This document shows positions 1 to 64,000 of a stretch of 64,000 bases of DNA, piece by piece (the first letter of the stretch is position 1; each line of letters opens with the position of its first letter). Origin of the DNA: Candidatus Latescibacterota bacterium (GTDB taxonomy: Bacteria > Latescibacterota > UBA2968 > UBA8231); the NCBI GenBank assembly GCA_964291625.2, contig OZ220089.1, positions 480,001 through 544,000 of the forward strand, read 5' to 3'. The notes below the pieces were generated by a model. The model saw only the letters and a program-made list of their open reading frames with translations, was not told the DNA's origin and did not search any database. Position numbers and translations under genes: made by a program.

Positions 1-876
1 CCGTCGCCCTCCTTCGACCCCGAGCAGGCCCTGCGCGACATCGAGACCCACCGGGTGACCAACCTCTTCGCGGCGCCGACCATGGTGAAGCGGATGGTCG
101 ACAGCCCCGCCATCGACGAGCGCGACCACGGCTCCCTCAAGGCGGTCGTCTACGGCGGCGCCCCCATGCTGGCGGAGGACCTGCGCAAGGCGATGGAGAA
201 GCTGGGGCCCTGCCTGGTGCAGCTCTACGGCCAGGCCGAGTCGCCCATGACGATCTCCCACCTGCCCCACGGCGACCACGTCCTCGACGGCAGCCCCGAC
301 CAGACCCGCCGCCTCTCCTCCGCCGGCATCGCCCGCACCGACGTGGAGGTGCGCATCGTCGACGCCGAGGACCGGCCCCTGCCGCCGGGCGAGACCGGGG
401 AGATCGTCACCCGCTCGGACCTGGTCATGAAGGGCTACTGGCGAGACGAGGAGGCCACCGCCGCGGCCCTGCGCGGGGGCTGGCTGCACACCGGCGACCT
501 GGGCTACCTTGACGGGCAGGGGTACCTGTTCCTCATGGACCGCTCCAAGGACCTGATCATCAGCGGCGGCGAGAACATCTATCCGCGAGAGGTCGAGGAG
601 GTGCTGGTGCAGCACCCCGCCGTGGGCGAGGTCGCCGTCATCGGCGTGCCCGACGAGGAGTGGGGCGAGGCGGTGAAGGCCGTCGTCGTCCTGGCCCCCG
701 GCCGCAGCGCCACCGCCGGGGAGCTGATCGATTTCTGCCGGGGCCACCTGGCCAGCTACAAGAAGCCCCGGTCGGTCGACTTCGTCGACGAGATCCCCAA
801 GAACAACTACGGCAAGATCGTCAAGAACGAGCTGCGCGAGCCCTACTGGCGGGGCCGCGAGCGGCGGGTCGTCTAA
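1..876 (+). CDS. Long-chain acyl-CoA synthetase / AMP-binding enzyme (5' partial)
   Basis: Frame is open from position 1; adenylate-forming motifs YGQAE, GWLHTGDLG, DRSKDLIISGGENIYPREVE and the C-terminal catalytic Lys (PKNNYGK). Confidence 0.92.
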   Translation, partial: PSPSFDPEQALRDIETHRVTNLFAAPTMVKRMVDSPAIDERDHGSLKAVVYGGAPMLAEDLRKAMEKLGPCLVQLYGQAESPMTISHLPHGDHVLDGSPDQTRRLSSAGIARTDVEVRIVDAEDRPLPPGETGEIVTRSDLVMKGYWRDEEATAAALRGGWLHTGDLGYLDGQGYLFLMDRSKDLIISGGENIYPREVEEVLVQHPAVGEVAVIGVPDEEWGEAVKAVVVLAPGRSATAGELIDFCRGHLASYKKPRSVDFVDEIPKNNYGKIVKNELREPYWRGRERRVV

Positions 877-889
877 CCACAGGAGAGCG

Positions 890-2158
890 ATGATGTCGAA
901 GAAACGCAGACTCGGCCGCGGCGTGGCCATGGTGGGAGCGGGCATGTCCCGCTTCGGCATCTTCCCCGAGCGGGACACCAAGGACCTCTTCACCGAGGCC
1001 TTCCAGGCGATGACCGCCTCCGTCGACAAGGGCGTCGACCCGGCCGACATCGACGCCCTCTACCTGGGCAACTTCACCAACGACTTCTTCGCCGGACAGT
1101 CCCACTGGGGACCGATCCTCACCGACGCCCTCGGCATGATCCCCAAGCCGGCGACGCGCACCGAGGGCGCCTGCGCCTCCAGCGCCATCGCCTTCCGCGA
1201 GGGCGTCTTCGCCATCGCCTCCGGGTTCTACGACATGGTCCTCGTGGGCGGCGTGGAGGAGATGTCCAAGCGCTCCACCGCCGACGTGGCCGAGGGCTTG
1301 GCCCTGGCCGCCATCCCCTACGAGCGCCAGTCGGGCTTCACCTTCCCCGGCGTCTTCGGAGCCATCGGCACCGCCTACTTCGACCGCTACGGCGCCGACC
1401 GCCGGCACCTGATGGACGTGACCATCAAGAGCCACGACAACGCCCCCCTCAACCCCAGGGCCCAGTACCGCTCCTCCATCCGCACGATCATGGAGGGCAA
1501 GGCCGAGCGCGCCCGGAGCAAGGGCGAGGAGGTGCCCGAGTGGGAGGACGAGAAGGACTTCCTCTCCGACCCGCGGGCCAACCCCGTGGTGGCCTGGCCC
1601 ATGCACCTCTTCGACTGCTGCCCCATCAGCGACGGGGCCTGCTGCATCCTGCTGGTGGGCGAGGAGCTGGCCCGGCAGTTCACCGACGCGCCCCTGCACG
1701 TGGCCGGCCTCGGGCAGGCCAGCGGCCGCGGACTCCACGCCGCCGAAACCCTCACCAGCTTCGAGGCCACCCGCCACGCCGCCGCCGAGGCCTACGGCAT
1801 GGCCGACATGGGCCCCGAGGACATCCAGATGGCCGAGGTCCACGACTGCTTCTCCGTCTCCGAGATCCTCCACCTCGAGGACCTCGGCTTCTACGAGCCC
1901 GGGGAGGGCTACAAGGCCGTCTCCGACGGGGCCACCCGCCTCGACGGGCCCAAGCCGGTCAACACCTCGGGAGGCCTCAAGTGCAAGGGCCACCCCGTGG
2001 GCGCCACCGGCGTGGCCCAGCTCGTGGAGCTGTGGGAGCAGCTGCGCCACCAAGCCGGCGACCGCCAGGTGCCGAATGCGGACCTGCGGGTCGGGGCGGC
2101 CCAGAACCTGGGCGGCACCGGCGGCACCTGCACGGTGACCATCCTCGAGAGGAGGTGA
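890..2158 (+). CDS. SCP-x-type thiolase (acetyl-CoA acetyltransferase family)
   Basis: EGACAS active-site Cys, EVHDCF, NTSGGLKCKGHPVGATG motifs; RBS AGGAG upstream. Confidence 0.9.
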   Translation: MMSKKRRLGRGVAMVGAGMSRFGIFPERDTKDLFTEAFQAMTASVDKGVDPADIDALYLGNFTNDFFAGQSHWGPILTDALGMIPKPATRTEGACASSAIAFREGVFAIASGFYDMVLVGGVEEMSKRSTADVAEGLALAAIPYERQSGFTFPGVFGAIGTAYFDRYGADRRHLMDVTIKSHDNAPLNPRAQYRSSIRTIMEGKAERARSKGEEVPEWEDEKDFLSDPRANPVVAWPMHLFDCCPISDGACCILLVGEELARQFTDAPLHVAGLGQASGRGLHAAETLTSFEATRHAAAEAYGMADMGPEDIQMAEVHDCFSVSEILHLEDLGFYEPGEGYKAVSDGATRLDGPKPVNTSGGLKCKGHPVGATGVAQLVELWEQLRHQAGDRQVPNADLRVGAAQNLGGTGGTCTVTILERR

Positions 2159-2163
2159 GCCCC

Positions 2164-2595
2164 ATGTCCGCCCCCCCGCCCCCGATGACCGACCACTCCT
2201 TCGGCCGGTTCCTCCTCGAGGAGAAGCTCATGGGCAGCCGCTGCGCCGGCTGCGGCGCCCTCTTCGTGCCGCCGCGGGCGATCTGCCCGGAGTGCCGCGG
2301 CACCGGCATGACCTGGGAGCAGATGCGGGGCACGGGCACCCTGACGGCCTTCACCTGCATCGCCATGGCCACCCCCGCCCTGCAGGCCGAGGGCTACGGC
2401 CGCGACAACCCCTTCTGCACCGGCGTGGTCGCCCTGGACGAGGGCCCCCGGGTGGTGGCCCGCATCGAGGGTTTCGACACCACCCGGCCGGAGGAGATCC
2501 ACCTCGGCGCGCCGCTGCGGGTGCGGTTCCTGCGGCGGGGCGAGGGGGAGGAGGAGCGGGCGGTGCTGGCTTTTAGGGTGGGGACTCCCGGATGA
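2164..2595 (+). CDS. DUF35 Zn-ribbon/OB-fold thiolase partner
   Basis: CxxC...PPRAICPEC zinc ribbon followed by an OB fold (LDEGPRVVARI); directly follows the thiolase; GGAGG RBS before ATG 2164. Confidence 0.88.
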   Translation: MSAPPPPMTDHSFGRFLLEEKLMGSRCAGCGALFVPPRAICPECRGTGMTWEQMRGTGTLTAFTCIAMATPALQAEGYGRDNPFCTGVVALDEGPRVVARIEGFDTTRPEEIHLGAPLRVRFLRRGEGEEERAVLAFRVGTPG

Positions 2596-2762
2596 TCGAC
2601 GATCCGGTGGTCGAGGAGATTCGCCGGCACCGCAAGGCCCACGCCGCCGAACATGGGAATGATCTTGACCGTATCGTGAAGGCCCTCCGCCAGCGTGAGC
2701 GAGAATCCGACCGGCCGCTGCTGAATCCGGGGCCACAGCCGTTGAGCCCGACCCGGAGCTGA
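2592..2762 (+). CDS. Small helical protein (DPVVEEIRRHR... type, often an antitoxin-like partner of PIN genes)
   Basis: Own translation MIDDPVVEEIRRHRKAHAAEHGNDLDRIVKALRQRERES...; ATGA overlap with the DUF35 stop; 56 aa, too short for the supplied ORF track. Confidence 0.6.
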   Translation: MIDDPVVEEIRRHRKAHAAEHGNDLDRIVKALRQRERESDRPLLNPGPQPLSPTRS

Positions 2763-2842
2763 GTCGAATCAGCATCCCCCCCTCCCCCCACGACACCGGG
2801 ACCTACCCGGCGCGGACCCACCTCTTCCTGGACGACCTCCAC

Positions 2843-4300
2843 GTGGGCCGCCTCGACGGCCTGCGGCGCCTGCCCGGGCCGGTCACGCATGCCGCCAGCG
2901 GACCGGTATTGGAGCCCGAGACACCTTGGGAGGGGCTCGGCCTCATCGGCCGCAACAGCATCCTCTGGGACGAGGAGGCTGCCCGCTTCAAGTGCTGGTA
3001 TCCGTCCTTCGATCCGGCCCTGCCCGGGGAACCGGTGGGGGCCCGGCGGCGGTGGGCGTACGCCGAGAGCGCCGACGGCGTCCACTGGGAGCGGCCCGAC
3101 CTGGGGCTCACCTCCTTCGCCGGCTCCACCGCCAACAACCTGCTGCGCCTGGAGGGACTGGACGAGTCGGCGGCGGTCCTGTGGAGCGTCCGCAGGGACC
3201 CGGACGACCCCGACCCGGGGCGGCGCTACAAGGCGATCGGCATGGACCGCCATCCCCGGCGCCCGGGCGAGCCGACGTGGACCGGTCCCGACGGCGAGGA
3301 CGAGTGGTACCGCAGCCAGGGGCGGCACATGGGCTGCGGCCTCTTCATCGCCTTCTCGGCCGACGGGCTCACCTGGCGCCAGCGCGAGGGCTGGGCGGGG
3401 TCCGGGGCCCTGATCATGGACAACTCCATCCTCCACGGGTACGACCCCCACACCCGGCGCTGGCTGCTGTGGCAGCGGCCGCGGATCCTGCCCAAGCACC
3501 GGGTGATCGGCGTCAGCTTCTCCCCCGACTTCGAGGACTGGACCTTCCCCGAGTGCGTCCTCGTGCCGGACGAGGACGACCCGCCGGACACCCAGTTCGA
3601 CCAGCTCTCGACGGTGGCCGCCTCGGACGGCGGCTTCGTGGGGCTCCTGTCCGCCTCCTCGGAGGTGCGCGCCGACCGGGGCGTGACCGACATCGTGCCC
3701 CAGCTCGTCTACTCCCGCGACGCCCGTCGCTGGACCCGCGTCGACCGCGGGCCCTTCCTGGCTCCGAAGGAGGCGCCGCCGACCTGGGACGACGGCTGCA
3801 TCATCCCCTTCAACCCGCAGGTCGCCGGCGACGAGGTCTTCATCTTCTACTACGGCAAGAACGCCGGCCACATCTGGGGCGAGCCCACCGCCGATGGCCG
3901 CGTGACCCGCTCCGCCTTCGGCCTGGTGAAGCTGCGCCGCGACCGCTGGGTCGCCCTGACCGCCACGGCCGGCGGCTCCGCGGGCGGCGGCGAGGGCACC
4001 CTGACCACGTCCCTGATCAGCTTCTGCCGCCCGGAGCTGCGCCTGAACGCCGACGCCTCGAGCGGCTCCATCGCCGTGGAGCTGGTGGACTGCCAGAGCG
4101 GTCGGGCGGTACCCGGCTTCGGCCTGGACGACTGCGACCCAATGCGCGGCGACTCCCTGGACCACCCTGTGACCTGGCGCGGCAGCGGCGACCTGTCGGC
4201 GGTCATCGGCACCGGGAGCCGCCAGCCGCAGGTGGGCCGGGCCCTGGTGATCCGCGCGCGGCTCCGGGACGGCGCCCGGCTCTACGGGATCACCTGCTGA
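2843..4300 (+). CDS. Five-bladed beta-propeller glycoside hydrolase-like protein (GH32/43/130 clan-like)
   Basis: Repeated SxDGxxW motifs (YAESADGVHWERP, FSADGLTW, SRDARRW), LRRDRWVAL, C-terminal G.D.LDHPVTW; the true start may lie upstream, where HLFLDD is in frame at about 2819. Confidence 0.7.
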   Translation: MGRLDGLRRLPGPVTHAASGPVLEPETPWEGLGLIGRNSILWDEEAARFKCWYPSFDPALPGEPVGARRRWAYAESADGVHWERPDLGLTSFAGSTANNLLRLEGLDESAAVLWSVRRDPDDPDPGRRYKAIGMDRHPRRPGEPTWTGPDGEDEWYRSQGRHMGCGLFIAFSADGLTWRQREGWAGSGALIMDNSILHGYDPHTRRWLLWQRPRILPKHRVIGVSFSPDFEDWTFPECVLVPDEDDPPDTQFDQLSTVAASDGGFVGLLSASSEVRADRGVTDIVPQLVYSRDARRWTRVDRGPFLAPKEAPPTWDDGCIIPFNPQVAGDEVFIFYYGKNAGHIWGEPTADGRVTRSAFGLVKLRRDRWVALTATAGGSAGGGEGTLTTSLISFCRPELRLNADASSGSIAVELVDCQSGRAVPGFGLDDCDPMRGDSLDHPVTWRGSGDLSAVIGTGSRQPQVGRALVIRARLRDGARLYGITC

Positions 4301-4328
4301 GAGGTGCGGCGCCCGGCCGTCCGGCGCC

Positions 4329-5405
4329 TCAGGTCAGCCGCCACTCCACCCCGTGCTCGGCGGTGGCCTGGCGGAACCAGTCGATGACCTCGGGGTGGTA
4401 GGGGATGCCCCGCTCGGCCCGCTCCACCGCCGTCTGCGCCTCGGGCCAGCCCGAGTAGAGGACGCGGTCGGCCCCGGGGGCGGGCGGACACTCGAGCAGG
4501 TCGGTGAGGTACTGGTCGAGGTCGGCCTTGAAGTCGGCGGGGTCGCAGAAGCCGGCGATGTCCCAGGCGACGAAGTGGTGGACCGAATCGCTCCGGCGCC
4601 GGGGTCCGGCCCCGGTAGCGGTGAGCACCGTGGTCAGCACCTCCGACATGACCGACAGGGCATAGCCCTTCTGGGAGCCTCCCTCCCGGGTCGAGCCGAG
4701 GGGCAGCATCATGTAGGACTCGGGGATCTCCGTCTCCTCCAGGATCGGGGTGCCGTGCTCGTCGGCGATCCAGCCGGGCAGCACCGTCTGCCCCAGGCGC
4801 CGGGCCAGGAAGATCCTGTTGGCGGCCACCACGCTCGGCGAGCCGTCGTAGACGAAGGGCGGGTGTTTCCCCGCCGGCGCGGCGAAGGCCAGGGCGTTGA
4901 GGCCGAGGAGGGCCTTCGATCCGAAGGTGGGCGCCATGCCGAGGCCGCCGGTGGTCGTGGCCATACCCAGCATCTCCCGCTCCAGGGGCATCTCGGCGTA
5001 GTAGGAGCAGGGGCCCAGGTGCCCGCAGTTGACCGCCGACACGGCGCCGACCCCGAACCGGGAGGCCCGCTCGATCGCCTCCTGCATGGCCACGGGGGAG
5101 ACCACCATGCCGTGGCCCCGGTCCCCGTCGATGAGGGCGGTCGCCTTGTTGTCGCGGACGATCTTCCAGTCCGGCGTGGGGTTGATGGCGCCCGAGGTCA
5201 GGCCCCCCAGGTAGAACCGCAGCAGGTTGGAGACGCCGTGGGTGTCGACGCCCCTCAGGTCGGCGTAGATCAGCACGTCGGCGGTCTTCGCGGCGTCCTC
5301 CGCCGGCATGCCGAGGGCCTCCAGGAGGCGCTCGGTGGTCCACCTCATCTCCTCGGGCCGGACCCGGACCTCCTGGTCCTCGGACACCTTGTACTTCTCG
5401 AGCAT
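4329..5405 (-). CDS. Ldh_2 family oxidoreductase (malate/L-lactate/ureidoglycolate dehydrogenase type 2)
   Basis: ADLRGVDTHG, NCGHLG, KGYAL motifs; ATG at 5405 with GAGGAG RBS. Confidence 0.88.
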   Translation of the reverse strand: MLEKYKVSEDQEVRVRPEEMRWTTERLLEALGMPAEDAAKTADVLIYADLRGVDTHGVSNLLRFYLGGLTSGAINPTPDWKIVRDNKATALIDGDRGHGMVVSPVAMQEAIERASRFGVGAVSAVNCGHLGPCSYYAEMPLEREMLGMATTTGGLGMAPTFGSKALLGLNALAFAAPAGKHPPFVYDGSPSVVAANRIFLARRLGQTVLPGWIADEHGTPILEETEIPESYMMLPLGSTREGGSQKGYALSVMSEVLTTVLTATGAGPRRRSDSVHHFVAWDIAGFCDPADFKADLDQYLTDLLECPPAPGADRVLYSGWPEAQTAVERAERGIPYHPEVIDWFRQATAEHGVEWRLT

Positions 5406-5503
5406 GTGCGGTCTCCTCGGGGGCGGCGGCCGGCGCAGCGGACAAAGGCCAGCCGGGGCGGGACCTCCCATCGGCCGGCGGCGCGGAGCGGCCGCCGGGC
5501 GGC

Positions 5504-6751
5504 TCAGGCCGGTCCCGGGTGCAGGTCCAGGGCCAGGGACCGGAAGTCGCGGACGCGGTGGAGGGTGACCCGGTCGTTGTCGTGCTGGTTGCGCGAGCTC
5601 TCCGCCGTGCGCGACGACACGAGCAGGTCGTCGCCGTCGACGACGGCGGCGTTGTACTGGAAGCCCTGGCCGGGGCCGGGCCAGCGGGCGATGCACCCGG
5701 CGGGGAACCAGTTCAGGGCGTCGAGGCTGTAGAACAGCATGAGGAAGCGGCGCTCGTTGCCGGCGCCCCCGGCCAGGCCGCGTTCGGCCATGGCCCGCCC
5801 CCACTCCACGTCCTGGGCCCGCGTCGGCAGGTTCACGGGAGTCCAGTAGTACCCGTCCGGCCCGTCGCGGATGACGTGGAAGTAGGCGTTGCCCGGGAAG
5901 GGGTGGAACTGCGTGAAGCGCAGATCCAGCTCCCCGCCTTCGTCCTCCAGGTCGCAGATGGCGCACAGGTGGGGCGTCGACTGGCCGTCGATCCGCAGGC
6001 GGACGTAGACCCGGACCCGGCCGTCCACGAGGACGACGTTGGGCTCGAGCCAGTGGTCGCCCATGTCCGGCGCCTGGTCGCGGTAGGTCGGCGCCAGGGT
6101 GGCCCCCGGGTACTGGACGGCGGCGTCGACCTGCTCCGCCAGTCCCCGGCTCAGGCCTGGCGGCGTGCCCGGGTAGGTCAGGGGCGGGGAGATGCGCCAC
6201 GCCGAGGGGTCCATCAGGTCGTCGGCGCCGAGATCGCCGGCGACGGCGGCGATCCGCGACCCGGCGCGGTTGAAGTTCCCGGCCTCGTTGGCGGCGCCGA
6301 AGCACCAGTAGAGGGTGTCGCCGCGCACGGCGTGGGGGGTGAAGGTGTTCCAGTAGGGGCCCCTGAAGAGGACCACGGGATCGCTCCAGGTCCCCCCCTC
6401 GTCGTCGCTGGCCACCAGCAGGATGTCCCGCCGGCCACGGCCGTTGCACAGCAGGTAGAGCCGCTCCCGGTGGACGAAGACGAGGCCGTCGCCGACCCGC
6501 GCCCGGCCCCGGCGCCGCCAGGTCCGCCCGTCGTCGTCGCTGGTCCAGAAGCGGGTCCTCAGCTCCTGGTCGGGGTTCCCCGGCAGCCGGTTGAGGCGCG
6601 TGAGCAGGGCGAAGCTGCACAGCAGCCGGCCGCTGGGCAGACGCACCAGGGAAGGGGCGGAGGAGTAGACCTCCGGATCGGGGATCAGAAAGATCTCGGT
6701 GCTTTCCTGGGCCAGGGGCTGCGACCAGCAGTGCGAGGGGATCCGGGCCAT
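5504..6751 (-). CDS. Sialidase-like / BNR (Asp-box) repeat protein
   Basis: Asp-boxes SDDDGRTW, SDDEGGTWS, YSLDALNW. Confidence 0.72.
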   Translation of the reverse strand: MARIPSHCWSQPLAQESTEIFLIPDPEVYSSAPSLVRLPSGRLLCSFALLTRLNRLPGNPDQELRTRFWTSDDDGRTWRRRGRARVGDGLVFVHRERLYLLCNGRGRRDILLVASDDEGGTWSDPVVLFRGPYWNTFTPHAVRGDTLYWCFGAANEAGNFNRAGSRIAAVAGDLGADDLMDPSAWRISPPLTYPGTPPGLSRGLAEQVDAAVQYPGATLAPTYRDQAPDMGDHWLEPNVVLVDGRVRVYVRLRIDGQSTPHLCAICDLEDEGGELDLRFTQFHPFPGNAYFHVIRDGPDGYYWTPVNLPTRAQDVEWGRAMAERGLAGGAGNERRFLMLFYSLDALNWFPAGCIARWPGPGQGFQYNAAVVDGDDLLVSSRTAESSRNQHDNDRVTLHRVRDFRSLALDLHPGPA

Positions 6752-6785
6752 TCGGTCAGCCTCTCAGGACGGCGGGGTTGGGCGC

Positions 6786-8315
6786 TCAGTCCCCGAGGGG
6801 CCCGACCGAGTCCAGGCCCTCCGGCTGGGGCAGGACGTAGCGCACGGGCTGCACCGAGCCGTCGGCGCGGGTCACCCGCCGCACGCGGCGGGTCTTGATG
6901 ACGGAGTGTTCCACCAGCACGTCGTCGTCGATGCGGCAGCCGTAGAGGTAGCTGGTGCCCTTCACGGTCACCCCGCGGCCGACGCGCATGGGGTGATCGT
7001 CGGAGCCGGTCATGATGACGCCCGACTCGATGCGGCTGCCGGCGCCAACGACGCTGTTGCCCTTGAGGACGCTGCGGTCGAGGACCTCCACCCCCTCCTC
7101 CAGGACCATGGTCTGGCGGGGGTAGGTGCTCAGGCGCACGCCGGCGCCGATGCGCACCCCCTCCCCCAGGACCACGCGGCCGCTGAGCTCGCAGCGGTCG
7201 CCGAGGTGGACCCGGCGGTCGAGCTGGACCCCGGCGCCGACGCTGGCGCCCTTGCCGATGACGATGTCGAGGGGCCCCCGGTCCTTGTCGAGGGCGACGA
7301 TCTGCTCGATCACCTCGTCGGCGAGGTAGAAGTCCTCGTCGTCGACGATGGTGACGATATCCATGAGGCGCTCGTAGGCGCGGCGCCGGGCGATCGCCTC
7401 CATGCGGCGCCAGACGCTCTTGACGTTGAAGCCGAGGATCTCGTCGCCGTTGGCGGCGGGCACGGCGCGCACCACGAGACCGTGGCCGTTGAAGATCTCC
7501 ACCAGGTCGGTGAGCATCAGCTCGCCCTGGACGTTGTCGGTGTCCATGGCGCCGATGTGGGCCCGCAGGGCCGACTCGCGGAAGCAGACGACGAGGGTGT
7601 TGATCTCGCCCGTCTCCAGCAGCTCCCGTCGGTGGAAGACGTAGCGCCGGCCGCGGTAGTCCAGCTCCTCGGAGCCGCCCTCGGGCAGGCCGAGGATGTC
7701 GCCGTGCTCCTTGATGGCGATCACCCGGCCGGCGTCCTCGCCGGCGTCGCCGCCGTCGGCGTCGACCGGAGGGACGCGGACGATGCGGCCGTAGTAGTTC
7801 TGCTCCGCGGGGCCGTCGTAGAGACCGGTGAGGACCATCATGTCGCAGGGCTCGGACTCGAAGGCGCGGCGGAAGTGGGCGACCACGTTCTCGGTGAGCA
7901 GCCCCATGTCGCCGGGGAAGATGTAGACCTGGCGGTCCCGGCCTTCGGGGGGCGGGTCGAAGTGATCGAGGGCGACGCGCACGGCGTCGCCGGTGCCGGC
8001 GGGCAGCCCGAGGACGGGGTTCTCCTGGTAGGCGAAGCGGCGGCCCGGGCGGGGGCCGAGGTGGTCGGCCACCTCCTCTCCCTTGATCCCCACCACGAGC
8101 ACCTGGTTCGGGCTCTCCAGGCCGGCGGCCACGGCGTCGGCGACGCGCACCACCGTCGGCCGTCCCCAGATCTCGTGGAGCATCTTGGAGGTGTCGGAGC
8201 GGATGCGCTTGCCGTGGCCGGCGGCCAGCACCACGCCGACTCGCCCCGGCTCCTCCAGCAGGGGCGAGTCCAGCTCGCGCAGGCGGGCGCGGAGGCGGCG
8301 GCCGTCCGGGGGCAT
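6786..8315 (-). CDS. GlmU-like nucleotidyltransferase with left-handed beta-helix domain
   Basis: VVLAAGHGKRIRS..SKMLH, GTGDAV, DNVQGELMLTDLV, then hexapeptide repeats; ATG overlaps the ppk1 stop. Confidence 0.8.
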   Translation of the reverse strand: MPPDGRRLRARLRELDSPLLEEPGRVGVVLAAGHGKRIRSDTSKMLHEIWGRPTVVRVADAVAAGLESPNQVLVVGIKGEEVADHLGPRPGRRFAYQENPVLGLPAGTGDAVRVALDHFDPPPEGRDRQVYIFPGDMGLLTENVVAHFRRAFESEPCDMMVLTGLYDGPAEQNYYGRIVRVPPVDADGGDAGEDAGRVIAIKEHGDILGLPEGGSEELDYRGRRYVFHRRELLETGEINTLVVCFRESALRAHIGAMDTDNVQGELMLTDLVEIFNGHGLVVRAVPAANGDEILGFNVKSVWRRMEAIARRRAYERLMDIVTIVDDEDFYLADEVIEQIVALDKDRGPLDIVIGKGASVGAGVQLDRRVHLGDRCELSGRVVLGEGVRIGAGVRLSTYPRQTMVLEEGVEVLDRSVLKGNSVVGAGSRIESGVIMTGSDDHPMRVGRGVTVKGTSYLYGCRIDDDVLVEHSVIKTRRVRRVTRADGSVQPVRYVLPQPEGLDSVGPLGD

Positions 8316-10441
8316 CAGGCGGCGCTCCCGACGATGGGGCTCCCCAGGGCGCCGTTCCAGCCCGCCAGGGGCGGCAGCTCCACCCCCGGATCCTCGCCCC
8401 GGGCCATGGCCATCAGGGCCTCCTGCATGCACAGGGCCGGCTCCCCGTTCTGCGGCTCGAGGCGGACGTAGCGGCCGTCGGAGAGACAGGCCCGGGTCTT
8501 GGAGCGGTCCGCCAGGCACAGCTGCAGGTAGTGGTGCAGGCGCGCCTTGATGCCCTCCTCCTCCACGGGGAAGACGACCTCCACGCGGTTGCGCAGGTTG
8601 CGGTTCATCCAGTCGGCGCTGCCGGTCCAGATCTCGGGATCGCCGCCGTTGGCGAAGTAGAACACGCGGCTGTGCTCCAGGAAGCGGCCGATGATGCTGT
8701 GCACGCGGATGCGCTCGCTGATGCCGAGCAGGCCCGGCCGCAGGCAGCAGATGCCGCGCACCACGAGGTCGATCTCGACGCCGGCCATGGAGGCGCGGTA
8801 GAGGGCGCGGATGACCTTGGGGTCGGTGAGGCCGTTCATCTTGGCCACGATCGCCGCCGGGCGGCCGGCGCGGGCGTGCTCGATCTCGCGGTCGATGCGG
8901 CGCAGGAAGCCGGACATCATCGTCGTGGGCGCCACCAGGAGCTTGCGGAAAGTCTCCTCCGAACGCGCCGTGAGCAGGTTGAAGACCTCGGCCACCTCGC
9001 GGGTCAGATCCTCGCGGGCGGTGAGCAGCCCCAGGTCGGTGTAGAGCCGCGCCGTCACGTGGTTGTAGTTGCCGGTCCCCAGGTGGGCATAGCGGCGCAG
9101 CTGGTCCTGGTCGCGGCGCACGACCATGGAGAGCTTGCAGTGGGTCTTCATGCCCAGCAGGCCGTAGACGACGTGGACGCCGCCCTCCTCCAGCTTCTTG
9201 GCCCACTCGATGTTGAAGGCCTCGTCGAAGCGCGCCTTCAGCTCCACGAGGACGGCGACCTCCTTGCCCTGGTCGGCCGCCTCCATCAGGGCCTGCACGA
9301 CCTCGGAGTCCTCGCCGGTGCGGTAGAGGGTCTGCTTGATGGCCAGCACCCGGGGGTCGCGCACGGCCATGCGGATGAAGTCGATGACGGTGTTGAACGA
9401 CTCGTAGGGATGGTGGAGGAGGACGTCCCGGGCGCGCAGGCTCTCGAAGAACCGGTCGGGGTCGGCGGGCAGGTTGACCTCCAGGGGCGTGAAGGGCCGG
9501 TCCTTGAGCTCCGGCCGGTTGACGAGGCCGTAGATGGTGGTGATGCGGTTGAGGTTGACCGGACCGTCGGCGGTGTAGACGCGGTCCTCGTCGACCTCGA
9601 ACTGGGTCATGAGGAAGCGCACCAGGCGCTCCGGCGCCTTCTCCTCGATCTCGAGGCGCACCACGTCGCCCTTGCGCCGCTGCTCCAGGGACTCGGCGAT
9701 CTCCTCGAGCAGGTTGTCGGCCTCCTCCTCGTTGACGTAGAGCTCGGAGTTGCGGGTGACGCGGAAGGCGCCGTGGCCGTTGACGCGGTAGCCCTCGAAG
9801 AGCTCGGTCAGGTAGTGGGCGACGATCGCCGCCAGGGTCACCATGTGCCCGGCGCCGTCGCCGCCTCCGGGCACGGGCAGGATCCTCGGCAGCACCCGCG
9901 GCACGGTGACCACGCCCACGGCGGTCGCTCCGTCCTGCTCCAGGAGGACACCGATGCACAGGGCCTTGTTGAGCACCCGCGGGAAGGGGTGGGCGGGATC
10001 GATGACGATGGGCGTGAGGATCGGCTCCAGCTCGTCGTGCCAGTAGCGGCGGACGAAGGCCAGCTGCTCGCCGCGCAGCTCGGAGGGATCGTGGAGGTGG
10101 ATCTTCTCGGCGGCCAGGGCCGGCAGCAGCTCCTCGTTCCAGCAGCGGTACTGGGCGGCCACCAGCTCGTGGGTCGTGCGGGAGATGGCGGCCAGCTGCT
10201 CCTCGGGGGTCAGCCGGTCGGGGCCGGTGCTGGTGCCGCCGCTCTCCTGGACCTGCAGGATGCCGGCGACGCGGACCTCGAAGAACTCGTCGAGGATGTC
10301 GGCCACGATGCCGAGGAAGCGGACCCGCTCCAGGAGCGGATTGCGCTCGTCGCGGGCCTCCTCCATGACGCGCCGGTTGAAGTCGAGCCAGGAGAGCTCG
10401 CGGTTGATGTAGTATTCGGGACGGGAGAGATCGACAGCCAC
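8315..10441 (-). CDS. ppk1: Polyphosphate kinase 1
   Basis: YINRELSWLDFNRRV, LLHHPYESF, IKQTLYRT, ELKARFDE, KTHCK, GRFLEHSR, SADWMNRNLRNRVEV. Confidence 0.97.
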   Translation of the reverse strand: MAVDLSRPEYYINRELSWLDFNRRVMEEARDERNPLLERVRFLGIVADILDEFFEVRVAGILQVQESGGTSTGPDRLTPEEQLAAISRTTHELVAAQYRCWNEELLPALAAEKIHLHDPSELRGEQLAFVRRYWHDELEPILTPIVIDPAHPFPRVLNKALCIGVLLEQDGATAVGVVTVPRVLPRILPVPGGGDGAGHMVTLAAIVAHYLTELFEGYRVNGHGAFRVTRNSELYVNEEEADNLLEEIAESLEQRRKGDVVRLEIEEKAPERLVRFLMTQFEVDEDRVYTADGPVNLNRITTIYGLVNRPELKDRPFTPLEVNLPADPDRFFESLRARDVLLHHPYESFNTVIDFIRMAVRDPRVLAIKQTLYRTGEDSEVVQALMEAADQGKEVAVLVELKARFDEAFNIEWAKKLEEGGVHVVYGLLGMKTHCKLSMVVRRDQDQLRRYAHLGTGNYNHVTARLYTDLGLLTAREDLTREVAEVFNLLTARSEETFRKLLVAPTTMMSGFLRRIDREIEHARAGRPAAIVAKMNGLTDPKVIRALYRASMAGVEIDLVVRGICCLRPGLLGISERIRVHSIIGRFLEHSRVFYFANGGDPEIWTGSADWMNRNLRNRVEVVFPVEEEGIKARLHHYLQLCLADRSKTRACLSDGRYVRLEPQNGEPALCMQEALMAMARGEDPGVELPPLAGWNGALGSPIVGSAA

Positions 10442-10564
10442 GTTCCACCTCGGAAGCGGTGGCTCGAGAGCCGGAGAATTCAGCGGTCCTGTGAGACTTG
10501 CTAAGGTAACCCGTTGCGGCGGAAAGAGGCAATCAGCGAGTCCGGCCGCCCCAAGGGCGATGCC

Positions 10565-11398
10565 TCAGGCCCGCCAGAGTTCCTCGACGAAGGCCCGGTC
10601 CCTGGCGGCGTTGGCGAGCACCCCGCCCAGGTCGAAGGCCTCGCCTTCGGCGGGGGTGATGCCGGCGGTGAACTCCAGGCACATGGGCCCGTCGAAGCCG
10701 GACCGGCGCACGTGGGGCAGGAACCGCCGGTAGTCGGTCCAGTCCCCCTCCTCCAGGAGCGCCGCGGCGCCGTCCTTGCGGTTCTGGAGGTGCAGGTGCC
10801 GCACCCGGGGGCCGAGGGCGTCGAAGGCGGCCACGGCCGCCGCCGTGTCGTGCTCGACGTAGGGCTGAAAACAGATCCCGACGCCGTCCTCCGGCAGCTG
10901 GTCCAGCAGGCGCCCGGTGCCGTCGAGGGTGTCGCACAGGGTCCCGCCGTGGGTCTCGAGGGTGAGCACCATTCCAGCCTCACCGGTGCGGCCGGCCAGC
11001 CGGCGCATGCCCTCCACCGAGCGGCGCCAGACGGCCTCGCTCGCGTCGGCGCTGGCGACGCGTCCCGGGAAGATCTTGAAGAACGAGGCCTCGAGGCGGA
11101 CCGCCGCCGCCAGGAGCCGGTCCAGAGTCCGGCGCTGCTCCTCGTCCTCCGCGCCCTCCAGGTGGAAGGCGGGATAGGCGCCGACCCCCGCGGCGCGCAT
11201 CCCCCGCGCCCGCAGGGCCCCGGCCAAGTGCTCGACCTCCGCCTCCGACAGGCGGTCGAGGTGGTAGCCCCAGACCTCCAGGTCGCGGAACCCGGCCGCC
11301 GCCATCGGGTCGAGCAGGGCCGCCAGGGGCCGGGTCAGGGCGTGGTCCGCCGTCCAGCGGTTGGGCTCGAGCATGATCGTGTTGAGGAGCAGCTCCAT
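10565..11398 (-). CDS. Sugar phosphate isomerase/epimerase (TIM barrel, AP_endonuc_2)
   Basis: LETH, HLHLQ and CLEF metal-binding pattern; ATG at 11398. Confidence 0.75.
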   Translation of the reverse strand: MELLLNTIMLEPNRWTADHALTRPLAALLDPMAAAGFRDLEVWGYHLDRLSEAEVEHLAGALRARGMRAAGVGAYPAFHLEGAEDEEQRRTLDRLLAAAVRLEASFFKIFPGRVASADASEAVWRRSVEGMRRLAGRTGEAGMVLTLETHGGTLCDTLDGTGRLLDQLPEDGVGICFQPYVEHDTAAAVAAFDALGPRVRHLHLQNRKDGAAALLEEGDWTDYRRFLPHVRRSGFDGPMCLEFTAGITPAEGEAFDLGGVLANAARDRAFVEELWRA

Positions 11399-11424
11399 GG
11401 TTGATTTCCCCCTGGCCGCGGGCC

Positions 11425-12459
11425 TCAGTCCTCCGGGAAGCGCACGCCGAGCTTGATGTTCTGCTCCGGGGCGGCGGCGATCTTCGGGTACTCCAGCAGC
11501 AGGCCGTCGAAGTCGACGACGGGGCGCACCACGGATACCGCGTCCAGGGAGCCGTCGCACAGCAGGCCCCAGGCGACGTCGAAGAGGCGCCCCTCGTCCC
11601 ATCGCGGGTGCTCCGGGTTGGGCTCGGAGCAGGCCCGGGAGAACACCAGGGTGGGGCGGTTCATGTGCGCCTCGGCGCCGAGGTCGAGACCCGCAGGCCA
11701 GGCGCCGGGAGCTGCGCCCGGCACCACCGTCCCCAGGTAGGCGACCCCCCGCAGGGCCTGCTGCAGAGCCTGGTGATGGCCGCTGTAGTCGATGCAGACG
11801 TCGGCGCCGCGGCCGCCCGTGGCCTCGCGGATCTCCAGCCCGGCGTCGCAGGCCGTCGGATCGAGCGTCAGGTGGGCGCCGGTCTCGCCGGCGACCCGGC
11901 GGCGCAGCTCGATGGGATCGACGCCGATCACGGGCGACGCCCCCGAAAGGCGCGCCAGCTGCACCACCATGAGCCCGATCGCCCCGAGGCCGAAGACGGC
12001 CACGGCGTCGCCGAGCCGCACGTGGCCGTCGCGCACCGCGCCGAGGGCGAAGTCGGCCGGATCGAGGCAGACCGCCGCCTGCCACGGCACGCCGTCGGGC
12101 AGGTGCCGCACGCGGCCGCTCTCCCAGACGTGCTCCTCGCGGAAGGGGCCGTGGGCGAAGACCGTCTCCCCCACGGCCACACCCTCCACGGCGGCACCCG
12201 TCTCCACCACCTCGCCGACGCACATGTTCCCGAGAGTGACCGGGTAGCGGACGCCGGGCCGCTCCGCCCGGAAGAGGCGGCTGTCGCCGTCGAAGGCGCC
12301 GCGGGGGCCGGCGTACCCACGGTACTGGGACATCTCGGTGCCGTGCTTGGCCGCCCCCCAGCGGCAGCGCACGCGCACCTGGGTCGGCGCCAGGGGCGGG
12401 GACTCGACCTCTTCGAAGGCCACCTTCTCGGGGCCGGGGGCGATCAGTTGTCTGGGCAT
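11425..12459 (-). CDS. Zinc-binding (MDR family) alcohol dehydrogenase
   Basis: KHGTE, Rossmann GLGAIG, GADVCIDYSG. Confidence 0.85.
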   Translation of the reverse strand: MPRQLIAPGPEKVAFEEVESPPLAPTQVRVRCRWGAAKHGTEMSQYRGYAGPRGAFDGDSRLFRAERPGVRYPVTLGNMCVGEVVETGAAVEGVAVGETVFAHGPFREEHVWESGRVRHLPDGVPWQAAVCLDPADFALGAVRDGHVRLGDAVAVFGLGAIGLMVVQLARLSGASPVIGVDPIELRRRVAGETGAHLTLDPTACDAGLEIREATGGRGADVCIDYSGHHQALQQALRGVAYLGTVVPGAAPGAWPAGLDLGAEAHMNRPTLVFSRACSEPNPEHPRWDEGRLFDVAWGLLCDGSLDAVSVVRPVVDFDGLLLEYPKIAAAPEQNIKLGVRFPED

Positions 12460-12677
12460 CTCTCTGTATTCAACTATCCGCCCGGCTCCCTCCAAAGCCG
12501 TCCTGCGCCTTCTCTACGCCGGTTGGCACCAGGGCGACAGTGCAGGTGTGGACGCTTGCGGCACCGGAGAAACAGACGCTAATGTCACTGAGTCTCTATA
12601 GCGGTACATAGAGTCCTCATCTCGCCGTCCCCGAGCCCTACAACTAACCTCCTTCCGCTCACCAGGGGAAACCCGCT

Positions 12678-13154
12678 ATGCCCTTCCTGTTCGCCGCCCT
12701 TGCTGTTCTTGCCCTTGTTGGTTGTGAAGGCCCTGCGGGGCCAATGGGACCAGAAGGACCCAAAGGAGACCAAGGTCCCCAGGGAGCCCAAGGTGCTCAA
12801 GGACCTCCCGGGATTTCCCCCGAAAGCGTCCTCATTGAACAGCCGTTGTCCATATCGGCTTACAATGAGGACGGGACGATCACCATTGAGGACAGCCGGA
12901 TCACTCCCAAGACCTTTCGGGCTCTGTATCTCAAGCTGGACTTCGATGGTCAAGCCGCCTATATCCCGCTTGATTATCTCTTGATAAGTGGAGTATCTAT
13001 CGCTCCTGAATCCCAAGAGCTGCAAACCCCCATCATATTTGTTGCAGATGGGGTTCTCCTGGTCTTGGATCCAGAAGGCGAGTTGTTCAGTGCTGCGCTA
13101 CTATCCTTCATGGAGGGCGCTACGGCGAGTATGGTAGTGCTTGTTGCCGGATAG
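12678..13154 (+). CDS. Collagen-like (Gly-X-Y) lipoprotein
   Basis: Lipobox LALVG-C followed by about 9 G-X-Y triplets (GPAGPMGPEGPKGDQGPQGAQGAQGPPG); codon usage visibly more AT-rich than neighbours. Confidence 0.75.
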   Translation: MPFLFAALAVLALVGCEGPAGPMGPEGPKGDQGPQGAQGAQGPPGISPESVLIEQPLSISAYNEDGTITIEDSRITPKTFRALYLKLDFDGQAAYIPLDYLLISGVSIAPESQELQTPIIFVADGVLLVLDPEGELFSAALLSFMEGATASMVVLVAG

Positions 13155-13221
13155 CCCCCCTTCCCTTCTCCCTTCTCCCGTCTCCCACCCCTCCCTCCAC
13201 CCATTCCCAGACGACGATTCC

Positions 13222-14184
13222 ATGGACCGAGTGAAGATCCTCGTGCCCGGCGACGACCCGCCCCAGATCGCCGGATCCCCGCAGCTCGACCGCCTCGCCC
13301 CCTACGGCGAGGTCACCGTCCACCAGACCCGGCCCGCGGACAAGGCCGAGCAGGTCGAGCGCGCCCGCGGCTTCAACGTCATCATCAACTCCCGGGGCGC
13401 CGTGAGCTGGCGCGCCGAGGAGCTGCGGGCCCTGCCCGACCTGAGGATAATCACCACCTGCTCCATCGGCACCGACATGATCGACCTGGAGGTGGCCCGC
13501 GAGCGCGGCATCGTCGTCTCCAACCAGCCGGGGCGCACGGCGCCGGTGGTGGCCGAGCACATGCTGGGCCTGCTGTTCACCGTGGCCAAGCGCGCCTCCT
13601 TCCAGACGGCGGAGCTGCGCGAGCACCGCTGGACGCGGCGCATGAACCTGACCGTGCAGGGCAAGGTCCTGGGCATCGTCGGCACCGGCAACATCGGCGC
13701 CGAGATGGCCCGCCTGGGGGCGTCCCTCGGCATGGAGGTGATCGCCTGGACCTTCAACCCCTCCGCCGAGAGGGCCGAGGCCCTGGGGGTGAGGTTCGTC
13801 GAGCTGGAGGAACTGCTCGCCAGGTCCGACTACGTGAGCCTCCACGTGGCCCTCACCGACGACACCCGCCACTTCATCGGGGCGCCCGAGCTGGCCGCCA
13901 TGAAGCCGGAGGCGGTGCTCCTCAACGGAGCCCGCGGCGAGGTGGTCGACCTCGAGGCCCTGGCCGCGGCCCTCGACGCGGGCGGCCTCGCCGGCGCCGG
14001 CCTCGACGTCTTCCCCGACGAGCCCTTCCTGGAGGACCACCCGATCAAGCGCTGCGAGCAGGTGGTGATGACCCCCCACATGGCCGACCAGACCCCTGAG
14101 GGGGTGGAGCTGCTCAACGTCGGCGCCGTGGACAACATCATCGCCTGGCTCGAGGGTGAGCCGCGCAACAACGTCGCCGCCTGA
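13222..14184 (+). CDS. D-2-hydroxyacid dehydrogenase (SerA/GyaR-like)
   Basis: VAEH, GIVGTGNIG, LNGARGEVVD, GLDVF, TPHMA. Confidence 0.9.
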   Translation: MDRVKILVPGDDPPQIAGSPQLDRLAPYGEVTVHQTRPADKAEQVERARGFNVIINSRGAVSWRAEELRALPDLRIITTCSIGTDMIDLEVARERGIVVSNQPGRTAPVVAEHMLGLLFTVAKRASFQTAELREHRWTRRMNLTVQGKVLGIVGTGNIGAEMARLGASLGMEVIAWTFNPSAERAEALGVRFVELEELLARSDYVSLHVALTDDTRHFIGAPELAAMKPEAVLLNGARGEVVDLEALAAALDAGGLAGAGLDVFPDEPFLEDHPIKRCEQVVMTPHMADQTPEGVELLNVGAVDNIIAWLEGEPRNNVAA

Positions 14185-14200
14185 GGCGCGGGAGAGGCGC

Positions 14201-15040
14201 ATGTTCACCTCCCTGAGCCCCGGCGCCATCGGCGTCTCGGCGGACGGCCTGGAGGACGCCCTGCGGCTGGCCGCCGCCCACGGCTTCGAGGGCTGCCACT
14301 TCAGCATCGCCGAGGCCGCCCGCCTCGGCCCTGCCGCCGTCACCGACGCCGCCGGGGCCGCGGGGGTGTGCCTCTCGGCCTTCGGCTTCCCCCTCGACTT
14401 CCGCGGCTCCGAGGCCGACTTCGAGGCGGACCTGGAGGCCCTGCCCGCCCTGGCGCGCACCGCCGCGGCCCTCGGCGTGAGTCGCACGGCCACCTGGATC
14501 GCCCCCGCCTCCGACGACCTGAGCTACGAGGAGAACTTCGCCCTCCACGCGCGGCGGCTGAAGCCGGCGGCGGAGATCCTCGCCGACCACGGGATCCGCC
14601 TGGGCCTGGAGTACGTGGGGCCCGACAACAGCCGCCGGGGGCGCCGCCACGAGTTCATCCACACCATGGGACAGATGGCGGAGCTGTGCGCCGCCGTGGG
14701 GCCCAACTGCGGCTACCTGCTCGACGCCTGGCACTGGTACACGGCCCGGGAGGACGCCTCCCACCTGCTGGCGCTGGAGGCCGCGCAGGTGGTGGACGTC
14801 CACGTCAACGACGCCCCTCGCCGGCCCGTGGGCGAGCAGCTCGACCACGAGCGCTGCCTGCCGGGCGAGACCGGCGTCATCGACATCGCCACCTTCCTCG
14901 GCAGCCTCGAGCGCATCGGCTACGACGGCCCGGTGATGGTCGAGCCCTTCAGCCAGCGGCTGCGGGAGATGCCCCCGGCCGAGGCGTGCACCGCCACGAG
15001 GGCCGCCCTCGCCAAGGTGTTCTCCCAGGCGGGGATATAG
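14201..15040 (+). CDS. Sugar phosphate isomerase/epimerase (TIM barrel)
   Basis: GLEYVG, LLDAWHW, VHVNDA, R.LPGETG, VEPF. Confidence 0.82.
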   Translation: MFTSLSPGAIGVSADGLEDALRLAAAHGFEGCHFSIAEAARLGPAAVTDAAGAAGVCLSAFGFPLDFRGSEADFEADLEALPALARTAAALGVSRTATWIAPASDDLSYEENFALHARRLKPAAEILADHGIRLGLEYVGPDNSRRGRRHEFIHTMGQMAELCAAVGPNCGYLLDAWHWYTAREDASHLLALEAAQVVDVHVNDAPRRPVGEQLDHERCLPGETGVIDIATFLGSLERIGYDGPVMVEPFSQRLREMPPAEACTATRAALAKVFSQAGI

Positions 15041-15117
15041 GGTGCCCGCGCGGGACAGGCGCCTCGGCGCCCGCCTTCGTACGCGGTCCTGCGCGCACAG
15101 GCCCTGAGGCTCGGGGC

Positions 15118-16293
15118 ATGGGCGCCCGCGTGGCCCACGTGGTCCCCACGGACCGCATCGCCTACCTGCTGCTGCGCCGCCGGCTGGCGCGCCTGGCCGA
15201 GGCCGGGTACGAGATCCACCTGCTCTGCGGACGGGCCCCCGACTCCGGCGCCCCCGGCGGCGTCGACTACGAGGCCGCTTTCGCCGGCCTCGGCGTGCGG
15301 GTCCACTACCAGACCTTCGAACGCGAGATCTCGCCGGCGGCCGACATCCGCTGCGCCGCCGAGCTCTACTTCGCCGTGCGCCGCGGCGGCTACGACATCG
15401 TCCACAGCCACAACCCCAAGGGCGGTCTCCTGGGGCCGCCCGTGGCCCGCCTGGCCGGCGCCCGCCGGGTGCTGCACACGGTGCACGGGTTCCTCTTCCA
15501 CGACCGGACGCGGGGCCTGCTCCGGGCCGAGGCCGTGGCGGCCGAGCGCTGGACGGCGCGCTGGTGCCACCACCTGCTCTTCCAGGTCGAGGAGGACCTG
15601 GCGTACGCGCGGGACCACCGCTTCAAGGCCGCCGACCGTCTGCACCTGGTGGGCAACGGCGTCGACGAGTCGTACTTCGATCCGGCGGCCGATCCCGGGG
15701 CCGGCGCCCGCCGTCGGCAGGAGCTGGGCTGGGACGCGGATTGCCTCGTGGTCGGCACCACTGGCCGTTTGGTACGGGAAAAGGGCTACGCCGAGTTCTT
15801 CGACATGGCCGGCCGCATCGCCCGCCAGCGGGAGGACGTGCGCTTCCTCGTGGTGGGGCTCTTCGAGCCGGAGCAGTCCGACGCCGTCGACCCGCTGGAG
15901 CTGGCCCGGGCCCACGGGGTCGCCGACCGCTGCGCCGTCCTGCAGGGGCGGGACGACATGCCGGCCCTGTACGCGGCGATGGACCTCTTCGTCCTGGCCT
16001 CGCACCGGGAGGGCCTGTCGCGCTCGCTGCTGGAGGCGGCGGCCATGGGGAGGCCGACGGTGGCCTGCGACATCCGCGGCTGCCGCGAGATCGTCGTCGA
16101 CGGCGTCACGGGAAGGCTGGCGCCGGTGCGCGACGCGGCGGCCCTGGCCGAGGCGGTGGGCGGCCTGCTGGACGACGAGCCGGCGCGCCGGCAGATGGGG
16201 CGGGCGGGCCGGGAGCGGGTGGTGTCGCGCTACACCGAGGATCTCGTCGCCCGGCGCGTGATCGACTGCTACCGGCGGGTCCTGGAGGCCTGA
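15118..16293 (+). CDS. Glycosyltransferase family 4
   Basis: HSHNPKGG, HTVHGF, GRLVREKG, S.REGLSRSLLEAAAMGRP, G..GRE. Confidence 0.9.
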   Translation: MGARVAHVVPTDRIAYLLLRRRLARLAEAGYEIHLLCGRAPDSGAPGGVDYEAAFAGLGVRVHYQTFEREISPAADIRCAAELYFAVRRGGYDIVHSHNPKGGLLGPPVARLAGARRVLHTVHGFLFHDRTRGLLRAEAVAAERWTARWCHHLLFQVEEDLAYARDHRFKAADRLHLVGNGVDESYFDPAADPGAGARRRQELGWDADCLVVGTTGRLVREKGYAEFFDMAGRIARQREDVRFLVVGLFEPEQSDAVDPLELARAHGVADRCAVLQGRDDMPALYAAMDLFVLASHREGLSRSLLEAAAMGRPTVACDIRGCREIVVDGVTGRLAPVRDAAALAEAVGGLLDDEPARRQMGRAGRERVVSRYTEDLVARRVIDCYRRVLEA

Positions 16294-16296
16294 GCC

Positions 16297-17394
16297 TCAG
16301 GCGGACTCCCCGCCGGGCGCAGGGCCGTGCCTCTTCTCGAAGGCCTGGATCTCCTCGGCGCCGTCGAGGATCCCCATCTCCAGGTGGAAGTCGCGGACGG
16401 CCCCGGACTCCAGGTACTCCAGGGAGCCGTTGGCGCGGTTCCAGGCGCGGCCGAGGGCGGAGCAGTTCCCGGGCTCGATGCCGGTCACGTAGGTCCCGCG
16501 GTGGAAGTGCTGCCACTGGGAGAGCAGGGGGATCTCGGCGACCGGGAAGCGCCAGTAGAGGCCAAACCCGAGGCGGTCGTTGACCAGACCGGCGTGGACC
16601 TGCCCCCGGCGGTCGGCGCGGGGCCGGTGGACGTAGACGTCGTCCCGCACCCGCTGGCGGGGGCCGGCGGCCGTCGTGTAGGTCTCGGGACCCACCTCGC
16701 GGTCGGCCGTCCACTCGGTGGTCCGCTGCGAGCGCAGGACCAGGCGGGTGCCGCGGTCGAGCAGGGGCCAGCCCGGGTTCGTGTGGTAGAGGACCATCAG
16801 CGGCGCCGGGTCGGCGCCCAGGTTCTCGACGCGGTCGTGGATGTGGAAGCGGCGCTCGCCGAGGACCATGGAGATCTCGCGGGTCATCTCCAGGCAGTGG
16901 CCGAACATGATGTGCTCGCGCATGCGGCCGCCCACGCGCAGGACGTACTCCTCCCCCTCCCAGCCGCCGCGGGCGTACACGTCCTTGGCCGGGATGTAGG
17001 AGAGCCGCCCGTGCAGACCCAGCTCCTCGTTCTCCTCCTCCGGGTCGACCTCGGGATGGCCGACGAAGGTGAGGCCGCAGGTGGTCAGCAGACCGAGGAA
17101 GGAGCCGCGCATCCAGTCGTAGCCGGCCGGTTCGTAGAAGGCCGGCCCCACGTCTCCCGTCTTCGACCGGAAGCAGAGGGACATGCCCTTGTAGTGGGCG
17201 GAGGCGATGTCGAGGGAGCGGCCCGGCAGCACCGAGAGACAGAGGCCGGAGGCGTTGAAGAGCTCCACGAGCCCGGCGCCGCGCTCGTTGCCCTCCACCA
17301 GCTCGGCGCGGCGGACGCCCGCCACCTGGCTCATGTCCCCCACGAGATCCTGCACCTGCCGCCGGCTGTAGCGGCGGCCGAATAGCCTCGGCAT
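16297..17394 (-). CDS. Aldose 1-epimerase-like protein (DUF4432)
   Basis: GLLTTCGL, GLHGR, LYHTNPGWPL, GIEPGN; AGAGGAGG RBS. Confidence 0.85.
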   Translation of the reverse strand: MPRLFGRRYSRRQVQDLVGDMSQVAGVRRAELVEGNERGAGLVELFNASGLCLSVLPGRSLDIASAHYKGMSLCFRSKTGDVGPAFYEPAGYDWMRGSFLGLLTTCGLTFVGHPEVDPEEENEELGLHGRLSYIPAKDVYARGGWEGEEYVLRVGGRMREHIMFGHCLEMTREISMVLGERRFHIHDRVENLGADPAPLMVLYHTNPGWPLLDRGTRLVLRSQRTTEWTADREVGPETYTTAAGPRQRVRDDVYVHRPRADRRGQVHAGLVNDRLGFGLYWRFPVAEIPLLSQWQHFHRGTYVTGIEPGNCSALGRAWNRANGSLEYLESGAVRDFHLEMGILDGAEEIQAFEKRHGPAPGGESA

Positions 17395-17522
17395 GGCCTG
17401 CCTCCTCTGGTGATGAGTCCCGGGTACGGGTTCGATCACCCCTCCCTCGGAGTGATCCGGCGCCTTAGTATACGGGGCCGTCCCCGGCGAGCGCATCACC
17501 CGGTGCAACGGGAGACCGACCC

Positions 17523-19374
<1,852 letters not shown>

Positions 19375-19379
<5 letters not shown>

Positions 19380-19400
19380 AGGCCGCCCGCCTGCGCGCCG
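19375..19400 (+). repeat. 26-bp direct repeat, copy 1 (duplicate of the 5' end of the dehydrogenase gene at 20276)
   Basis: CTTGAAGGCCGCCCGCCTGCGCGCCG identical at 19375 and 20275. Confidence 0.9.
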
Positions 19401-19590
19401 TCCGCGTGAAAAGGCCCGGCCCCTTGCGCTGAAGCGAGGCTCGGCCACGGTCCGTTTGACGCCCTTCTACCGTGCTCGTAGCTTGCTCACGGCAGGCTCC
19501 TGGGTTACCGATACGAGACTTCCAACGACTTCTCGCAACAGGTAACGATGGGAGCCTTTGGTGTTTGAACCTGGATCAGGACAAGAGCCC

Positions 19591-19848
19591 ATGACGACCG
19601 AAGAGGAACTGCTCCAACGCATCACCACGCGTTCGGATGTCTTCGGCGGCAAACCGATTGTCCGGGACATGCGCATCGCCGTTGAACACATTCTGGGCAT
19701 GCTCGCAGCCGGGGATACCGAGCGGTCCATTCTGCAGGAGCACCCATTCCTCGAACCTCAGGACATTCGGGCGTGCCTGGTGTTTGCCCACCGCACGGTT
19801 GCGGGCGAGCAGGTGCATGAGCGTATGCTCATGCGCACAGCAGGGTGA
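19591..19848 (+). CDS. DUF433 antitoxin
   Basis: RITTRSDVFGGKPIVRDMRIAVEHILGMLAAG...HPFLEPQDIRACLVFA. Confidence 0.9.
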   Translation: MTTEEELLQRITTRSDVFGGKPIVRDMRIAVEHILGMLAAGDTERSILQEHPFLEPQDIRACLVFAHRTVAGEQVHERMLMRTAG

Positions 19849-19976
19849 GGTTTCTCCTCGACGTATGCGCCTCATCCCAGCGAATGCAGCGTGCATTGGT
19901 GGACCAGGGGCATGACGTCCTATCAGCCCTGGACAGGAACCCTCGCGCGGCGGACGAGGAACTCCCGACGCGATGA
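19845..19976 (+). pseudogene. Truncated DUF5615 PIN-like toxin
   Basis: GTGA overlap with the DUF433 stop; translates MRFLLDVCASS...LVDQGHDVLS...AADEEL and stops after 43 codons, before the expected T.DxDF motif. Confidence 0.72.
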
Positions 19977-20274
19977 GCGAACCAGCTCTGATTGTGGTTA
20001 CGGGGAGTCGGGTGCGAATACGTCGATGGGAAGGCGAGGAAGGACGTGGCGCTTGATGGACCTTGCCACACATTCGGGACATTGCGCGCCTGCTTCACTC
20101 GCGCCTTGAGAGAGAGCACGCCGGAGTGGTGCTCCGCCGATCCTCACGCTGATCGAGCACCCACTTCGGGAGTGGCAAGACCCAAACGCTCACTTCCCTC
20201 AGACTCTTGGGGGCTGGTCCCGATACTCATGAAGAGATCCCACCTCCTCGATCACCTCCCACCGCGGAGGACAC

Positions 20275-20300
20275 CTTGAAGGCCGCCCGCCTGCGCGCCG
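20275..20300 (+). repeat. 26-bp direct repeat, copy 2 (start of dehydrogenase gene)
   Basis: Identical to 19375-19400, exactly 900 bp downstream. Confidence 0.9.
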
Positions 20301-21259
20301 CCCGCCACTGGGAGTTCGTCGACGTGGACGAGCCGGTCCCGGGGGCGGGACAGATGCGCGTGCGCCTGGAGCAGGTCGCCGTCTGCGGCAGCGACCTGCC
20401 CGAGTTCCTCGGCGTTTACCCCGGATTTCCCAAGGCCGCGGGCGGCACCGGACACGAGGCGATCGGCCGCGTCGACAGCTGTCCCTCGGGTTCCTACGCC
20501 GAGGGCGAACGGGTTTTGCTGTGGGGTTTCGACCGCGTCCACGGCCTGTTCCAGGAAGCCGTCCTCACCCGGGATCAGGGTCTGCTGCGGCTGCCTTCGG
20601 ACGAAGTGCCCGAGCGGGTGCTGCTGACCCAACTCCTGGGCACCGTGATCCGCCCCTTCCGCAAGCTCGGCAACGTCATCAACCAGCGCGCCGTCATCCT
20701 CGGCCAGGGGCCGGCGGGGCTGCTGTTCACCGCCGTGCTGCGCAACCTCGGGGCCCGCGACATCGTCGCCGTGGAACCCCTCGACTGGCGGCGGGAATTC
20801 GCGGCACGGATGGGGGCGACCCACACCGTCGATCCCACCGCCGTCGATCCCGTGGAAGCCGTGGGCGAGATCACCGACGGGGCGATGGCCGACCTGGTGG
20901 TGGAAGCCGTGGGCGGCGCCGAGACCTACGGGGCCGCCGCCGTCCTGTGCCGCCGGGGCGGCGCCGTGGTCGGCTTCGGGGTGCCCGACAAGCAGGTCCC
21001 CGGGGGCGTCCTCGACCTGCCGCTGTTGGAGATGCAGCGCCGCGAGATCAACCTGGTGATGACCCTCAACGCCGGCGACCAGCCGTACGACGACTACGCC
21101 AACGCCCTCGCCTGGATCGAGGAGGGGCGCCTCGACCTGTCCGGCCTCGTGAGCCACGTGCTCCCCTTCGCCGAGATCCAGCGCGCCTTCGAGCTGGCCG
21201 CCGACAGGCCGGCGCCGGAACGGCCCGCCAAGATCGTCCTCTCCTTCGAGGCGCCCTGA
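20276..21259 (+). CDS. Zinc-binding dehydrogenase (MDR family)
   Basis: VCGSD, GHE, GQGPAG; TTG start 5 nt after GGAGG. Confidence 0.87.
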   Translation: MKAARLRAARHWEFVDVDEPVPGAGQMRVRLEQVAVCGSDLPEFLGVYPGFPKAAGGTGHEAIGRVDSCPSGSYAEGERVLLWGFDRVHGLFQEAVLTRDQGLLRLPSDEVPERVLLTQLLGTVIRPFRKLGNVINQRAVILGQGPAGLLFTAVLRNLGARDIVAVEPLDWRREFAARMGATHTVDPTAVDPVEAVGEITDGAMADLVVEAVGGAETYGAAAVLCRRGGAVVGFGVPDKQVPGGVLDLPLLEMQRREINLVMTLNAGDQPYDDYANALAWIEEGRLDLSGLVSHVLPFAEIQRAFELAADRPAPERPAKIVLSFEAP

Positions 21260-21981
21260 CCCCCCTCCTTCTCAGCGCCACCGCCTTCGAGCAGGATCAG
21301 GTGGCGGCCGGCCTGGACCAGCCCCTGCGGCAGTCGGTGGCCGGCCGGCAGTGGACGCGGGGAGCCCTGGGAGGGCGGACGGTGCAGGTCGTGGAGACCG
21401 GCCTCGGCGCGGTGAACACGGCCCACGCCCTGACCCGCAGCCTGCAGATGGAGCTTCCCCCGTGGGTGCTGCAGTTCGGGGTGGGCGGCGCCTACGAGAG
21501 CTCCGGCCTCGGCCTGGGGGACCTGGCCGTGGCCACGACGGAGAGCTTCGGCGACCTCGGCGTCATCACCCCCGCCGGCTGGCGTTCCGCCGAGGAGATC
21601 GGCATCCCCGTGGCCCAGGCCGGGGGCGAGAGCCGCTACAACGAGTACCCCCTCGACGCGGAGCTGGGCCGGGCCGCTGCGGCGGCCCTGAAGGAGCGGA
21701 TGGAGGCCCGCGTGGCCCAGGGTCCCTTCGTCACCGTGCAGGCCTGCAGCGGCACGGCGGCCCTCGGCCGCGAGAGGGCCGCCCGGGCGCCGGGGGCCCT
21801 GTGCGAGAGCATGGAGGGGGCCGCCGCGGCCCAACTCTGCTGGATGTATGGCGTGCCCCTGGTGGAGGTCCGCGCCATCAGCAACCGGGTGGAGGACCGG
21901 GACACGGCGGCCTGGGACCTGCCCCTGGCCGGCCGCCGCGCCCAGGAGGCGGCGCGGGTCCTGGTGGAGGTTCTGCCATGA
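21256..21981 (+). CDS. mqnB: Futalosine hydrolase
   Basis: PNP/UDP phosphorylase fold: TGLGAVNTA, GVGGAY, ESMEGAA, EVRAISNRVEDRDTAAWDL; adjacent to mqnD; the CTG start overlapping the upstream stop is inferred. Confidence 0.85.
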   Translation: MTPLLLSATAFEQDQVAAGLDQPLRQSVAGRQWTRGALGGRTVQVVETGLGAVNTAHALTRSLQMELPPWVLQFGVGGAYESSGLGLGDLAVATTESFGDLGVITPAGWRSAEEIGIPVAQAGGESRYNEYPLDAELGRAAAAALKERMEARVAQGPFVTVQACSGTAALGRERAARAPGALCESMEGAAAAQLCWMYGVPLVEVRAISNRVEDRDTAAWDLPLAGRRAQEAARVLVEVLP

Positions 21982-22808
21982 GCCAGCCGCTGTCCCTCGG
22001 CTACTCCCCCTGCCCCAACGACACCTTCATCTTCTACGCCCTCGTCCACGGGCGGGTCCCCGGGGCGCCGGCGGTGAAGGAGGTCCTCCTCGACATCGAG
22101 ACTCTCAACGGCATGGCCGCCCGCTCCGAGCTGGACGTGGTGAAGGTCTCCTTCCACGCCCTGGGACACCTGCTCGGCGACTACTGCCTGCTGCGCTCCG
22201 GCGGCGCCCTCGGCCGCGGCTGCGGCCCCCTCGTCGTCGCCCGCGAGAGCCTCGAGCCCGGCGAGCTGGCCGGCCTGCGCGTGGCCATCCCCGGGCGGCG
22301 GACCACGGCGGCCCTGCTCCTGCGCCTCTTCGCCCCCGGCCTCGGGCGGACCGTGGAGATGCCCTTCCACCGCATCATGGGCGCCGTGCGCGACGGCGAG
22401 GCCGACGCCGGGGTCATCATCCACGAGAGCCGCTTCACCTTCCAGCGCTACGGGCTGCACCGCGTCCTCGACTTGGGCGAGTGGTGGGAGCGGACCACCG
22501 GCCACGCCATCCCGCTGGGAGGCATCGCCGCCCGCCGCCGGCTCGGGTCCGGGGAAGTCCACCGTCTCGAGGACGGCCTGCGGCGCAGCGTCGAGTACGC
22601 CCACGCCCATCCCGGCGAGGTGCGCGGCTACGTGGCCGGCCAGGCCCAGGAGATGGACCCCGAGGTCATGGAGGCCCACATCGAGCTCTACGTGAACGAC
22701 TACACCCTCGATTACGGCGGCGACGGCCGGGCCGCCATCGAGGAGCTGATGACGCTAGCCGAGAGGGAGGGCATCCTGCCGGCCGGCGGCCCTCCCCTCT
22801 TTCTGTGA
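21978..22808 (+). CDS. mqnD: 1,4-dihydroxy-6-naphthoate synthase
   Basis: GYSPCPNDTFIF, GGALGRGCGP, IIHESRFT, DLGEWW, IPLGGI, HIELYVN. Confidence 0.95.
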   Translation: MSQPLSLGYSPCPNDTFIFYALVHGRVPGAPAVKEVLLDIETLNGMAARSELDVVKVSFHALGHLLGDYCLLRSGGALGRGCGPLVVARESLEPGELAGLRVAIPGRRTTAALLLRLFAPGLGRTVEMPFHRIMGAVRDGEADAGVIIHESRFTFQRYGLHRVLDLGEWWERTTGHAIPLGGIAARRRLGSGEVHRLEDGLRRSVEYAHAHPGEVRGYVAGQAQEMDPEVMEAHIELYVNDYTLDYGGDGRAAIEELMTLAEREGILPAGGPPLFL

Positions 22809-22821
22809 CGCGAGAGGTCCC

Positions 22822-23853
22822 ATGAGACTGCTGCAGTTCCGAGACCCGGCCTCCGGCCGCGAGCACCTGGGGCTGGTGGACGGCGGGGAGGTGATCGACC
22901 TGAGCCAGGGCGGCGGACCCGGCTCGGTCTACGAGCTCTACTACGGCGGCGGCGGCGACACGGACGGCTTCGGGGTTGCCCTGGGCGCCGTCGTCCGGGC
23001 GGCCGGCGACCACCGGCGGTTGTGCCTGGACGAGCTGCTCCAGGGGCGGGGCCCCTCCGCCCCTCACCTGCTGAAGCCGGTGAGCGCGCCGGCGGACCGG
23101 CCCCGGGGCCTGCGCGTGTGGCTGGCGGGGGTCACCCACGAGGACAGCGCCAAGCTGCGCGAGATCGAGGCGCAGCAGGCCACCGGCGAGGCGGTGAACG
23201 TGTACGACCAGAAGTACCGCGAGTGCGCCGCCGGCGGCCGGCCGGAGCTGTTCTCCAAGGACGACCCCGCCGCCGTCGTCGGCCACGGCCAGGCCCTGAC
23301 GCGGCCGGCGGAGACCGAGCGCCTGGTGCCGGAGACGGAGCTGGTCACGGTGTACGGACTCAACCGCGCCGGCCAGGTGGAGCGCCTCGGATACACCGGC
23401 GGTGACGACGCCACCGACAACGGCATGGAGGCGGCCAACCCCCTGAACCTGCCCCAGGCCAAGAACTGGGCCGGGGGCTGCGCCAGCCTGGGGCCGCTGC
23501 TGGTGACGGCCGACGAGTACGACGACCGCCGGGTCACGGTGAGCTGCGAGATCCTGCGCGCCGGCCGGCGGGTCGGCTTCAAGAAGGGGGATACCGGCCG
23601 GGACCACCTCAACATGCCCGACGGGCTGCTGCACATGGAGCGCACCCTCTTCCGCCGGATGCCCCTGGAGCCGGGACAGCTGCAGGCCCTCTACTGGGGC
23701 ACGCCGATCGTGTTCTCCGAGGCGGATCTGGCCGACGGGCTGCAGGCGGGCGACGTGGTACGCATGACCTTCTCCGGCGGGATCGGCACCCTCGAGAACG
23801 AGATCGAGCCCTTGGAGGAAACCGGTCAACTGAGGGCGCTGGAAGGAGGCTGA
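22822..23853 (+). CDS. Fumarylacetoacetate hydrolase family protein (AraD1-like)
   Basis: AGVTH, RPELFSK, VPETEL, E.ANPL.LPQAK, LGP. Confidence 0.75.
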   Translation: MRLLQFRDPASGREHLGLVDGGEVIDLSQGGGPGSVYELYYGGGGDTDGFGVALGAVVRAAGDHRRLCLDELLQGRGPSAPHLLKPVSAPADRPRGLRVWLAGVTHEDSAKLREIEAQQATGEAVNVYDQKYRECAAGGRPELFSKDDPAAVVGHGQALTRPAETERLVPETELVTVYGLNRAGQVERLGYTGGDDATDNGMEAANPLNLPQAKNWAGGCASLGPLLVTADEYDDRRVTVSCEILRAGRRVGFKKGDTGRDHLNMPDGLLHMERTLFRRMPLEPGQLQALYWGTPIVFSEADLADGLQAGDVVRMTFSGGIGTLENEIEPLEETGQLRALEGG

Positions 23854-23977
23854 CCGCCGCCGCTGGACCGCAGGTCGAAGGCCAGGGAACGTTTGCTTCC
23901 GGGTACCAGTGGCGGTCTGTTGATTCCCGGCGCGGCGACTATATTCGCATGACCCCGCCAGACCCCGGGAGCCCGGT

Positions 23978-24379
23978 ATGAGCGAAGGCGCCAACCCTCC
24001 GAGGCGTGCAGTCCCCGACCCCGAGGAAATGCCTTGGAGCATCAGCTATCTGCGCGACGACATCAGGGAGTTGCGCGCTGAAATGGTGGCCCAGTTCGGG
24101 GCCGTCCACAACCGCATCGGCGAGACCGACCGCTCCCTGAGCGGCCGTATCGACGAAACCAACCGCTCCCTTGGCGACCGTATCGACGAAACCAACCGCT
24201 CGCTGGGCGAACGCATCGACGAAACCAACCGCTCGCTGACCGACCGCATCGACGAATTCAACCGCTCGCTGAGCGTCCGCATCGACGAGACCAACAAGCG
24301 CCTCGACACCCACTTCCGCTGGATCATGGGCACGCTGGTAACCCTCACCGGCGTCCTCATCGCGGTCATCAAGCTCTGA
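23978..24379 (+). CDS. Hendecad coiled-coil protein with C-terminal TM anchor (DUF1640-like architecture)
   Basis: Six 11-aa repeats RIDETNRSLxx, then HFRWIMGTLVTLTGVLIAVIKL. Confidence 0.75.
   Translation: MSEGANPPRRAVPDPEEMPWSISYLRDDIRELRAEMVAQFGAVHNRIGETDRSLSGRIDETNRSLGDRIDETNRSLGERIDETNRSLTDRIDEFNRSLSVRIDETNKRLDTHFRWIMGTLVTLTGVLIAVIKL
24113..24310 (+). repeat. Six tandem 33-bp coding repeats
   Basis: Consensus CGYATCGACGARACCAACCGCTCSCTGNNNNNN; no spacers. Confidence 0.9.
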
Positions 24380-24406
24380 AGCCCCCGGGGGGGCGCCTGA
24401 CCGCTC

Positions 24407-25786
24407 TTGCCCTCCGACAAACGACCGAACGTCCTCTGGATCTACGGCGAGGACCTCTCCCCCGACCTGGGCTGCTACGGCACGCCCGCCGTCTCCACCC
24501 CGAACATCGACCGCCTCGCCTCCGAGGGCATCCGCCACACCCACGCCTTCATCACCGCGCCGGTCTGCTCCGCGAGCCGTTCGGCCCTGATCACCGGGAC
24601 CTGGCAGACCCACTTCGACGCCCATCATCACCGAAGCAACCGCGACCGGCCGCTGCGCGCCGACATGAGGCTCGTCACCGACCGCTTCCGCGAGGCCGGG
24701 TACTTCACCTGCAACAGCCAGGGGCCGCCCTTCGACCGGCCGGGCAAGACCGACTTCAACTTCCGGCGGGAACGTCCCTTCGACGGCGTCGACTGGAGCG
24801 AGCGCGCCCCGGGGCAGCCGTTCTACGGGCAGGTCAACATCCCCGACACGCACCGCGTCTTCCAGCCGGATCCGGAATCCCCCATCCCGCCGGAAGAGGT
24901 GGAGCTGCCGCCCTACTACCCGGACCATCCCCTCACCCGGAAGGACTGGGCCCTCTATCTCGAGAGCATCCAGATCCTCGACCGCAAGGTGGGCCAGATC
25001 CTGGAGCGCCTCGAGGCCGAGGGGATCGCGGAGGAGACGATCGTCTTCTTCCTCAGCGACCACGGACGGGCCCACCCCCGCTGCAAGCAGTTCCTCTACG
25101 ACGGCGGCCTCCGCATGCCCCTCGTCGTCCGCTGGCCCGGCCGCCTCGAGGCCGGACTCGTCTGCGACCGCCTCGTCAGCGGCGTCGACCTCGCCCCCAC
25201 GGCCCTGGCCCTCGCCGGCGTCGAGATCCCCGGCCTCGTGCAGGGGCAGGTCTTCCTCGGGCCCGATGCCGTTGATCGGGGCGCCGTGTACGCCGCCCGC
25301 GACCGCTGCGACGGCACCGACGACCGCATCCGCTGCATACGCACCCGCCGCCACAAGCTGATCCGCAACTACCACCCCGACCGTCCGTACATGCAGTTCA
25401 ACGGCTACAAGAAGCTGCAGTACCCGCTCTGGACGCTGATGCCGCTGCTGGCGGCAAGGGGTGAGCTGTCCCCCGCGCAGCAGTCCTTCCTCGAGCCGAC
25501 CCGGCCCCCGGAGGAGCTCTACGACCTGGAGGCGGATCCCCACGAGCTGCACAACCTGGCGGGGGACCCGGCCCATGAGGGGGTGAGGAGCCGGCTGGCG
25601 GAACGTCTCGAAGCCTGGATCGCGGAGACGGGGGACATGGGCGAGAGGCCGGAACCTGCGGAAGTGCGGGCCTATTGGGACGAGCACATGGCCGCGGGTT
25701 TCAGGCGGGCCATGGAGGGGCGGGGCCTGTCGCCGGAGATCAGCGACGCGGACTACGTGAAGTGGTGGGAGGGGCAGTTGCTGTAG
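24407..25786 (+). CDS. Sulfatase (S1, Cys-type formylglycine)
   Basis: PNVLWI, TPNIDRLA, CSASR (CxxxR), SDHG, ELYDL..DP.E..NL. Confidence 0.92.
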   Translation: MPSDKRPNVLWIYGEDLSPDLGCYGTPAVSTPNIDRLASEGIRHTHAFITAPVCSASRSALITGTWQTHFDAHHHRSNRDRPLRADMRLVTDRFREAGYFTCNSQGPPFDRPGKTDFNFRRERPFDGVDWSERAPGQPFYGQVNIPDTHRVFQPDPESPIPPEEVELPPYYPDHPLTRKDWALYLESIQILDRKVGQILERLEAEGIAEETIVFFLSDHGRAHPRCKQFLYDGGLRMPLVVRWPGRLEAGLVCDRLVSGVDLAPTALALAGVEIPGLVQGQVFLGPDAVDRGAVYAARDRCDGTDDRIRCIRTRRHKLIRNYHPDRPYMQFNGYKKLQYPLWTLMPLLAARGELSPAQQSFLEPTRPPEELYDLEADPHELHNLAGDPAHEGVRSRLAERLEAWIAETGDMGERPEPAEVRAYWDEHMAAGFRRAMEGRGLSPEISDADYVKWWEGQLL

Positions 25787-25895
25787 ACCGCCGCTACTGT
25801 GCGAGCATTCCGACCCCCTCGCCCACGATGTCTGGTACTCACCCGGAAGCCGCCGCGTTGGCCCGCCCTTCCATCACGGCGCATCGCTCCATTCT

Positions 25896-26492
25896 TCAGC
25901 CATGCGCAAGACGGGCGCTCAGCGGTTCCGCCAGCCAGATGGGCATGACGGCCCGGGCGGCCCCGAGCTCATCCCGATCCTCATCGGACAGTTGGGGGAG
26001 GACCGTTTCGAGACCGTCCTCGACCTCCTCGGGCCCCAGCCACGCCAGGGCGCGAATGGCGTCCCCGGCCTTGCGGTGCGGGGCCGTCAGCTGCCAGCGC
26101 GGGGCGTGGCGCAGCTCGACCGTGAGCGACCCGAACTGCAGCCGCCGGTTGGGGCCGGAGGTGAGATAGACCGGGCGCACCGGATTCTGGGTGGTCAGGC
26201 CCAGGCAGTTGGCCGCGGCACCTCCGGACGGCACGATCGGTTCGCCCCACAAGGCCGACAGCGCGGCGAGCGCTTTGTCGACGCTGGGGGCCCGAAGGCC
26301 GAAGCGGGTCTCGACGGGGCGCATGTAGACGCCCTGGCAGACGCGCATGAGGTGGGCCGATCGCGCAAGGCGCGACAATGCCTGGTCGACTGCCGCCCGC
26401 TTGCCGAGGTGCAGCAGTGCAGCCGGGCACAGCGGCGCAGCCTCCGGAAGCGTGGCGGCATGCTCCATGATGCGCCGGGGAAGCCCCCGCAT
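25896..26492 (-). CDS. DUF6088 / AbiEi-like type IV antitoxin
   Basis: AVDQALSRL...RV..GVYMRP..TRFG, G.AAAN.LGLTTQNP...VYLTSG. Confidence 0.85.
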   Translation of the reverse strand: MRGLPRRIMEHAATLPEAAPLCPAALLHLGKRAAVDQALSRLARSAHLMRVCQGVYMRPVETRFGLRAPSVDKALAALSALWGEPIVPSGGAAANCLGLTTQNPVRPVYLTSGPNRRLQFGSLTVELRHAPRWQLTAPHRKAGDAIRALAWLGPEEVEDGLETVLPQLSDEDRDELGAARAVMPIWLAEPLSARLAHG

Positions 26493-26534
26493 GGTTCTGT
26501 TTCTCCCCTTGGGTCAGCAGGGCCGGCGCCGGCC

Positions 26535-27252
26535 TCAGCCCCCTTCGAACCGGTGCCGCTCAACCAGCTCGGCCATGCTGCCGAATCGGAAGTCCGGCTC
26601 CACCTCCTGCGGCGGCGGGGCCGTGGCGCCGCCCTCGCGGCCTCCGCGCCGGTCGATCCAGGCCGTGGCCAGACCCAGCGCCTTGGCCGGCACGTGGTCG
26701 TGGAAGAGGCTCTGCGCCACGTGCAGGATGCTCTCGGGGCCGGCGCCGAAGTCGGCGGCCACGCGCTCGAGGAGGAACTCGAAGTTGGCCGCCGCCGGCT
26801 TGTACGAGCCGATCTCCTCGGCGGTGAGCACCGCGTCCCAGGGATCGCCGAGGCGGGCGGCGCTGCCCCGGTAGCTGGCGCGGTCGCAGTTGGTCAGCGT
26901 CACGAGCCGGTGGTGGCCCTTCAGATAGCCCAGCGACGGGGCCGCGTCCTCGAAGGCGGGCCAGTCGCCGACCGACCGGCCGAAGCGGATGCTCTCGCTC
27001 TCGTCGGGTTCGCCGCCCCACCGACGGACCAGGCCGCGGTGGACGGCGGCCAGCAGGTCCGCGTAGAGCAGGCCGGGGTTCGCCGCCTGGCAGGCCGACT
27101 CCTCCCGAGCGAAGGCGGCCAGGGCCTCGTCGCGACCGGGCGGATCGGCCAGCCGCGGGAGCAGCGGCTGCAGCGCCTCCCAGATCCCTCTCCCAGTCGA
27201 TCAGGGTCCCGTAGGTGTCGAAGGTGAGGACGGCGAAATCGCGCAGTCGCAT
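26535..27252 (-). pseudogene. HAD-family hydrolase (haloacid dehalogenase type II-like), frameshifted near 27187
   Basis: N-terminal LTFDTYGTLIDWE is in one frame; IWEALQPLL...LTNCD...GSYKP...HVAQSLFHDH is in another; the break falls in a short G run. Confidence 0.8.
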
Positions 27253-27260
27253 CGGTCCCT

Positions 27261-28835
27261 CTACCCGGTGTGCTTGCGTGTGCCGCCCGGTGCGAGCCGT
27301 TCCTCGCGCCACGGGCTCTCCTCGCCGTCGCCGCGGGTCCGCCAGGAGAAGGCGAGAGGCTGCCCTCCCCCGTTGTGGAACACGACCTCCGCCGCGGCCG
27401 CCGCCCCGGGAAGGGGACGCACCAGTGAGAGCAGGGTCGGAGGCGGGTGGCTCCTGCCATCCTCCAGCCGGAACTCGAGCAGCGGCCTGACCTCTCCCCG
27501 GATCTCCCGCGTGCCCAGCAGCAGCGGGCCGTAGCATGCGGTGACCGCTCCCTGCCCCCAGTTGCGGCCGTGTCCCGCGGCCACCGAGCAGACCGCGCCT
27601 CCCATGTCGGCGTGTTCCCGACCGCCGCGCAACACGCGCCTCGCCATCTGCAGCCGGGTCCCGGCGTTCCGCAGGGCGCGAAGGGCGTACCCGACCTCCC
27701 CCGTCACCTGCCAGGCGAGGGTCAGGGTGGCCGTGGACGGCTCGCGGACCGGCCTCACCGATCCGTCCTCCGACCACTCGCCCCAGTACGCCATGTCCGC
27801 CCGCTTGCCCACACCCGGCGCCCGCATCCGCCGCTGTTGGGGAAAGACCAGGGCCAGCTGCTCGGGCGACTCTTCGGGCAGGGCTTCCAGCCCCGAACGG
27901 ATCTCCGGATCGAGGCCGGTGTCCGCGAAGGTCCAGCGGTACCAGCTCAGCGCCGCCGCCGCGGGATCGTTGTAGGGATCGTCGAGGCAGTCCACCAGGG
28001 GCTCCACGATCCGCCTCGCCGCCTCCCGGAAGACTTCGTCGCCGGACAGCAGCCACAGATCTCCCAGGGCGTAGACCGCGCCCGAGGCCAGCAGGTTCTC
28101 GATGCCGGCGAGCGGGTCCCCGGGAAGGTGGTGGCCGCTGGCCGCAAGGCGGTGCAGGCCCCGGGCCTCGACCTCGGCTTCGTCGAGCCCCTCGCCGTCG
28201 AGGGTCCAGAGGAGGGGCATCGGATCCGGCGCGAAGACCAGGCGCTCCGCCCGCTTGCGGCCATGGCCCAGGGCCCACTCCAGGTAGCGCTCCTCCCCTG
28301 TCACCCGGTGAGCGGCGAGGGCGATGTGGAGAAAGCGGAAGTGCTCGGCCAGCTCATAGGCGTCCGACTCGCCGTTGGTCACGCAACGGGTGCCGATGCG
28401 GTAGCCGATGAAGGTGTCCCGCGAGTAGTCGTACCACGGAGGGACCTCGGGCACCCAGTTGCCGATGTGCTCGGCGGCGTCCGCCAGCAGCGCGACGGCT
28501 TCGGCATCCTGGGCCCGCAGACCGATGTAGCGCGGCAGGAAGAGCAGGAAGGGTTCCGGCCCGTGATGGGCCTCGGCCTCGGGCTCGTACCCGTGGAAGC
28601 ACTCGCGCTCCACCCATCCCTTCAGCGCCGACTTCAGAGTCTCGAAGTGGCGCAGGACCTCCGAGTCGCCGGTGATCAGATAGTGGGGGAACCACGCCAG
28701 GGCGTAGTTGGCCTCGTCCTCGCCGCCGTCGTTGGGACCGGGCGGATCGAGGCGCCGGCTCTGCTGCAGCCAGCGGTCCATCTCGGTCCGCAGCTCGGTG
28801 TAGGCGGTGTAGCAGTTGTGGATCTGGTCCTTCAT
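27261..28835 (-). CDS. Hypothetical protein, possibly an (alpha/alpha) barrel carbohydrate-active enzyme
   Basis: 524-aa ORF with CAGGAG RBS; repeated '(W/H)xxTG(D/E)xxY/F' helical-hairpin signatures. Confidence 0.6.
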   Translation of the reverse strand: MKDQIHNCYTAYTELRTEMDRWLQQSRRLDPPGPNDGGEDEANYALAWFPHYLITGDSEVLRHFETLKSALKGWVERECFHGYEPEAEAHHGPEPFLLFLPRYIGLRAQDAEAVALLADAAEHIGNWVPEVPPWYDYSRDTFIGYRIGTRCVTNGESDAYELAEHFRFLHIALAAHRVTGEERYLEWALGHGRKRAERLVFAPDPMPLLWTLDGEGLDEAEVEARGLHRLAASGHHLPGDPLAGIENLLASGAVYALGDLWLLSGDEVFREAARRIVEPLVDCLDDPYNDPAAAALSWYRWTFADTGLDPEIRSGLEALPEESPEQLALVFPQQRRMRAPGVGKRADMAYWGEWSEDGSVRPVREPSTATLTLAWQVTGEVGYALRALRNAGTRLQMARRVLRGGREHADMGGAVCSVAAGHGRNWGQGAVTACYGPLLLGTREIRGEVRPLLEFRLEDGRSHPPPTLLSLVRPLPGAAAAAEVVFHNGGGQPLAFSWRTRGDGEESPWREERLAPGGTRKHTG

Positions 28836-29719
28836 CCTGGCAGGGCTCCTGTATTGCAGATGAACCGGTGCTCGACTGACAGCAAAGGAGAGAATTAGGG
28901 TCGCCCTTCCCGACCGATGTCAAGGCCTCGGAAGGTTCCCTCCGGGGGCTGAAAGAGCGGGCACTCTTTCCAGCCGGTCTGCTCTCGCGCCGTCCGCGAA
29001 CCCCGGTCGAGTCCGGATCTTTCACCCAGACACCTGAAAGGTGCCGATGGGTGGTCCCCAGCGGCCAGTCCGGGTTCTCCGACAACAGCGTGGGTTGGCA
29101 CAGCCGTCTGGGGCGCGATCCTGGGACACCAGGGCCAGAACCCTCGGCCCTACCCCCCGGCAAGTCCTCCAGCCCGGACGGTCTCTTTAGTTCCGGCCGC
29201 ATGGGTAGCTCTGGGCCGCCTAGCGGGTCCGTTGTACGAATCGTCCCTGTCCCCTTCCTGTCCCTTTCCCTGAGCGTCCACCCCCCTCCCGACTTTCCTA
29301 TTCCGAAGTCACCCTCTGGAGCGGGGTCTCTCCAGCGTCAGGACCACACCCAGGTTTGCACACCCGCATCTTGGGGACACTATATTGCCGGCCGGAATCG
29401 CATTGGCTACACCCGGGAAGGAAGAGTAGAATTGACGGTCACACTGGGATTGCTTCTCCTTCGGCATCTCTGCGACCGCTGACGCTCCCGGTCGAGACCC
29501 CCTATGGCAGTGTCGGGGCGCTGGAGTTGGAGAGCCCCGCACAAAGAGCAGAAGGGCGAGAGAAGCACCTCACGGCCCTGATGGCAGTGCTTCGCCGATC
29601 CCAAGGTGCGTCTCGGGCACGGGTCCGAGAGAAGGCTGGTAGCCCGGCGGCTCAGCAGCATGGGATGGAATAGGGTATCTGAAGGGAACAGTACCTGAAC
29701 CTATCGGAAGCATCGTATC

Positions 29720-30160
29720 ATGAAACGATGTGCGAAAGGGGTGCGGACCTGCTCGGGGATTCCGGGCTTGGTTCTCGTGAGCTTGGCTTGCAGTGGATGC
29801 ACTGTAGATGCCGTCTGCAACAACCCCAACCTCCTCTGGCTCTGGCTGATCCTGCCGGTATTGCTCGGCGCATTGGGTGGAGTCGTAATGTGCCTAGTCC
29901 GGCTTCATCAACTCAAGGGATGGGATCTGAGCACTTCCCCTCGGACACCGAGACCGAAGTCTCTTCTGATTGGTGCGTCTATTGTCGCCGCCATCCTTTT
30001 CCTCTCCTTCCCCTCCTTCATGATCCCTGCCGAAGCCTGTGAGCCAGATCAGAAGACCGCCAACATCACCTTCTGGCTGCTGGGAAGCCTGATAGGCACG
30101 ATGATCGCCCTGGTCGGGCTGCTGCTCGCCAATCAACGCTACTCGAAGGGATCGGAGTGA
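29720..30160 (+). CDS. Small membrane protein (possible lipoprotein-type signal plus about 3 TM helices), first gene of the island operon
   Basis: Hydrophobic segments; stop overlaps the GTG of the next gene (GTGA). Confidence 0.7.
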   Translation: MKRCAKGVRTCSGIPGLVLVSLACSGCTVDAVCNNPNLLWLWLILPVLLGALGGVVMCLVRLHQLKGWDLSTSPRTPRPKSLLIGASIVAAILFLSFPSFMIPAEACEPDQKTANITFWLLGSLIGTMIALVGLLLANQRYSKGSE

Positions 30161-33100
30161 TTGTGAACTCCCTGATCGCATGCGGTGGGACCGGAGCGCA
30201 CGCAGTCTTGGCGATGATGCGACTGCATACGCTCGGATACGCCCTCGGGTTCTTTCGCCAACCGAACGACAAGCCGCTGGACTTTCCAGCCCTCTATCTC
30301 GTCGACCAAGATGCCGGTGATGGGCCCGGGGAGGAAACCGCGTGGCAAATGGTCCGCCGGCTTGTCGAATATCATCCTGGCCACTGGAACTCGCACGAGA
30401 CGTTCGGGCGGGAGGACGGTCTCAACCCAAGGATCGTGACCCCGTTGCCGGTTGGCCCCGACGCGGAGTGGTTCAACCCCCCCAATGACACGTTAGGCAA
30501 GCGTTTTGCCCATTCACCTCACCTGGATTTGCTCACGGACAGGGACCAACGGGGAATCCAGTTCTCGCGAGGCATGATGGGATCACCTTCTGTCGGGGCC
30601 CTGCTCTTTAAGCTGAAGAACCACGATGCTGGGGCAAGCGGCATCAACCATGACGGGGCTTTTGAGACGCTTCGAAACGAACGAGGGCGCATCGCCGTCG
30701 TCGGCTCTGGAGTAGGCGGGACCGGCGCCGCCGTAGTGCCCACGCTCGCGCGTCAACTCGCGGACGATGGCGCTCGCGTCATGGCCGTGATGGTGCTGCA
30801 ATGGTTCAAGTTTACAACCGACGGGATTGATGAGCTTCTGCGTGAGAAGGCAGAACTCAGGAACGATGCTATGCGCCAGAACGCGCACTCCGCCCTCGCC
30901 TACTGCGGTCAGGACCTAGCGAGAGAAGTAGCAACGGTGCCTGTAGGAGTACCGGAAACAGCCATCGTTGCTCGACGATTTACATCGGACACTGAACAGC
31001 CGGCGCATGAGTCGTTCGTCCACGGTGTCGCCGCCCTCTCCTGCCTGCGCCACTTTCTCGCATCGGAACCGTACCAGGCGGGCCTCTACCAGATGGGGGC
31101 CGAAGACCCTAGGAAACTCGGCGGTGGCAACCTCATCCCAGGCGGTAGTTCTGATGGCACCCTGCAGGATCTCGCGAATCAGGCCGGGACGCTTGCCACC
31201 ACCCTGGATGCCTTCGCGGCCGTGCTGGCTGATTCTCACTCCGGACGGTTCGCAGTCGTCCCCGCCATCTATCGCGAGATTCAACGCCTTACCGACCCGC
31301 GACAGGTTAGTCGAGAGATTCGCTCCCTCACAGCCAGCTACCGGGAACACCTGGGGTGGCTGCAACAGGTCCTTGGCGTTGAGCCGCAACCGATAGGCGC
31401 CTTGGCCTTGGAAACCAAGTCACGCAGGCGCTTGATTGACCACCCGATCCCAGAAACCACCGACCCATCACCGCAGGAGGTGGCTCTGAGCATTTTCCAC
31501 TGGGTTGCGGAATGGATCCGTAATCCTCAAGAAAGGAGGTCCGCTGGACTCCTCCCCAGCAAGCCGGGGAGGGTCGATGGCGGGTACTGGCCGCCCCTTA
31601 GTGGTGACGGTCTTGCCGTTGCGGCGGATCGCGCCGGTGACTTGAGCTCGGTTCCTTCCCAGAACGTCGAGGTTACGCTGGATGCAATCGTCGACACCGA
31701 CCACGTGTCGCAGAACGGCTGGCCGCATCCGATGGCCGTCGCCGATCACTTCCGGTACGCGGTTCAGCGTGAAGACCGGACAGCAATGCGCCAACTCGAG
31801 ATGCTTCTGGTGGGTCTGGTCACTGGCAACCTCGAATTGAGGGAAACCTCAGAAGCCGATGAGTCACCTGAACCCGTATCTCTCGCCGCATTGGTCAACG
31901 CGGTTCGTGATTCTGGCTTTCCCGGGGTCGCCAGGTACGCAGTGGTCTGGCCGGTAGAGGACGAGGTTCTGGGCTTCAATTCTCCGCATACGCTCTTGTG
32001 TGCAAAACCTCCATCCGACCAGCATGCTGTCCGAATCTGGGCAAGGCTGTGGGCGCAACTGACGAGATCAGATCAACCGGAGAATTGGGCGACCGTGGAG
32101 TCACCTGCCGCCTGGAGGCACGCGGACCAAGCAATCCACCAGATCCAAACTTGGCTCGCACATCTGAAACAGGTGCATAGCGGCACGCCACCCGCGTGGA
32201 CACGCATCTTCGAGCATCAACCAGGCCCGGCACACGTCCCATATGGCACTGACGAGAGAACATTCCCACTCTATTGGGCCTCCACAAGCGGAACTGTCCC
32301 GGTCGGCCTGCCGAAGGCCAGGGCCGGGGGCTATCAGCCCGGTGAAGACACCCCGCTGATCCCCGAAGACGAACTTCTAGACAGGATTCCACAGCTGCGA
32401 AGACTTCGAAGCCAATCCGGTCACATCCTCTATGAGATGGTGGAGTTCGAGGCGCCGGACCGGGAACGTCAAGTCCGTGGCCTCTGGAAGGAACACCTCG
32501 ATCACCTGCAGCAACACGGCCTAATCGCTGACTTCGGTAACAACGTGGATGACGTGTTCATCCTGATGCCAGACTGGAAGCATGCGGCGCTCAAGAGAAC
32601 GCGTATTCTCGATCGCGACGTCATGATGATTCGGAGATGCAGCCCGATGCGACAGGATCCCGTCCCGGGCTCCTCTACCCGGGTAGGATCCACGCGCTAC
32701 CCGGATCTTCCGCTGCGTTCGGACTATCTCGATCTCGTGCGGACTGACACCCGAAGGACAGTCCTCGATCTCCTGAAAGAGGGCGCCCCGCTCAACCCCG
32801 GGGAGTTCGAACCGGCGATTGACGATACTCATCAGGGAAGGTCCGCTACCTGGACGCTGCGACTGAAGGGCCGCCAAGATCCGCTGACAATCTCGCTTCC
32901 CGTTGGGCCCGAGAATGAGAATCACCAAGCGCATTGGATGGTCTGGCCTCGGTTTCGATCGAGTAGTAGCCAATTCTGGCGTTCCTACTACGTCTATGAG
33001 CGTTGCACGGATGCACGCCTACGGTTGGAGACGCTGTGGTTGGACCCCGAGTCCAATCGCGTGCATCGATCTGATGTACAGGATCGATCCGGACCACATC

Positions 33101-34980
33101 CAGTCCGTTTCGATGCACGGGGAGGCACCCGCGCCCACACCGGCGGACCACCCCTCGCCTTCAGCGTCCGGGACACAGTGTCCGAAGACGAGATCGGCCT
33201 TTACCTGATTCCTCTCACGCCGGTGGCGCCGAACGACAACGATCTACGGATCGGGATCGATTTCGGGACATCACATACCGTCGCATCGCTCCTGACGGGA
33301 GGCGAGCCATCGGTCGTCCAACTCGCTGCCGAACTCGACCCCGCCAACGCGGAGACGGCGTTGACACTTCATGTCAGCGAGGATTGGTCCCACGTGACGG
33401 CATCGTTCGACCAAGATGGACTGTCGGCGTTAGGTGTCTGGCTGCCCAACTACGTGCAGTCGGTGGCCCCGGACGCCAGGGGATTGCTTCCTTCGGAGTT
33501 GCTCTCCCTACTTCCTCTGGCCAGGGTGAACGCCGAGGAAGTGGCCGGGTGGCAGCCCGGGTATGACTGTGTAATCCCCCCTATGGACATGCAGCGCCCT
33601 GACATCGCCGACCACATCCTGGCGGACTTCAAGTGGGATGCCTCGTTTCCCGCATTCCATGGGTGGGAACCTCTGCTGCGCGAAATCTATCTTGGGATGG
33701 TCGTCGAGTTGGTGATGGCTGATGTCGTCTGGCGCCGACGCGCTATACCCTCTCAACCTGTCGACTTCACCTTCACCTACCCCCTCCGCACGCAGCCAAC
33801 CGAGTTGAGTAGCTTCGAAGAGATGCTTCGCCGCCTGCTTGAGAACAGCAGTCGAAGTCTCGGCTGCAAGCTCATCTTGCGCGGCGAAACCGGTACCTAC
33901 AACGAGTCTCGTGCCGCAAAGGGAGGCACTGGCAATTTTGGGGAGGTCAGTCTGGTGGGTGATCTTGGTGGCGGGACGCTCGATCTCTTCATCTCGGCAA
34001 ATCCCCTCCCGGGTGTCAGGTTTCAGGAAGTCGCCGACAGCGCCAAGCTCGGAGGCAACCTGCTCCTGCGGACCTTTGCCCGGAACCCCCAGAGGTTCCT
34101 TCCTGAAAACGCCGGCTGGAGGTTCGATGACCCAGAAGGACTGGAGACCCAGCTCCGCGCTTGGATGCGATCCAAGGGGTCGCGGGACTTGTTCGGCGAA
34201 GGTGCTGGTGACCAGATCGTGTATCGCGGGTTGGACCTTCGGGGCTTCGACCAACCCTCACAGGCGGACCCGGCGCGTCGCCTCATCAGCCGCTACTTCC
34301 AGTTGATCGCCGAATACATGGCCCGCAGCCTTGTCGCGTTTCTGGCACGTGACTGGTACCGGCAAGCTCCGCCGCACCATCATGACAAGCTCAAAATTCT
34401 CGTGCAGCTTCGCGGCAACGGCTGGCGGCTCTGGCATGACGCTGTCGAATACAGACGCATCGAAGAGGAAGTCGGGGGACGGATCGAGAGCCGGGCGCGG
34501 TTCCTGTGGCAGGATCCTGGGCTGTGGAACCTGGCTTCTCCTCCGGGCCTTCCGAACGGAGCCTGGGCGGCTCGAGACACAGGTGACGCGAATCCGAAGA
34601 CCGCGCCGATTCTGGCCGCCGTCGGTCAGGCTGAATCGCGCCAGGATGCCGAGCGCTTCAAATCGCACACGCTGGTCCAGCTCGACTTGCTCCATGCGGG
34701 GTCCAGCCCTGATCCCGTCCCCTGGTTCAGTTCGGACCGGTTCAAGACTGGCGGCAAGACGACCCAGGTTGAGATCAACGCAGTTGAGCCGCCCCTGCCT
34801 CTGAGTCCTCATGATGTTGAAGCATCAATCGACGATTTCGAAGACCAACTCAAAGCCGAGGTCAACCGCAAGCTCCGAGAAGAAGGTTCCTTCCCGAACG
34901 AGGTCGAGTTCCGGGCACCTGTGGCCCCGATTGTCTGGGAAGCGGCGTTCAAGTGCAGGCAGTTCCTGGGCAATGATTGA
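30157..34980 (+). CDS. Giant tubulin/FtsZ-like GTPase - actin/Hsp70-like ATPase fusion protein
   Basis: N-terminal IACGGTG (about 30175), LVDQD, G..GSPSVG, GSGVGGTG (about 30703); C-terminal IGIDFGTSHT (about 33250), GDLGGGTLD (about 33960), LGGN, LRGNG (about 34408); uninterrupted 1607-aa frame. Confidence 0.8.
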   Translation: MIVNSLIACGGTGAHAVLAMMRLHTLGYALGFFRQPNDKPLDFPALYLVDQDAGDGPGEETAWQMVRRLVEYHPGHWNSHETFGREDGLNPRIVTPLPVGPDAEWFNPPNDTLGKRFAHSPHLDLLTDRDQRGIQFSRGMMGSPSVGALLFKLKNHDAGASGINHDGAFETLRNERGRIAVVGSGVGGTGAAVVPTLARQLADDGARVMAVMVLQWFKFTTDGIDELLREKAELRNDAMRQNAHSALAYCGQDLAREVATVPVGVPETAIVARRFTSDTEQPAHESFVHGVAALSCLRHFLASEPYQAGLYQMGAEDPRKLGGGNLIPGGSSDGTLQDLANQAGTLATTLDAFAAVLADSHSGRFAVVPAIYREIQRLTDPRQVSREIRSLTASYREHLGWLQQVLGVEPQPIGALALETKSRRRLIDHPIPETTDPSPQEVALSIFHWVAEWIRNPQERRSAGLLPSKPGRVDGGYWPPLSGDGLAVAADRAGDLSSVPSQNVEVTLDAIVDTDHVSQNGWPHPMAVADHFRYAVQREDRTAMRQLEMLLVGLVTGNLELRETSEADESPEPVSLAALVNAVRDSGFPGVARYAVVWPVEDEVLGFNSPHTLLCAKPPSDQHAVRIWARLWAQLTRSDQPENWATVESPAAWRHADQAIHQIQTWLAHLKQVHSGTPPAWTRIFEHQPGPAHVPYGTDERTFPLYWASTSGTVPVGLPKARAGGYQPGEDTPLIPEDELLDRIPQLRRLRSQSGHILYEMVEFEAPDRERQVRGLWKEHLDHLQQHGLIADFGNNVDDVFILMPDWKHAALKRTRILDRDVMMIRRCSPMRQDPVPGSSTRVGSTRYPDLPLRSDYLDLVRTDTRRTVLDLLKEGAPLNPGEFEPAIDDTHQGRSATWTLRLKGRQDPLTISLPVGPENENHQAHWMVWPRFRSSSSQFWRSYYVYERCTDARLRLETLWLDPESNRVHRSDVQDRSGPHPVRFDARGGTRAHTGGPPLAFSVRDTVSEDEIGLYLIPLTPVAPNDNDLRIGIDFGTSHTVASLLTGGEPSVVQLAAELDPANAETALTLHVSEDWSHVTASFDQDGLSALGVWLPNYVQSVAPDARGLLPSELLSLLPLARVNAEEVAGWQPGYDCVIPPMDMQRPDIADHILADFKWDASFPAFHGWEPLLREIYLGMVVELVMADVVWRRRAIPSQPVDFTFTYPLRTQPTELSSFEEMLRRLLENSSRSLGCKLILRGETGTYNESRAAKGGTGNFGEVSLVGDLGGGTLDLFISANPLPGVRFQEVADSAKLGGNLLLRTFARNPQRFLPENAGWRFDDPEGLETQLRAWMRSKGSRDLFGEGAGDQIVYRGLDLRGFDQPSQADPARRLISRYFQLIAEYMARSLVAFLARDWYRQAPPHHHDKLKILVQLRGNGWRLWHDAVEYRRIEEEVGGRIESRARFLWQDPGLWNLASPPGLPNGAWAARDTGDANPKTAPILAAVGQAESRQDAERFKSHTLVQLDLLHAGSSPDPVPWFSSDRFKTGGKTTQVEINAVEPPLPLSPHDVEASIDDFEDQLKAEVNRKLREEGSFPNEVEFRAPVAPIVWEAAFKCRQFLGND

Positions 34981-35815
34981 CTCCCGACTCTGGGGTGGGT
35001 ATCTCCTGGGCATAGTCACGGTGCTCGCCCTGAACCTCTACGACTCCTTCTCCCCTACATGGCGGATTGCTGCGCTGGCTGTGGCCGCGGTAGCCGGACT
35101 TGGCCTATTGCTCGCCAGTCTCCTTCGCGGCCGCATGCAACGCCCCCGCCGCACCCCCGATGCACCGGAGGCGGCAGTGCCACCACCAGTTGCACCCCAT
35201 CTTCACGACCGGCCGCTGGCGAGCGATTCAATCACTGCCGGCAGCCCCCCCCAAGCCCCCCCGGGTGCTGTCGCTGGTAGCCCAGTGCCGACCGGATCGA
35301 AGCCACCATCATCTCTATCTCCGGCATCTCAGAGCGAGGCAGAGCACGAAGACCAAGATCCCTCGCGCCAACATCCACCACCCGACTCCGCCAGTACTCT
35401 TGAGCCTTCGCCGGCGCCGTCAACCGAACCTGCGAGCGTTCCTCCCAAGCCGGCCACACCCGGTCATAGTGATCTGATCGATGCATGGCATCACTACTGG
35501 CGCGTTGGGGACGGCCACTTCAAGGCGGGAGGCTTGGAGAATCAGCTGACCGCAAGCGGCTTCACGGCCAAGGTCATTGACGGTGCCGAGGTAGGAGCTG
35601 GTGACCACGTGCTGATAGTCGACACCCAGTCCCCAGACAAACACTTCTTCGTACTTCCCAGTTTCGCGAGATCGCCTAGGTCCGTGCAGCACTGGTTTCA
35701 CGATCAGAGCGGAGGTGCCTTGACAGGCACGACGCGCCAAGTGAACAGTTTGGCCGTGGGCCGATGGACCGATTCCGGCGCGTTTGAAGTAGTGAAGAAG
35801 GGAGCCGTTTCCTAG
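34973..35815 (+). CDS. Two-TM membrane protein with Pro-rich linker and C-terminal globular domain
   Basis: MIDSRLWGGYLLGIV... two hydrophobic helices and a long Pro/Ser/Ala tract; overlaps the upstream stop by 8 nt. Confidence 0.72.
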   Translation: MIDSRLWGGYLLGIVTVLALNLYDSFSPTWRIAALAVAAVAGLGLLLASLLRGRMQRPRRTPDAPEAAVPPPVAPHLHDRPLASDSITAGSPPQAPPGAVAGSPVPTGSKPPSSLSPASQSEAEHEDQDPSRQHPPPDSASTLEPSPAPSTEPASVPPKPATPGHSDLIDAWHHYWRVGDGHFKAGGLENQLTASGFTAKVIDGAEVGAGDHVLIVDTQSPDKHFFVLPSFARSPRSVQHWFHDQSGGALTGTTRQVNSLAVGRWTDSGAFEVVKKGAVS

Positions 35816-35851
35816 TGAGATACCAATTGACACAGAGGGGGCACGACACCG

Positions 35852-36070
35852 ATGACCGTCAGTGACACACTTACAAGTCAAGTGGTCGCGACTTGTGTCG
35901 TCCTTGCCTCTCTCGCAGTTGCACTCTCCTTAGTTGTCTTGTCGGTAGTTCGCTGGCTGTGGATCCGTCACCGGCGTATTGCCTCCCTCACGACCGAGGA
36001 TTCGGTCTTACTGCTCCGAGAGGCACTTCGCTTGGCCGAGAGCATTCCGCGACTTACGGGGAAGCAGTAG
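35852..36070 (+). CDS. Small single-TM protein
   Basis: 72 aa with one long hydrophobic helix followed by basic residues; AGAGGGGG upstream. Confidence 0.55.
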   Translation: MTVSDTLTSQVVATCVVLASLAVALSLVVLSVVRWLWIRHRRIASLTTEDSVLLLREALRLAESIPRLTGKQ

Positions 36071-36099
36071 GACACCTGTTCACGAAGGCGTGTGTGACG

Positions 36100-37470
36100 A
36101 TGATGCCAGGCAGATGCGGATGCCTCGAAGCTCTTGTCAGCCGGATTGTCCGGCGGGTGACCGTAGGGGCTGTGGTCCTGACGACGGCCTCCTGCAACGG
36201 CCCCGATGGAGAGCCTCTGAGGCATTTCGAGAGACCTGCCATTGCGATACCGCAGTGGAATGGAGTCCCGGCCCCACCGCCTCCACAGAAGCCCAGGCGG
36301 AAACCTTCAGCGATCGATGTTCACCTCGACATCTCAGCCCCGATGGTCGGCTTCCTGCCACCTGCGTCGAACCCCCAGGGTCCTTCGGTCCTACGTACCG
36401 CCGCGCAGAACGTGGCCAGTCATCTGTCCAGACTGTACGGCGGGGAGAGTGTCTCCATCCGCTGGCGGGCGGTGGGACACGAACTCCGCGATCTGTCAGG
36501 AATGCCCCGATTCGAGAGGTCCCTGTTCGACGGCCGCTGGAGCCGACTGGAACTGTCTATCGAGAGCATTCTCTCCGGCTTCCGCAGCGGACAGATCGAG
36601 GCCGCGGCGTTGGTCACCGACCTGATGGCGACCGGGGACATCACAGGGCCGCTGGCTGTGTCAAACGCTTTGTCTGACTGGCTGGCATCAAGTGACGTCC
36701 GTTCAGCGACCTTCCATGTGGGTCTCCTTGCAACGCGGGCAGATTACCGGGGTTGGCAACCGGAAGGGTGCTCCGAGAGAACCAGTGAGCTTGGGTGTGT
36801 CTACAACGAACGAACTGGGGCAATCACCCCTCTCGACGGAGTCGTGAAGATTCCCTTCTACGTGCTCGTCCTTGCCAGGGACTATGAGAAGGTCAAAGAG
36901 GCGATCGCGTCCGTGCGGCGGGGGATCGAGGAGCTCGAGCAGAGTCTCGAGATCAAGCACGAGATCCTGACAAGGAGATCAAGAGGCTTTGCCGATACAG
37001 TGCACTGCACAGCGAGTAAGCCAGGCGCCAACGGAGAGAGCACACGCCAATACGCCCTGTTTGCAGATAGCAGGGGAAACATGAAGTGCCGCAGAGGCGA
37101 AACGGTGGCTCTTTCCTGCAGTCTTCGGACCGATTGGGGATTGAGCTCGGCCTCTACGGCCTTTGCCGGAAACGGGGAGACGACGGGGCTGTCCCGTGCC
37201 GCTGACGTCCGCGGCCTAGGCCATCGGCTCGATCTGGACATTGACTGTGCGCGACTGCTGGAACTCTCCGAGCCCGTGGAGCTGGATCTAACCGATCTTG
37301 TTGGAGAAGTCACCCCTCGGTGGGAAGTCGACTGGGGTGACTGGTCGACCGAAATCGATGAGCTCGGAAAAACCCTCCAACTCGCAGGCTTCGTGCGAGA
37401 ACTGCGCATCGTTCCGGACAGCTACCGGATCGAGCTTCAGAAGCCCTTTCTCAGCTTTACGGCCCAATGA
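36100..37470 (+). CDS. Lipoprotein with vWA-like (degenerate MIDAS) domain
   Basis: Lipobox LTTAS-C; VHLDISAPMVGF resembles DxSxSM; ALVTDL resembles the vWA 'lvTD' motif; exact start uncertain. Confidence 0.62.
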   Translation: MMPGRCGCLEALVSRIVRRVTVGAVVLTTASCNGPDGEPLRHFERPAIAIPQWNGVPAPPPPQKPRRKPSAIDVHLDISAPMVGFLPPASNPQGPSVLRTAAQNVASHLSRLYGGESVSIRWRAVGHELRDLSGMPRFERSLFDGRWSRLELSIESILSGFRSGQIEAAALVTDLMATGDITGPLAVSNALSDWLASSDVRSATFHVGLLATRADYRGWQPEGCSERTSELGCVYNERTGAITPLDGVVKIPFYVLVLARDYEKVKEAIASVRRGIEELEQSLEIKHEILTRRSRGFADTVHCTASKPGANGESTRQYALFADSRGNMKCRRGETVALSCSLRTDWGLSSASTAFAGNGETTGLSRAADVRGLGHRLDLDIDCARLLELSEPVELDLTDLVGEVTPRWEVDWGDWSTEIDELGKTLQLAGFVRELRIVPDSYRIELQKPFLSFTAQ

Positions 37471-39107
37471 CTTGGATCGTCTACGCCGTTGTCCTAGTCG
37501 TACTTGCCTGCCAGTTTTGGTTGCTCAGGCGTTCCAAGGTCTTGGCGTGGCAGGATGATGCGGCGGCCTTTGATGGCCTACTGACTCGGTTCATCCCCGA
37601 TCTCCTCGACCGAGCGAAGCGCGGCGACGCTCCAGACTGGCTGCGCTACATGGACGATGCCGACAGAGTCTACGAAGGCAAGAGCGAAAAGCTGCGCGTC
37701 TACGCAACCGCGGCCCTCGTGGTCGGTATCGGCGGCACCATGGCCGCTCTCGCCCTCCATCTGTTGTTGACCGACACGAACGCCCAGTCTCTTGGTTCGC
37801 TGCTCGCGGCGATGGGATCGGCCCTGATCGCTAGCGGGTTAGGGGTCGGGAACAACCTGCTGATATCACTCTGGCTGCTTCCGGAGGCGGACAACCGATT
37901 CGCGACCTCGCTACGTCGCTTCAAGGATCAACTCCACGAAGCGAGCTCAGCGCATCCGCCGCAGGAGACGTTCGCCGAGGCAGTGAAGAGCCAGCTCGCC
38001 AATGCGTTCCGGGAGGCGGTTCAGAAGTTCCCCGAGGCGTTCGAACGACTGGATCAGCACGTTGCATCGCTTGCCTCACAGATCGAGCGTCAGGCCACCA
38101 CCGTTTTGTCCGCGGCCACCCAACTCCGGGAGAGTGCTGAAGGGCTGGCAGGCGCAGCCGCGGGAATCGCCCCGGCGGCAGACCGGCTGACGGTCGCTAC
38201 CGACCAGTTACGCGGCCTGCCGGAAGAGATCCGGACCACCCTCGAATCGAGCCGCGATGCGTGGGAGCAGGAGATTCGGAGCGGCCAGAGCGCCTTTATC
38301 GCTGGCGTTAAGGAAGTGTTGACCGAACATCAGGCGCTCCTCGAGAGCACCAGATCCGTCTTCCATGGCTGGGAAGAGAAGAGGAGAAGCGAAGCGGAGG
38401 AGGCGGAGAGAAGTCGACGGGAGTCCGATCTGCTGATTCGCAACGCCACCGCGGAGGTCGTTTCGACCGTCAACGCCCTGCCATCCACCTTCGCTACCGA
38501 GGTGGAGAGAGTGTCAAACACACTAGGCCGCCAGTTCGGCCTGGAGGCGCGGAACCATGTTCGGGATCTGGTGCAAAGGATCACCGATGAGAATGAGGCC
38601 TTGCGAGCACAGATCGATCGCGTGGCGACGGAGCTGCAGACCCGCTTTCTGAACAGCACCAGCGATGTCGTCTCCAAGACGCTTCAGGAGGTCTACCAGA
38701 ACGTCGAGAGCACACTCCTCACTTCCTTGGATGAGGTGGGTAGAGGACTCAGGGAAGCGTTGACAGAGCTGCCGAACAATGCCACGAGCTTCGCCCAAAG
38801 CCTGGCCGCAGCGGACGAGAGGATCCAGCAGGCGCTCAACGGCATCAAGGAGTCATCCGACCACCTTGCCAAAGTGGCTATGCTCACGGAGGGCCTTGAG
38901 ACCTCACTGACTTCCGCGCTCACAAGGGCAACGGCCGATGCCGTCGGACCGCTTCGCCAAGACGTGCAGGAGTTCGTCAGGGACCTGTCCCGAACACACG
39001 AACAATTGCATCAAACCCACACGCAGATCAATGGCATGGTCCAGAGTCTGATCGAGTTCATTCGCAGCCTCGTCGAACGGCTGGGTAATCGCGCCAATAC
39101 CCCTTGA
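37467..39107 (+). CDS. MotA/TolQ/ExbB (ZorA-like) membrane protein with long coiled-coil tail
   Basis: TM1, a soluble domain, a TM pair AALVVGIGGTMAAL / AMGSALIASGLGV, then about 400 aa of heptad-rich helix; ATGA overlap. Confidence 0.7.
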   Translation: MTWIVYAVVLVVLACQFWLLRRSKVLAWQDDAAAFDGLLTRFIPDLLDRAKRGDAPDWLRYMDDADRVYEGKSEKLRVYATAALVVGIGGTMAALALHLLLTDTNAQSLGSLLAAMGSALIASGLGVGNNLLISLWLLPEADNRFATSLRRFKDQLHEASSAHPPQETFAEAVKSQLANAFREAVQKFPEAFERLDQHVASLASQIERQATTVLSAATQLRESAEGLAGAAAGIAPAADRLTVATDQLRGLPEEIRTTLESSRDAWEQEIRSGQSAFIAGVKEVLTEHQALLESTRSVFHGWEEKRRSEAEEAERSRRESDLLIRNATAEVVSTVNALPSTFATEVERVSNTLGRQFGLEARNHVRDLVQRITDENEALRAQIDRVATELQTRFLNSTSDVVSKTLQEVYQNVESTLLTSLDEVGRGLREALTELPNNATSFAQSLAAADERIQQALNGIKESSDHLAKVAMLTEGLETSLTSALTRATADAVGPLRQDVQEFVRDLSRTHEQLHQTHTQINGMVQSLIEFIRSLVERLGNRANTP

Positions 39108-39775
39108 GACGTGCACGCACCCCCCTGACGGCATGGCCGGCCTTCGCGGATCTCATGACGATTCTCGCGGTTGTCGGGCTCACCGCGGCGGTTCTCATCG
39201 TAACCATGGGTGACGAAGCGTGCGAGAAGCTGAAGGAGGAAATCGCCAAGCTGAGAGAAGAGAACGCACAACTGCAGGTCGAACTCGATGCCCGTGACTT
39301 AGAGATCGCCACGTTACGTGAGGTGAACGCGCAGAGGCAAGATTCGGTCGCCACGCTGAGCGCCAGGATTGACTCTTTGTCTGAGGTAGTTGCTGATCTC
39401 ATCATCGGCGCATCCCCATGTCTAGGCATGGACGGGAGTAACCCCAGGGTGCTACTCCGAATCGTAGTCAACAAGGGCTATCGGCTCGAAGCACGTTGGC
39501 CAAGGGACAGCAACCAGGTTGCGGAGATTCCATCGCTCCAGGATGCGGTTTCGATGGGTCAACTTGATTCCGACGCCTTTGAACAGTTCGCCAGCGCGAT
39601 TTACCACCATGGAGATGCCAAGGGTACCTTTGGTGGATCTTGCAGGTTCTTCGTCGAATTGGACAAGGATACAGATTCCTATCCTCGATTCGCACAGGCA
39701 GTAGGCGTGGTGAACCGCTATTTCCTGCTCGCCAACCCTTCGAAGGTCAACGGGATTCTCGCCGCCGGCAATTGA
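39104..39775 (+). CDS. MotB/ZorB-like membrane protein (conserved Asp TM) with coiled coil and non-OmpA C-terminal domain
   Basis: WPAFADLMTIL matches the MotB W..(F/Y)AD(L/M)M motif; TTGA overlap with the upstream gene. Confidence 0.72.
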   Translation: MRRARTPLTAWPAFADLMTILAVVGLTAAVLIVTMGDEACEKLKEEIAKLREENAQLQVELDARDLEIATLREVNAQRQDSVATLSARIDSLSEVVADLIIGASPCLGMDGSNPRVLLRIVVNKGYRLEARWPRDSNQVAEIPSLQDAVSMGQLDSDAFEQFASAIYHHGDAKGTFGGSCRFFVELDKDTDSYPRFAQAVGVVNRYFLLANPSKVNGILAAGN

Positions 39776-40486
39776 GGATTGTGTTCTTTTCTAACACGCA
39801 GATGACTGGCCTTGCCCTGCTGCTGGCAGGTTCGATTCATGCCGAGACCTGGATGGGTCTTGAAGTCGAGGCGGAGAGTCGATGCTCGGCCTATAATCGC
39901 ACGCGGGACTATCCATACTCGCAATCCCTGGAGTTCGCGATATCGAAACGGATCGGAGGCATCCGGTGCCGGTACACGGGAAAGGTGTACCGCAGCCTTC
40001 GCCAGACCCACATAGAGCACGTGGTCGCGTTGAGTGAAGCCCATGACTCGGGCTTGTGTGCGGCGGATGCAGCAACGAAGCGTAGATTCGCCAACGACCT
40101 GCTGAACCTGACTCTCTCCGCTCCCGGCGTGAACTCCCAGAAGAGTGGGAAGGATGCCGGTGAGTGGATGCCCCAGATCGATCCCCGCGGGTTTGCGGAG
40201 ACGGTCATCCAGGTGAAGCTCAAATATGGATTGAGCATCGACCGGAGGGAGCGGGCAGCCCTCGAGAGAGCCTTGGACGGCCACCGGGTAGCGCCGCCCG
40301 ACTCCGTGGGAGTCCTGGCCGAGTTGCCCGAGGCGGAAGGGAGTCCTCTCGATCTGTGGGACGACAACGGCAACGGGAGAATCACCTGCGCGGAGGCTAA
40401 ACGCCACGGCATTGCCCCGGTGAGGCGGCCATCCGGCGTACGTCTACATGAGGGACGGTGACGGCGACGGGTGGGTCTGCGAGTAG
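39772..40486 (+). CDS. Secreted HNH endonuclease (DUF1524-like) with C-terminal Excalibur Ca-binding domain; frameshift near 40428
   Basis: Signal peptide ending IHA-ETW; HIEHVVALSEAHDSG...FANDLLNL...VNSQKSGKD..EWMP; ITCAEA..HG.APV.. and, in a shifted frame, HPAYVYMRDGDGDGWVCE*. Confidence 0.78.
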
Positions 40487-40499
40487 GGAGTGCCCCGTA

Positions 40500-40675
40500 T
40501 CGCACGGCAGGTGGGCGCTGACGACGACCCGATAGATCAGCAGTAGCACGCCCGTGACCTTGACGAGAGACAGGCCGAGCTTCGGAACCCAAGGAAGGGC
40601 CCGGTCCCGCCCGGCCAGCTGAGCCCCGATGGAAGGGGCCAGTCGCGCACCATCATCCGTGCCTCGATGGTCGGG
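40500..40675 (-). pseudogene. Degenerate copy of the 3' end of the acyltransferase gene at 45318-46985
   Basis: AGCCCCGATGGAAGGGGCCAGTCGCGCACCATCA (about 40622) vs AGCCCCGACGGCAGGGGCCAGTCCCGCACCATCA (about 45439); translates MVRDWPLPSGL...KLGL.LV.VTG.LLL.YR. Confidence 0.8.
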
Positions 40676-40761
40676 TCGAAGAGCTCCTGACCGAATCCGA
40701 CGTATCCCATGCGCGGGCGTCGGGCACCCGCCCCGCCCGATGGCCCTTGGCGCGGACTTTC

Positions 40762-40825
40762 CAACTAAGATTTTAGTTGACATGCACCCGGACGCCGGCT
40801 ATGTTCCCAACTAAATCCTTAGTTG
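40762..40825 (+). promoter_or_regulatory. sigma70 promoter (TTGACA 40777-40782, 17 bp, TATGTT 40800-40805) with two BlaI-type palindromic operators
   Basis: CAACTAA-gatt-TTAGTTG at 40762-40779 and CAACTAA-atcc-TTAGTTG at 40808-40825, directly upstream of the BlaI-family gene. Confidence 0.85.
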
Positions 40826-40840
40826 AAAGGAGCAGCCGGA

Positions 40841-41248
40841 ATGGCTGAGAGAGAGGGACCCGACAAGAGGCTGACCCCGCTCGAGACGCTGATCATGAAC
40901 GTCCTCTGGGACGATTCGCCCGCCGCCGTCCGGCAGGTCCAGCAGCGGCTGGAGTCGGTCAAGCCCATGGCCTACAACACCGTCCTGACCATGATGCGCA
41001 TTCTGCGGGAGAAGGGCTTCCTGGTCTCGGAGCGCGACGGACGGTCCGACCTCTACCGCCCGGTGGTGACCCGCCAGGACATGGCGCGGCGGTCCTTGGG
41101 CGACGTCATGGACTCCTTCTTCTCCGGCTCCGCCGAGGCGCTGGTGAGCCAGCTGCTCGACGGCCAGTCCCTTACAGAGGAGGAGCTGCGGTCGATCCGG
41201 GCCGAGCTGGACCGAGCTCTCCAGCGCAGAAGGGGGAGGCGGCGATGA
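40841..41248 (+). CDS. BlaI/MecI/CopY family transcriptional repressor
   Basis: LTPLETLIMNVLW, AYNTVLTMMRILREKGF, FFSGSAEALVSQLL; AAAGGAG RBS. Confidence 0.92.
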   Translation: MAEREGPDKRLTPLETLIMNVLWDDSPAAVRQVQQRLESVKPMAYNTVLTMMRILREKGFLVSERDGRSDLYRPVVTRQDMARRSLGDVMDSFFSGSAEALVSQLLDGQSLTEEELRSIRAELDRALQRRRGRRR

Positions 41249-43194
41249 GCGCGGCCCTGAACGGCCTGGGCAACCAGCTCCTTGCCTGGCTGGGTCCGCT
41301 AAGCATCGAGTTGGCGGCGCTGGCGCTCCTGGTGCTGGCGGCCGGCCGCCTGATACGGTCGCCGGCCCTGCGCCACCTGTTGTGGCTCGCCGTGCTCGTC
41401 AAGCCCCTCGTCGCTGTCGCGGTCAGTTCGCCCTACACGGTCTTCGCGCCGCTTGCGCCGCTGGCGGAGCCCGGGTGGGACGCCATCCCCCACGGGCGGG
41501 TCGAGCACCTGGCGGCGCTGGCCCCGGCTGGTGCAACCACTGTCTCGAGCAGCGCGACACTGACGCCCGCAGGCTGGGCGGCGCTGCTGTGGCTTGTGGG
41601 CACGACCTTGTTTGCCGGGCGGATCCTGGTCGGCTTCGGCGTCCTCCGGCGCATGAGGCGGCAGGCGACGGTGCAACGGGAGGGTCCGCTCTTCGAGGCC
41701 CTGCGGCAGGCCCGTGCGGCTCTCGACTGCCATCCCCGCGTCGAGGTGGCCACCTCCTCCTCCATCCGCTCGCCCATGGTCGTCGGCATCCTGAGACCCC
41801 TCATCCTCGTTCCCACCGACCTGGTCGACCGATTGCGGGCGGACGCGCTCTCCCTTGTCCTCATGCACGAGCTGGCCCACGTGCGCCGATGCGACAACCT
41901 CGCGCTGCTGCTCCAGAGACTGGTCTCGGCAGCTCTGTTCTTCCATCCCGCAGTGTGGCTGTGCGCCCGCATGCTGCGGCGCGAGTCCGAGCAGGCATGC
42001 GACGATCTCGTGGTATGCGCCACCGGCCGCGCGGAAGCCTACGCGCGGGGCCTCACCCTGGTCGCCGAAGCTGCGGCCCACTCGAACCTTCCAGCGAGGA
42101 GAATCCCCATGATGAGCACCTTTGCCTCCACCGAGTCCGATCTCTCGCAGAGGATCCGCCGGACGCTGAAGGGTCAGGCAAGCCGGATGGGTGTTTGGGC
42201 GCGGGCGCTGGCGGTGGGACTGGTCTGCCCCCTGGCCGCCGTGACGATGCCCTCTTACGGGGCTGCCGACAACGGCGCGGGTGGCGAAACGGCAGCCGTC
42301 CGCCTGGAGGCTGACTCAACGCTCGCCGAGGGACTGCCGGAAGAGGCGACCGCCACCGACGGGGACGAAGTCCTGACGATCGAGGAACTCGCCGAGAGAA
42401 TCCACCGCATCGTTGCGGTGGGGGACAGCGGGGAAGTAACGCTGACGTTCTCGGCCGACGACGCAAGGGAGTTCGGCATCTTGAAGCTAGGGGAGGTATC
42501 GGTGGCGGTCTCGGAGGAGGAGATCGACACCGAGGGAGTGCGAAACCGCATCGTTGCGGTGGCGGACAGTCAGGGAGTGACAAGGCGGGGGGCGGTGCGT
42601 AGGCGTGAATTGATCCATGAAGCAATCGCTCGGGCGATGGAGGTAGAAGAGATCGAGAGGGAAGCAATCGAGAGGGTAACGGCCGAAACCGACGGGCTGT
42701 CTGCGGAGGAGACGCTCCACCGGATCCTCGAGGCTGTTCTCCAGAGCCACATCCTGCAGCGGGCGGTGGCGACCGATCCGGACGAATGGTCCGATGAGTT
42801 GAAGACCCGGCTACTGGCGCTCGAGCCCAACAGCACAGTCGAGGAGATCGCCGTGGCTGTCCGCAACGCTCGCGATGGATCGGTGGTGTATGGGTACTCC
42901 GTCGGCGGCGAGGAAGGCCATGAACGCGAGAATCTCTTCCTCGTGGTGGATCAGGACGGCAACATGGAGCTGATGAAGGACAAGCCCGTGACTCTCGCGA
43001 CCCTTGGAGAAGAGCTGAAGAAGCAGCGCAGCCTGATGGACAGCACCTCCATGATCATCATCCAGGTCGACAAGGGCGTCTCCCGATCCCGGATCGTCAA
43101 GATCATGGACATCGCGCAGCAGGTGGGGCTCGTCGATCAGATCATCGCCGAGAGGGACAGCACCGCCGACCAGACCATCGCCATTGAGCCGTAG
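41245..43194 (+). CDS. BlaR1-like M56 metallopeptidase sensor with C-terminal ExbD/TolR-like domain
   Basis: RHLLWL, SPMVVGILRPLILVP, HELAHVRRCD, FFHPAVW, EQACDD; C-terminal LVVDQDG...IIIQVDKGVSRSRIVKIMDIAQQVGL. Confidence 0.87.
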   Translation: MSAALNGLGNQLLAWLGPLSIELAALALLVLAAGRLIRSPALRHLLWLAVLVKPLVAVAVSSPYTVFAPLAPLAEPGWDAIPHGRVEHLAALAPAGATTVSSSATLTPAGWAALLWLVGTTLFAGRILVGFGVLRRMRRQATVQREGPLFEALRQARAALDCHPRVEVATSSSIRSPMVVGILRPLILVPTDLVDRLRADALSLVLMHELAHVRRCDNLALLLQRLVSAALFFHPAVWLCARMLRRESEQACDDLVVCATGRAEAYARGLTLVAEAAAHSNLPARRIPMMSTFASTESDLSQRIRRTLKGQASRMGVWARALAVGLVCPLAAVTMPSYGAADNGAGGETAAVRLEADSTLAEGLPEEATATDGDEVLTIEELAERIHRIVAVGDSGEVTLTFSADDAREFGILKLGEVSVAVSEEEIDTEGVRNRIVAVADSQGVTRRGAVRRRELIHEAIARAMEVEEIEREAIERVTAETDGLSAEETLHRILEAVLQSHILQRAVATDPDEWSDELKTRLLALEPNSTVEEIAVAVRNARDGSVVYGYSVGGEEGHERENLFLVVDQDGNMELMKDKPVTLATLGEELKKQRSLMDSTSMIIIQVDKGVSRSRIVKIMDIAQQVGLVDQIIAERDSTADQTIAIEP

Positions 43195-43268
43195 CGAACG
43201 ATTGGCGGCGGGAGCATTCCAGGTGGAGTTGGGCTGGACTCAATCCACGAAGGCCGACGAGGAACCCC

Positions 43269-45310
43269 ATGACGACTTGGTCATTGAGTGAGCTTGGACA
43301 TCGACTCTTCGGCTGGCTGGGTCCGCTGAGCATCGAGCTGGCGGCGCTGGCGCTCCTGGTGCTGGCGGCCGGCCGCCTGATACAGTCACCCGCCTTGCGC
43401 CACCTGTTGTGGCTCGCCGTGCTCGTCAAGCCGCTCATCGCTATCGCGGTGAGTTCGCCCTACACAGTCTTCACTCCCCTGGCGCTACTTGCAGAGCCCG
43501 GCTGGGACGCCATCCCCCATGGGCAGGTCGCGCACTTGGCGGCGCTGGCCCCGGCTGGTGCAACCACTGTCTCGAGCAGCGCGACACTGACGCCCGCAGG
43601 CTGGGCGGCGCTGCTGTGGCTCGTGGGCACGACCTTGCTGGTCGGGCGGATCCTGGTCGGCTTCGGCATCCTTCGGCGAATGCGGCGGCAGGCGCTGGTG
43701 CAGCGCGAGGGGCCACTCTTCGAGGCCCTGCGGCAGGCCCGTGCGGCTCTCGACTGCCATCCCCGGGTCGAAGTGGCGACTTCCCCTTCCGTCCTCGCGC
43801 CCATGGTCCTCGGCATCTTGAGGCCCCTCGTGGTCGTCCCGCGGACCTCGTCGACCGATTGCGGGCGGACGCGCTCACCCTCGTCCTCATGCACGAGCTG
43901 GCCCACGTGCGCCGGTGCGACAACCTCGCGCTGCTGCTGCAGAGACTGGTCTCGGCAGTCCTGTTCTTCCATCCCGCCGTGTGGCTGTGCGGCCGCATGC
44001 TGCGGCGCGAGTCCGAGCAGGCCTGCGACGATCTCGTCGTCTGCGCCACCGGCCGTCCGGTAGCCTACGCGCGGGGCCTCACTCTGGTCGCCGAAAGCGC
44101 GGCGCACTCGAACCCCCCAGGCAGGAGAATCCCCATGATGAGCACTTTTGCTGCCACTGAATCGGATCTCACCCAGAGGATCCGCAGGACCCTCGATGGG
44201 GGTGCGCAACGGATGGGCTGTAAGGCCCGCGTGTTGACGGCGGTACTGCTGTGCCCCCTGGCCGCCATGACTCTGCCCTCCTGCGGCACTACTTCGGAGT
44301 CGGTCAAGGTCCCCGCGGAGTCCGCTCGGGATGAGCATCTGTTCCTGGTGGTGGATCAGAATGGCGCACTGAGGCTGAACGAAAGGTCAGTGACACTTGA
44401 TTCCCTCAGAGACGAGTTGCAGGCGAAGGGACGGCTCGGAAGGTCCTCGATCATCGTCCAATACGACGACCGTTCCCCTCGCGGACGGACGAGTCAAGTC
44501 GTGGACATCGTCCACCAGGCCGGACTGGTAGGGCTCGTCTATCCGGTCGGCGCCACGGAAGGGGATCACTCGGCCTGGAGGGAGGCGATCGCGACCGATC
44601 CGGATGAATGGTCCCAGGAACTGAAGACCCGGCTTCTCGCTCTGGAACCCGGAAGGACCATCGAGGAAGTCGCCCAGATGGCCCGGGTGCGCAGACTTTG
44701 GCGGAAGGAGATGGAGGGTCGGGGGATCGGTCAAGAGCTGCTCGAGCAGATGGACGTGCTGGGGCCGGGAGCCGACATGACCTTCGTTGACGGATATACC
44801 GGTCCCGGCCAGGATCGCGGTCTCGAAGCTGCCGAGCGCCAGATCCAGGAAGCGGTCGAGAGCGGAGTCCTGACAGAGGTGGGTGGTCAGGTCTTCCGAG
44901 AAGCGGTGGCGACCGATCCGGATGAGTGGTCCGATGAGTTGAAGACAAAGCTACTCACCCTCAAGCCCGACCAGACCATCGAGCAGATCGCAGAGTTTCT
45001 CCGCGACCTTCGCGGTGGATCAGTGGTTTACGGGTACTCCGTCCGTAGCGAGAGTCGCCACGAACGCGAGAGCCTCTACCTTCTCGTGGATCATGACGGC
45101 AACATGACGCTGAACGACAGCCCCGTGACCTTCGCCACCCTTGGCGAGGAGCTGAAGAAGCAGCGAAGCCTGATGGGCAACACCGAAATGATCCTCATTC
45201 AGAGCGATGGACAGGCATCGCACCCTCAGATCGTAGAGATCCAGGACATCGCACGGAGGGTGGGGCTCATCGATCAGATCCTCGCCACCGAGCCGCCACC
45301 CGGACGATAG
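43269..45310 (+). pseudogene. Second BlaR1-like M56 sensor with two ExbD-like domains; 1-nt frameshift near 43840
   Basis: 5' part is nearly identical to the first paralog; GTCCCGCGGAC lacks one base relative to paralog GTTCCCACCGAC; HELAH lies in the shifted frame. Confidence 0.8.
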
Positions 45311-45317
45311 ACCGCCC

Positions 45318-46985
45318 CTACCCCCCCGGCCGCACCCGCGGCCCGTTCAGCAGCCGCCCCAGCCAGGTGTAGCGCACCAGGAACCGGTAGACCACCAACA
45401 GCAGGCCCGTCACCCCGACGAGGACCAGACCGAACTTCAGCCCCGACGGCAGGGGCCAGTCCCGCACCATCAGCTGCGCCCCGATGATCAGCGGCACGTG
45501 GGCCAGGTACAGCCAGTACGACGAGTCGGACAGGTAGCGGATGGTCGTGCTCTCGCGGGCGCATGCCCTGCGGAAGAGGCCCATGAACCCGAAGGCCATC
45601 GTCCAGGGATAGATCGCCTGCAGCACCACCGCCTCGGCCCGGGCCGAGTCCGAACCGAGAATCCCATCGCCTGGCCCGAAGGCTCCCGTGGCCAGCCCCA
45701 GGCCGAGGGGGAACAGCACGAGCAGTCCCGCGGGCAGCCCCAGCCACCACCACTTCCCCACACGGCCGTCCCGGTCGTCGCAGTCGAAGTAGATGGCGCC
45801 GAAGGCGAAGAACAGCAGGTAGTAGAGGAAAACGTGGGGCATGGGCAGCAGGCCCAGCGAGGTATCGGCGCCGAAGCCGGGGATCACCAGTCCCATGAAC
45901 GACTGCGGGACCAGGGTCAGGGGGATCAGCCAGAGGAACCGGGCCGGCGACACGACCATCCACCGCGGCAGACTCGGACTTCTGAGCAGGCCCGCCAGGC
46001 TGACGAAGAGGGCGAAGAGGAGGACGAACCAGCACAGGAACCACAGGAACCAGAGGTGGGAGAAGAGAGACACCGCGAAGATCGGCTCCCCCATGGCCCT
46101 GACATACCTGGCGCCGAGCGTTTCTTCCCTTGGCTGGACCATCTCTTGTCCACCGTCGTCCGCTCTGGATCGCTCGAACATCCCGGCGATGTGACGGCGC
46201 CCCGCCCTGACCCGCTCCTCGTCGTACTCGACCTGCAGCAGGCCGGCCAGGTACCGCGTGAGTTCCCCGTCCACCTTGAGGGCATCTCCGGGGGTCTCGC
46301 CCTTGTGGTTCTCGGCGGCCGGGTCCGCCCCGTGCCGCACCAGCAGCCCGGCGACCCCGGTCCTTCCGAGGAAGGCGGCCGCGTGCAGGGGAGTGCCGCC
46401 GTCCCGGCCGCGTCCGTGCACGTCGGCCCCGTCTCTCAGCAGGCGCTCGGCAACCTCGACCCGGCCGGCCAGGGCCGCCCACACGAGGGGGGTCAGTCCG
46501 AAGGCCGGATCGACTCCCTCGATGTCGGCTCCGTCCGCCAGGTGATGGACGACAGCGGCCGGATCGCCGTCCCTGGCGGCCGTCCAGATGTTGTCCTTCT
46601 CGACCGCGGAGGCCCTTGTCTCGAAGGCGGAGGCCATCGCCCGGCCGCTGATCCAGTTGACCGCGGGAACGATGGTGACGAGCCCGAGCAGGAAGGGCAG
46701 GAAGACGCGCCGGAGGCGGTGGGAGAGGAGCGACCTCAGGCCGCGGCGGCGCCAGAGCATGGCGGTGAAGAAGCCGCTCAGCAGGAAGAACACGGGCATG
46801 CGGAAGCCGTGGATGGCGGCGAACAGCAGCCCGTAGAACTCCGTCTGCCGGGTATCCTGCACCGGCCAGGGGAAAGGCGTGAAGGACAGGCCCGCGTGCA
46901 GCACGATGCCGAGGAGCATGGCCGCGGCGCGCAAGGCATCGAGATCGTGGCGGCGGGGGTCAGGGGGCGGTACCGGCTGGGACAT
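45318..46985 (-). CDS. Acyltransferase family 3 (OpgC-like) with inserted ankyrin repeats
   Basis: RRHDLDALRA.AMLLGIVLHA, FRMPVFFLLSGFF, HLWFL, SSYWLYLAH; ankyrin repeats GLTPLVWAA, GGTPLHAAA, GETP. Confidence 0.88.
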   Translation of the reverse strand: MSQPVPPPDPRRHDLDALRAAAMLLGIVLHAGLSFTPFPWPVQDTRQTEFYGLLFAAIHGFRMPVFFLLSGFFTAMLWRRRGLRSLLSHRLRRVFLPFLLGLVTIVPAVNWISGRAMASAFETRASAVEKDNIWTAARDGDPAAVVHHLADGADIEGVDPAFGLTPLVWAALAGRVEVAERLLRDGADVHGRGRDGGTPLHAAAFLGRTGVAGLLVRHGADPAAENHKGETPGDALKVDGELTRYLAGLLQVEYDEERVRAGRRHIAGMFERSRADDGGQEMVQPREETLGARYVRAMGEPIFAVSLFSHLWFLWFLCWFVLLFALFVSLAGLLRSPSLPRWMVVSPARFLWLIPLTLVPQSFMGLVIPGFGADTSLGLLPMPHVFLYYLLFFAFGAIYFDCDDRDGRVGKWWWLGLPAGLLVLFPLGLGLATGAFGPGDGILGSDSARAEAVVLQAIYPWTMAFGFMGLFRRACARESTTIRYLSDSSYWLYLAHVPLIIGAQLMVRDWPLPSGLKFGLVLVGVTGLLLVVYRFLVRYTWLGRLLNGPRVRPGG

Positions 46986-47173
46986 GGAGGTCAGGCCTTG
47001 ATGGCGGATCAAGCCGTGGATGGCTACGGGTACCTCGGAGGAATCCTCACCCTCTTCGGGGCGTCGTATAGTAGCGGGGCTCTCTCTTCACGGACACCGG
47101 GCTCCCCAGTCCAGGAGGACCAGCCATCCTGACCCACAGGCCCATCGCCACACGTCAGGGCTCGCTGCCGCTG

Positions 47174-48568
47174 TTGATCCTCCTCGTTGCCGCGGCCACC
47201 TGCGGAGACGCGGAGACCACGGGCCACGTGGACTTCCCCACCCTGGCCGCCGACGAGGACCCCGACAGCCTCGGCGTGGAGCGCGTCGGCGAGATCGTCC
47301 TCGTCCCCCCTCCCCGTGAGGGCGAACTCCCATGGGGGACCGACCTCTATCTCACGGGGGACCACGCGCTGATGGGCGATATTCGCGGTATCGTCCACTT
47401 CGTCGACATCTCCGATCCCGCCGGCATGCGCAAGGTGGCCGAGGTCCGCACGCCCGGCCCCGCGGTGGACATCAAGATCGCGGGGGACCTGGCGGTGGTC
47501 GGGGTGCAGCAGTTGGACGCCGACTTCGGTCTGCTGATCCTCGACATCTCCGACCCGGAGAACCCCGTCGAGTTGTCGCGGTTCGAGGAACCCGGCCGGG
47601 GCGGCGTCCACAATCTCTTCATCCACGGCGACCGCCTCTATCTCGCTCACATGCACAGCCCGGGCCTGAGCATCGTCGACATCTCCGATCCGGGGGCGCC
47701 CGTGGTCTCGGGCTCCTGGCGGCACGAGGGGGGTTTCAGCAACCTGGTCCACGACATCTTCATCCGCGACAACGTCGCCGTCGTGAGCGACTACGACAGC
47801 GGGCTCATCCTCCTCGACGTCACCGAACCGGACGCACCCGCCCTGTTGGCGGAGCTGCCCTTCCCCGAGGGCATCCACAGCGCCTGGGCCGAGGGGGACT
47901 ACGTCTACTGCAACCAGGAGTTCGGCGGCTGGGCGCGGCGCCTCCACGTCGTGGATGTCTCCAACCCCGGGCAGCCCGAGCTGATCCACTCCTTCGGGAT
48001 GCAACCACCGCCTCACGCGGAGATCCTCGGACCGCACAACCCCTGGGTCCGGGACGGGTTGCTGTACTGGGCCTGCTACGACGCAGGGCTCCGAGTCTTC
48101 GACCTGGGCGACCCGGCGCGGCCGGTGGAGGCCGCCTACCACACCTATCCAGGGTCCGCCTGGAGCGCCCAGCCCCACGACGACGGCCTGGTCTACGTCG
48201 CCGACGGCGCGGTGGGGCTCCAGGCCTACAGGGTCACCATCGCGCCGACGAAGACCGCGGTCGACCATGAACAGGTGAACCGCAGGCCGGGTGCATTCCA
48301 CCTCGCCCAGAGCTACCCCAATCCCTTCAACCAGTCGACGGTGATCCGCGTCGAGCTGGGCGCCCGGGCCGAGGTGGAGCTGTCAGTGTTCAACATGGGC
48401 GGACAGCGGGTGACGGACCTGGCCCGGGGATCCCATGCGGCGGGGTCCTATTCCTTCGTCTGGGATGGACGGGCCACGGGCGGGTTGGAGCTGGCTTCCG
48501 GCGTCTACATCTGCCGGCTCAGGGCCGACGGGCGCGGGCAGGCCCGCAGACTGCTTCTGCTTCGCTGA
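47174..48568 (+). CDS. LVIVD-repeat beta-propeller protein with C-terminal FlgD/T9SS-type sorting domain
   Basis: Repeated (L/I)(I/V)DISDP..P; C-terminal FHLAQSYPNPFN...WDGR...LASGVY..RL...RRLLLLR; the start may be about 45 nt earlier. Confidence 0.85.
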   Translation: MILLVAAATCGDAETTGHVDFPTLAADEDPDSLGVERVGEIVLVPPPREGELPWGTDLYLTGDHALMGDIRGIVHFVDISDPAGMRKVAEVRTPGPAVDIKIAGDLAVVGVQQLDADFGLLILDISDPENPVELSRFEEPGRGGVHNLFIHGDRLYLAHMHSPGLSIVDISDPGAPVVSGSWRHEGGFSNLVHDIFIRDNVAVVSDYDSGLILLDVTEPDAPALLAELPFPEGIHSAWAEGDYVYCNQEFGGWARRLHVVDVSNPGQPELIHSFGMQPPPHAEILGPHNPWVRDGLLYWACYDAGLRVFDLGDPARPVEAAYHTYPGSAWSAQPHDDGLVYVADGAVGLQAYRVTIAPTKTAVDHEQVNRRPGAFHLAQSYPNPFNQSTVIRVELGARAEVELSVFNMGGQRVTDLARGSHAAGSYSFVWDGRATGGLELASGVYICRLRADGRGQARRLLLLR

Positions 48569-48576
48569 GGCAGGCC

Positions 48577-49740
48577 CTACTCCCGTCCGACCCCCCGCCG
48601 GGTTTCCTCCACCACAAGGTCCACCACCGCCCTCAGGGCCTCCTCTTCGGAATCGCCCTCCAGGCGGCGCAGCCGGAAGTGGTCGACCTGGCGGTCGGCG
48701 CCGGCGCCGGTGCGCACCAGGTGCAGGACGTGGCCCAGCTCGGCCTGGCAGCCGAGGGCCTCGGCCTCGTCCGCCAGGTCTTCCACGAGGGCGGCGGCGT
48801 ACTCCTCGATGTCCATGCGCCCGGCCCCGTCGGTGTTGCCCAGAAAGGCCAGGACTCCGTAGCGCTGGGCCAGCCAGCAGTTCTCGGCGATGAGCTCCGT
48901 GGGCGGCTCCGGCGGCAGGCCGCCCTCGCGGTCCCGGCGCAGCAGGCGGCGCACGAGGCAGGCGTAGAGAGCCACGACGCTCACGGCGTCGTCGATGGTC
49001 TGGCAGACGTCGCACACGCGCAGCTCCACGGTGGGGTAGCTCCGGGAAGGGCGGATGTCCCACCACAGCTCGCTGCTGTCCTCGATGAAGTCCATGCGGC
49101 GGTAGTTGGCCACGAGTCCGTCGAACTCAGCCCACGAGCCGAGGGGACCCGGCAGGCCGGTGCGCGGCAGGCTGCCGAAGATGGTCAGCCGGTAGGACTT
49201 GAAGCCGGTCTCGCGGCCGCTGCTGAAGGGCGAGGAGGCGGAGAGGGCGTGGAGCAGCGGCAGGTGGCGCCGCAGGGCGGTCATGACCCGTACCCGGCTG
49301 TCCGGGTCGCCGAAGCCGGCGTGGACGTGCATGCCGCCCACCAGCAGCTCGCGGACCGCCTGCTGGTAGGTCATGGCGAACTGCTCGTAGCGCTGGCCGG
49401 CGGTGACGACCTGGCGGTCCCAGGCGGCGAAGGGATGGGTGGAGGCGGCCAGGACCGCGGCGCCGTGGCTCGCCGCCGCGTCGAGGACCAGGCGGCGGGT
49501 GTCGTCGAGGGCGGTGCGGATCTCGGCCACCGACCCGCAGACCCGGGTGGTGGTCTCGATCTGGGAGCGGAGGAACTCGGCCACCACCTTGTGGGGGCCA
49601 CTCTCTTCCCGGCAGGCTTCGAAGATGCCGCGGTCCGGGTCGGGCAGGAGGTCGCGGGTGCCGGGGTCGACGAGGAAGAACTCCTCCTCGACCCCGAGCT
49701 CTATTGCGAGGGAGTCTCCGCTGTCGGCTTTCGTGCTCAT
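48577..49740 (-). CDS. Carboxylate-amine ligase (YbdK/GCS2 family)
   Basis: LGVEEEFFLVD, GMHVH, SASSPF, LWWDIRP, TVELRVCD. Confidence 0.92.
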   Translation of the reverse strand: MSTKADSGDSLAIELGVEEEFFLVDPGTRDLLPDPDRGIFEACREESGPHKVVAEFLRSQIETTTRVCGSVAEIRTALDDTRRLVLDAAASHGAAVLAASTHPFAAWDRQVVTAGQRYEQFAMTYQQAVRELLVGGMHVHAGFGDPDSRVRVMTALRRHLPLLHALSASSPFSSGRETGFKSYRLTIFGSLPRTGLPGPLGSWAEFDGLVANYRRMDFIEDSSELWWDIRPSRSYPTVELRVCDVCQTIDDAVSVVALYACLVRRLLRRDREGGLPPEPPTELIAENCWLAQRYGVLAFLGNTDGAGRMDIEEYAAALVEDLADEAEALGCQAELGHVLHLVRTGAGADRQVDHFRLRRLEGDSEEEALRAVVDLVVEETRRGVGRE

Positions 49741-49835
49741 GCCGGACTAGATGGAGATTCGATCGCCCGCGGTCAAATGGGATCGGGCGCCGGTGATCCC
49801 CGGCGCCGGCGGCTGTTCGGGCCGGGGCGCGCGGG

Positions 49836-50855
49836 TCAGCCGGCCTCCTCCCGGACGGTCGGGATCCTCTCGCCCCTCAGCCCGCGCAGAAAGCGCACCG
49901 AGGCCTCGAACTGCTCCATCTCCCAGGCGGCGCAGAGCCCGGGCGGCTGCCCGCGCTCGTGGGGGGTGCGCCACTCTTCGGCCGCCGGCCTCGCCGCCCG
50001 GTGCAGGTCGCCGAGGGCCTCCACCGCCCCGGGCAGGAAGGGCCGCTCGGGCCAGGTCTCCCACCAGTCCGGCTCCAGCAGGCGGACGTGCCGCGCCGTG
50101 GTGGCCCCCAGCTCGATGCACCCCTGCACCCCGGGAGACTCGGCTTCGAACCAGGCCAGCATCGCCGCCCAGTCGACGAGGCCGTCGCCGAGGGCGCAGC
50201 GGACGAGGCGGTACCCCGCCTCGGCGGAATGGACCCGGTAGTCCTTCAGATGCACGTGCTTGAGGAAGGGCCGCACCTGGCGGGCGAAGGCGAGGCAGGT
50301 CTCGCCGGCGGCGTAGGCGTTGCCCACGTCCATGGTCACCCCCAGGCGCTCGCTGCCCACCTGCCCGCAGAGCCACGCCAGCTCCTGGGAGCAGAGATCC
50401 TGGTGGTTCTCGATGCCGAGGTCGACGCCGACCTGCTCGGCGTGGGCCGAGGCCCGCCTCAGAGGCTCCACGAGGGCCTCCAGAAAGGCCTGGCAGCCCT
50501 GACGTCCCAGGGCGCGGCGGTCGCCCTCGAGGAGGCGGGTCAGGGTCGTGCGGACCACCGGCGCCCCCAGCTCGGCGGCCAGGTCGAGGGTCCGCGTCAG
50601 GGGCGAGATGTCCGCGGCGTAGTCGTCGCTGCCGGTGTCGAGGAAGAGGGCGAGTCCGCCGGCCTCCAGGCGATGGCGCAGGGCCCTGCGCCCGGCGGGG
50701 GGCATGCCGTCGAACCAGTCCGGGGCGCCCTCGACGCCGGCCAGGCCGTGGCCGCGGGCCAGTTCCATCAGCCCCTCCAGGCTCCGCGGGTCGAGCCCCC
50801 GTCCGGCCCCCGGGTGCAGACCGGAGAAGCTCCATGCGCTCAGGCCGACCTTCAC
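49836..50855 (-). CDS. Sugar phosphate isomerase/epimerase (TIM barrel)
   Basis: GIENHQD, MDVGN, HVHLKDY, LGDGLVD. Confidence 0.82.
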   Translation of the reverse strand: MKVGLSAWSFSGLHPGAGRGLDPRSLEGLMELARGHGLAGVEGAPDWFDGMPPAGRRALRHRLEAGGLALFLDTGSDDYAADISPLTRTLDLAAELGAPVVRTTLTRLLEGDRRALGRQGCQAFLEALVEPLRRASAHAEQVGVDLGIENHQDLCSQELAWLCGQVGSERLGVTMDVGNAYAAGETCLAFARQVRPFLKHVHLKDYRVHSAEAGYRLVRCALGDGLVDWAAMLAWFEAESPGVQGCIELGATTARHVRLLEPDWWETWPERPFLPGAVEALGDLHRAARPAAEEWRTPHERGQPPGLCAAWEMEQFEASVRFLRGLRGERIPTVREEAG

Positions 50856-50867
50856 ACGGCCCGACCG

Positions 50868-52127
50868 TCAGCCCAGTTCTTCGGGACGCCGCTCCACCTC
50901 GACGCCGGTGGACAGGTCGCGCACCTTCACCCGGCCGCGCGCCCACTCCTCCGGCGCCAGCAGCAGCAGCCGTTCGGCGCCGGCCGCGTCGGCGTGGCGG
51001 AAGGCCCACTTCATGCGCCGGTCCTCCAGGATCAGGTCGACCGAGCGTCCGGCCCGGCGCAGGCGGGCGGCCACCTCCATGGCCGGAGCGCGCAGGCCGC
51101 CGGCAAAGGCGAAGACCACGTCGTCGACCTTCGCGGGCAGCGCCGGCAGCCGCCCCAGGTCGTTGAGCAGCTCGATGACGACGGCGTCGCCGAAGCCGAA
51201 GCCGCAGGCCGGCACGTCCCGCCCCCCGAAGGCCGACAGCAGCCGGTCGTAGCGGCCGCCGCCGCAGAGGGCGCGCAGCTCCCCCGCCGCCGGGAAGGCC
51301 TCGAAGACGACGCCCGTGTAGTAGGCGAGGCCGCGCACGAGGGAGGGATCGAAGCGCAGCCAGCCGTCGTACCCGTAGGCGGCGGACAGCTCGAAGAGGC
51401 GCTCGAGATCGTCCAGGCCCCTGGCGTCGCCGCCCAGGGCGCGGGCCTGCTCCAGGGAGCCGCAGGAGGCGAACTCGAGGGCGCGGTCGACGACGGCGGC
51501 CTCGAGGCCGAGGCGCCCCAGCTCCTCCTCCACCGCCTCGCGGGGGACCTTCTCCAGCTTGTCCAGGAGCACGCAGACCGGTCCGAAGAGGTCCTCGCCC
51601 ACGCCCACGGCCTCGAGCAGGCCCTGCAGCAGGAGCCGGTTGGAGACGCGCACGTCCACCTCCTCCGCCTCGATCCCGAGATCCTCGAAGAGGGCCACGG
51701 CGGCGGCCAGCAACTCGGCCTCGGCGGTGACCTCGGCGACGCCGAAGACGTCCATGTTCCACTGGAAGTGCTCGCGCCGGCGGCCCCGGGTCATGCGCTC
51801 GTAGCGCCAGCACTGGGGCAGGCTGAACCACTTGATCGGCAGGCCGAGGGCGCCCCCCTTCTGCAGCACCATGCGCGCCAGGGAGGGCGTCATCTCCGGC
51901 CGCAGGGCCAGGTCGCGGCCGGACTTGTCCTGGAAGGTGTAGATCTGGTCGACGATCTCCTCGCCGGCCTTGCGCACGTAGAGGTCGGCGGACTCGACCA
52001 CGGGGGCGTCGTACTCCTCGAAGCCGAAGCGCCGCGCCGCCTCGCGGAAGCGGCCGTGGAGCCAGGTGCGCAGGCGCATCTCGGCCGGGTAGAAGTCGCG
52101 GGTGCCGCGCGGTGGCGAGAGGTTCAT
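50868..52127 (-). CDS. hisS: Histidine--tRNA ligase
   Basis: PRGTRDF, LRPEMT, WRYER...GRRREH, LVRGLAYYTG, GGGRYD. Confidence 0.95.
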   Translation of the reverse strand: MNLSPPRGTRDFYPAEMRLRTWLHGRFREAARRFGFEEYDAPVVESADLYVRKAGEEIVDQIYTFQDKSGRDLALRPEMTPSLARMVLQKGGALGLPIKWFSLPQCWRYERMTRGRRREHFQWNMDVFGVAEVTAEAELLAAAVALFEDLGIEAEEVDVRVSNRLLLQGLLEAVGVGEDLFGPVCVLLDKLEKVPREAVEEELGRLGLEAAVVDRALEFASCGSLEQARALGGDARGLDDLERLFELSAAYGYDGWLRFDPSLVRGLAYYTGVVFEAFPAAGELRALCGGGRYDRLLSAFGGRDVPACGFGFGDAVVIELLNDLGRLPALPAKVDDVVFAFAGGLRAPAMEVAARLRRAGRSVDLILEDRRMKWAFRHADAAGAERLLLLAPEEWARGRVKVRDLSTGVEVERRPEELG

Positions 52128-52192
52128 GCCGAGAAGGGTCGGAGCCGGACCCGATGGTGGCAAGGGGGCGGCGGGCGGAGCCCGCGTGCCCG

Positions 52193-52744
52193 TCAGGAGA
52201 ACAGGTCCGAGATCGGCAGCACCCAGCCCGGCACGACGTCGGCGCCCTCCAGGGACTCGCCCTCGACGAGGACGCGGATGTCGCCGCGCGACCGGTAACA
52301 GGTCACCGTGCGGGTCTGCGGAAGGACGACGAGGACGAGGCGGCAGCCGGCGTCGAGCCAGTCGAAGACCTTCTCCTCCACCTCCGCGTGGGTGTCGCCC
52401 GGGGAGACGACCTCGGCCGCCAGGTCCGGCGCCCCCGACCGGAATCCCTCGATCCGGCCGGTGGCCGCGACGCGCTCGCGGCGGACGAAGGCCACGTCCG
52501 GGGCCCGGACGGTGTCGGGATCGGATGCGAGCCTGAATCCGGTCTCCGCCGCGTAGACCCGCCCGAGGCCGCGGGCCCTCACGTGAGCGAAGAGCAGCCC
52601 GCTGAGAGTGGCGGCGATCTCGCCGTGGGCGTCCCCGGCGGGGGTCAATCTCCTCAACTCTCCTGCCACGAGCTCGTAACGGAAGCCGTCGTCCGGCATC
52701 TCCAGGAGCTCGTCGGCGGTGATCGGCCGGTCAAGGGTGGTCAT
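52193..52744 (-). CDS. Uma2 family endonuclease (DUF820)
   Basis: RYELVAG, RAPDVAFV, APDLAAEVVSPGD, LPISDLF; GGAGG RBS. Confidence 0.9.
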   Translation of the reverse strand: MTTLDRPITADELLEMPDDGFRYELVAGELRRLTPAGDAHGEIAATLSGLLFAHVRARGLGRVYAAETGFRLASDPDTVRAPDVAFVRRERVAATGRIEGFRSGAPDLAAEVVSPGDTHAEVEEKVFDWLDAGCRLVLVVLPQTRTVTCYRSRGDIRVLVEGESLEGADVVPGWVLPISDLFS

Positions 52745-52798
52745 ACGTCCTCCGGCTTCAATATACGACAGGATACCGGAAGGATCGCCCGGGCCTGG

Positions 52799-53668
52799 TC
52801 ACGGTCTCGAGCCGCGGTCGATCAGCTCGCCGAGGACGACGGCGGCCAGGCCGAGGGCCATCCCCGGCAGCAGCCGCCGGCTCTGCCTTCCCGCGGACGG
52901 ACGGCCTCGCCAGAGATCGCGGCAGGTCCGGGCCAGGAGCACGTCGAGGAGGACCACGGGAGCCAGGTAGCCCCAGCCGTAGATCCCCAGGAGCGCCGGC
53001 AGCGGAGCGGCCAGGGCCGTGACCGCGAGGAGGGCCGCGGCCGCCCGCTCCGCCGCGCGCTCCCCGCGCAGGCTGGCCAGGGTGCGGGCTCCGTGGACGC
53101 GGTCGCCCTCCACGTCCTCGGCGCCCTTGAGGATCTCGCGCCCCAGGTGGTAGACCAGGGCGAAGGCCGCCGGGACCCACCAGCGGCCGCCGCCCCCCGC
53201 GGCGACGGCGCCGTACGGGAAGGTGGCCGCCGCCAGCAGGCTGACCAGGAGGTTGCCCGGGAGCCCCAGGCGCTTCCACCACCAGTTGTAGAGGGCCAGC
53301 CCCGCGGCGACGGCGAAGGCGATCGCCCCGGGCGCCAGGCCGACGACGAAGGCGGTCCCGAGGCCGGCGGCCCCGAGGCCGGTGGACAGCACCAGGGCCG
53401 CCGCGGGGGAGAGGCGCCCCGATGGCAGCGGCCGGTCGGGGCGGTTGACGCGGTCGGCGGGCAGGTCGAGCACGTCGTTGAGGCCGTTGCCGGCGGCGGC
53501 CACGGCGGCGGCGGCGACGGCGGCGGCGGCGACCCCGGCCGTGGCGTGGGGATGGCCCGAGGCGAGGGCCCCGACCCACACCGAGACCGCGGTGAGAGCG
53601 CAGTTCGAGGGCCTCGCGAGGGCGGCGGCCGCCGCGGCCCGGAGCCCCAGGCGGGAGAGTCCCTTCAC
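52799..53668 (-). CDS. UbiA prenyltransferase, DGGGP-synthase-like
   Basis: NDVLDLPADRVNRPDRPLPSG, YN.WWKR, GREILKGAEDVEGD...GARTL. Confidence 0.8.
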   Translation of the reverse strand: MKGLSRLGLRAAAAAALARPSNCALTAVSVWVGALASGHPHATAGVAAAAVAAAAVAAAGNGLNDVLDLPADRVNRPDRPLPSGRLSPAAALVLSTGLGAAGLGTAFVVGLAPGAIAFAVAAGLALYNWWWKRLGLPGNLLVSLLAAATFPYGAVAAGGGGRWWVPAAFALVYHLGREILKGAEDVEGDRVHGARTLASLRGERAAERAAAALLAVTALAAPLPALLGIYGWGYLAPVVLLDVLLARTCRDLWRGRPSAGRQSRRLLPGMALGLAAVVLGELIDRGSRP

Positions 53669-53759
53669 GCCTCGGGGCCCTCCTCCCGGGAGGCCTTGCC
53701 GAAGCGGGTGTTTCTTGAGCTAACCCATTGAAAAAAAAGGCGCTTCTCCAAGAAATCGC

Positions 53760-53789
53760 TTGACATGGCCGCCGGGGCCGGAGTATGTT
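53760..53789 (+). promoter_or_regulatory. Putative sigma70 promoter of the HU/IHF gene
   Basis: TTGACA (53760-53765), 18 bp, TATGTT (53784-53789), with an upstream A-tract (UP element-like). Confidence 0.55.
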
Positions 53790-53883
53790 GTGCAACCACT
53801 TTATTACCAATAACTAAGGCCACATTTCGCCACCCGGTCTGCGCCTCCCGATGACTACCCCCCCGACCCGGAGTTGCGGTCCC

Positions 53884-54240
53884 TTGTCCACCATCACCAA
53901 GAAGGACCTGGCCCTTCTCGTCAGCCAGAACACGGGCTGCAAGAAGAACCTGGCCGCCAAGATGGTGGACAGCCTCTTCGTCGCCATGCGCGACAGCCTG
54001 ATCGAGGGCCACCGCATCGAGATTCGGGGGTTCGGCGTCTTCCAGGTCAAGGACACCCGCCCCAAGCCGGCGGCCCGGAACCCCCGCACGGGCGAGATCA
54101 TCTACGTCCCCGCCCGCCGCAAGACGCACTTCAAGCCCGGCCGCCTCCTCAAGGAGGCCCTGCACCGGGCCCGGGACCCCGGCGGGAACTTCGCTCTCCC
54201 CCTCCACCTCGACGACGAAGACGACGACGACGAGCCGTAG
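53884..54240 (+). CDS. HU / integration host factor family DNA-binding protein with acidic tail
   Basis: TKKDL, IEIRGFGVF, ARNPRTGE, FKPG; C-terminal DDEDDDDEP; TTG start inferred. Confidence 0.9.
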   Translation: MSTITKKDLALLVSQNTGCKKNLAAKMVDSLFVAMRDSLIEGHRIEIRGFGVFQVKDTRPKPAARNPRTGEIIYVPARRKTHFKPGRLLKEALHRARDPGGNFALPLHLDDEDDDDEP

Positions 54241-54252
54241 CGCCGCCGCCCG

Positions 54253-54900
54253 TCACTCCGCTTCCAGGATCTCCCGCACCTGCTCGCGCCAGTCGCCGGG
54301 CAGGCGCACCGCCCCTTCCACCCGCATCCCCTCCACCAGCGAGCCCAGGATCCGCCGCCGCTCGGCGAACTCCGGGACCGTGCGCCGCACGTGCTCGCGG
54401 GCCCGGCCGAGGGCGGTCAGGTACTCGGCGAACTCCTGCCCGAAGAGCCCCTCCAGGTCCTGGCGCAGGCGCCGCGACAGGGAGGGGCTGGCGTTGCTGG
54501 TGCTGATGCTGATCCGCAGGGGGCCGGCGCCGACGAGGGCGCCCATGCCGAAGTGGGACCGGGCGGCGTCGTCGTAGGTGTTGACCAGGATGCCCCGCTC
54601 CCGGCAGGCGTCCCAGACCTCGTCGCAGAGGGCGAGGTCGCTGCGCACCGTGTTCATCACCAGGAAGACCTCGTCGAGGTCGGCGGCCCGGTAGCGCCGG
54701 GAACGCAGCTCCAGCCGGCCGCGGTCGTGCCAGTCGCGCAGCGCCGCCGTCGCCCTTGGGCTGACCACCCGGAGCCGGGCCCCGGCGTCGACCAGACGCC
54801 CGGACTTGTCCTCGGCCTCGGCGCCGCCGCCGACGACCAGGCACCGGCGGCCGCGCACGTCGAGGCCGACCTGGAAGAGCGGGTTCAGGCCGTCGGTCAC
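54253..54900 (-). CDS. Precorrin-2 dehydrogenase / sirohydrochlorin ferrochelatase (SirC / CysG N-terminal)
   Basis: CLVVGGG..A..K, LVN..D, ISISTS.ASP.L.RRLR. Confidence 0.87.
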   Translation of the reverse strand: MTDGLNPLFQVGLDVRGRRCLVVGGGAEAEDKSGRLVDAGARLRVVSPRATAALRDWHDRGRLELRSRRYRAADLDEVFLVMNTVRSDLALCDEVWDACRERGILVNTYDDAARSHFGMGALVGAGPLRISISTSNASPSLSRRLRQDLEGLFGQEFAEYLTALGRAREHVRRTVPEFAERRRILGSLVEGMRVEGAVRLPGDWREQVREILEAE

Positions 54901-55406
54901 CGTCTTGGGGAAATGGTGTGGACCAGGTGGCCGAGCTCCGGCAGGATGAGCTTGTCCATGGCCAGGCGCACGGCCCCGGTCGAGCCGGGCAGGGAGATCA
55001 GGATCCGCCCCCGGTAGGTGCCGGCCGTGGCGCGGGACATGATGGCCGCCGCTCCGATCTCCTCGAAGGAGAGGGCGCGGAAGATCTCGCCGAAGCCGGG
55101 CAGCCGCTTGTCGAGCATGTTGTCGACGACCTCGAAGGTGTTGTCCCGGGGCGCGATGCCGGTACCGCCGTTGAGGATCAGGGCCTGGCAGCCGCCCTTC
55201 TCGAGGGCCATCGCCATCTCGCCCTTGATCTGCCGCGCCGTGTCCTTGACGATGGCGTAGTGGACCACCTTGTGGCCGGCGCCGGTGAGGCGCTCCCGGA
55301 TGAGCCCTCCGCTCTTGTCGCTGTCGCGGTCGCGGCTGTCGCTGACGGTGATCACCGCCACCCCCACCTCGGCGGGGGCGGCCTCCCGGTGCTCTACGTG
55401 GCTCAT
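54897..55406 (-). CDS. moaB: Molybdenum cofactor biosynthesis protein MoaB/MogA
   Basis: VITVSD, DKSG, NGGTGIAPRDNT, LPGFGEIFR, SRATAG, LPGS. Confidence 0.9.
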   Translation of the reverse strand: MSHVEHREAAPAEVGVAVITVSDSRDRDSDKSGGLIRERLTGAGHKVVHYAIVKDTARQIKGEMAMALEKGGCQALILNGGTGIAPRDNTFEVVDNMLDKRLPGFGEIFRALSFEEIGAAAIMSRATAGTYRGRILISLPGSTGAVRLAMDKLILPELGHLVHTISPRR

Positions 55407-55849
55407 GGCGCCTCTTCCGTCCCCGCGGCGAGGGAGGCGTAGCTGCGGCCCTCCGGATCGCCGGAGCCGGTGGGCAGCCCGAGCTCGGCCCAGCCCTTGG
55501 CCAGGCTCTCCCCGGACGGCGAGCGCCGGCCGCCGAAGCCGCCCTTGACGTTGCTCACGTCGGTGTAGCCGGCGGCCTCCAGGATCCCGGCGGCGGCGGC
55601 GGAACGCTGCCCGCTCAGGCAGCCGAGGAGCAGCCGGGAGTCCCTCGGAAAGCGCGACTCCATGACGGAGAGGAAGTCGGCGTTGGGGGCCAGGCCCAGG
55701 GCCTGGCGGTGCATGACGGGGACGTTGAGGGCGCCGGCGGGGTGGCCTTCCTGGAACTCCGGGACCGAACGCACGTCCACGTAGACATGACCGCCGCCGG
55801 CATCGAGGAGCGCCGCGGCTTCCTCGACTGTGACTTCCTTGTGGCTCAT
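55403..55849 (-). CDS. Rhodanese-like domain protein
   Basis: YVDVRSVPEF..GHPAGALNVP, CLSGQRS, GGF. Confidence 0.88.
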   Translation of the reverse strand: MSHKEVTVEEAAALLDAGGGHVYVDVRSVPEFQEGHPAGALNVPVMHRQALGLAPNADFLSVMESRFPRDSRLLLGCLSGQRSAAAAGILEAAGYTDVSNVKGGFGGRRSPSGESLAKGWAELGLPTGSGDPEGRSYASLAAGTEEAP

Positions 55850-55964
55850 GGGAGAGACCTCCTGGAGGATGAACTCGGGGGGACCGGGGCGGGCCGGCGC
55901 CTTTGGCGCCACCTTGACAGAGTCCTCGAAGTACGGCAGACTCGCCCTTCCCGATCGCTCCGTA

Positions 55965-57086
55965 ATGTATTGTTTCCAACAACATAGACAACTTGTGCCG
56001 GGCCTCTCGGCGATCCTCCTGGCGGCCCTCGCCGGCTGCGGCCCGATCGGCGGCGCCCAGGACTCCGAAGAGGGCGCCGAGACCGCCGAAGCCGCCGCCG
56101 ACTCGGCCCGGACCGACACCACCGCCGGCGCCGTGCCGGTGCAGACCCGGCCCGTCGTGCGCGGCGACATCTCCTCCGCCCTGGTCTTCAGCTCCACCAT
56201 CGAGACCGAGGACGCCGTCGAGATCCACCCCGAGGTCAGCGGCCGCGTGGAGCGGGTCGCCGTCGAGGAGGGCGACCAGGTGGCCGCGGGCGACCTGCTG
56301 GTCCGCCTCGACGCCGAGCAGGCCCGCCTCGAGGACCGCGAGAGCGAGGTCGACCTGCGCCAACTGGAGAGCTCCTTCGGCCGCACCGAGGAGATGTTCG
56401 GCCGCGGCCTGATCTCGACCCAGGAGTACGAGGACCAGCAGTTCGAGCTCGAGCGCGCCCGCCTGCGCCGCGAGCGGGCCGGACTCGCCCTCTCCCACAC
56501 CGCGATCCGCGCCCCCTTCTCGGGGGTCATCACCTCCCGCGGGGTGCAGACCGGCGCCCGCGTGTCGCCGGCGGTCAAGCTCTTCGACCTGGTCAAGCTC
56601 GACGACATGATCGCCCGGGTGCACGTGCCCGGACGCTACCTGATGCAGGTGAGCATCGGCCAGCCGGCCACGGTCTCCAGCGACTTCCTGGAGGACGTGG
56701 ACTGCCCGGCGTACGTGAAGCGGATCAGCCCCGTCGTCGATCCCCGGTCCGGCACCTTCAAGGTCACCGTGGGCGTGCAGGACCCCTGGCGCCACCTGCG
56801 CCCCGGCATCTTCGTGACCGTGCGCGTCGTCACCGGCACCCACGCGCGGGCGGTGCTCGTGCCCAAGGAGGCCGTCGTCTACGAGGCTGACGAGCGCTAC
56901 GTCTTCGTCGTCGAAGGCGGCACGGCGCGGCGCCTGCGCCTCGACGCCGGCTACGAGAACGCCGACTTCGTCGAGGCCCTCTCGGGGCTGTCCGCCGGCG
57001 CCGACGTCATCGTCGTCGGCCAGAAGGGGCTCCGGGACCAGGCCAGCGTCAAGGTCGTCAACCCTCCCGCCCCACCCGCGGGATGA
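55965..57086 (+). CDS. RND efflux periplasmic adaptor (MFP) lipoprotein
   Basis: Lipobox ALAG-C, VEEGDQV..GDLL, IRAPFSG, LRPG.F, G...L.D. Confidence 0.9.
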   Translation: MYCFQQHRQLVPGLSAILLAALAGCGPIGGAQDSEEGAETAEAAADSARTDTTAGAVPVQTRPVVRGDISSALVFSSTIETEDAVEIHPEVSGRVERVAVEEGDQVAAGDLLVRLDAEQARLEDRESEVDLRQLESSFGRTEEMFGRGLISTQEYEDQQFELERARLRRERAGLALSHTAIRAPFSGVITSRGVQTGARVSPAVKLFDLVKLDDMIARVHVPGRYLMQVSIGQPATVSSDFLEDVDCPAYVKRISPVVDPRSGTFKVTVGVQDPWRHLRPGIFVTVRVVTGTHARAVLVPKEAVVYEADERYVFVVEGGTARRLRLDAGYENADFVEALSGLSAGADVIVVGQKGLRDQASVKVVNPPAPPAG

Positions 57087-60000
57087 CCGGCGCAAGCCCC
57101 CCGGCCGGCGGCCCCCCGGAGGCCTCCGGCGCCGGGGGCGCGTCCTCCCTCTTCGCCGTCACCACCCGCCGTCCCGTGGCCATCCTGATGGTGGTCATGG
57201 CCGTCTGCGTCTTCGGCTGGGTCTCCTACCAGCGCCTCTCCCTGGAGCTGATGCCCGATGTCGCCTACCCGGCGCTGACGGTGCGCACCAAGTACCCGGG
57301 CAGCGCTCCCGAGGAGGTGGAGAAGCTGGTCTCCCGGCCCCTGGAGCGAGAGCTGGGCATCCTCCCGCGCCTGGTGGCCATGCGCTCCATCAGCAAGGCC
57401 GGCCAGTCGGACCTGGTCCTCGAGTTCGAGTGGGAGACCGACATGAACGCCGCGGCCGCCGACATCCGCGAGAAGGTGGACCGCACCTGGCTTCCCGAGG
57501 AGGCCGGCAAGCCGCTGCTGCTGCGCTACGATCCCTCCCTCGAGCCGGTGCTGCGCGTCGGCCTGTCGGGCGGGCGCGGGCTCTACCATCTACGCGAGCT
57601 CGCCGAGGAGGAGGTGCGCCGCGAGCTGGAGTCGATCCCCGGGGTGGCCGCCGTCAAGGTCCGGGGCGGCCTGGAGCAGGAGATCCACGTGGCCCTGCGG
57701 GAGCGGCAGATCGCCCTCCTCGGGCTCGACGCGGCCACCGTCGAGCAGCGTCTGGCCGAGGCCGACGTCAACCTGCCGGGAGGCCGCCTGCGCGAGGGGG
57801 GCACGGAGTACCTGGTGCGCACCCTCAACGAGCTCGACTCGGTGGCCGAGATCGAGGAGCTGGTCGTGGCCCGCTCCGGCGGCGCCGAGATCCGCCTGCG
57901 GGACATCGCCCGGGTGGAGGCCTCGCACAAGGACCGGGAGATCCTCACCCGCGTCAACGGCCGCGAGAGCGTCGATCTCGAGATCCACAAGGAGGCCGGG
58001 GCCAACATCGTCGCCGTGGCGCGCGCCGTGCGGGACCGCCTTCTCGGCACCGTGGAGCAGCGGGCCTGGGTGGCGTCCCGGGACACCGCCGCGGCCGCCG
58101 CCCCGGAGGCCGATGCCGGCAAGGACGCCGAGGCGCGGCGCAATGCGGCGGCCGTGCGCACCGTCACCGAGCAGCGCATGACGGACTTCGTCGCCCACCG
58201 TCTGCCGGCCGGGGTGGGCCTCGACGTGCTGTCGGACCAGTCGGCCTTCATCGAGAGCTCCATCGACGAGGTCCGCAAGAACGTCCTCCTGGGGGGCGCC
58301 ATCGCCGGCCTCGTGCTCCTCGTCTTCCTGCGCAACGTCGTCCACACCCTCATCGTGGCGGTCACCATCCCCGTCTCGGTGGTGGCCACCTTCGCGCCCA
58401 TGCACCTCTTCGACGTCTCCCTCAACATCATGTCCCTCGGAGGCCTGGCCCTGGGCGTGGGGATGCTCGTGGACAACTCCATCGTCGTCCTGGAGAGCAT
58501 CTTCCGCTGCCGCGAGGAGGGCGACGACCCGGTCACCGCCACGGTGCGGGGCACCGCCGCCGTGAGCAGCGCCGTGTGCGCCTCCACCCTGACCACGGTG
58601 GCCGTGTTCTTCCCCATCGTCTTCGTCGAGGGCGTGGCCGGGCAGGTCTTCGGCGACATGGCCCTCACGGTGGTGTTCTCGCTCCTGGCGTCGCTGGCGG
58701 TGGCCCTCTGGTTCATCCCCATGCTGGCCTCGCGCAGCGCCGGCCTGCCGGGGCTGGCCCCGGAGTCGCCCTTCCTGCGGCTGCCCTCCGGCGAGGGCCT
58801 GCGCCGGGCCGTGGGCCCCGGCCTCGCCCTCGGGGCGCGGCTGCGGCACGGCGCCCTCGTCCTGCCCCTGCTGCTGCGGGATCTGGCGGCGCGCGCGCTC
58901 CTGGCCCTGGCCGCGGTCCTGTGGGCGCTCCTGCAGAGCGCGGGCCTGCTGATCTTCCAGCTCGTCTGGCCGCTGCTGTGGCTGGCGGCGCGCTGGCGGC
59001 CGGGCCTGCCCTCCCACCGCCGCGTGGCCGGGTGGGCGTCGCGGCCGCCGCCGGTGCGCGGCTTCCCCGACTCGGTCTGGCCCGGCCTGCTCGACAACGG
59101 GTCGGCCGCCGCCCTGGGCGCCGACTGGGCCCGCTGGACCGCCTGGGTCCGCGGCCGCGGCAGCCGGACCGGGTTCGCGGCGCGGGCCCTGAGCGGGGTC
59201 CCCGTCATCCTCTGGCTGCTCCTGCGCTTCCTGGTGCACGACGTCCTGTGCCTGGCGCGGAGCCTGCTGCTGACCGTGCTCCTCGTCGCCGCGGTGCTGG
59301 CCGCGGGGGGCCTCGTGCTGGCCGCCCTCGTGCTGTCGCCGGCGGCGCCGGTCCTCGCCCTGCTGAGGGGCGGCCTGGAGCTGGCGCGGCGGACCTACCC
59401 CGGCCTCCTCGGCGGCGCCCTGCGCCGGCGCGCCTTCGTCCTGGGGGGCGCGGCCCTCGCCTTCTGGGCCTGCTGGACGCAGTTGCTGCCGGCCCTCGGC
59501 ACGGAGCTGATCCCGCCCGTGCACCAGGGGGAGTTCCGCGTCGACCTGACCCTGCCGGTGGGCACCCCGCTGGAGCGCACGGCCGAGGCCGCCGCCGAGG
59601 TGGAAGCCATCGCCCTGGCCCTGCCGGGGGTGGAACGCGCCGCCACCCGGGTCGGCTCGGACCGCACCGCCGCGGCCACCGCCGACGAGGGCGAGCACAC
59701 GGCCCGCATCGCCGTCTACCTGGCGCCGGAGGTGGGGCCGGACGCCGAGGACCGCGTCATCGAGGACCTGCGCGGGCGCCTGCGCCGCCTCCCGGAGGTG
59801 GAGGCGGAGATCTCCTTCCCCTCCCTCTTCAGCCTGCGGACCCCCGTGGAGGTGGAGATCCGCGGCGAGGACCTGGGGGGCCTGCGGCGCCTGAGCGCCG
59901 AGACCGTGAGCGTCCTGTCCGCCCTGCCCGGTCTCGCCGACGTGCGGTCGACGCAGCAGGCCGGCCACCCGGAGCTGCAGATCCTCTACGACCGCGAGCG

Positions 60001-60916
60001 GCTGGCGAGCTACGGCCTCGACCTGCGGGCCGTGGCCGAGCGGGTGCGCCACAAGGTCCAGGGCCGCGTGGCCACCGGCCTGCGCCGCGACGAGCGCACC
60101 ATCGACGTCCTCGTGCGCCTGCGCGAGGAGGACCGCCTCGGTGTGGAGGAACTGCGGCGGCTGGTCGTCAACCCCGGCGGCGAGGTGCCGATCCGCCTCG
60201 GCTCGGTGGCCGCGATCCGCATCGCCGAGGGCCCGAGCGAGATCCGCCGCATCGACCAGCAGCGAGCCGCCCTGGTGACGGCCAACGTGGAGGGCCTGGA
60301 CCTGGGCACGGCGGCCGGGGCGATCCGCTCGACCCTCGGCGCCGCGGCCTTCCCGCCGGGGTTCACCTTCCTGGTGAGCGGCCAGAGCACCGAGATGGAG
60401 CGCTCCCTGGAGAGCCTGCTCTTCGCCCTCGGACTGGCCGTCTTCCTGGTCTACATCGTCATGGCCGGCCAGTTCGAGTCCCTCGTGCACCCCTTCGTCA
60501 TCCTCTTCACCGTGCCCCTGGCGGCGACCGGCGCCGTCGTCGCCCTCTACCTGATGGAGACGCCCCTGAGCGTCGTCGTCTTCATCGGCTTCATCATGCT
60601 CGCCGGCATCGTCGTCAACAACGCCATCGTCCTGGTGGACTACATCAACCGCCTGCGGCGCTCCGGGCTGGCCGCCGGCGAGGCGATCGTGCGCGCCGGG
60701 GCCGTGCGCCTGCGGCCGATCCTGATGACCACGTCGACCACCGTCCTCGGCCTGCTGCCCATGGCCCTCGGCCTCGGGGACGGCGCCGAGATCCGCTCGC
60801 CCATGGCGGTCACCGTCATCGCCGGGCTCATCAGCTCCACCTTCCTCACCCTCGTGGTGATCCCCGCCGTCTATTCCCTCACCGCCGGCCGGGGCGGACC
60901 GGGAGGGTCCGCGTGA
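57083..60916 (+). CDS. RND efflux permease (AcrB/SwrC-like) with large hydrophobic insertion
   Basis: RRPVA, YPG.APEEVE, GMLVDNSIVVLE, GIVVNNAIVLVD, RLRPILMTT. Confidence 0.92.
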   Translation: MTGASPPAGGPPEASGAGGASSLFAVTTRRPVAILMVVMAVCVFGWVSYQRLSLELMPDVAYPALTVRTKYPGSAPEEVEKLVSRPLERELGILPRLVAMRSISKAGQSDLVLEFEWETDMNAAAADIREKVDRTWLPEEAGKPLLLRYDPSLEPVLRVGLSGGRGLYHLRELAEEEVRRELESIPGVAAVKVRGGLEQEIHVALRERQIALLGLDAATVEQRLAEADVNLPGGRLREGGTEYLVRTLNELDSVAEIEELVVARSGGAEIRLRDIARVEASHKDREILTRVNGRESVDLEIHKEAGANIVAVARAVRDRLLGTVEQRAWVASRDTAAAAAPEADAGKDAEARRNAAAVRTVTEQRMTDFVAHRLPAGVGLDVLSDQSAFIESSIDEVRKNVLLGGAIAGLVLLVFLRNVVHTLIVAVTIPVSVVATFAPMHLFDVSLNIMSLGGLALGVGMLVDNSIVVLESIFRCREEGDDPVTATVRGTAAVSSAVCASTLTTVAVFFPIVFVEGVAGQVFGDMALTVVFSLLASLAVALWFIPMLASRSAGLPGLAPESPFLRLPSGEGLRRAVGPGLALGARLRHGALVLPLLLRDLAARALLALAAVLWALLQSAGLLIFQLVWPLLWLAARWRPGLPSHRRVAGWASRPPPVRGFPDSVWPGLLDNGSAAALGADWARWTAWVRGRGSRTGFAARALSGVPVILWLLLRFLVHDVLCLARSLLLTVLLVAAVLAAGGLVLAALVLSPAAPVLALLRGGLELARRTYPGLLGGALRRRAFVLGGAALAFWACWTQLLPALGTELIPPVHQGEFRVDLTLPVGTPLERTAEAAAEVEAIALALPGVERAATRVGSDRTAAATADEGEHTARIAVYLAPEVGPDAEDRVIEDLRGRLRRLPEVEAEISFPSLFSLRTPVEVEIRGEDLGGLRRLSAETVSVLSALPGLADVRSTQQAGHPELQILYDRERLASYGLDLRAVAERVRHKVQGRVATGLRRDERTIDVLVRLREEDRLGVEELRRLVVNPGGEVPIRLGSVAAIRIAEGPSEIRRIDQQRAALVTANVEGLDLGTAAGAIRSTLGAAAFPPGFTFLVSGQSTEMERSLESLLFALGLAVFLVYIVMAGQFESLVHPFVILFTVPLAATGAVVALYLMETPLSVVVFIGFIMLAGIVVNNAIVLVDYINRLRRSGLAAGEAIVRAGAVRLRPILMTTSTTVLGLLPMALGLGDGAEIRSPMAVTVIAGLISSTFLTLVVIPAVYSLTAGRGGPGGSA

Positions 60917-63900
60917 GCGAGCCCCGGGGGTACCTGCTCCCCCGCCTCAGCCTCGACCGGCCGGTGAGCGTCATCATGGCCGTCGCCGCCCTCCTGGTGG
61001 TCGGTGTCGTGGCCTACACCCGCATTCCCCTCGACCTGGTCCCGGCCGGCCTGGAGGGGGACCGGCTCTACGTCCGCGCCCCCTACCCGGACGCCAGCCC
61101 CGCCGAGGTGGAGCGGGAGGTGGTCCGCCCCCTGGAGGAGGCGATCGCCACGGTGCCGCGGGTGGCCCGGGTGACCAGCGGCGCCAACCGCGGCGGCGGC
61201 TGGGCCAACGTGCGGTTCCAGTCGGGGACGGACATGCACGAGGCCTACGCCGATCTGCGGGACCGCATCGACCGCGCCATGCCCGAGCTGCCCGAGGAGA
61301 TCGAGCGCGTCCAGGTGCTTCGGTGGAACCAGGACGACTGGCCGGTCATGTGGATCGGCGCCTCTCTGAAGGGGGAGTTCGCCGACGCCTTCCAGCTCCT
61401 GGACGTGCACGTGCGCCCCGCCCTGCAGCGCATCGAGGGCGTGGGAACGGTCGAGGTTCGCGGCGAGGCCGCCCGCCAGGTGCGCGTCGAGCTGGACCTG
61501 GGGCGGCTGCGCGGCCACGGCGTGGAGCCGTACGAGGTCGGCCGCCGGCTGGGGAGCCGCAACTTCGCCCTGCCCGGGGGCCGGGTCCTGGAGGGAGGGC
61601 GCCGGCTCCACGTGCGCTCCCTGGGCCGCTTCGAGTCCCTCGACCAGGTGAGGCGGCTGGTCATCGACGAGGATCACGGCCTGCGCCTCGGGGACGTGGC
61701 CGAGGTCGCCCTCAAGCCGCCGAAGCGGGAGTGGTTCAGCCGCATTGACGGCCGCCCCGCCCTCGGGATCGAGGTGATGAAGGCGTCGGGGGGCAACCTG
61801 GTGGAGATCTCCCGCGGCGTACGGGCCAGGCTGGAGGAGCTGCGCCGACGGCCGCACCTGCAGGGCGTCGACTTCGAGATCTTCTGGGACCAGGGCGAGC
61901 ACATCGTCGAGTCGGTGGACAACCTCAAGTCCACCGGCCTGTGGGGCGGCCTCTTCGCCGGCCTCGTGCTCCTGTTCTTCCTGCGCGCCGTGCGCATGAC
62001 CCTGATCATCACCCTCGCCATCCCGCTGTCGGTGACGGCCACGGTGGCCACCATCTACTTCATGGGCTGGAGCCTGAACCTGATCACCATGATGGGGCTC
62101 ATGCTCAGCCTCGGCCTGGTGGTGGACAACGCCATCGTCATCGTCGAGAACATCCACCGCCGCCGGCAGGAGGGCGCCGGCCCCCGGGAGGCGTCGATCC
62201 GGGGCGCCGGCGAGGTGGGCCTGGCGGTGACCATGGCCACCCTGACCACGGTGGTCGTCTTCCTGCCCCTGATCCTGATGAGCGGCGACGAGGAGTTCGC
62301 CTTCATCATGCTGCGCCTCGGCGGACCCGTGATCGTCGGCCTGCTGGCGTCGCTGGTCATCGCCCTGCTCATCATCCCCCTGGCGGCGCAGCGCATCGGC
62401 ACCTCGGGGAGCGGCGGCGACCCGCCCATCGTCGCCCGGGGCCGCGCCGCCTACGAGCGGGTCCTCGCCTGGGTCCTCACCCACCGCCTGGACACGACCC
62501 TGATCGTGCTCGCCGCCATGCTGAGCATGCAGATCCCCATGCAGGGCCTGGACCGCACCGACGGAGGCAGCCGCAACCAGAAGGACATCTGGCTGGCCTT
62601 CCGGATGCCCGAGGGCCAGACGATCGAGGCGGCGGACCGCTTCATCGCCGGCGTCGAGGACACCCTGCTGAGCCATCGCGAGACCTACGGCATCCGCCTC
62701 CTCGAGACCTGGTCGAGCAACAGCTTCGCCCGCATCCACGTGATCCTCGAGGAGGCGGAGTCCAACGAGTGGTACGCCGTGGCCTGGCACGACCTGCTCC
62801 AGGCGGCGGGCCTGCGGCAGTCGCCGGACCTGGACTACGGGGAAACCCTGGAGGACATGAAGGAGCGCATCCTCACGCCTCCCGGCTTCGAGTTGCGCAT
62901 CAACTGGCGCGACGGCGGGGGCGACGACTCGGCGGTCTCCGTCAACCTCCACGGACCCGACACCGACCGCCTCGTGGAGCTGTCCCGGGAGGTGGAGCGG
63001 CGCCTGGAGGGGATCCCGGGCCTGCTGTCGGTGCAGACCGACGTCGACCGCGGCGGCACCGAGCTGCAGGTGCGCCTCGACCGCGCCCAGGTGCGACGCT
63101 ACGGCCTCGACCCGCGGGCGATCTCGGGCAACATCTCCTACGCCCTGCGGGGCCGGGAGCTGACGAGGATGCACACCGACGACGGCCGCGAGGTGAGCGT
63201 CTTCTTCCAGCTCCGCGAGACCGACCGCCGCAGCATGGACCAGCTCCGCGCCCTGACCTTCAGGTCCCCCGGCGGCGGCGAGATCCCCCTGGAAACCCTC
63301 GCCAGCATGCGGGTGGCGCCGGGCCTGGGCGGCATCCGGCGCGAGGATCGGCAGACGGTCCTCGCCGTGACCGCCACGACGACGGAGGCCGGCGCCGCGA
63401 CCCTCTTCGAGCAGGTGGACGAGGCCATGGCCGGCTTCGAGACGCCCCGGGGCTACCGGTGGGACAAGGGCGAACGCTACCAGCGCCTGCAGCAGCAGGA
63501 GGACAGCCGCACCTTCGCCCTGATCCTGTCCGTGACCTTCGTCTTCCTCCTCATGGGCGTCCTCTTCGAGTCCTTCGTGCTTCCCCTCTCGGTGATCGTG
63601 GCGATCCCCTTCTCCTTCCTGGGGGTGTTCTGGACCCTGTACCTGACGAAGACGCCCTTCGACATGCTCAGCGGCATCGGCACCGTCATCCTCGTGGGCG
63701 TGGTCGTCAACAACGCCATCGTCCTCATCGACCTGGCCAACCGCCTGCGCGCCGAGGGCCTGGACCGCTTCGAGGCCCTCATGGAGGCCGGCCGCCACCG
63801 CTTCCGGCCGATCCTGATGACCACCTTCACCACGATCTTCGGCCTCCTGCCCATGGCCGTGGGCAACGCCCGCATGATCGGCATGCCCTACGCGCCCCTG

Positions 63901-64000
63901 GGCCGCACCATGATGGGCGGCCTGCTGGCGTCGATGGTGCTCACCCTCGTCATCGTGCCCCTGTGCTACACGTTCTTCGACGACCTGCGGAATCTGCTGC
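60913..64000 (+). CDS. Second RND efflux permease (3' partial)
   Basis: GTGA overlap; own translation SLDRPVSVIM, GLVVDNAIVIVENI, GVVVNNAIVLID, RFRPILMTT; runs off the window, so it is missing from the ORF track. Confidence 0.9.
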   Translation, partial: MSEPRGYLLPRLSLDRPVSVIMAVAALLVVGVVAYTRIPLDLVPAGLEGDRLYVRAPYPDASPAEVEREVVRPLEEAIATVPRVARVTSGANRGGGWANVRFQSGTDMHEAYADLRDRIDRAMPELPEEIERVQVLRWNQDDWPVMWIGASLKGEFADAFQLLDVHVRPALQRIEGVGTVEVRGEAARQVRVELDLGRLRGHGVEPYEVGRRLGSRNFALPGGRVLEGGRRLHVRSLGRFESLDQVRRLVIDEDHGLRLGDVAEVALKPPKREWFSRIDGRPALGIEVMKASGGNLVEISRGVRARLEELRRRPHLQGVDFEIFWDQGEHIVESVDNLKSTGLWGGLFAGLVLLFFLRAVRMTLIITLAIPLSVTATVATIYFMGWSLNLITMMGLMLSLGLVVDNAIVIVENIHRRRQEGAGPREASIRGAGEVGLAVTMATLTTVVVFLPLILMSGDEEFAFIMLRLGGPVIVGLLASLVIALLIIPLAAQRIGTSGSGGDPPIVARGRAAYERVLAWVLTHRLDTTLIVLAAMLSMQIPMQGLDRTDGGSRNQKDIWLAFRMPEGQTIEAADRFIAGVEDTLLSHRETYGIRLLETWSSNSFARIHVILEEAESNEWYAVAWHDLLQAAGLRQSPDLDYGETLEDMKERILTPPGFELRINWRDGGGDDSAVSVNLHGPDTDRLVELSREVERRLEGIPGLLSVQTDVDRGGTELQVRLDRAQVRRYGLDPRAISGNISYALRGRELTRMHTDDGREVSVFFQLRETDRRSMDQLRALTFRSPGGGEIPLETLASMRVAPGLGGIRREDRQTVLAVTATTTEAGAATLFEQVDEAMAGFETPRGYRWDKGERYQRLQQQEDSRTFALILSVTFVFLLMGVLFESFVLPLSVIVAIPFSFLGVFWTLYLTKTPFDMLSGIGTVILVGVVVNNAIVLIDLANRLRAEGLDRFEALMEAGRHRFRPILMTTFTTIFGLLPMAVGNARMIGMPYAPLGRTMMGGLLASMVLTLVIVPLCYTFFDDLRNLL

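What the first reader, a model, noticed from the sequence alone, without database searches (positions are those of the whole stretch)
29720..40486. Candidate new system: tubulin-actin fusion plus vWA lipoprotein, ZorAB-like stator and HNH nuclease in one coupled operon
Seen in sequence: eight same-strand genes, most joined by overlapping stop/start codons (GTGA 30157, 8-nt overlap 34973, ATGA 37467, TTGA 39104, TTGA 39772), in DNA that is visibly more AT-rich than the flanks. Gene order: membrane protein, 1607-aa tubulin+actin-like fusion, 2-TM Pro-rich protein, small TM protein, vWA-like lipoprotein, MotA-like protein with long tail, MotB-like protein, secreted HNH nuclease. Established: Zorya anti-phage systems use a MotA/MotB-like ZorA/ZorB ion-driven motor whose long ZorA tail recruits effectors, and the type II effector ZorE is an HNH nuclease. 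Divergent FtsZ-like (Tubulin_2/FtsZl) families are known to occur in operons with vWA and membrane proteins. Inference: this locus combines a ZorAB-like motor with a cytoskeletal NTPase fusion in place of ZorC/D. It may be an undescribed envelope-sensing defence system or an ion-powered membrane-remodelling machine.
Basis: partly seen in the sequence, partly recalled or inferred. Interest (0 to 1): 0.92.

Follow-up and report, generated by a model that had tools for sequence, protein, structure and literature searches.

The report
Stator-linked tubulin–Hsp70 giant protein operon
A horizontally acquired seven-gene operon couples a MotA/MotB-type ion channel pair and a lipoprotein to a 1607-residue protein that fuses a tubulin/FtsZ-like GTPase to an Hsp70-like ATPase; the set is conserved in four bacterial phyla, its function is untested, and the neighbouring HNH nuclease gene is not part of it.

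Summary
The eight co-directional, overlapping genes and the low-GC island (56-64% against about 69-75% in the flanks) are real.

Seven genes, g1 to g7 (29720-39775), form a conserved cassette:
- 37 of 52 related loci keep g2<g5<g6<g7 on one strand.
- 11 loci are cut by contig ends, one is a distant hit, and 2 lack g6/g7.
- The loci come from Acidobacteriota, Gemmatimonadota, Rhodothermales/Bacteroidota and Latescibacterota.

The g2 N-domain belongs to the FtsZ/tubulin superfamily, nearest Tubulin_2/FtsZl1, shown by a transitive profile search. Its C-half is an Hsp70-like ASKHA ATPase (best E 2.1e-7 against solved Hsp70s). In other metagenomic loci the same protein is split into three adjacent genes.

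g6 and g7 are a divergent MotA/ExbB-like and MotB-like pair. g7 has an invariant membrane Asp, and g6 has a roughly 400-residue helical tail as in ZorA.

The "vWA" call for g5 is unproven. The HNH gene g8 recurs beside only 2 of 52 loci, never inside the operon, so the type II Zorya analogy fails.

My best reading, at 0.4, is an accessory conflict or defence module related to the published tubulin-HSP70-vWA systems, here driven by a Zorya-like stator. No structure prediction could be run.

The parts
29720..30160 (+). g1, a 146-aa membrane protein with about four hydrophobic segments. Its stop overlaps the g2 start (GTGA).
   Evidence: ORF; hydrophobicity. tblastn relatives lie directly upstream of g2 in 30 of 52 loci. 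A divergent ~155-aa ORF sits upstream (median 24 nt) in a cluster of 11 Rhodothermales-type loci, 10 of them upstream on the same strand.
30157..34980 (+). g2, a 1607-aa soluble giant protein. It has a tubulin/FtsZ-like GTPase domain (res 1-340), a middle region of unknown fold (about 346-888) and an Hsp70-like ASKHA ATPase region (about 1000-1607).
   Evidence: At least 222 full-length relatives without any Pfam domain. No hydrophobic segment and no Walker A. Split into three adjacent genes in L113-L116.
30157..31176 (+). g2 N-domain, FtsZ/tubulin superfamily, nearest Tubulin_2 (FtsZl1). Invariant C9-G10-G11-x-G13, G139-x-M141..P144..G147 and G183-S184..G187-G188-T189-G190.
   Evidence: PF00091 weak hits in 27 of 38 family members (best 1.3e-4; the window's own 0.18) and Tubulin_2 in 2 of 38. 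A profile search of 1.84 billion representatives gave 839 hits at E<=1e-3. Of 46 distant hits that I picked, 30 match Tubulin_2 (best 3.5e-10) and 23 match Tubulin (best 1.5e-8). Invariant columns.
31192..32820 (+). g2 middle region (res 346-888). It is conserved, rich in invariant Trp and Pro, and has no recognised fold. It is a separate ~575-620-aa gene in split-type loci.
   Evidence: Conservation; split genes; no solved-structure match to profiles A2 or A15.
32833..34977 (+). g2 C-half with the Hsp70-like ASKHA ATPase. Phosphate-1 is D1035-F-G-T-S-H, phosphate-2 is D1269-L-G-G-G-T-L-D, and a G1420-N-G-W stretch follows.
   Evidence: Invariant columns. PDB profile searches: A3 gave 91 hits at E<=10, with the 60 listed all Hsp70 family, E 0.02-0.11. 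The diversified A13 gave 124 hits at E<=1, with the 60 listed all Hsp70/DnaK/BiP/mortalin, best 2.1e-7, and both phosphate motifs aligned.
34973..35815 (+). g3, 280 aa. It has two N-terminal membrane helices, a Pro-rich linker and a conserved ~130-aa C-terminal domain that opens with an EF-hand-like helix-loop-helix.
   Evidence: ORF. Relatives in 27 of 52 loci, mostly over the C-terminal domain. Profile A12 against solved structures gave 184 hits at E<=10; the 60 listed are calmodulin or calbindin, best 2.1e-4, over about 40 residues only.
35852..36070 (+). g4, a 72-aa single-pass membrane protein, poorly conserved.
   Evidence: ORF; hydrophobicity; tblastn relative in only 1 of 52 loci (L004).
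36094..37470 (+). g5, a ~458-aa lipoprotein (start GTG 36094 or ATG 36100; lipobox Cys at residue 34 of the 36094 reading). It has conserved Cys residues and a D-x-S-x-P ... T-D motif pair that only resembles a vWA metal site.
   Evidence: Start candidates. Alignment with invariant D79, S81, P83, G86, D176, C226 and C235. Present in 44 of 52 loci. No Pfam hit in 0 of 34 members. No PDB hit. hhalign to the split-type lipoproteins that carry D-x-S-G-S gave prob 94%, E 1.5e-7; those against nine VWA_2 domains of the same genome gave prob 56% over 22 columns.
37467..39107 (+). g6, 546 aa. It is a MotA/ExbB/TolQ-like three-helix membrane domain (res 1-140) followed by a ~400-residue helical tail.
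   Evidence: MotA_ExbB PF01618 in 6 of 21 family members (best 2.1e-5; the window's own protein none). hhalign to 8 MotA/ExbB/TolQ proteins of the same genome gave P 8.7e-4, prob 23%, pairing the G-I-G-G-T-M and A-L-x-A-S-x-x-G-V helices with TM2/TM3. PADLOC and NCBIfam ZorA models match only the tail. Family lengths run 404-784, mostly 540-570. Present in 40 of 52 loci.
39104..39775 (+). g7, 223 aa, MotB-like. It has an N-terminal membrane helix with invariant W11-P12 ... D16-x-M18, a coiled coil, and a C-terminal two-Cys domain that is not OmpA-like in the window.
   Evidence: Alignment of 34 members. OmpA PF00691 in 4 of 34 members (best 6.7e-6), where the C-domain is a canonical OmpA type. 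PADLOC ZorB3 E 7.7e-4 on res 9-58. Present in 38 of 52 loci.
39772..40486 (+). g8, a neighbour and not part of the cassette. It has a signal-peptide-like start and a GmrSD_C/DUF1524 HNH domain. Its frame ends at 40461, and a +1 frame continues to 40486.
   Evidence: Pfam GmrSD_C E 2.9e-8, 34.2 bits against a cut-off of 23. Relatives near 2 of 52 loci only. Frames. Identical contigs in runs X1 and X2.

Best explanation
SHOWN.
- Positions 29720-39775 hold a horizontally acquired, self-contained seven-gene cassette that spans the cell envelope.
- Its membrane part is a MotA/ExbB-like protein with a ~400-residue cytoplasmic helical tail (g6) and a MotB-like protein with the conserved membrane Asp (g7).
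- Beside these lie a Cys-rich lipoprotein (g5) and two or three small membrane proteins (g1, g3, g4).
- Its cytoplasmic part is g2, which joins a Tubulin_2/FtsZl1-like GTPase domain, an unknown middle region and an Hsp70-like ATPase domain in one chain.

INFERRED.
- g6 and g7 form an ion-driven stator-type unit, as MotAB, ExbBD and ZorAB do.
- The unit is held in the periplasm by the g7 C-domain. That domain is OmpA-type in a few lineages and a two-Cys domain, possibly together with lipoprotein g5, in the window.
- A disturbance of the envelope, or ion flow itself, is passed through the g6 tail to g2, which is tethered by g1/g3.
- g2 then assembles or remodels in a nucleotide-dependent way at the membrane.

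FUNCTION. The most likely role is an accessory conflict (anti-phage or anti-invader) module. It would be of the same broad kind as the predicted tubulin-HSP70-vWA conflict systems, with the small-GTPase switch of those systems replaced by a Zorya-like stator. The neighbouring HNH gene g8 is an unrelated secreted-type nuclease.
For: Cassette conservation:
- 52 loci were found in named genomes of four phyla.
- g2<g5<g6<g7 lie on one strand in 37 of 52. 11 are cut by contig ends and one is only a distant hit.
- Nothing outside g1-g7 is shared across lineages.

Domain identities:
- Tubulin superfamily by transitive search.
- Hsp70-like, best E 2.1e-7.
- MotA_ExbB in 6 of 21 g6 relatives.
- OmpA in 4 of 34 g7 relatives, and an invariant Asp.

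Functional coupling of the three g2 parts: they are three adjacent genes in L113-L116, and the fusion with both ATPase motifs persists in distant 1450-1970-aa relatives.

Accessory, mobile character:
- GC 0.56-0.64 against 0.67-0.75.
- g2 found in 0 of 40 related genomes.
- Found in 11 of 201 genomes of the order that holds L019.
- Tandem and multiple cassettes in one genome.
- The window groups with a Latescibacterota locus inside an acidobacterial clade.
- Among 125 flanking ORFs of 24 loci (26 were picked; L002, L018, L052 and two ORFs over 1000 aa were dropped for the size limit, L022 was kept) there are 8 transposase hits. There are also SspB/DUF4007 (2), MADS mad3/mad6 (2 each), MkoA (2), PD-T4-6-type kinases (2), caspase (2) and AIPR (1).

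Precedents read:
- FtsZl1 operons with vWA, GTPase and OmpA-family genes (PMC2875224, sections 4 and 6).
- GTPase-centred conflict systems with tubulin, HSP70 and vWA components (PMC7159879, passages).
- ZorAB as a 5:2 motor with a tail (abstracts of PMC11946911 and PMC11890865 in the listing).
Against: - No nuclease, protease, NADase, pore or other recognised effector domain is in g1-g7, so the way it would stop an invader is unknown.
- The flank census has no control set. Most flanking genes are housekeeping. Only the 25 commonest families per scan were shown, so defence-island enrichment is not demonstrated.
- The g2 tree follows class-level taxonomy for most clades. That fits long residence in lineages as well as it fits mobility.
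- Two loci with room downstream (L007, L047) lack detectable g6/g7. The split-type relatives carry an Hsp70 gene and no detectable MotAB pair. The stator is therefore an exchangeable module rather than the core.
- The window's own g6 and g7 do not reach any Pfam threshold.
- The stator stoichiometry, the contact between the g6 tail and g2, and polymerisation of g2 are all untested. No structure prediction or complex prediction could be run.
Confidence: 0.4

Rival explanations
1. It is a housekeeping-type envelope or membrane-remodelling machine, as Makarova and Koonin proposed for FtsZl1 operons. The tubulin-like/Hsp70-like protein would shape or move membrane (vesicles, division-independent constriction, envelope repair). 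The MotAB-like unit would supply ion-motive energy across the envelope to the lipoprotein, much as TolQR-Pal or ExbBD-TonB do.
For: - All parts other than g2 are membrane or periplasmic proteins.
- Known non-flagellar MotAB relatives energise envelope processes (PMC12505986, passages).
- FtsZl1 operons with vWA and OmpA-family proteins were read this way (PMC2875224, section 6).
- No effector domain was found.
- The gene tree is largely congruent with taxonomy.
Against: The distribution is rare and patchy: 0 of 40 relatives and 11 of 201 genomes in one order. The cassette sits in a GC-deviant island. Its flanks are unconserved and bear transposases. One genome has tandem paralogous cassettes. 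All of this fits an accessory trait better than a core cell-biology function.
Confidence: 0.3
2. It drives another ion-powered envelope machine, such as surface motility or adhesion, or export of a cargo. g5 would be the moving or exported surface part, in analogy to AglRQS or GldLM.
For: - A MotA/MotB-type pair sits with a lipoprotein, and some Bacteroidota/Rhodothermales loci have two tandem MotB-like genes.
- Gliding motors are among the known non-flagellar MotAB relatives (PMC12505986, passages).
Against: No match to any gliding, secretion or pilus family appeared in Pfam or NCBIfam for g1-g7. No outer-membrane or secretin-type partner is conserved in the flanks. The giant cytoplasmic dual NTPase has no counterpart in those machines.
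Confidence: 0.1
3. The locus is a Zorya-type system whose effector is the adjacent HNH nuclease, as ZorE is in type II, with the giant NTPase standing in for ZorC/ZorD.
For: - g8 starts at a TTGA overlap with g7.
- It carries a GmrSD_C/HNH-type domain.
- The g6 tail matches the tail region of ZorA models (E 7.6e-9 in PADLOC).
Against: - g8 relatives lie near only 2 of 52 loci, upstream of g1, once on the opposite strand. The closest locus, L004, has none.
- g8 has a signal-peptide-like N-terminus, which does not suit a cytoplasmic anti-phage nuclease.
- Its 3' end is frameshifted.
- No ZorC/D/E/F/G model matches any gene.
- The NCBIfam ZorA score is 30.9 bits against a cut-off of 190.
Confidence: 0.04
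4. The cassette is decaying or is a chance juxtaposition and not a working system in this genome.
For: It lies in a foreign-looking island, and the adjacent g8 is frameshifted.
Against: All seven ORFs are intact, with coupled starts and stops. All invariant family residues are kept in the window copy. The same order recurs in 37 loci.
Confidence: 0.03

Closest known systems
FtsZl1 (Pfam Tubulin_2) operons of Makarova and Koonin 2010 (PMC2875224; sections 4 and 6 read)
   Same: Both have a divergent FtsZ/tubulin GTPase domain with inserts between the first glycine loop and the GGTG signature loop. Both lie in an operon with membrane proteins, a secreted or lipoprotein component with a D-x-S metal-site-like motif, and OmpA/MotB-family proteins. 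Distant relatives of the g2 N-domain match Tubulin_2 (30 of 46).
   Different: FtsZl1 proteins are about 1000-1170 aa with a coiled coil and an alpha-helical C-domain (paper; open frames of 1141-1179 aa in 12 of the 14 matches, the other two 496 and 431 aa). g2 instead carries a conserved middle region and an Hsp70-like ATPase. The window protein itself does not reach the Tubulin_2 model (no match in G000). No P-loop GTPase is present. A MotA-like partner with a long tail is not described in the sections I read.
GTPase-centred (DO-GTPase/GAP1) conflict systems with tubulin, HSP70 and vWA components, Kaur, Burroughs, Iyer and Aravind 2020 (PMC7159879; passages read)
   Same: Both combine a tubulin homologue, an HSP70-family ATPase and vWA-type or membrane components in a variable, patchily distributed operon. 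That operon is predicted to act through NTP-dependent assemblies in conflicts.
   Different: The defining DO-GTPase and GAP1 pair is absent here: there is no Walker A in g1-g8, and GAP1 was not tested. In that paper the tubulin and HSP70 themes are separate neighbourhood themes, mainly of Firmicutes and Actinobacteria. Here the two are fused in one chain (or are adjacent genes) in Acidobacteriota, Gemmatimonadota, Bacteroidota and Latescibacterota. The words MotA and MotB do not occur in that paper's main text.
Zorya ZorA/ZorB (PMC11946911 and PMC11890865; abstracts seen in the listing)
   Same: Both have a MotA-like membrane protein with a very long helical cytoplasmic tail, followed by a MotB-like protein with a membrane Asp. 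Both are encoded upstream or beside large soluble proteins in a patchily distributed operon.
   Different: No ZorC, ZorD, ZorE, ZorF or ZorG relative is present. The ZorA models match the tail only and fall far below cut-off. The g7 C-domain in the window is not a recognisable peptidoglycan-binding domain. The gene order is reversed, with the soluble giant first and the stator last.
TolQR-Pal / ExbBD-TonB / AglRQS non-flagellar ion-driven units (PMC12505986; passages read)
   Same: Both use a MotA/ExbB-family channel with a single-pass partner that carries the essential acidic residue. In both it works with periplasmic or lipoprotein partners.
   Different: Those A subunits lack a 400-residue tail, and none is linked to a tubulin-like or Hsp70-like protein.

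Membership tests
FtsZ/tubulin superfamily (Tubulin_2 / FtsZl1 branch), g2 res 1-340 | Glycine-rich nucleotide loops in the order T1 ... T3-like ... signature GGGTG(S/T)G loop (motif as printed in PMC2875224, section 4) | tested here: met
   The family has invariant G10-G11-x-G13, G139..P144..G147 and G187-G188-T189-G190. hhalign places the last two on the corresponding FtsZ loops, but at P 0.024 only.
FtsZ/tubulin superfamily (Tubulin_2 / FtsZl1 branch), g2 res 1-340 | Statistically supported sequence relation to family models | tested here: met
   The direct relation is sub-threshold: PF00091 E 0.18 for the window, 27 of 38 relatives weak, best 1.3e-4. The transitive relation holds: profile hits at E 1e-29 to 1e-13, of which 30 of 46 match Tubulin_2 (best 3.5e-10) and 23 of 46 match Tubulin (best 1.5e-8). 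hhalign against 14 Tubulin_2 domains gave P 7.9e-4, no better than the control Tubulin_2 against FtsZ at P 1.2e-3.
FtsZ/tubulin superfamily (Tubulin_2 / FtsZl1 branch), g2 res 1-340 | Tubulin/FtsZ fold with a T7 loop and a C-terminal activation domain able to form filaments | not testable with these tools
FtsZl1 proteins proper | Architecture: N-terminal FtsZ-like domain, long coiled coil, alpha-helical C-domain, about 1000 aa | tested here: not met
   g2 is 1607 aa with a middle region and an Hsp70-like C-half. G000 has no PF13809 match at E<=0.001.
Hsp70-like ASKHA ATPases, g2 C-half | Phosphate-1 and phosphate-2 loops and a significant relation to solved Hsp70 nucleotide-binding domains | tested here: met
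   The family has invariant D1035-F-G-T-S-H and D1269-L-G-G-G-T-L-D. Profile A13 against solved structures gave a best E of 2.1e-7; the 60 listed of 124 hits are all Hsp70 family, with both loops aligned. Against this, Pfam HSP70 does not hit the window gene in a genome search at E<=10, and the per-member Pfam scan found only MreB_Mbl in 1 of 38 at E 0.54.
Hsp70 chaperones proper | Substrate-binding domain and lid after the ATPase domain | not tested
   All matches cover only the ATPase motifs. No fold model was obtained.
MotA/ExbB/TolQ ion-channel family, g6 | Membrane helices matching PF01618 | tested here: inconclusive
   6 of 21 family members match (best 2.1e-5), but the window protein does not. 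hhalign gave P 8.7e-4, prob 23%, with the expected helix pairing.
MotB/ExbD-type partner, g7 | Single N-terminal helix with an invariant acidic residue, plus a periplasmic anchoring domain | tested here: inconclusive
   Asp16 is invariant in 34 of 34 members. An OmpA domain is present in 4 of 34 members but not in the window. MotB_plug does not hit g7. ZorB3 gave E 7.7e-4.
Stator complexes (MotAB/ZorAB) | 5:2 assembly of A and B subunits | not testable with these tools
   Complex prediction allows at most 6 chains. I submitted no g6:g7 job; the only job I submitted, for g5 with the g7 C-domain, never entered the queue.
Zorya defence systems | ZorA and ZorB reaching family models | tested here: not met
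   NCBIfam antiphage_ZorA_1 scored 30.9 bits against a cut-off of 190, on res 144-270. PADLOC ZorA hits fall on the tail only, and ZorB3 gave E 7.7e-4.
Zorya defence systems | Type-defining partners (ZorC+ZorD, ZorE, or ZorF+ZorG) conserved with ZorAB | tested here: not met
   There is no PADLOC match for g1-g5, and g8 matches only HEC-05 at E 0.066. g8 relatives lie near 2 of 52 loci.
vWA domain, g5 | MIDAS motif D-x-S-x-S ... T ... D (as given in PMC2875224, section 6) and a match to vWA models | tested here: inconclusive
   The window family has invariant D-x-S-x-P. 0 of 34 members match any vWA Pfam family. No solved-structure match was found. hhalign against VWA_2 gave P 0.023. The relation to split-type lipoproteins carrying D-x-S-G-S is good (prob 94%), but their own link to VWA_2 is weak (prob 56%, 22 columns). 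The Atlas structure neighbours have no named family.
DO-GTPase/GAP1 conflict systems | TRAFAC-class GTPase with a Walker A motif, plus GAP1 | tested here: not met
   No Walker A pattern occurs in g1-g8. GAP1 could not be tested because no model was available.
GmrSD_C / DUF1524 HNH nucleases, g8 | Match over the Pfam gathering score | tested here: met
   PF07510 scored E 2.9e-8, 34.2 bits against a cut-off of 23, on res 67-127.

The most novel reading that the evidence does not exclude
The cassette would be a previously undescribed class of ion-powered cytoskeletal machine. A Zorya-like MotAB stator would mechanically or allosterically control the membrane assembly of a protein that unites the two great cytoskeletal and chaperone NTPase folds, tubulin/FtsZ and actin/Hsp70, in one chain. 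It would use that assembly either to wall off or abort phage infection, or to remodel the envelope. Fused and three-gene split versions, and stator-bearing and Hsp70-bearing versions, would then be members of one large superfamily of systems without experimental study (839 representative proteins at E<=1e-3).
Probability: 0.3. Interest if true: 0.9.

Novelty: new variant of a known kind. Interest (0 to 1): 0.68.

Why it matters
If the reading holds, it links three lines of work that have stayed separate:
- the orphan FtsZl1/Tubulin_2 operons predicted in 2010;
- the tubulin-HSP70-vWA conflict systems predicted in 2020;
- the ZorAB motor solved in 2024-25.

It would offer a compact 10-kb operon in which an ion-driven stator can be tested for control of a tubulin-like/Hsp70-like assembly. 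It also shows that tubulin-like and Hsp70-like ATPase modules are obligate partners, either fused or encoded side by side, in a family of at least several hundred proteins. That is a concrete lead for prokaryotic cytoskeleton and immunity research.

For annotation, it gives domain names to a 1600-aa "hypothetical protein" family. It also removes the neighbouring HNH gene from the system.

Tried and rejected
**Structure prediction**
- Two jobs for the g2 halves (A3, A2) were accepted but interrupted.
- No fold search could therefore be run. The folds of the g2 domains, g5, g3 and the g7 C-domain rest on sequence evidence only.

**Complex prediction**
- The job was g5 (res 35-458) with the g7 C-domain (95-223). 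The job never ran.

**Searches that gave little or nothing**
- ESM Atlas: the window sequences are not held. Homologues P0076 and P0341 gave only unnamed clusters.
- Pfam, NCBIfam and PADLOC on the window proteins found nothing for g1-g5.
- hhalign against small self-made family alignments (MotA/ExbB, FtsZ, Tubulin_2, VWA_2) has low power. The known pair Tubulin_2 and FtsZ scored only P 1.2e-3.
- The word-indexed search with the N-domain found only fragments of the same family.
- The g5 family search found 64 proteins, none with a Pfam domain.
- The solved-structure profile search of the g2 middle region found nothing.
- No relative in viral contigs with the two patterns used. No tblastn match in PLSDB plasmids.
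- No RNA holder was listed among the sequencing runs.
- No Rfam match at E<=0.1 in 28800-41300.
- Promoter-like sites were no more frequent than in shuffles (3 against 2.5), and there is no terminator-like site after g7 or g8 on the + strand.
- No flanking direct repeat marks the ends of the island, and the window holds no tRNA gene.
- Two genome-search runs failed on a parameter and were redone through handles.

**Literature**
- Searches for a described system combining a stator with tubulin-like or Hsp70-like proteins found none.
- Supplements of the papers were not seen and could list such neighbourhoods.

Full report
**1. The observation**

The window is high in G+C: 0.67-0.75 per kb between 20000 and 28999, and 0.71 at 41000-41999. 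GC falls to 0.56-0.64 between 29000 and 40999.

In that stretch eight + strand ORFs follow each other:

| Gene | Coordinates | Length |
|---|---|---|
| g1 | 29720-30160 | 146 aa |
| g2 | 30157-34980 | 1607 aa |
| g3 | 34973-35815 | 280 aa |
| g4 | 35852-36070 | 72 aa |
| g5 | 36094 or 36100 to 37470 | ~458 aa |
| g6 | 37467-39107 | 546 aa |
| g7 | 39104-39775 | 223 aa |
| g8 | 39772-40461 | 229 aa |

- The end coordinate 40486 belongs to another frame. The g8 frame stops at 40461. The +1 frame continues to 40486 with a Cys/Asp/Gly-rich C-terminal motif which, from recall, looks like the end of an Excalibur-type calcium-binding domain.
- Contigs of two public runs from two studies are identical to the window over 39000-40896. 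One of them may be the source sample. The shift is therefore in the DNA as assembled twice.

**2. The conserved unit**

g2 has at least 222 full-length relatives of about 1600 aa. None has a Pfam domain or a name other than "hypothetical". It was not found in 40 related genomes.

A scan of one genome per species found 52 loci in MAGs labelled Vicinamibacteria, Thermoanaerobaculia, Bryobacterales, Longimicrobiales/Gemmatimonadota, Rhodothermales/Bacteroidota and Latescibacterota.

With family HMMs, out of the 52 loci:
- g5 is present in 44, g6 in 40 and g7 in 38.
- 37 have g2<g5<g6<g7 on one strand.
- 11 of the incomplete loci are cut by contig ends, and L053 is only a distant hit.
- L007 and L047 have at least 6 kb downstream but no detectable g6 or g7.

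With tblastn:
- g1 is seen in 30, g3 in 27 and g4 in 1 of the 52 loci.
- A divergent ~155-aa ORF takes the place of g1 in a cluster of 11 Rhodothermales-type loci.
- g8 is seen near 2 of 52 loci (L033 and L040, both Longimicrobiales), upstream of g1 and once on the opposite strand. It is not part of the unit.

Clustering of 1476 flanking ORFs found nothing else shared across lineages.

In the window, the genes downstream of g8 are a BlaI-type repressor and two BlaR1(M56)-ExbD-like fusion proteins.

**3. The g2 N-domain**

- The window protein has no Pfam, NCBIfam or PADLOC hit.
- Scanned one by one, 27 of 38 relatives touch PF00091 (best 1.3e-4) on the G-G-T-G loop, and 2 touch Tubulin_2.
- A profile of residues 1-340 (A8) searched against 1.84 billion representatives gave 839 proteins at E<=1e-3, 202 at <=1e-10 and 69 at <=1e-30.
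- I picked 46 of the distant hits in three length classes (455-550, 1285-1565 and 1660-1970 aa) plus three of 712-825 aa. Of these, 30 match Tubulin_2 (best 3.5e-10) and 23 match Tubulin (best 1.5e-8).
- This chain places the N-domain in the FtsZ/tubulin superfamily next to FtsZl1.
- Direct profile-profile tests with my small reference alignments were too weak to decide. g2 against FtsZ gave P 0.024, and g2 against Tubulin_2 gave P 7.9e-4. The positive control Tubulin_2 against FtsZ gave P 1.2e-3.

**4. The g2 C-half**

- The family keeps D-F-G-T-S-H at 1035-1040 and D-L-G-G-G-T-L-D at 1269-1276.
- A profile of the C-half retrieved only Hsp70 nucleotide-binding domains from the solved structures, at E 0.02-0.11.
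- After I added the split-type genes for diversity (A13), the best E was 2.1e-7. All 60 listed hits (of 124 at E<=1) were Hsp70, DnaK, BiP or mortalin, with both phosphate loops aligned.
- "Actin-like" is thus right at the superfamily level (ASKHA), but the nearest solved relatives are Hsp70s.
- Results against this reading: Pfam HSP70 did not pick up the window gene in a genome search, and the per-member Pfam scan of the C-half gave nothing consistent.
- The middle region (346-888) matched nothing.

**5. The fusion is a Rosetta stone**

- Long distant relatives (1285-1969 aa) match both the N-half and the C-half HMMs. 40 of the 44 proteins I scanned match the C-half HMM, and 31 of the 44 keep both of the strict ATPase-loop patterns I searched for.
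- In four metagenomic loci (L113-L116) the same protein is encoded as three adjacent genes: a ~460-aa tubulin-like protein, a ~575-620-aa middle protein and a ~870-940-aa ASKHA protein.
- In L113 the order is as follows: a small membrane protein; the three genes; a lipoprotein with an intact D-x-S-G-S motif; a true Hsp70-like protein; and a further gene.
- No MotA-like or MotB-like gene was detected in these split loci at E<=1.

**6. The stator pair**

g7 family (34 members):
- It has invariant W11, P12, D16 and M18 in its only membrane helix.
- In 4 of 34 members the C-terminal domain is a canonical OmpA domain (best 6.7e-6). In the window and most others it is a different domain with two conserved Cys.

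g6:
- It has three membrane helices. 6 of 21 relatives match MotA_ExbB (best 2.1e-5).
- hhalign against eight MotA/ExbB/TolQ proteins of the same genome pairs the two conserved helices as expected, at P 8.7e-4.
- The remaining ~400 residues are Ala/Leu/Glu/Arg-rich and match many coiled-coil models, including the tail part of ZorA models.
- The window proteins themselves stay below every curated threshold.

Four Bacteroidota/Rhodothermales loci carry two MotB-like genes in tandem.

**7. g5 and g3**

- g5 has a conserved lipobox Cys, further conserved Cys residues, and D-x-S-x-P plus a hydrophobic strand ending in T-D.
- No vWA model or solved structure supports a vWA fold.
- The only link is indirect, through the split-type lipoproteins. 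I leave the vWA assignment open.
- The g3 C-terminal domain starts with an EF-hand-like helix-loop-helix (best E 2.1e-4 to calmodulins). The usual first and last calcium ligands are not conserved.

**8. Distribution and context**

- The cassette occurs in 11 of 201 sampled genomes of the order that holds L019. Three of these have two or more copies.
- One genome has tandem cassettes and four to five g2 N-domains.
- A FastTree of 38 g2 proteins (1562 trimmed columns, midpoint root) recovers the Rhodothermales, Longimicrobiales, Thermoanaerobaculia and Vicinamibacteria groups. It puts the window next to the Latescibacterota locus L004 inside the acidobacterial group. The L004 locus has 59% GC, close to the island's 61%.
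- I scanned 125 flanking ORFs from 24 loci. 26 loci were picked. L002, L018 and L052 were then dropped whole, along with one ORF over 1000 aa each from L022 and L047, to stay under the size limit.
  - Pfam gave 8 transposase hits, two kinases, two caspase-domain proteins, two DUF4007, one AIPR, and otherwise housekeeping families.
  - PADLOC at E<=1e-10 gave mad3/mad6, SspB, MkoA and PD-T4-6 models with two members each.
  - There is no control set and only the 25 commonest families are shown, so this is a hint and not a test.
- No relative was found in viral contigs or plasmids.

**9. Comparison with the literature**

- Makarova and Koonin (PMC2875224, sections 4 and 6 read) described FtsZl1 with inserts between T1 and T4. 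It lies in operons with vWA proteins, a P-loop GTPase, kinases and OmpA-family proteins, and they proposed membrane remodelling.
- Kaur et al. (PMC7159879, passages read) described GTPase-centred conflict systems, some with tubulin, HSP70 and vWA components. MotA and MotB do not occur in its main text.
- Zorya papers (abstracts in the listing) describe ZorAB as a 5:2 motor whose tail passes a signal to soluble effectors.
- A survey of MotAB relatives (PMC12505986, passages) mentions neither tubulin, FtsZ nor vWA.
- Five searches found no description of a stator linked to tubulin-like or Hsp70-like proteins. Supplementary tables were not available to me and might list such neighbourhoods.

**10. 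Verdict**

It is wrong about the HNH nuclease and unproven about vWA.
- The system is not a Zorya member. It is a new variant within the loosely defined tubulin(FtsZl1)-vWA-HSP70 operons, distinguished by the fused giant protein and the ZorAB-like pair.
- Function is inferred. I put 0.4 on a conflict or defence role, 0.3 on envelope or membrane remodelling, and the rest on other ion-driven envelope functions.
- All fold-level claims await structure prediction, which the session could not deliver.

Noticed in passing
window 40330-40486: g8 (GmrSD_C/DUF1524 HNH protein with a signal-peptide-like start) has an apparent frameshift near 40425-40435. Frame 0 stops at 40461. The +1 frame continues to 40486 with a D-G-D-G-D-G-x-x-C-E end that, from recall, resembles an Excalibur-type calcium-binding motif. 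Contigs of two runs are identical there.
   Followed up: partly
L022 (1-24929) and L024, same genome (G156): One Rhodothermales genome carries tandem cassettes. There are g2 copies at 103-5184 and 9983-14938, a 1114-aa partial copy at 15133-18474, and another g2 start at 24090-24927. There are two sets of g5/g6/g7, plus a further cassette elsewhere. In all there are 4-5 g2 N-domains, one of them broken by a TGA.
   Followed up: partly
L017 9045-10378; L032 10902-12459; L034 18521-20237; L022 22118-23894: In these Bacteroidota/Rhodothermales loci two MotB-like genes follow the MotA-like gene in tandem. This suggests a heteromeric B subunit.
   Followed up: no
L113 9571-20714; also L114, L115, L116: These are split-type relatives. 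The tubulin-like, middle and ASKHA parts are three adjacent genes. They are followed by a lipoprotein with an intact D-x-S-G-S motif, a true Hsp70-like protein (535 aa) and a further large gene. No MotA-like or MotB-like gene was detected.
   Followed up: partly
window 35417-35812 (g3 C-terminal domain): There is an EF-hand-like helix-loop-helix around G-D-G-H-F (best E 2.1e-4 to calmodulins). The usual first and last calcium ligands are not conserved in the family.
   Followed up: partly
L010, L012, L024, L049 (g7 relatives): The periplasmic C-domain of the MotB-like protein is a canonical OmpA domain in these four loci, but a two-Cys domain in the other 30. This is a domain swap at the anchoring end.
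   Followed up: partly
G000 contig C2, 130076-131574 (outside the window): A weak MotA_ExbB match (E 0.011) in a 705-aa open frame lies next to the genome's only MotB_plug match (E 0.014, 319-aa frame). This could be a second long-tailed stator pair, perhaps a Zorya-type one.
   Followed up: no
window 40823-45310: A BlaI-type repressor (Penicillinase_R, E 2.6e-30) is followed by two BlaR1/M56 peptidase proteins whose C-termini match ExbD/TolR (E 2.3e-7 and 1.4e-13). This is an unusual fusion.
   Followed up: no
distant g2 N-domain relatives (alignment A10): 2 of the 46 distant tubulin-like relatives also carry a TerD domain (best E 2.2e-37).
   Followed up: no
window 29203-29719: A ~517-nt gene-free, lower-GC leader lies upstream of g1. 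It has two weak sigma-70-like sites (29357-29386 and 29403-29432; not above chance) and no Rfam match.
   Followed up: partly
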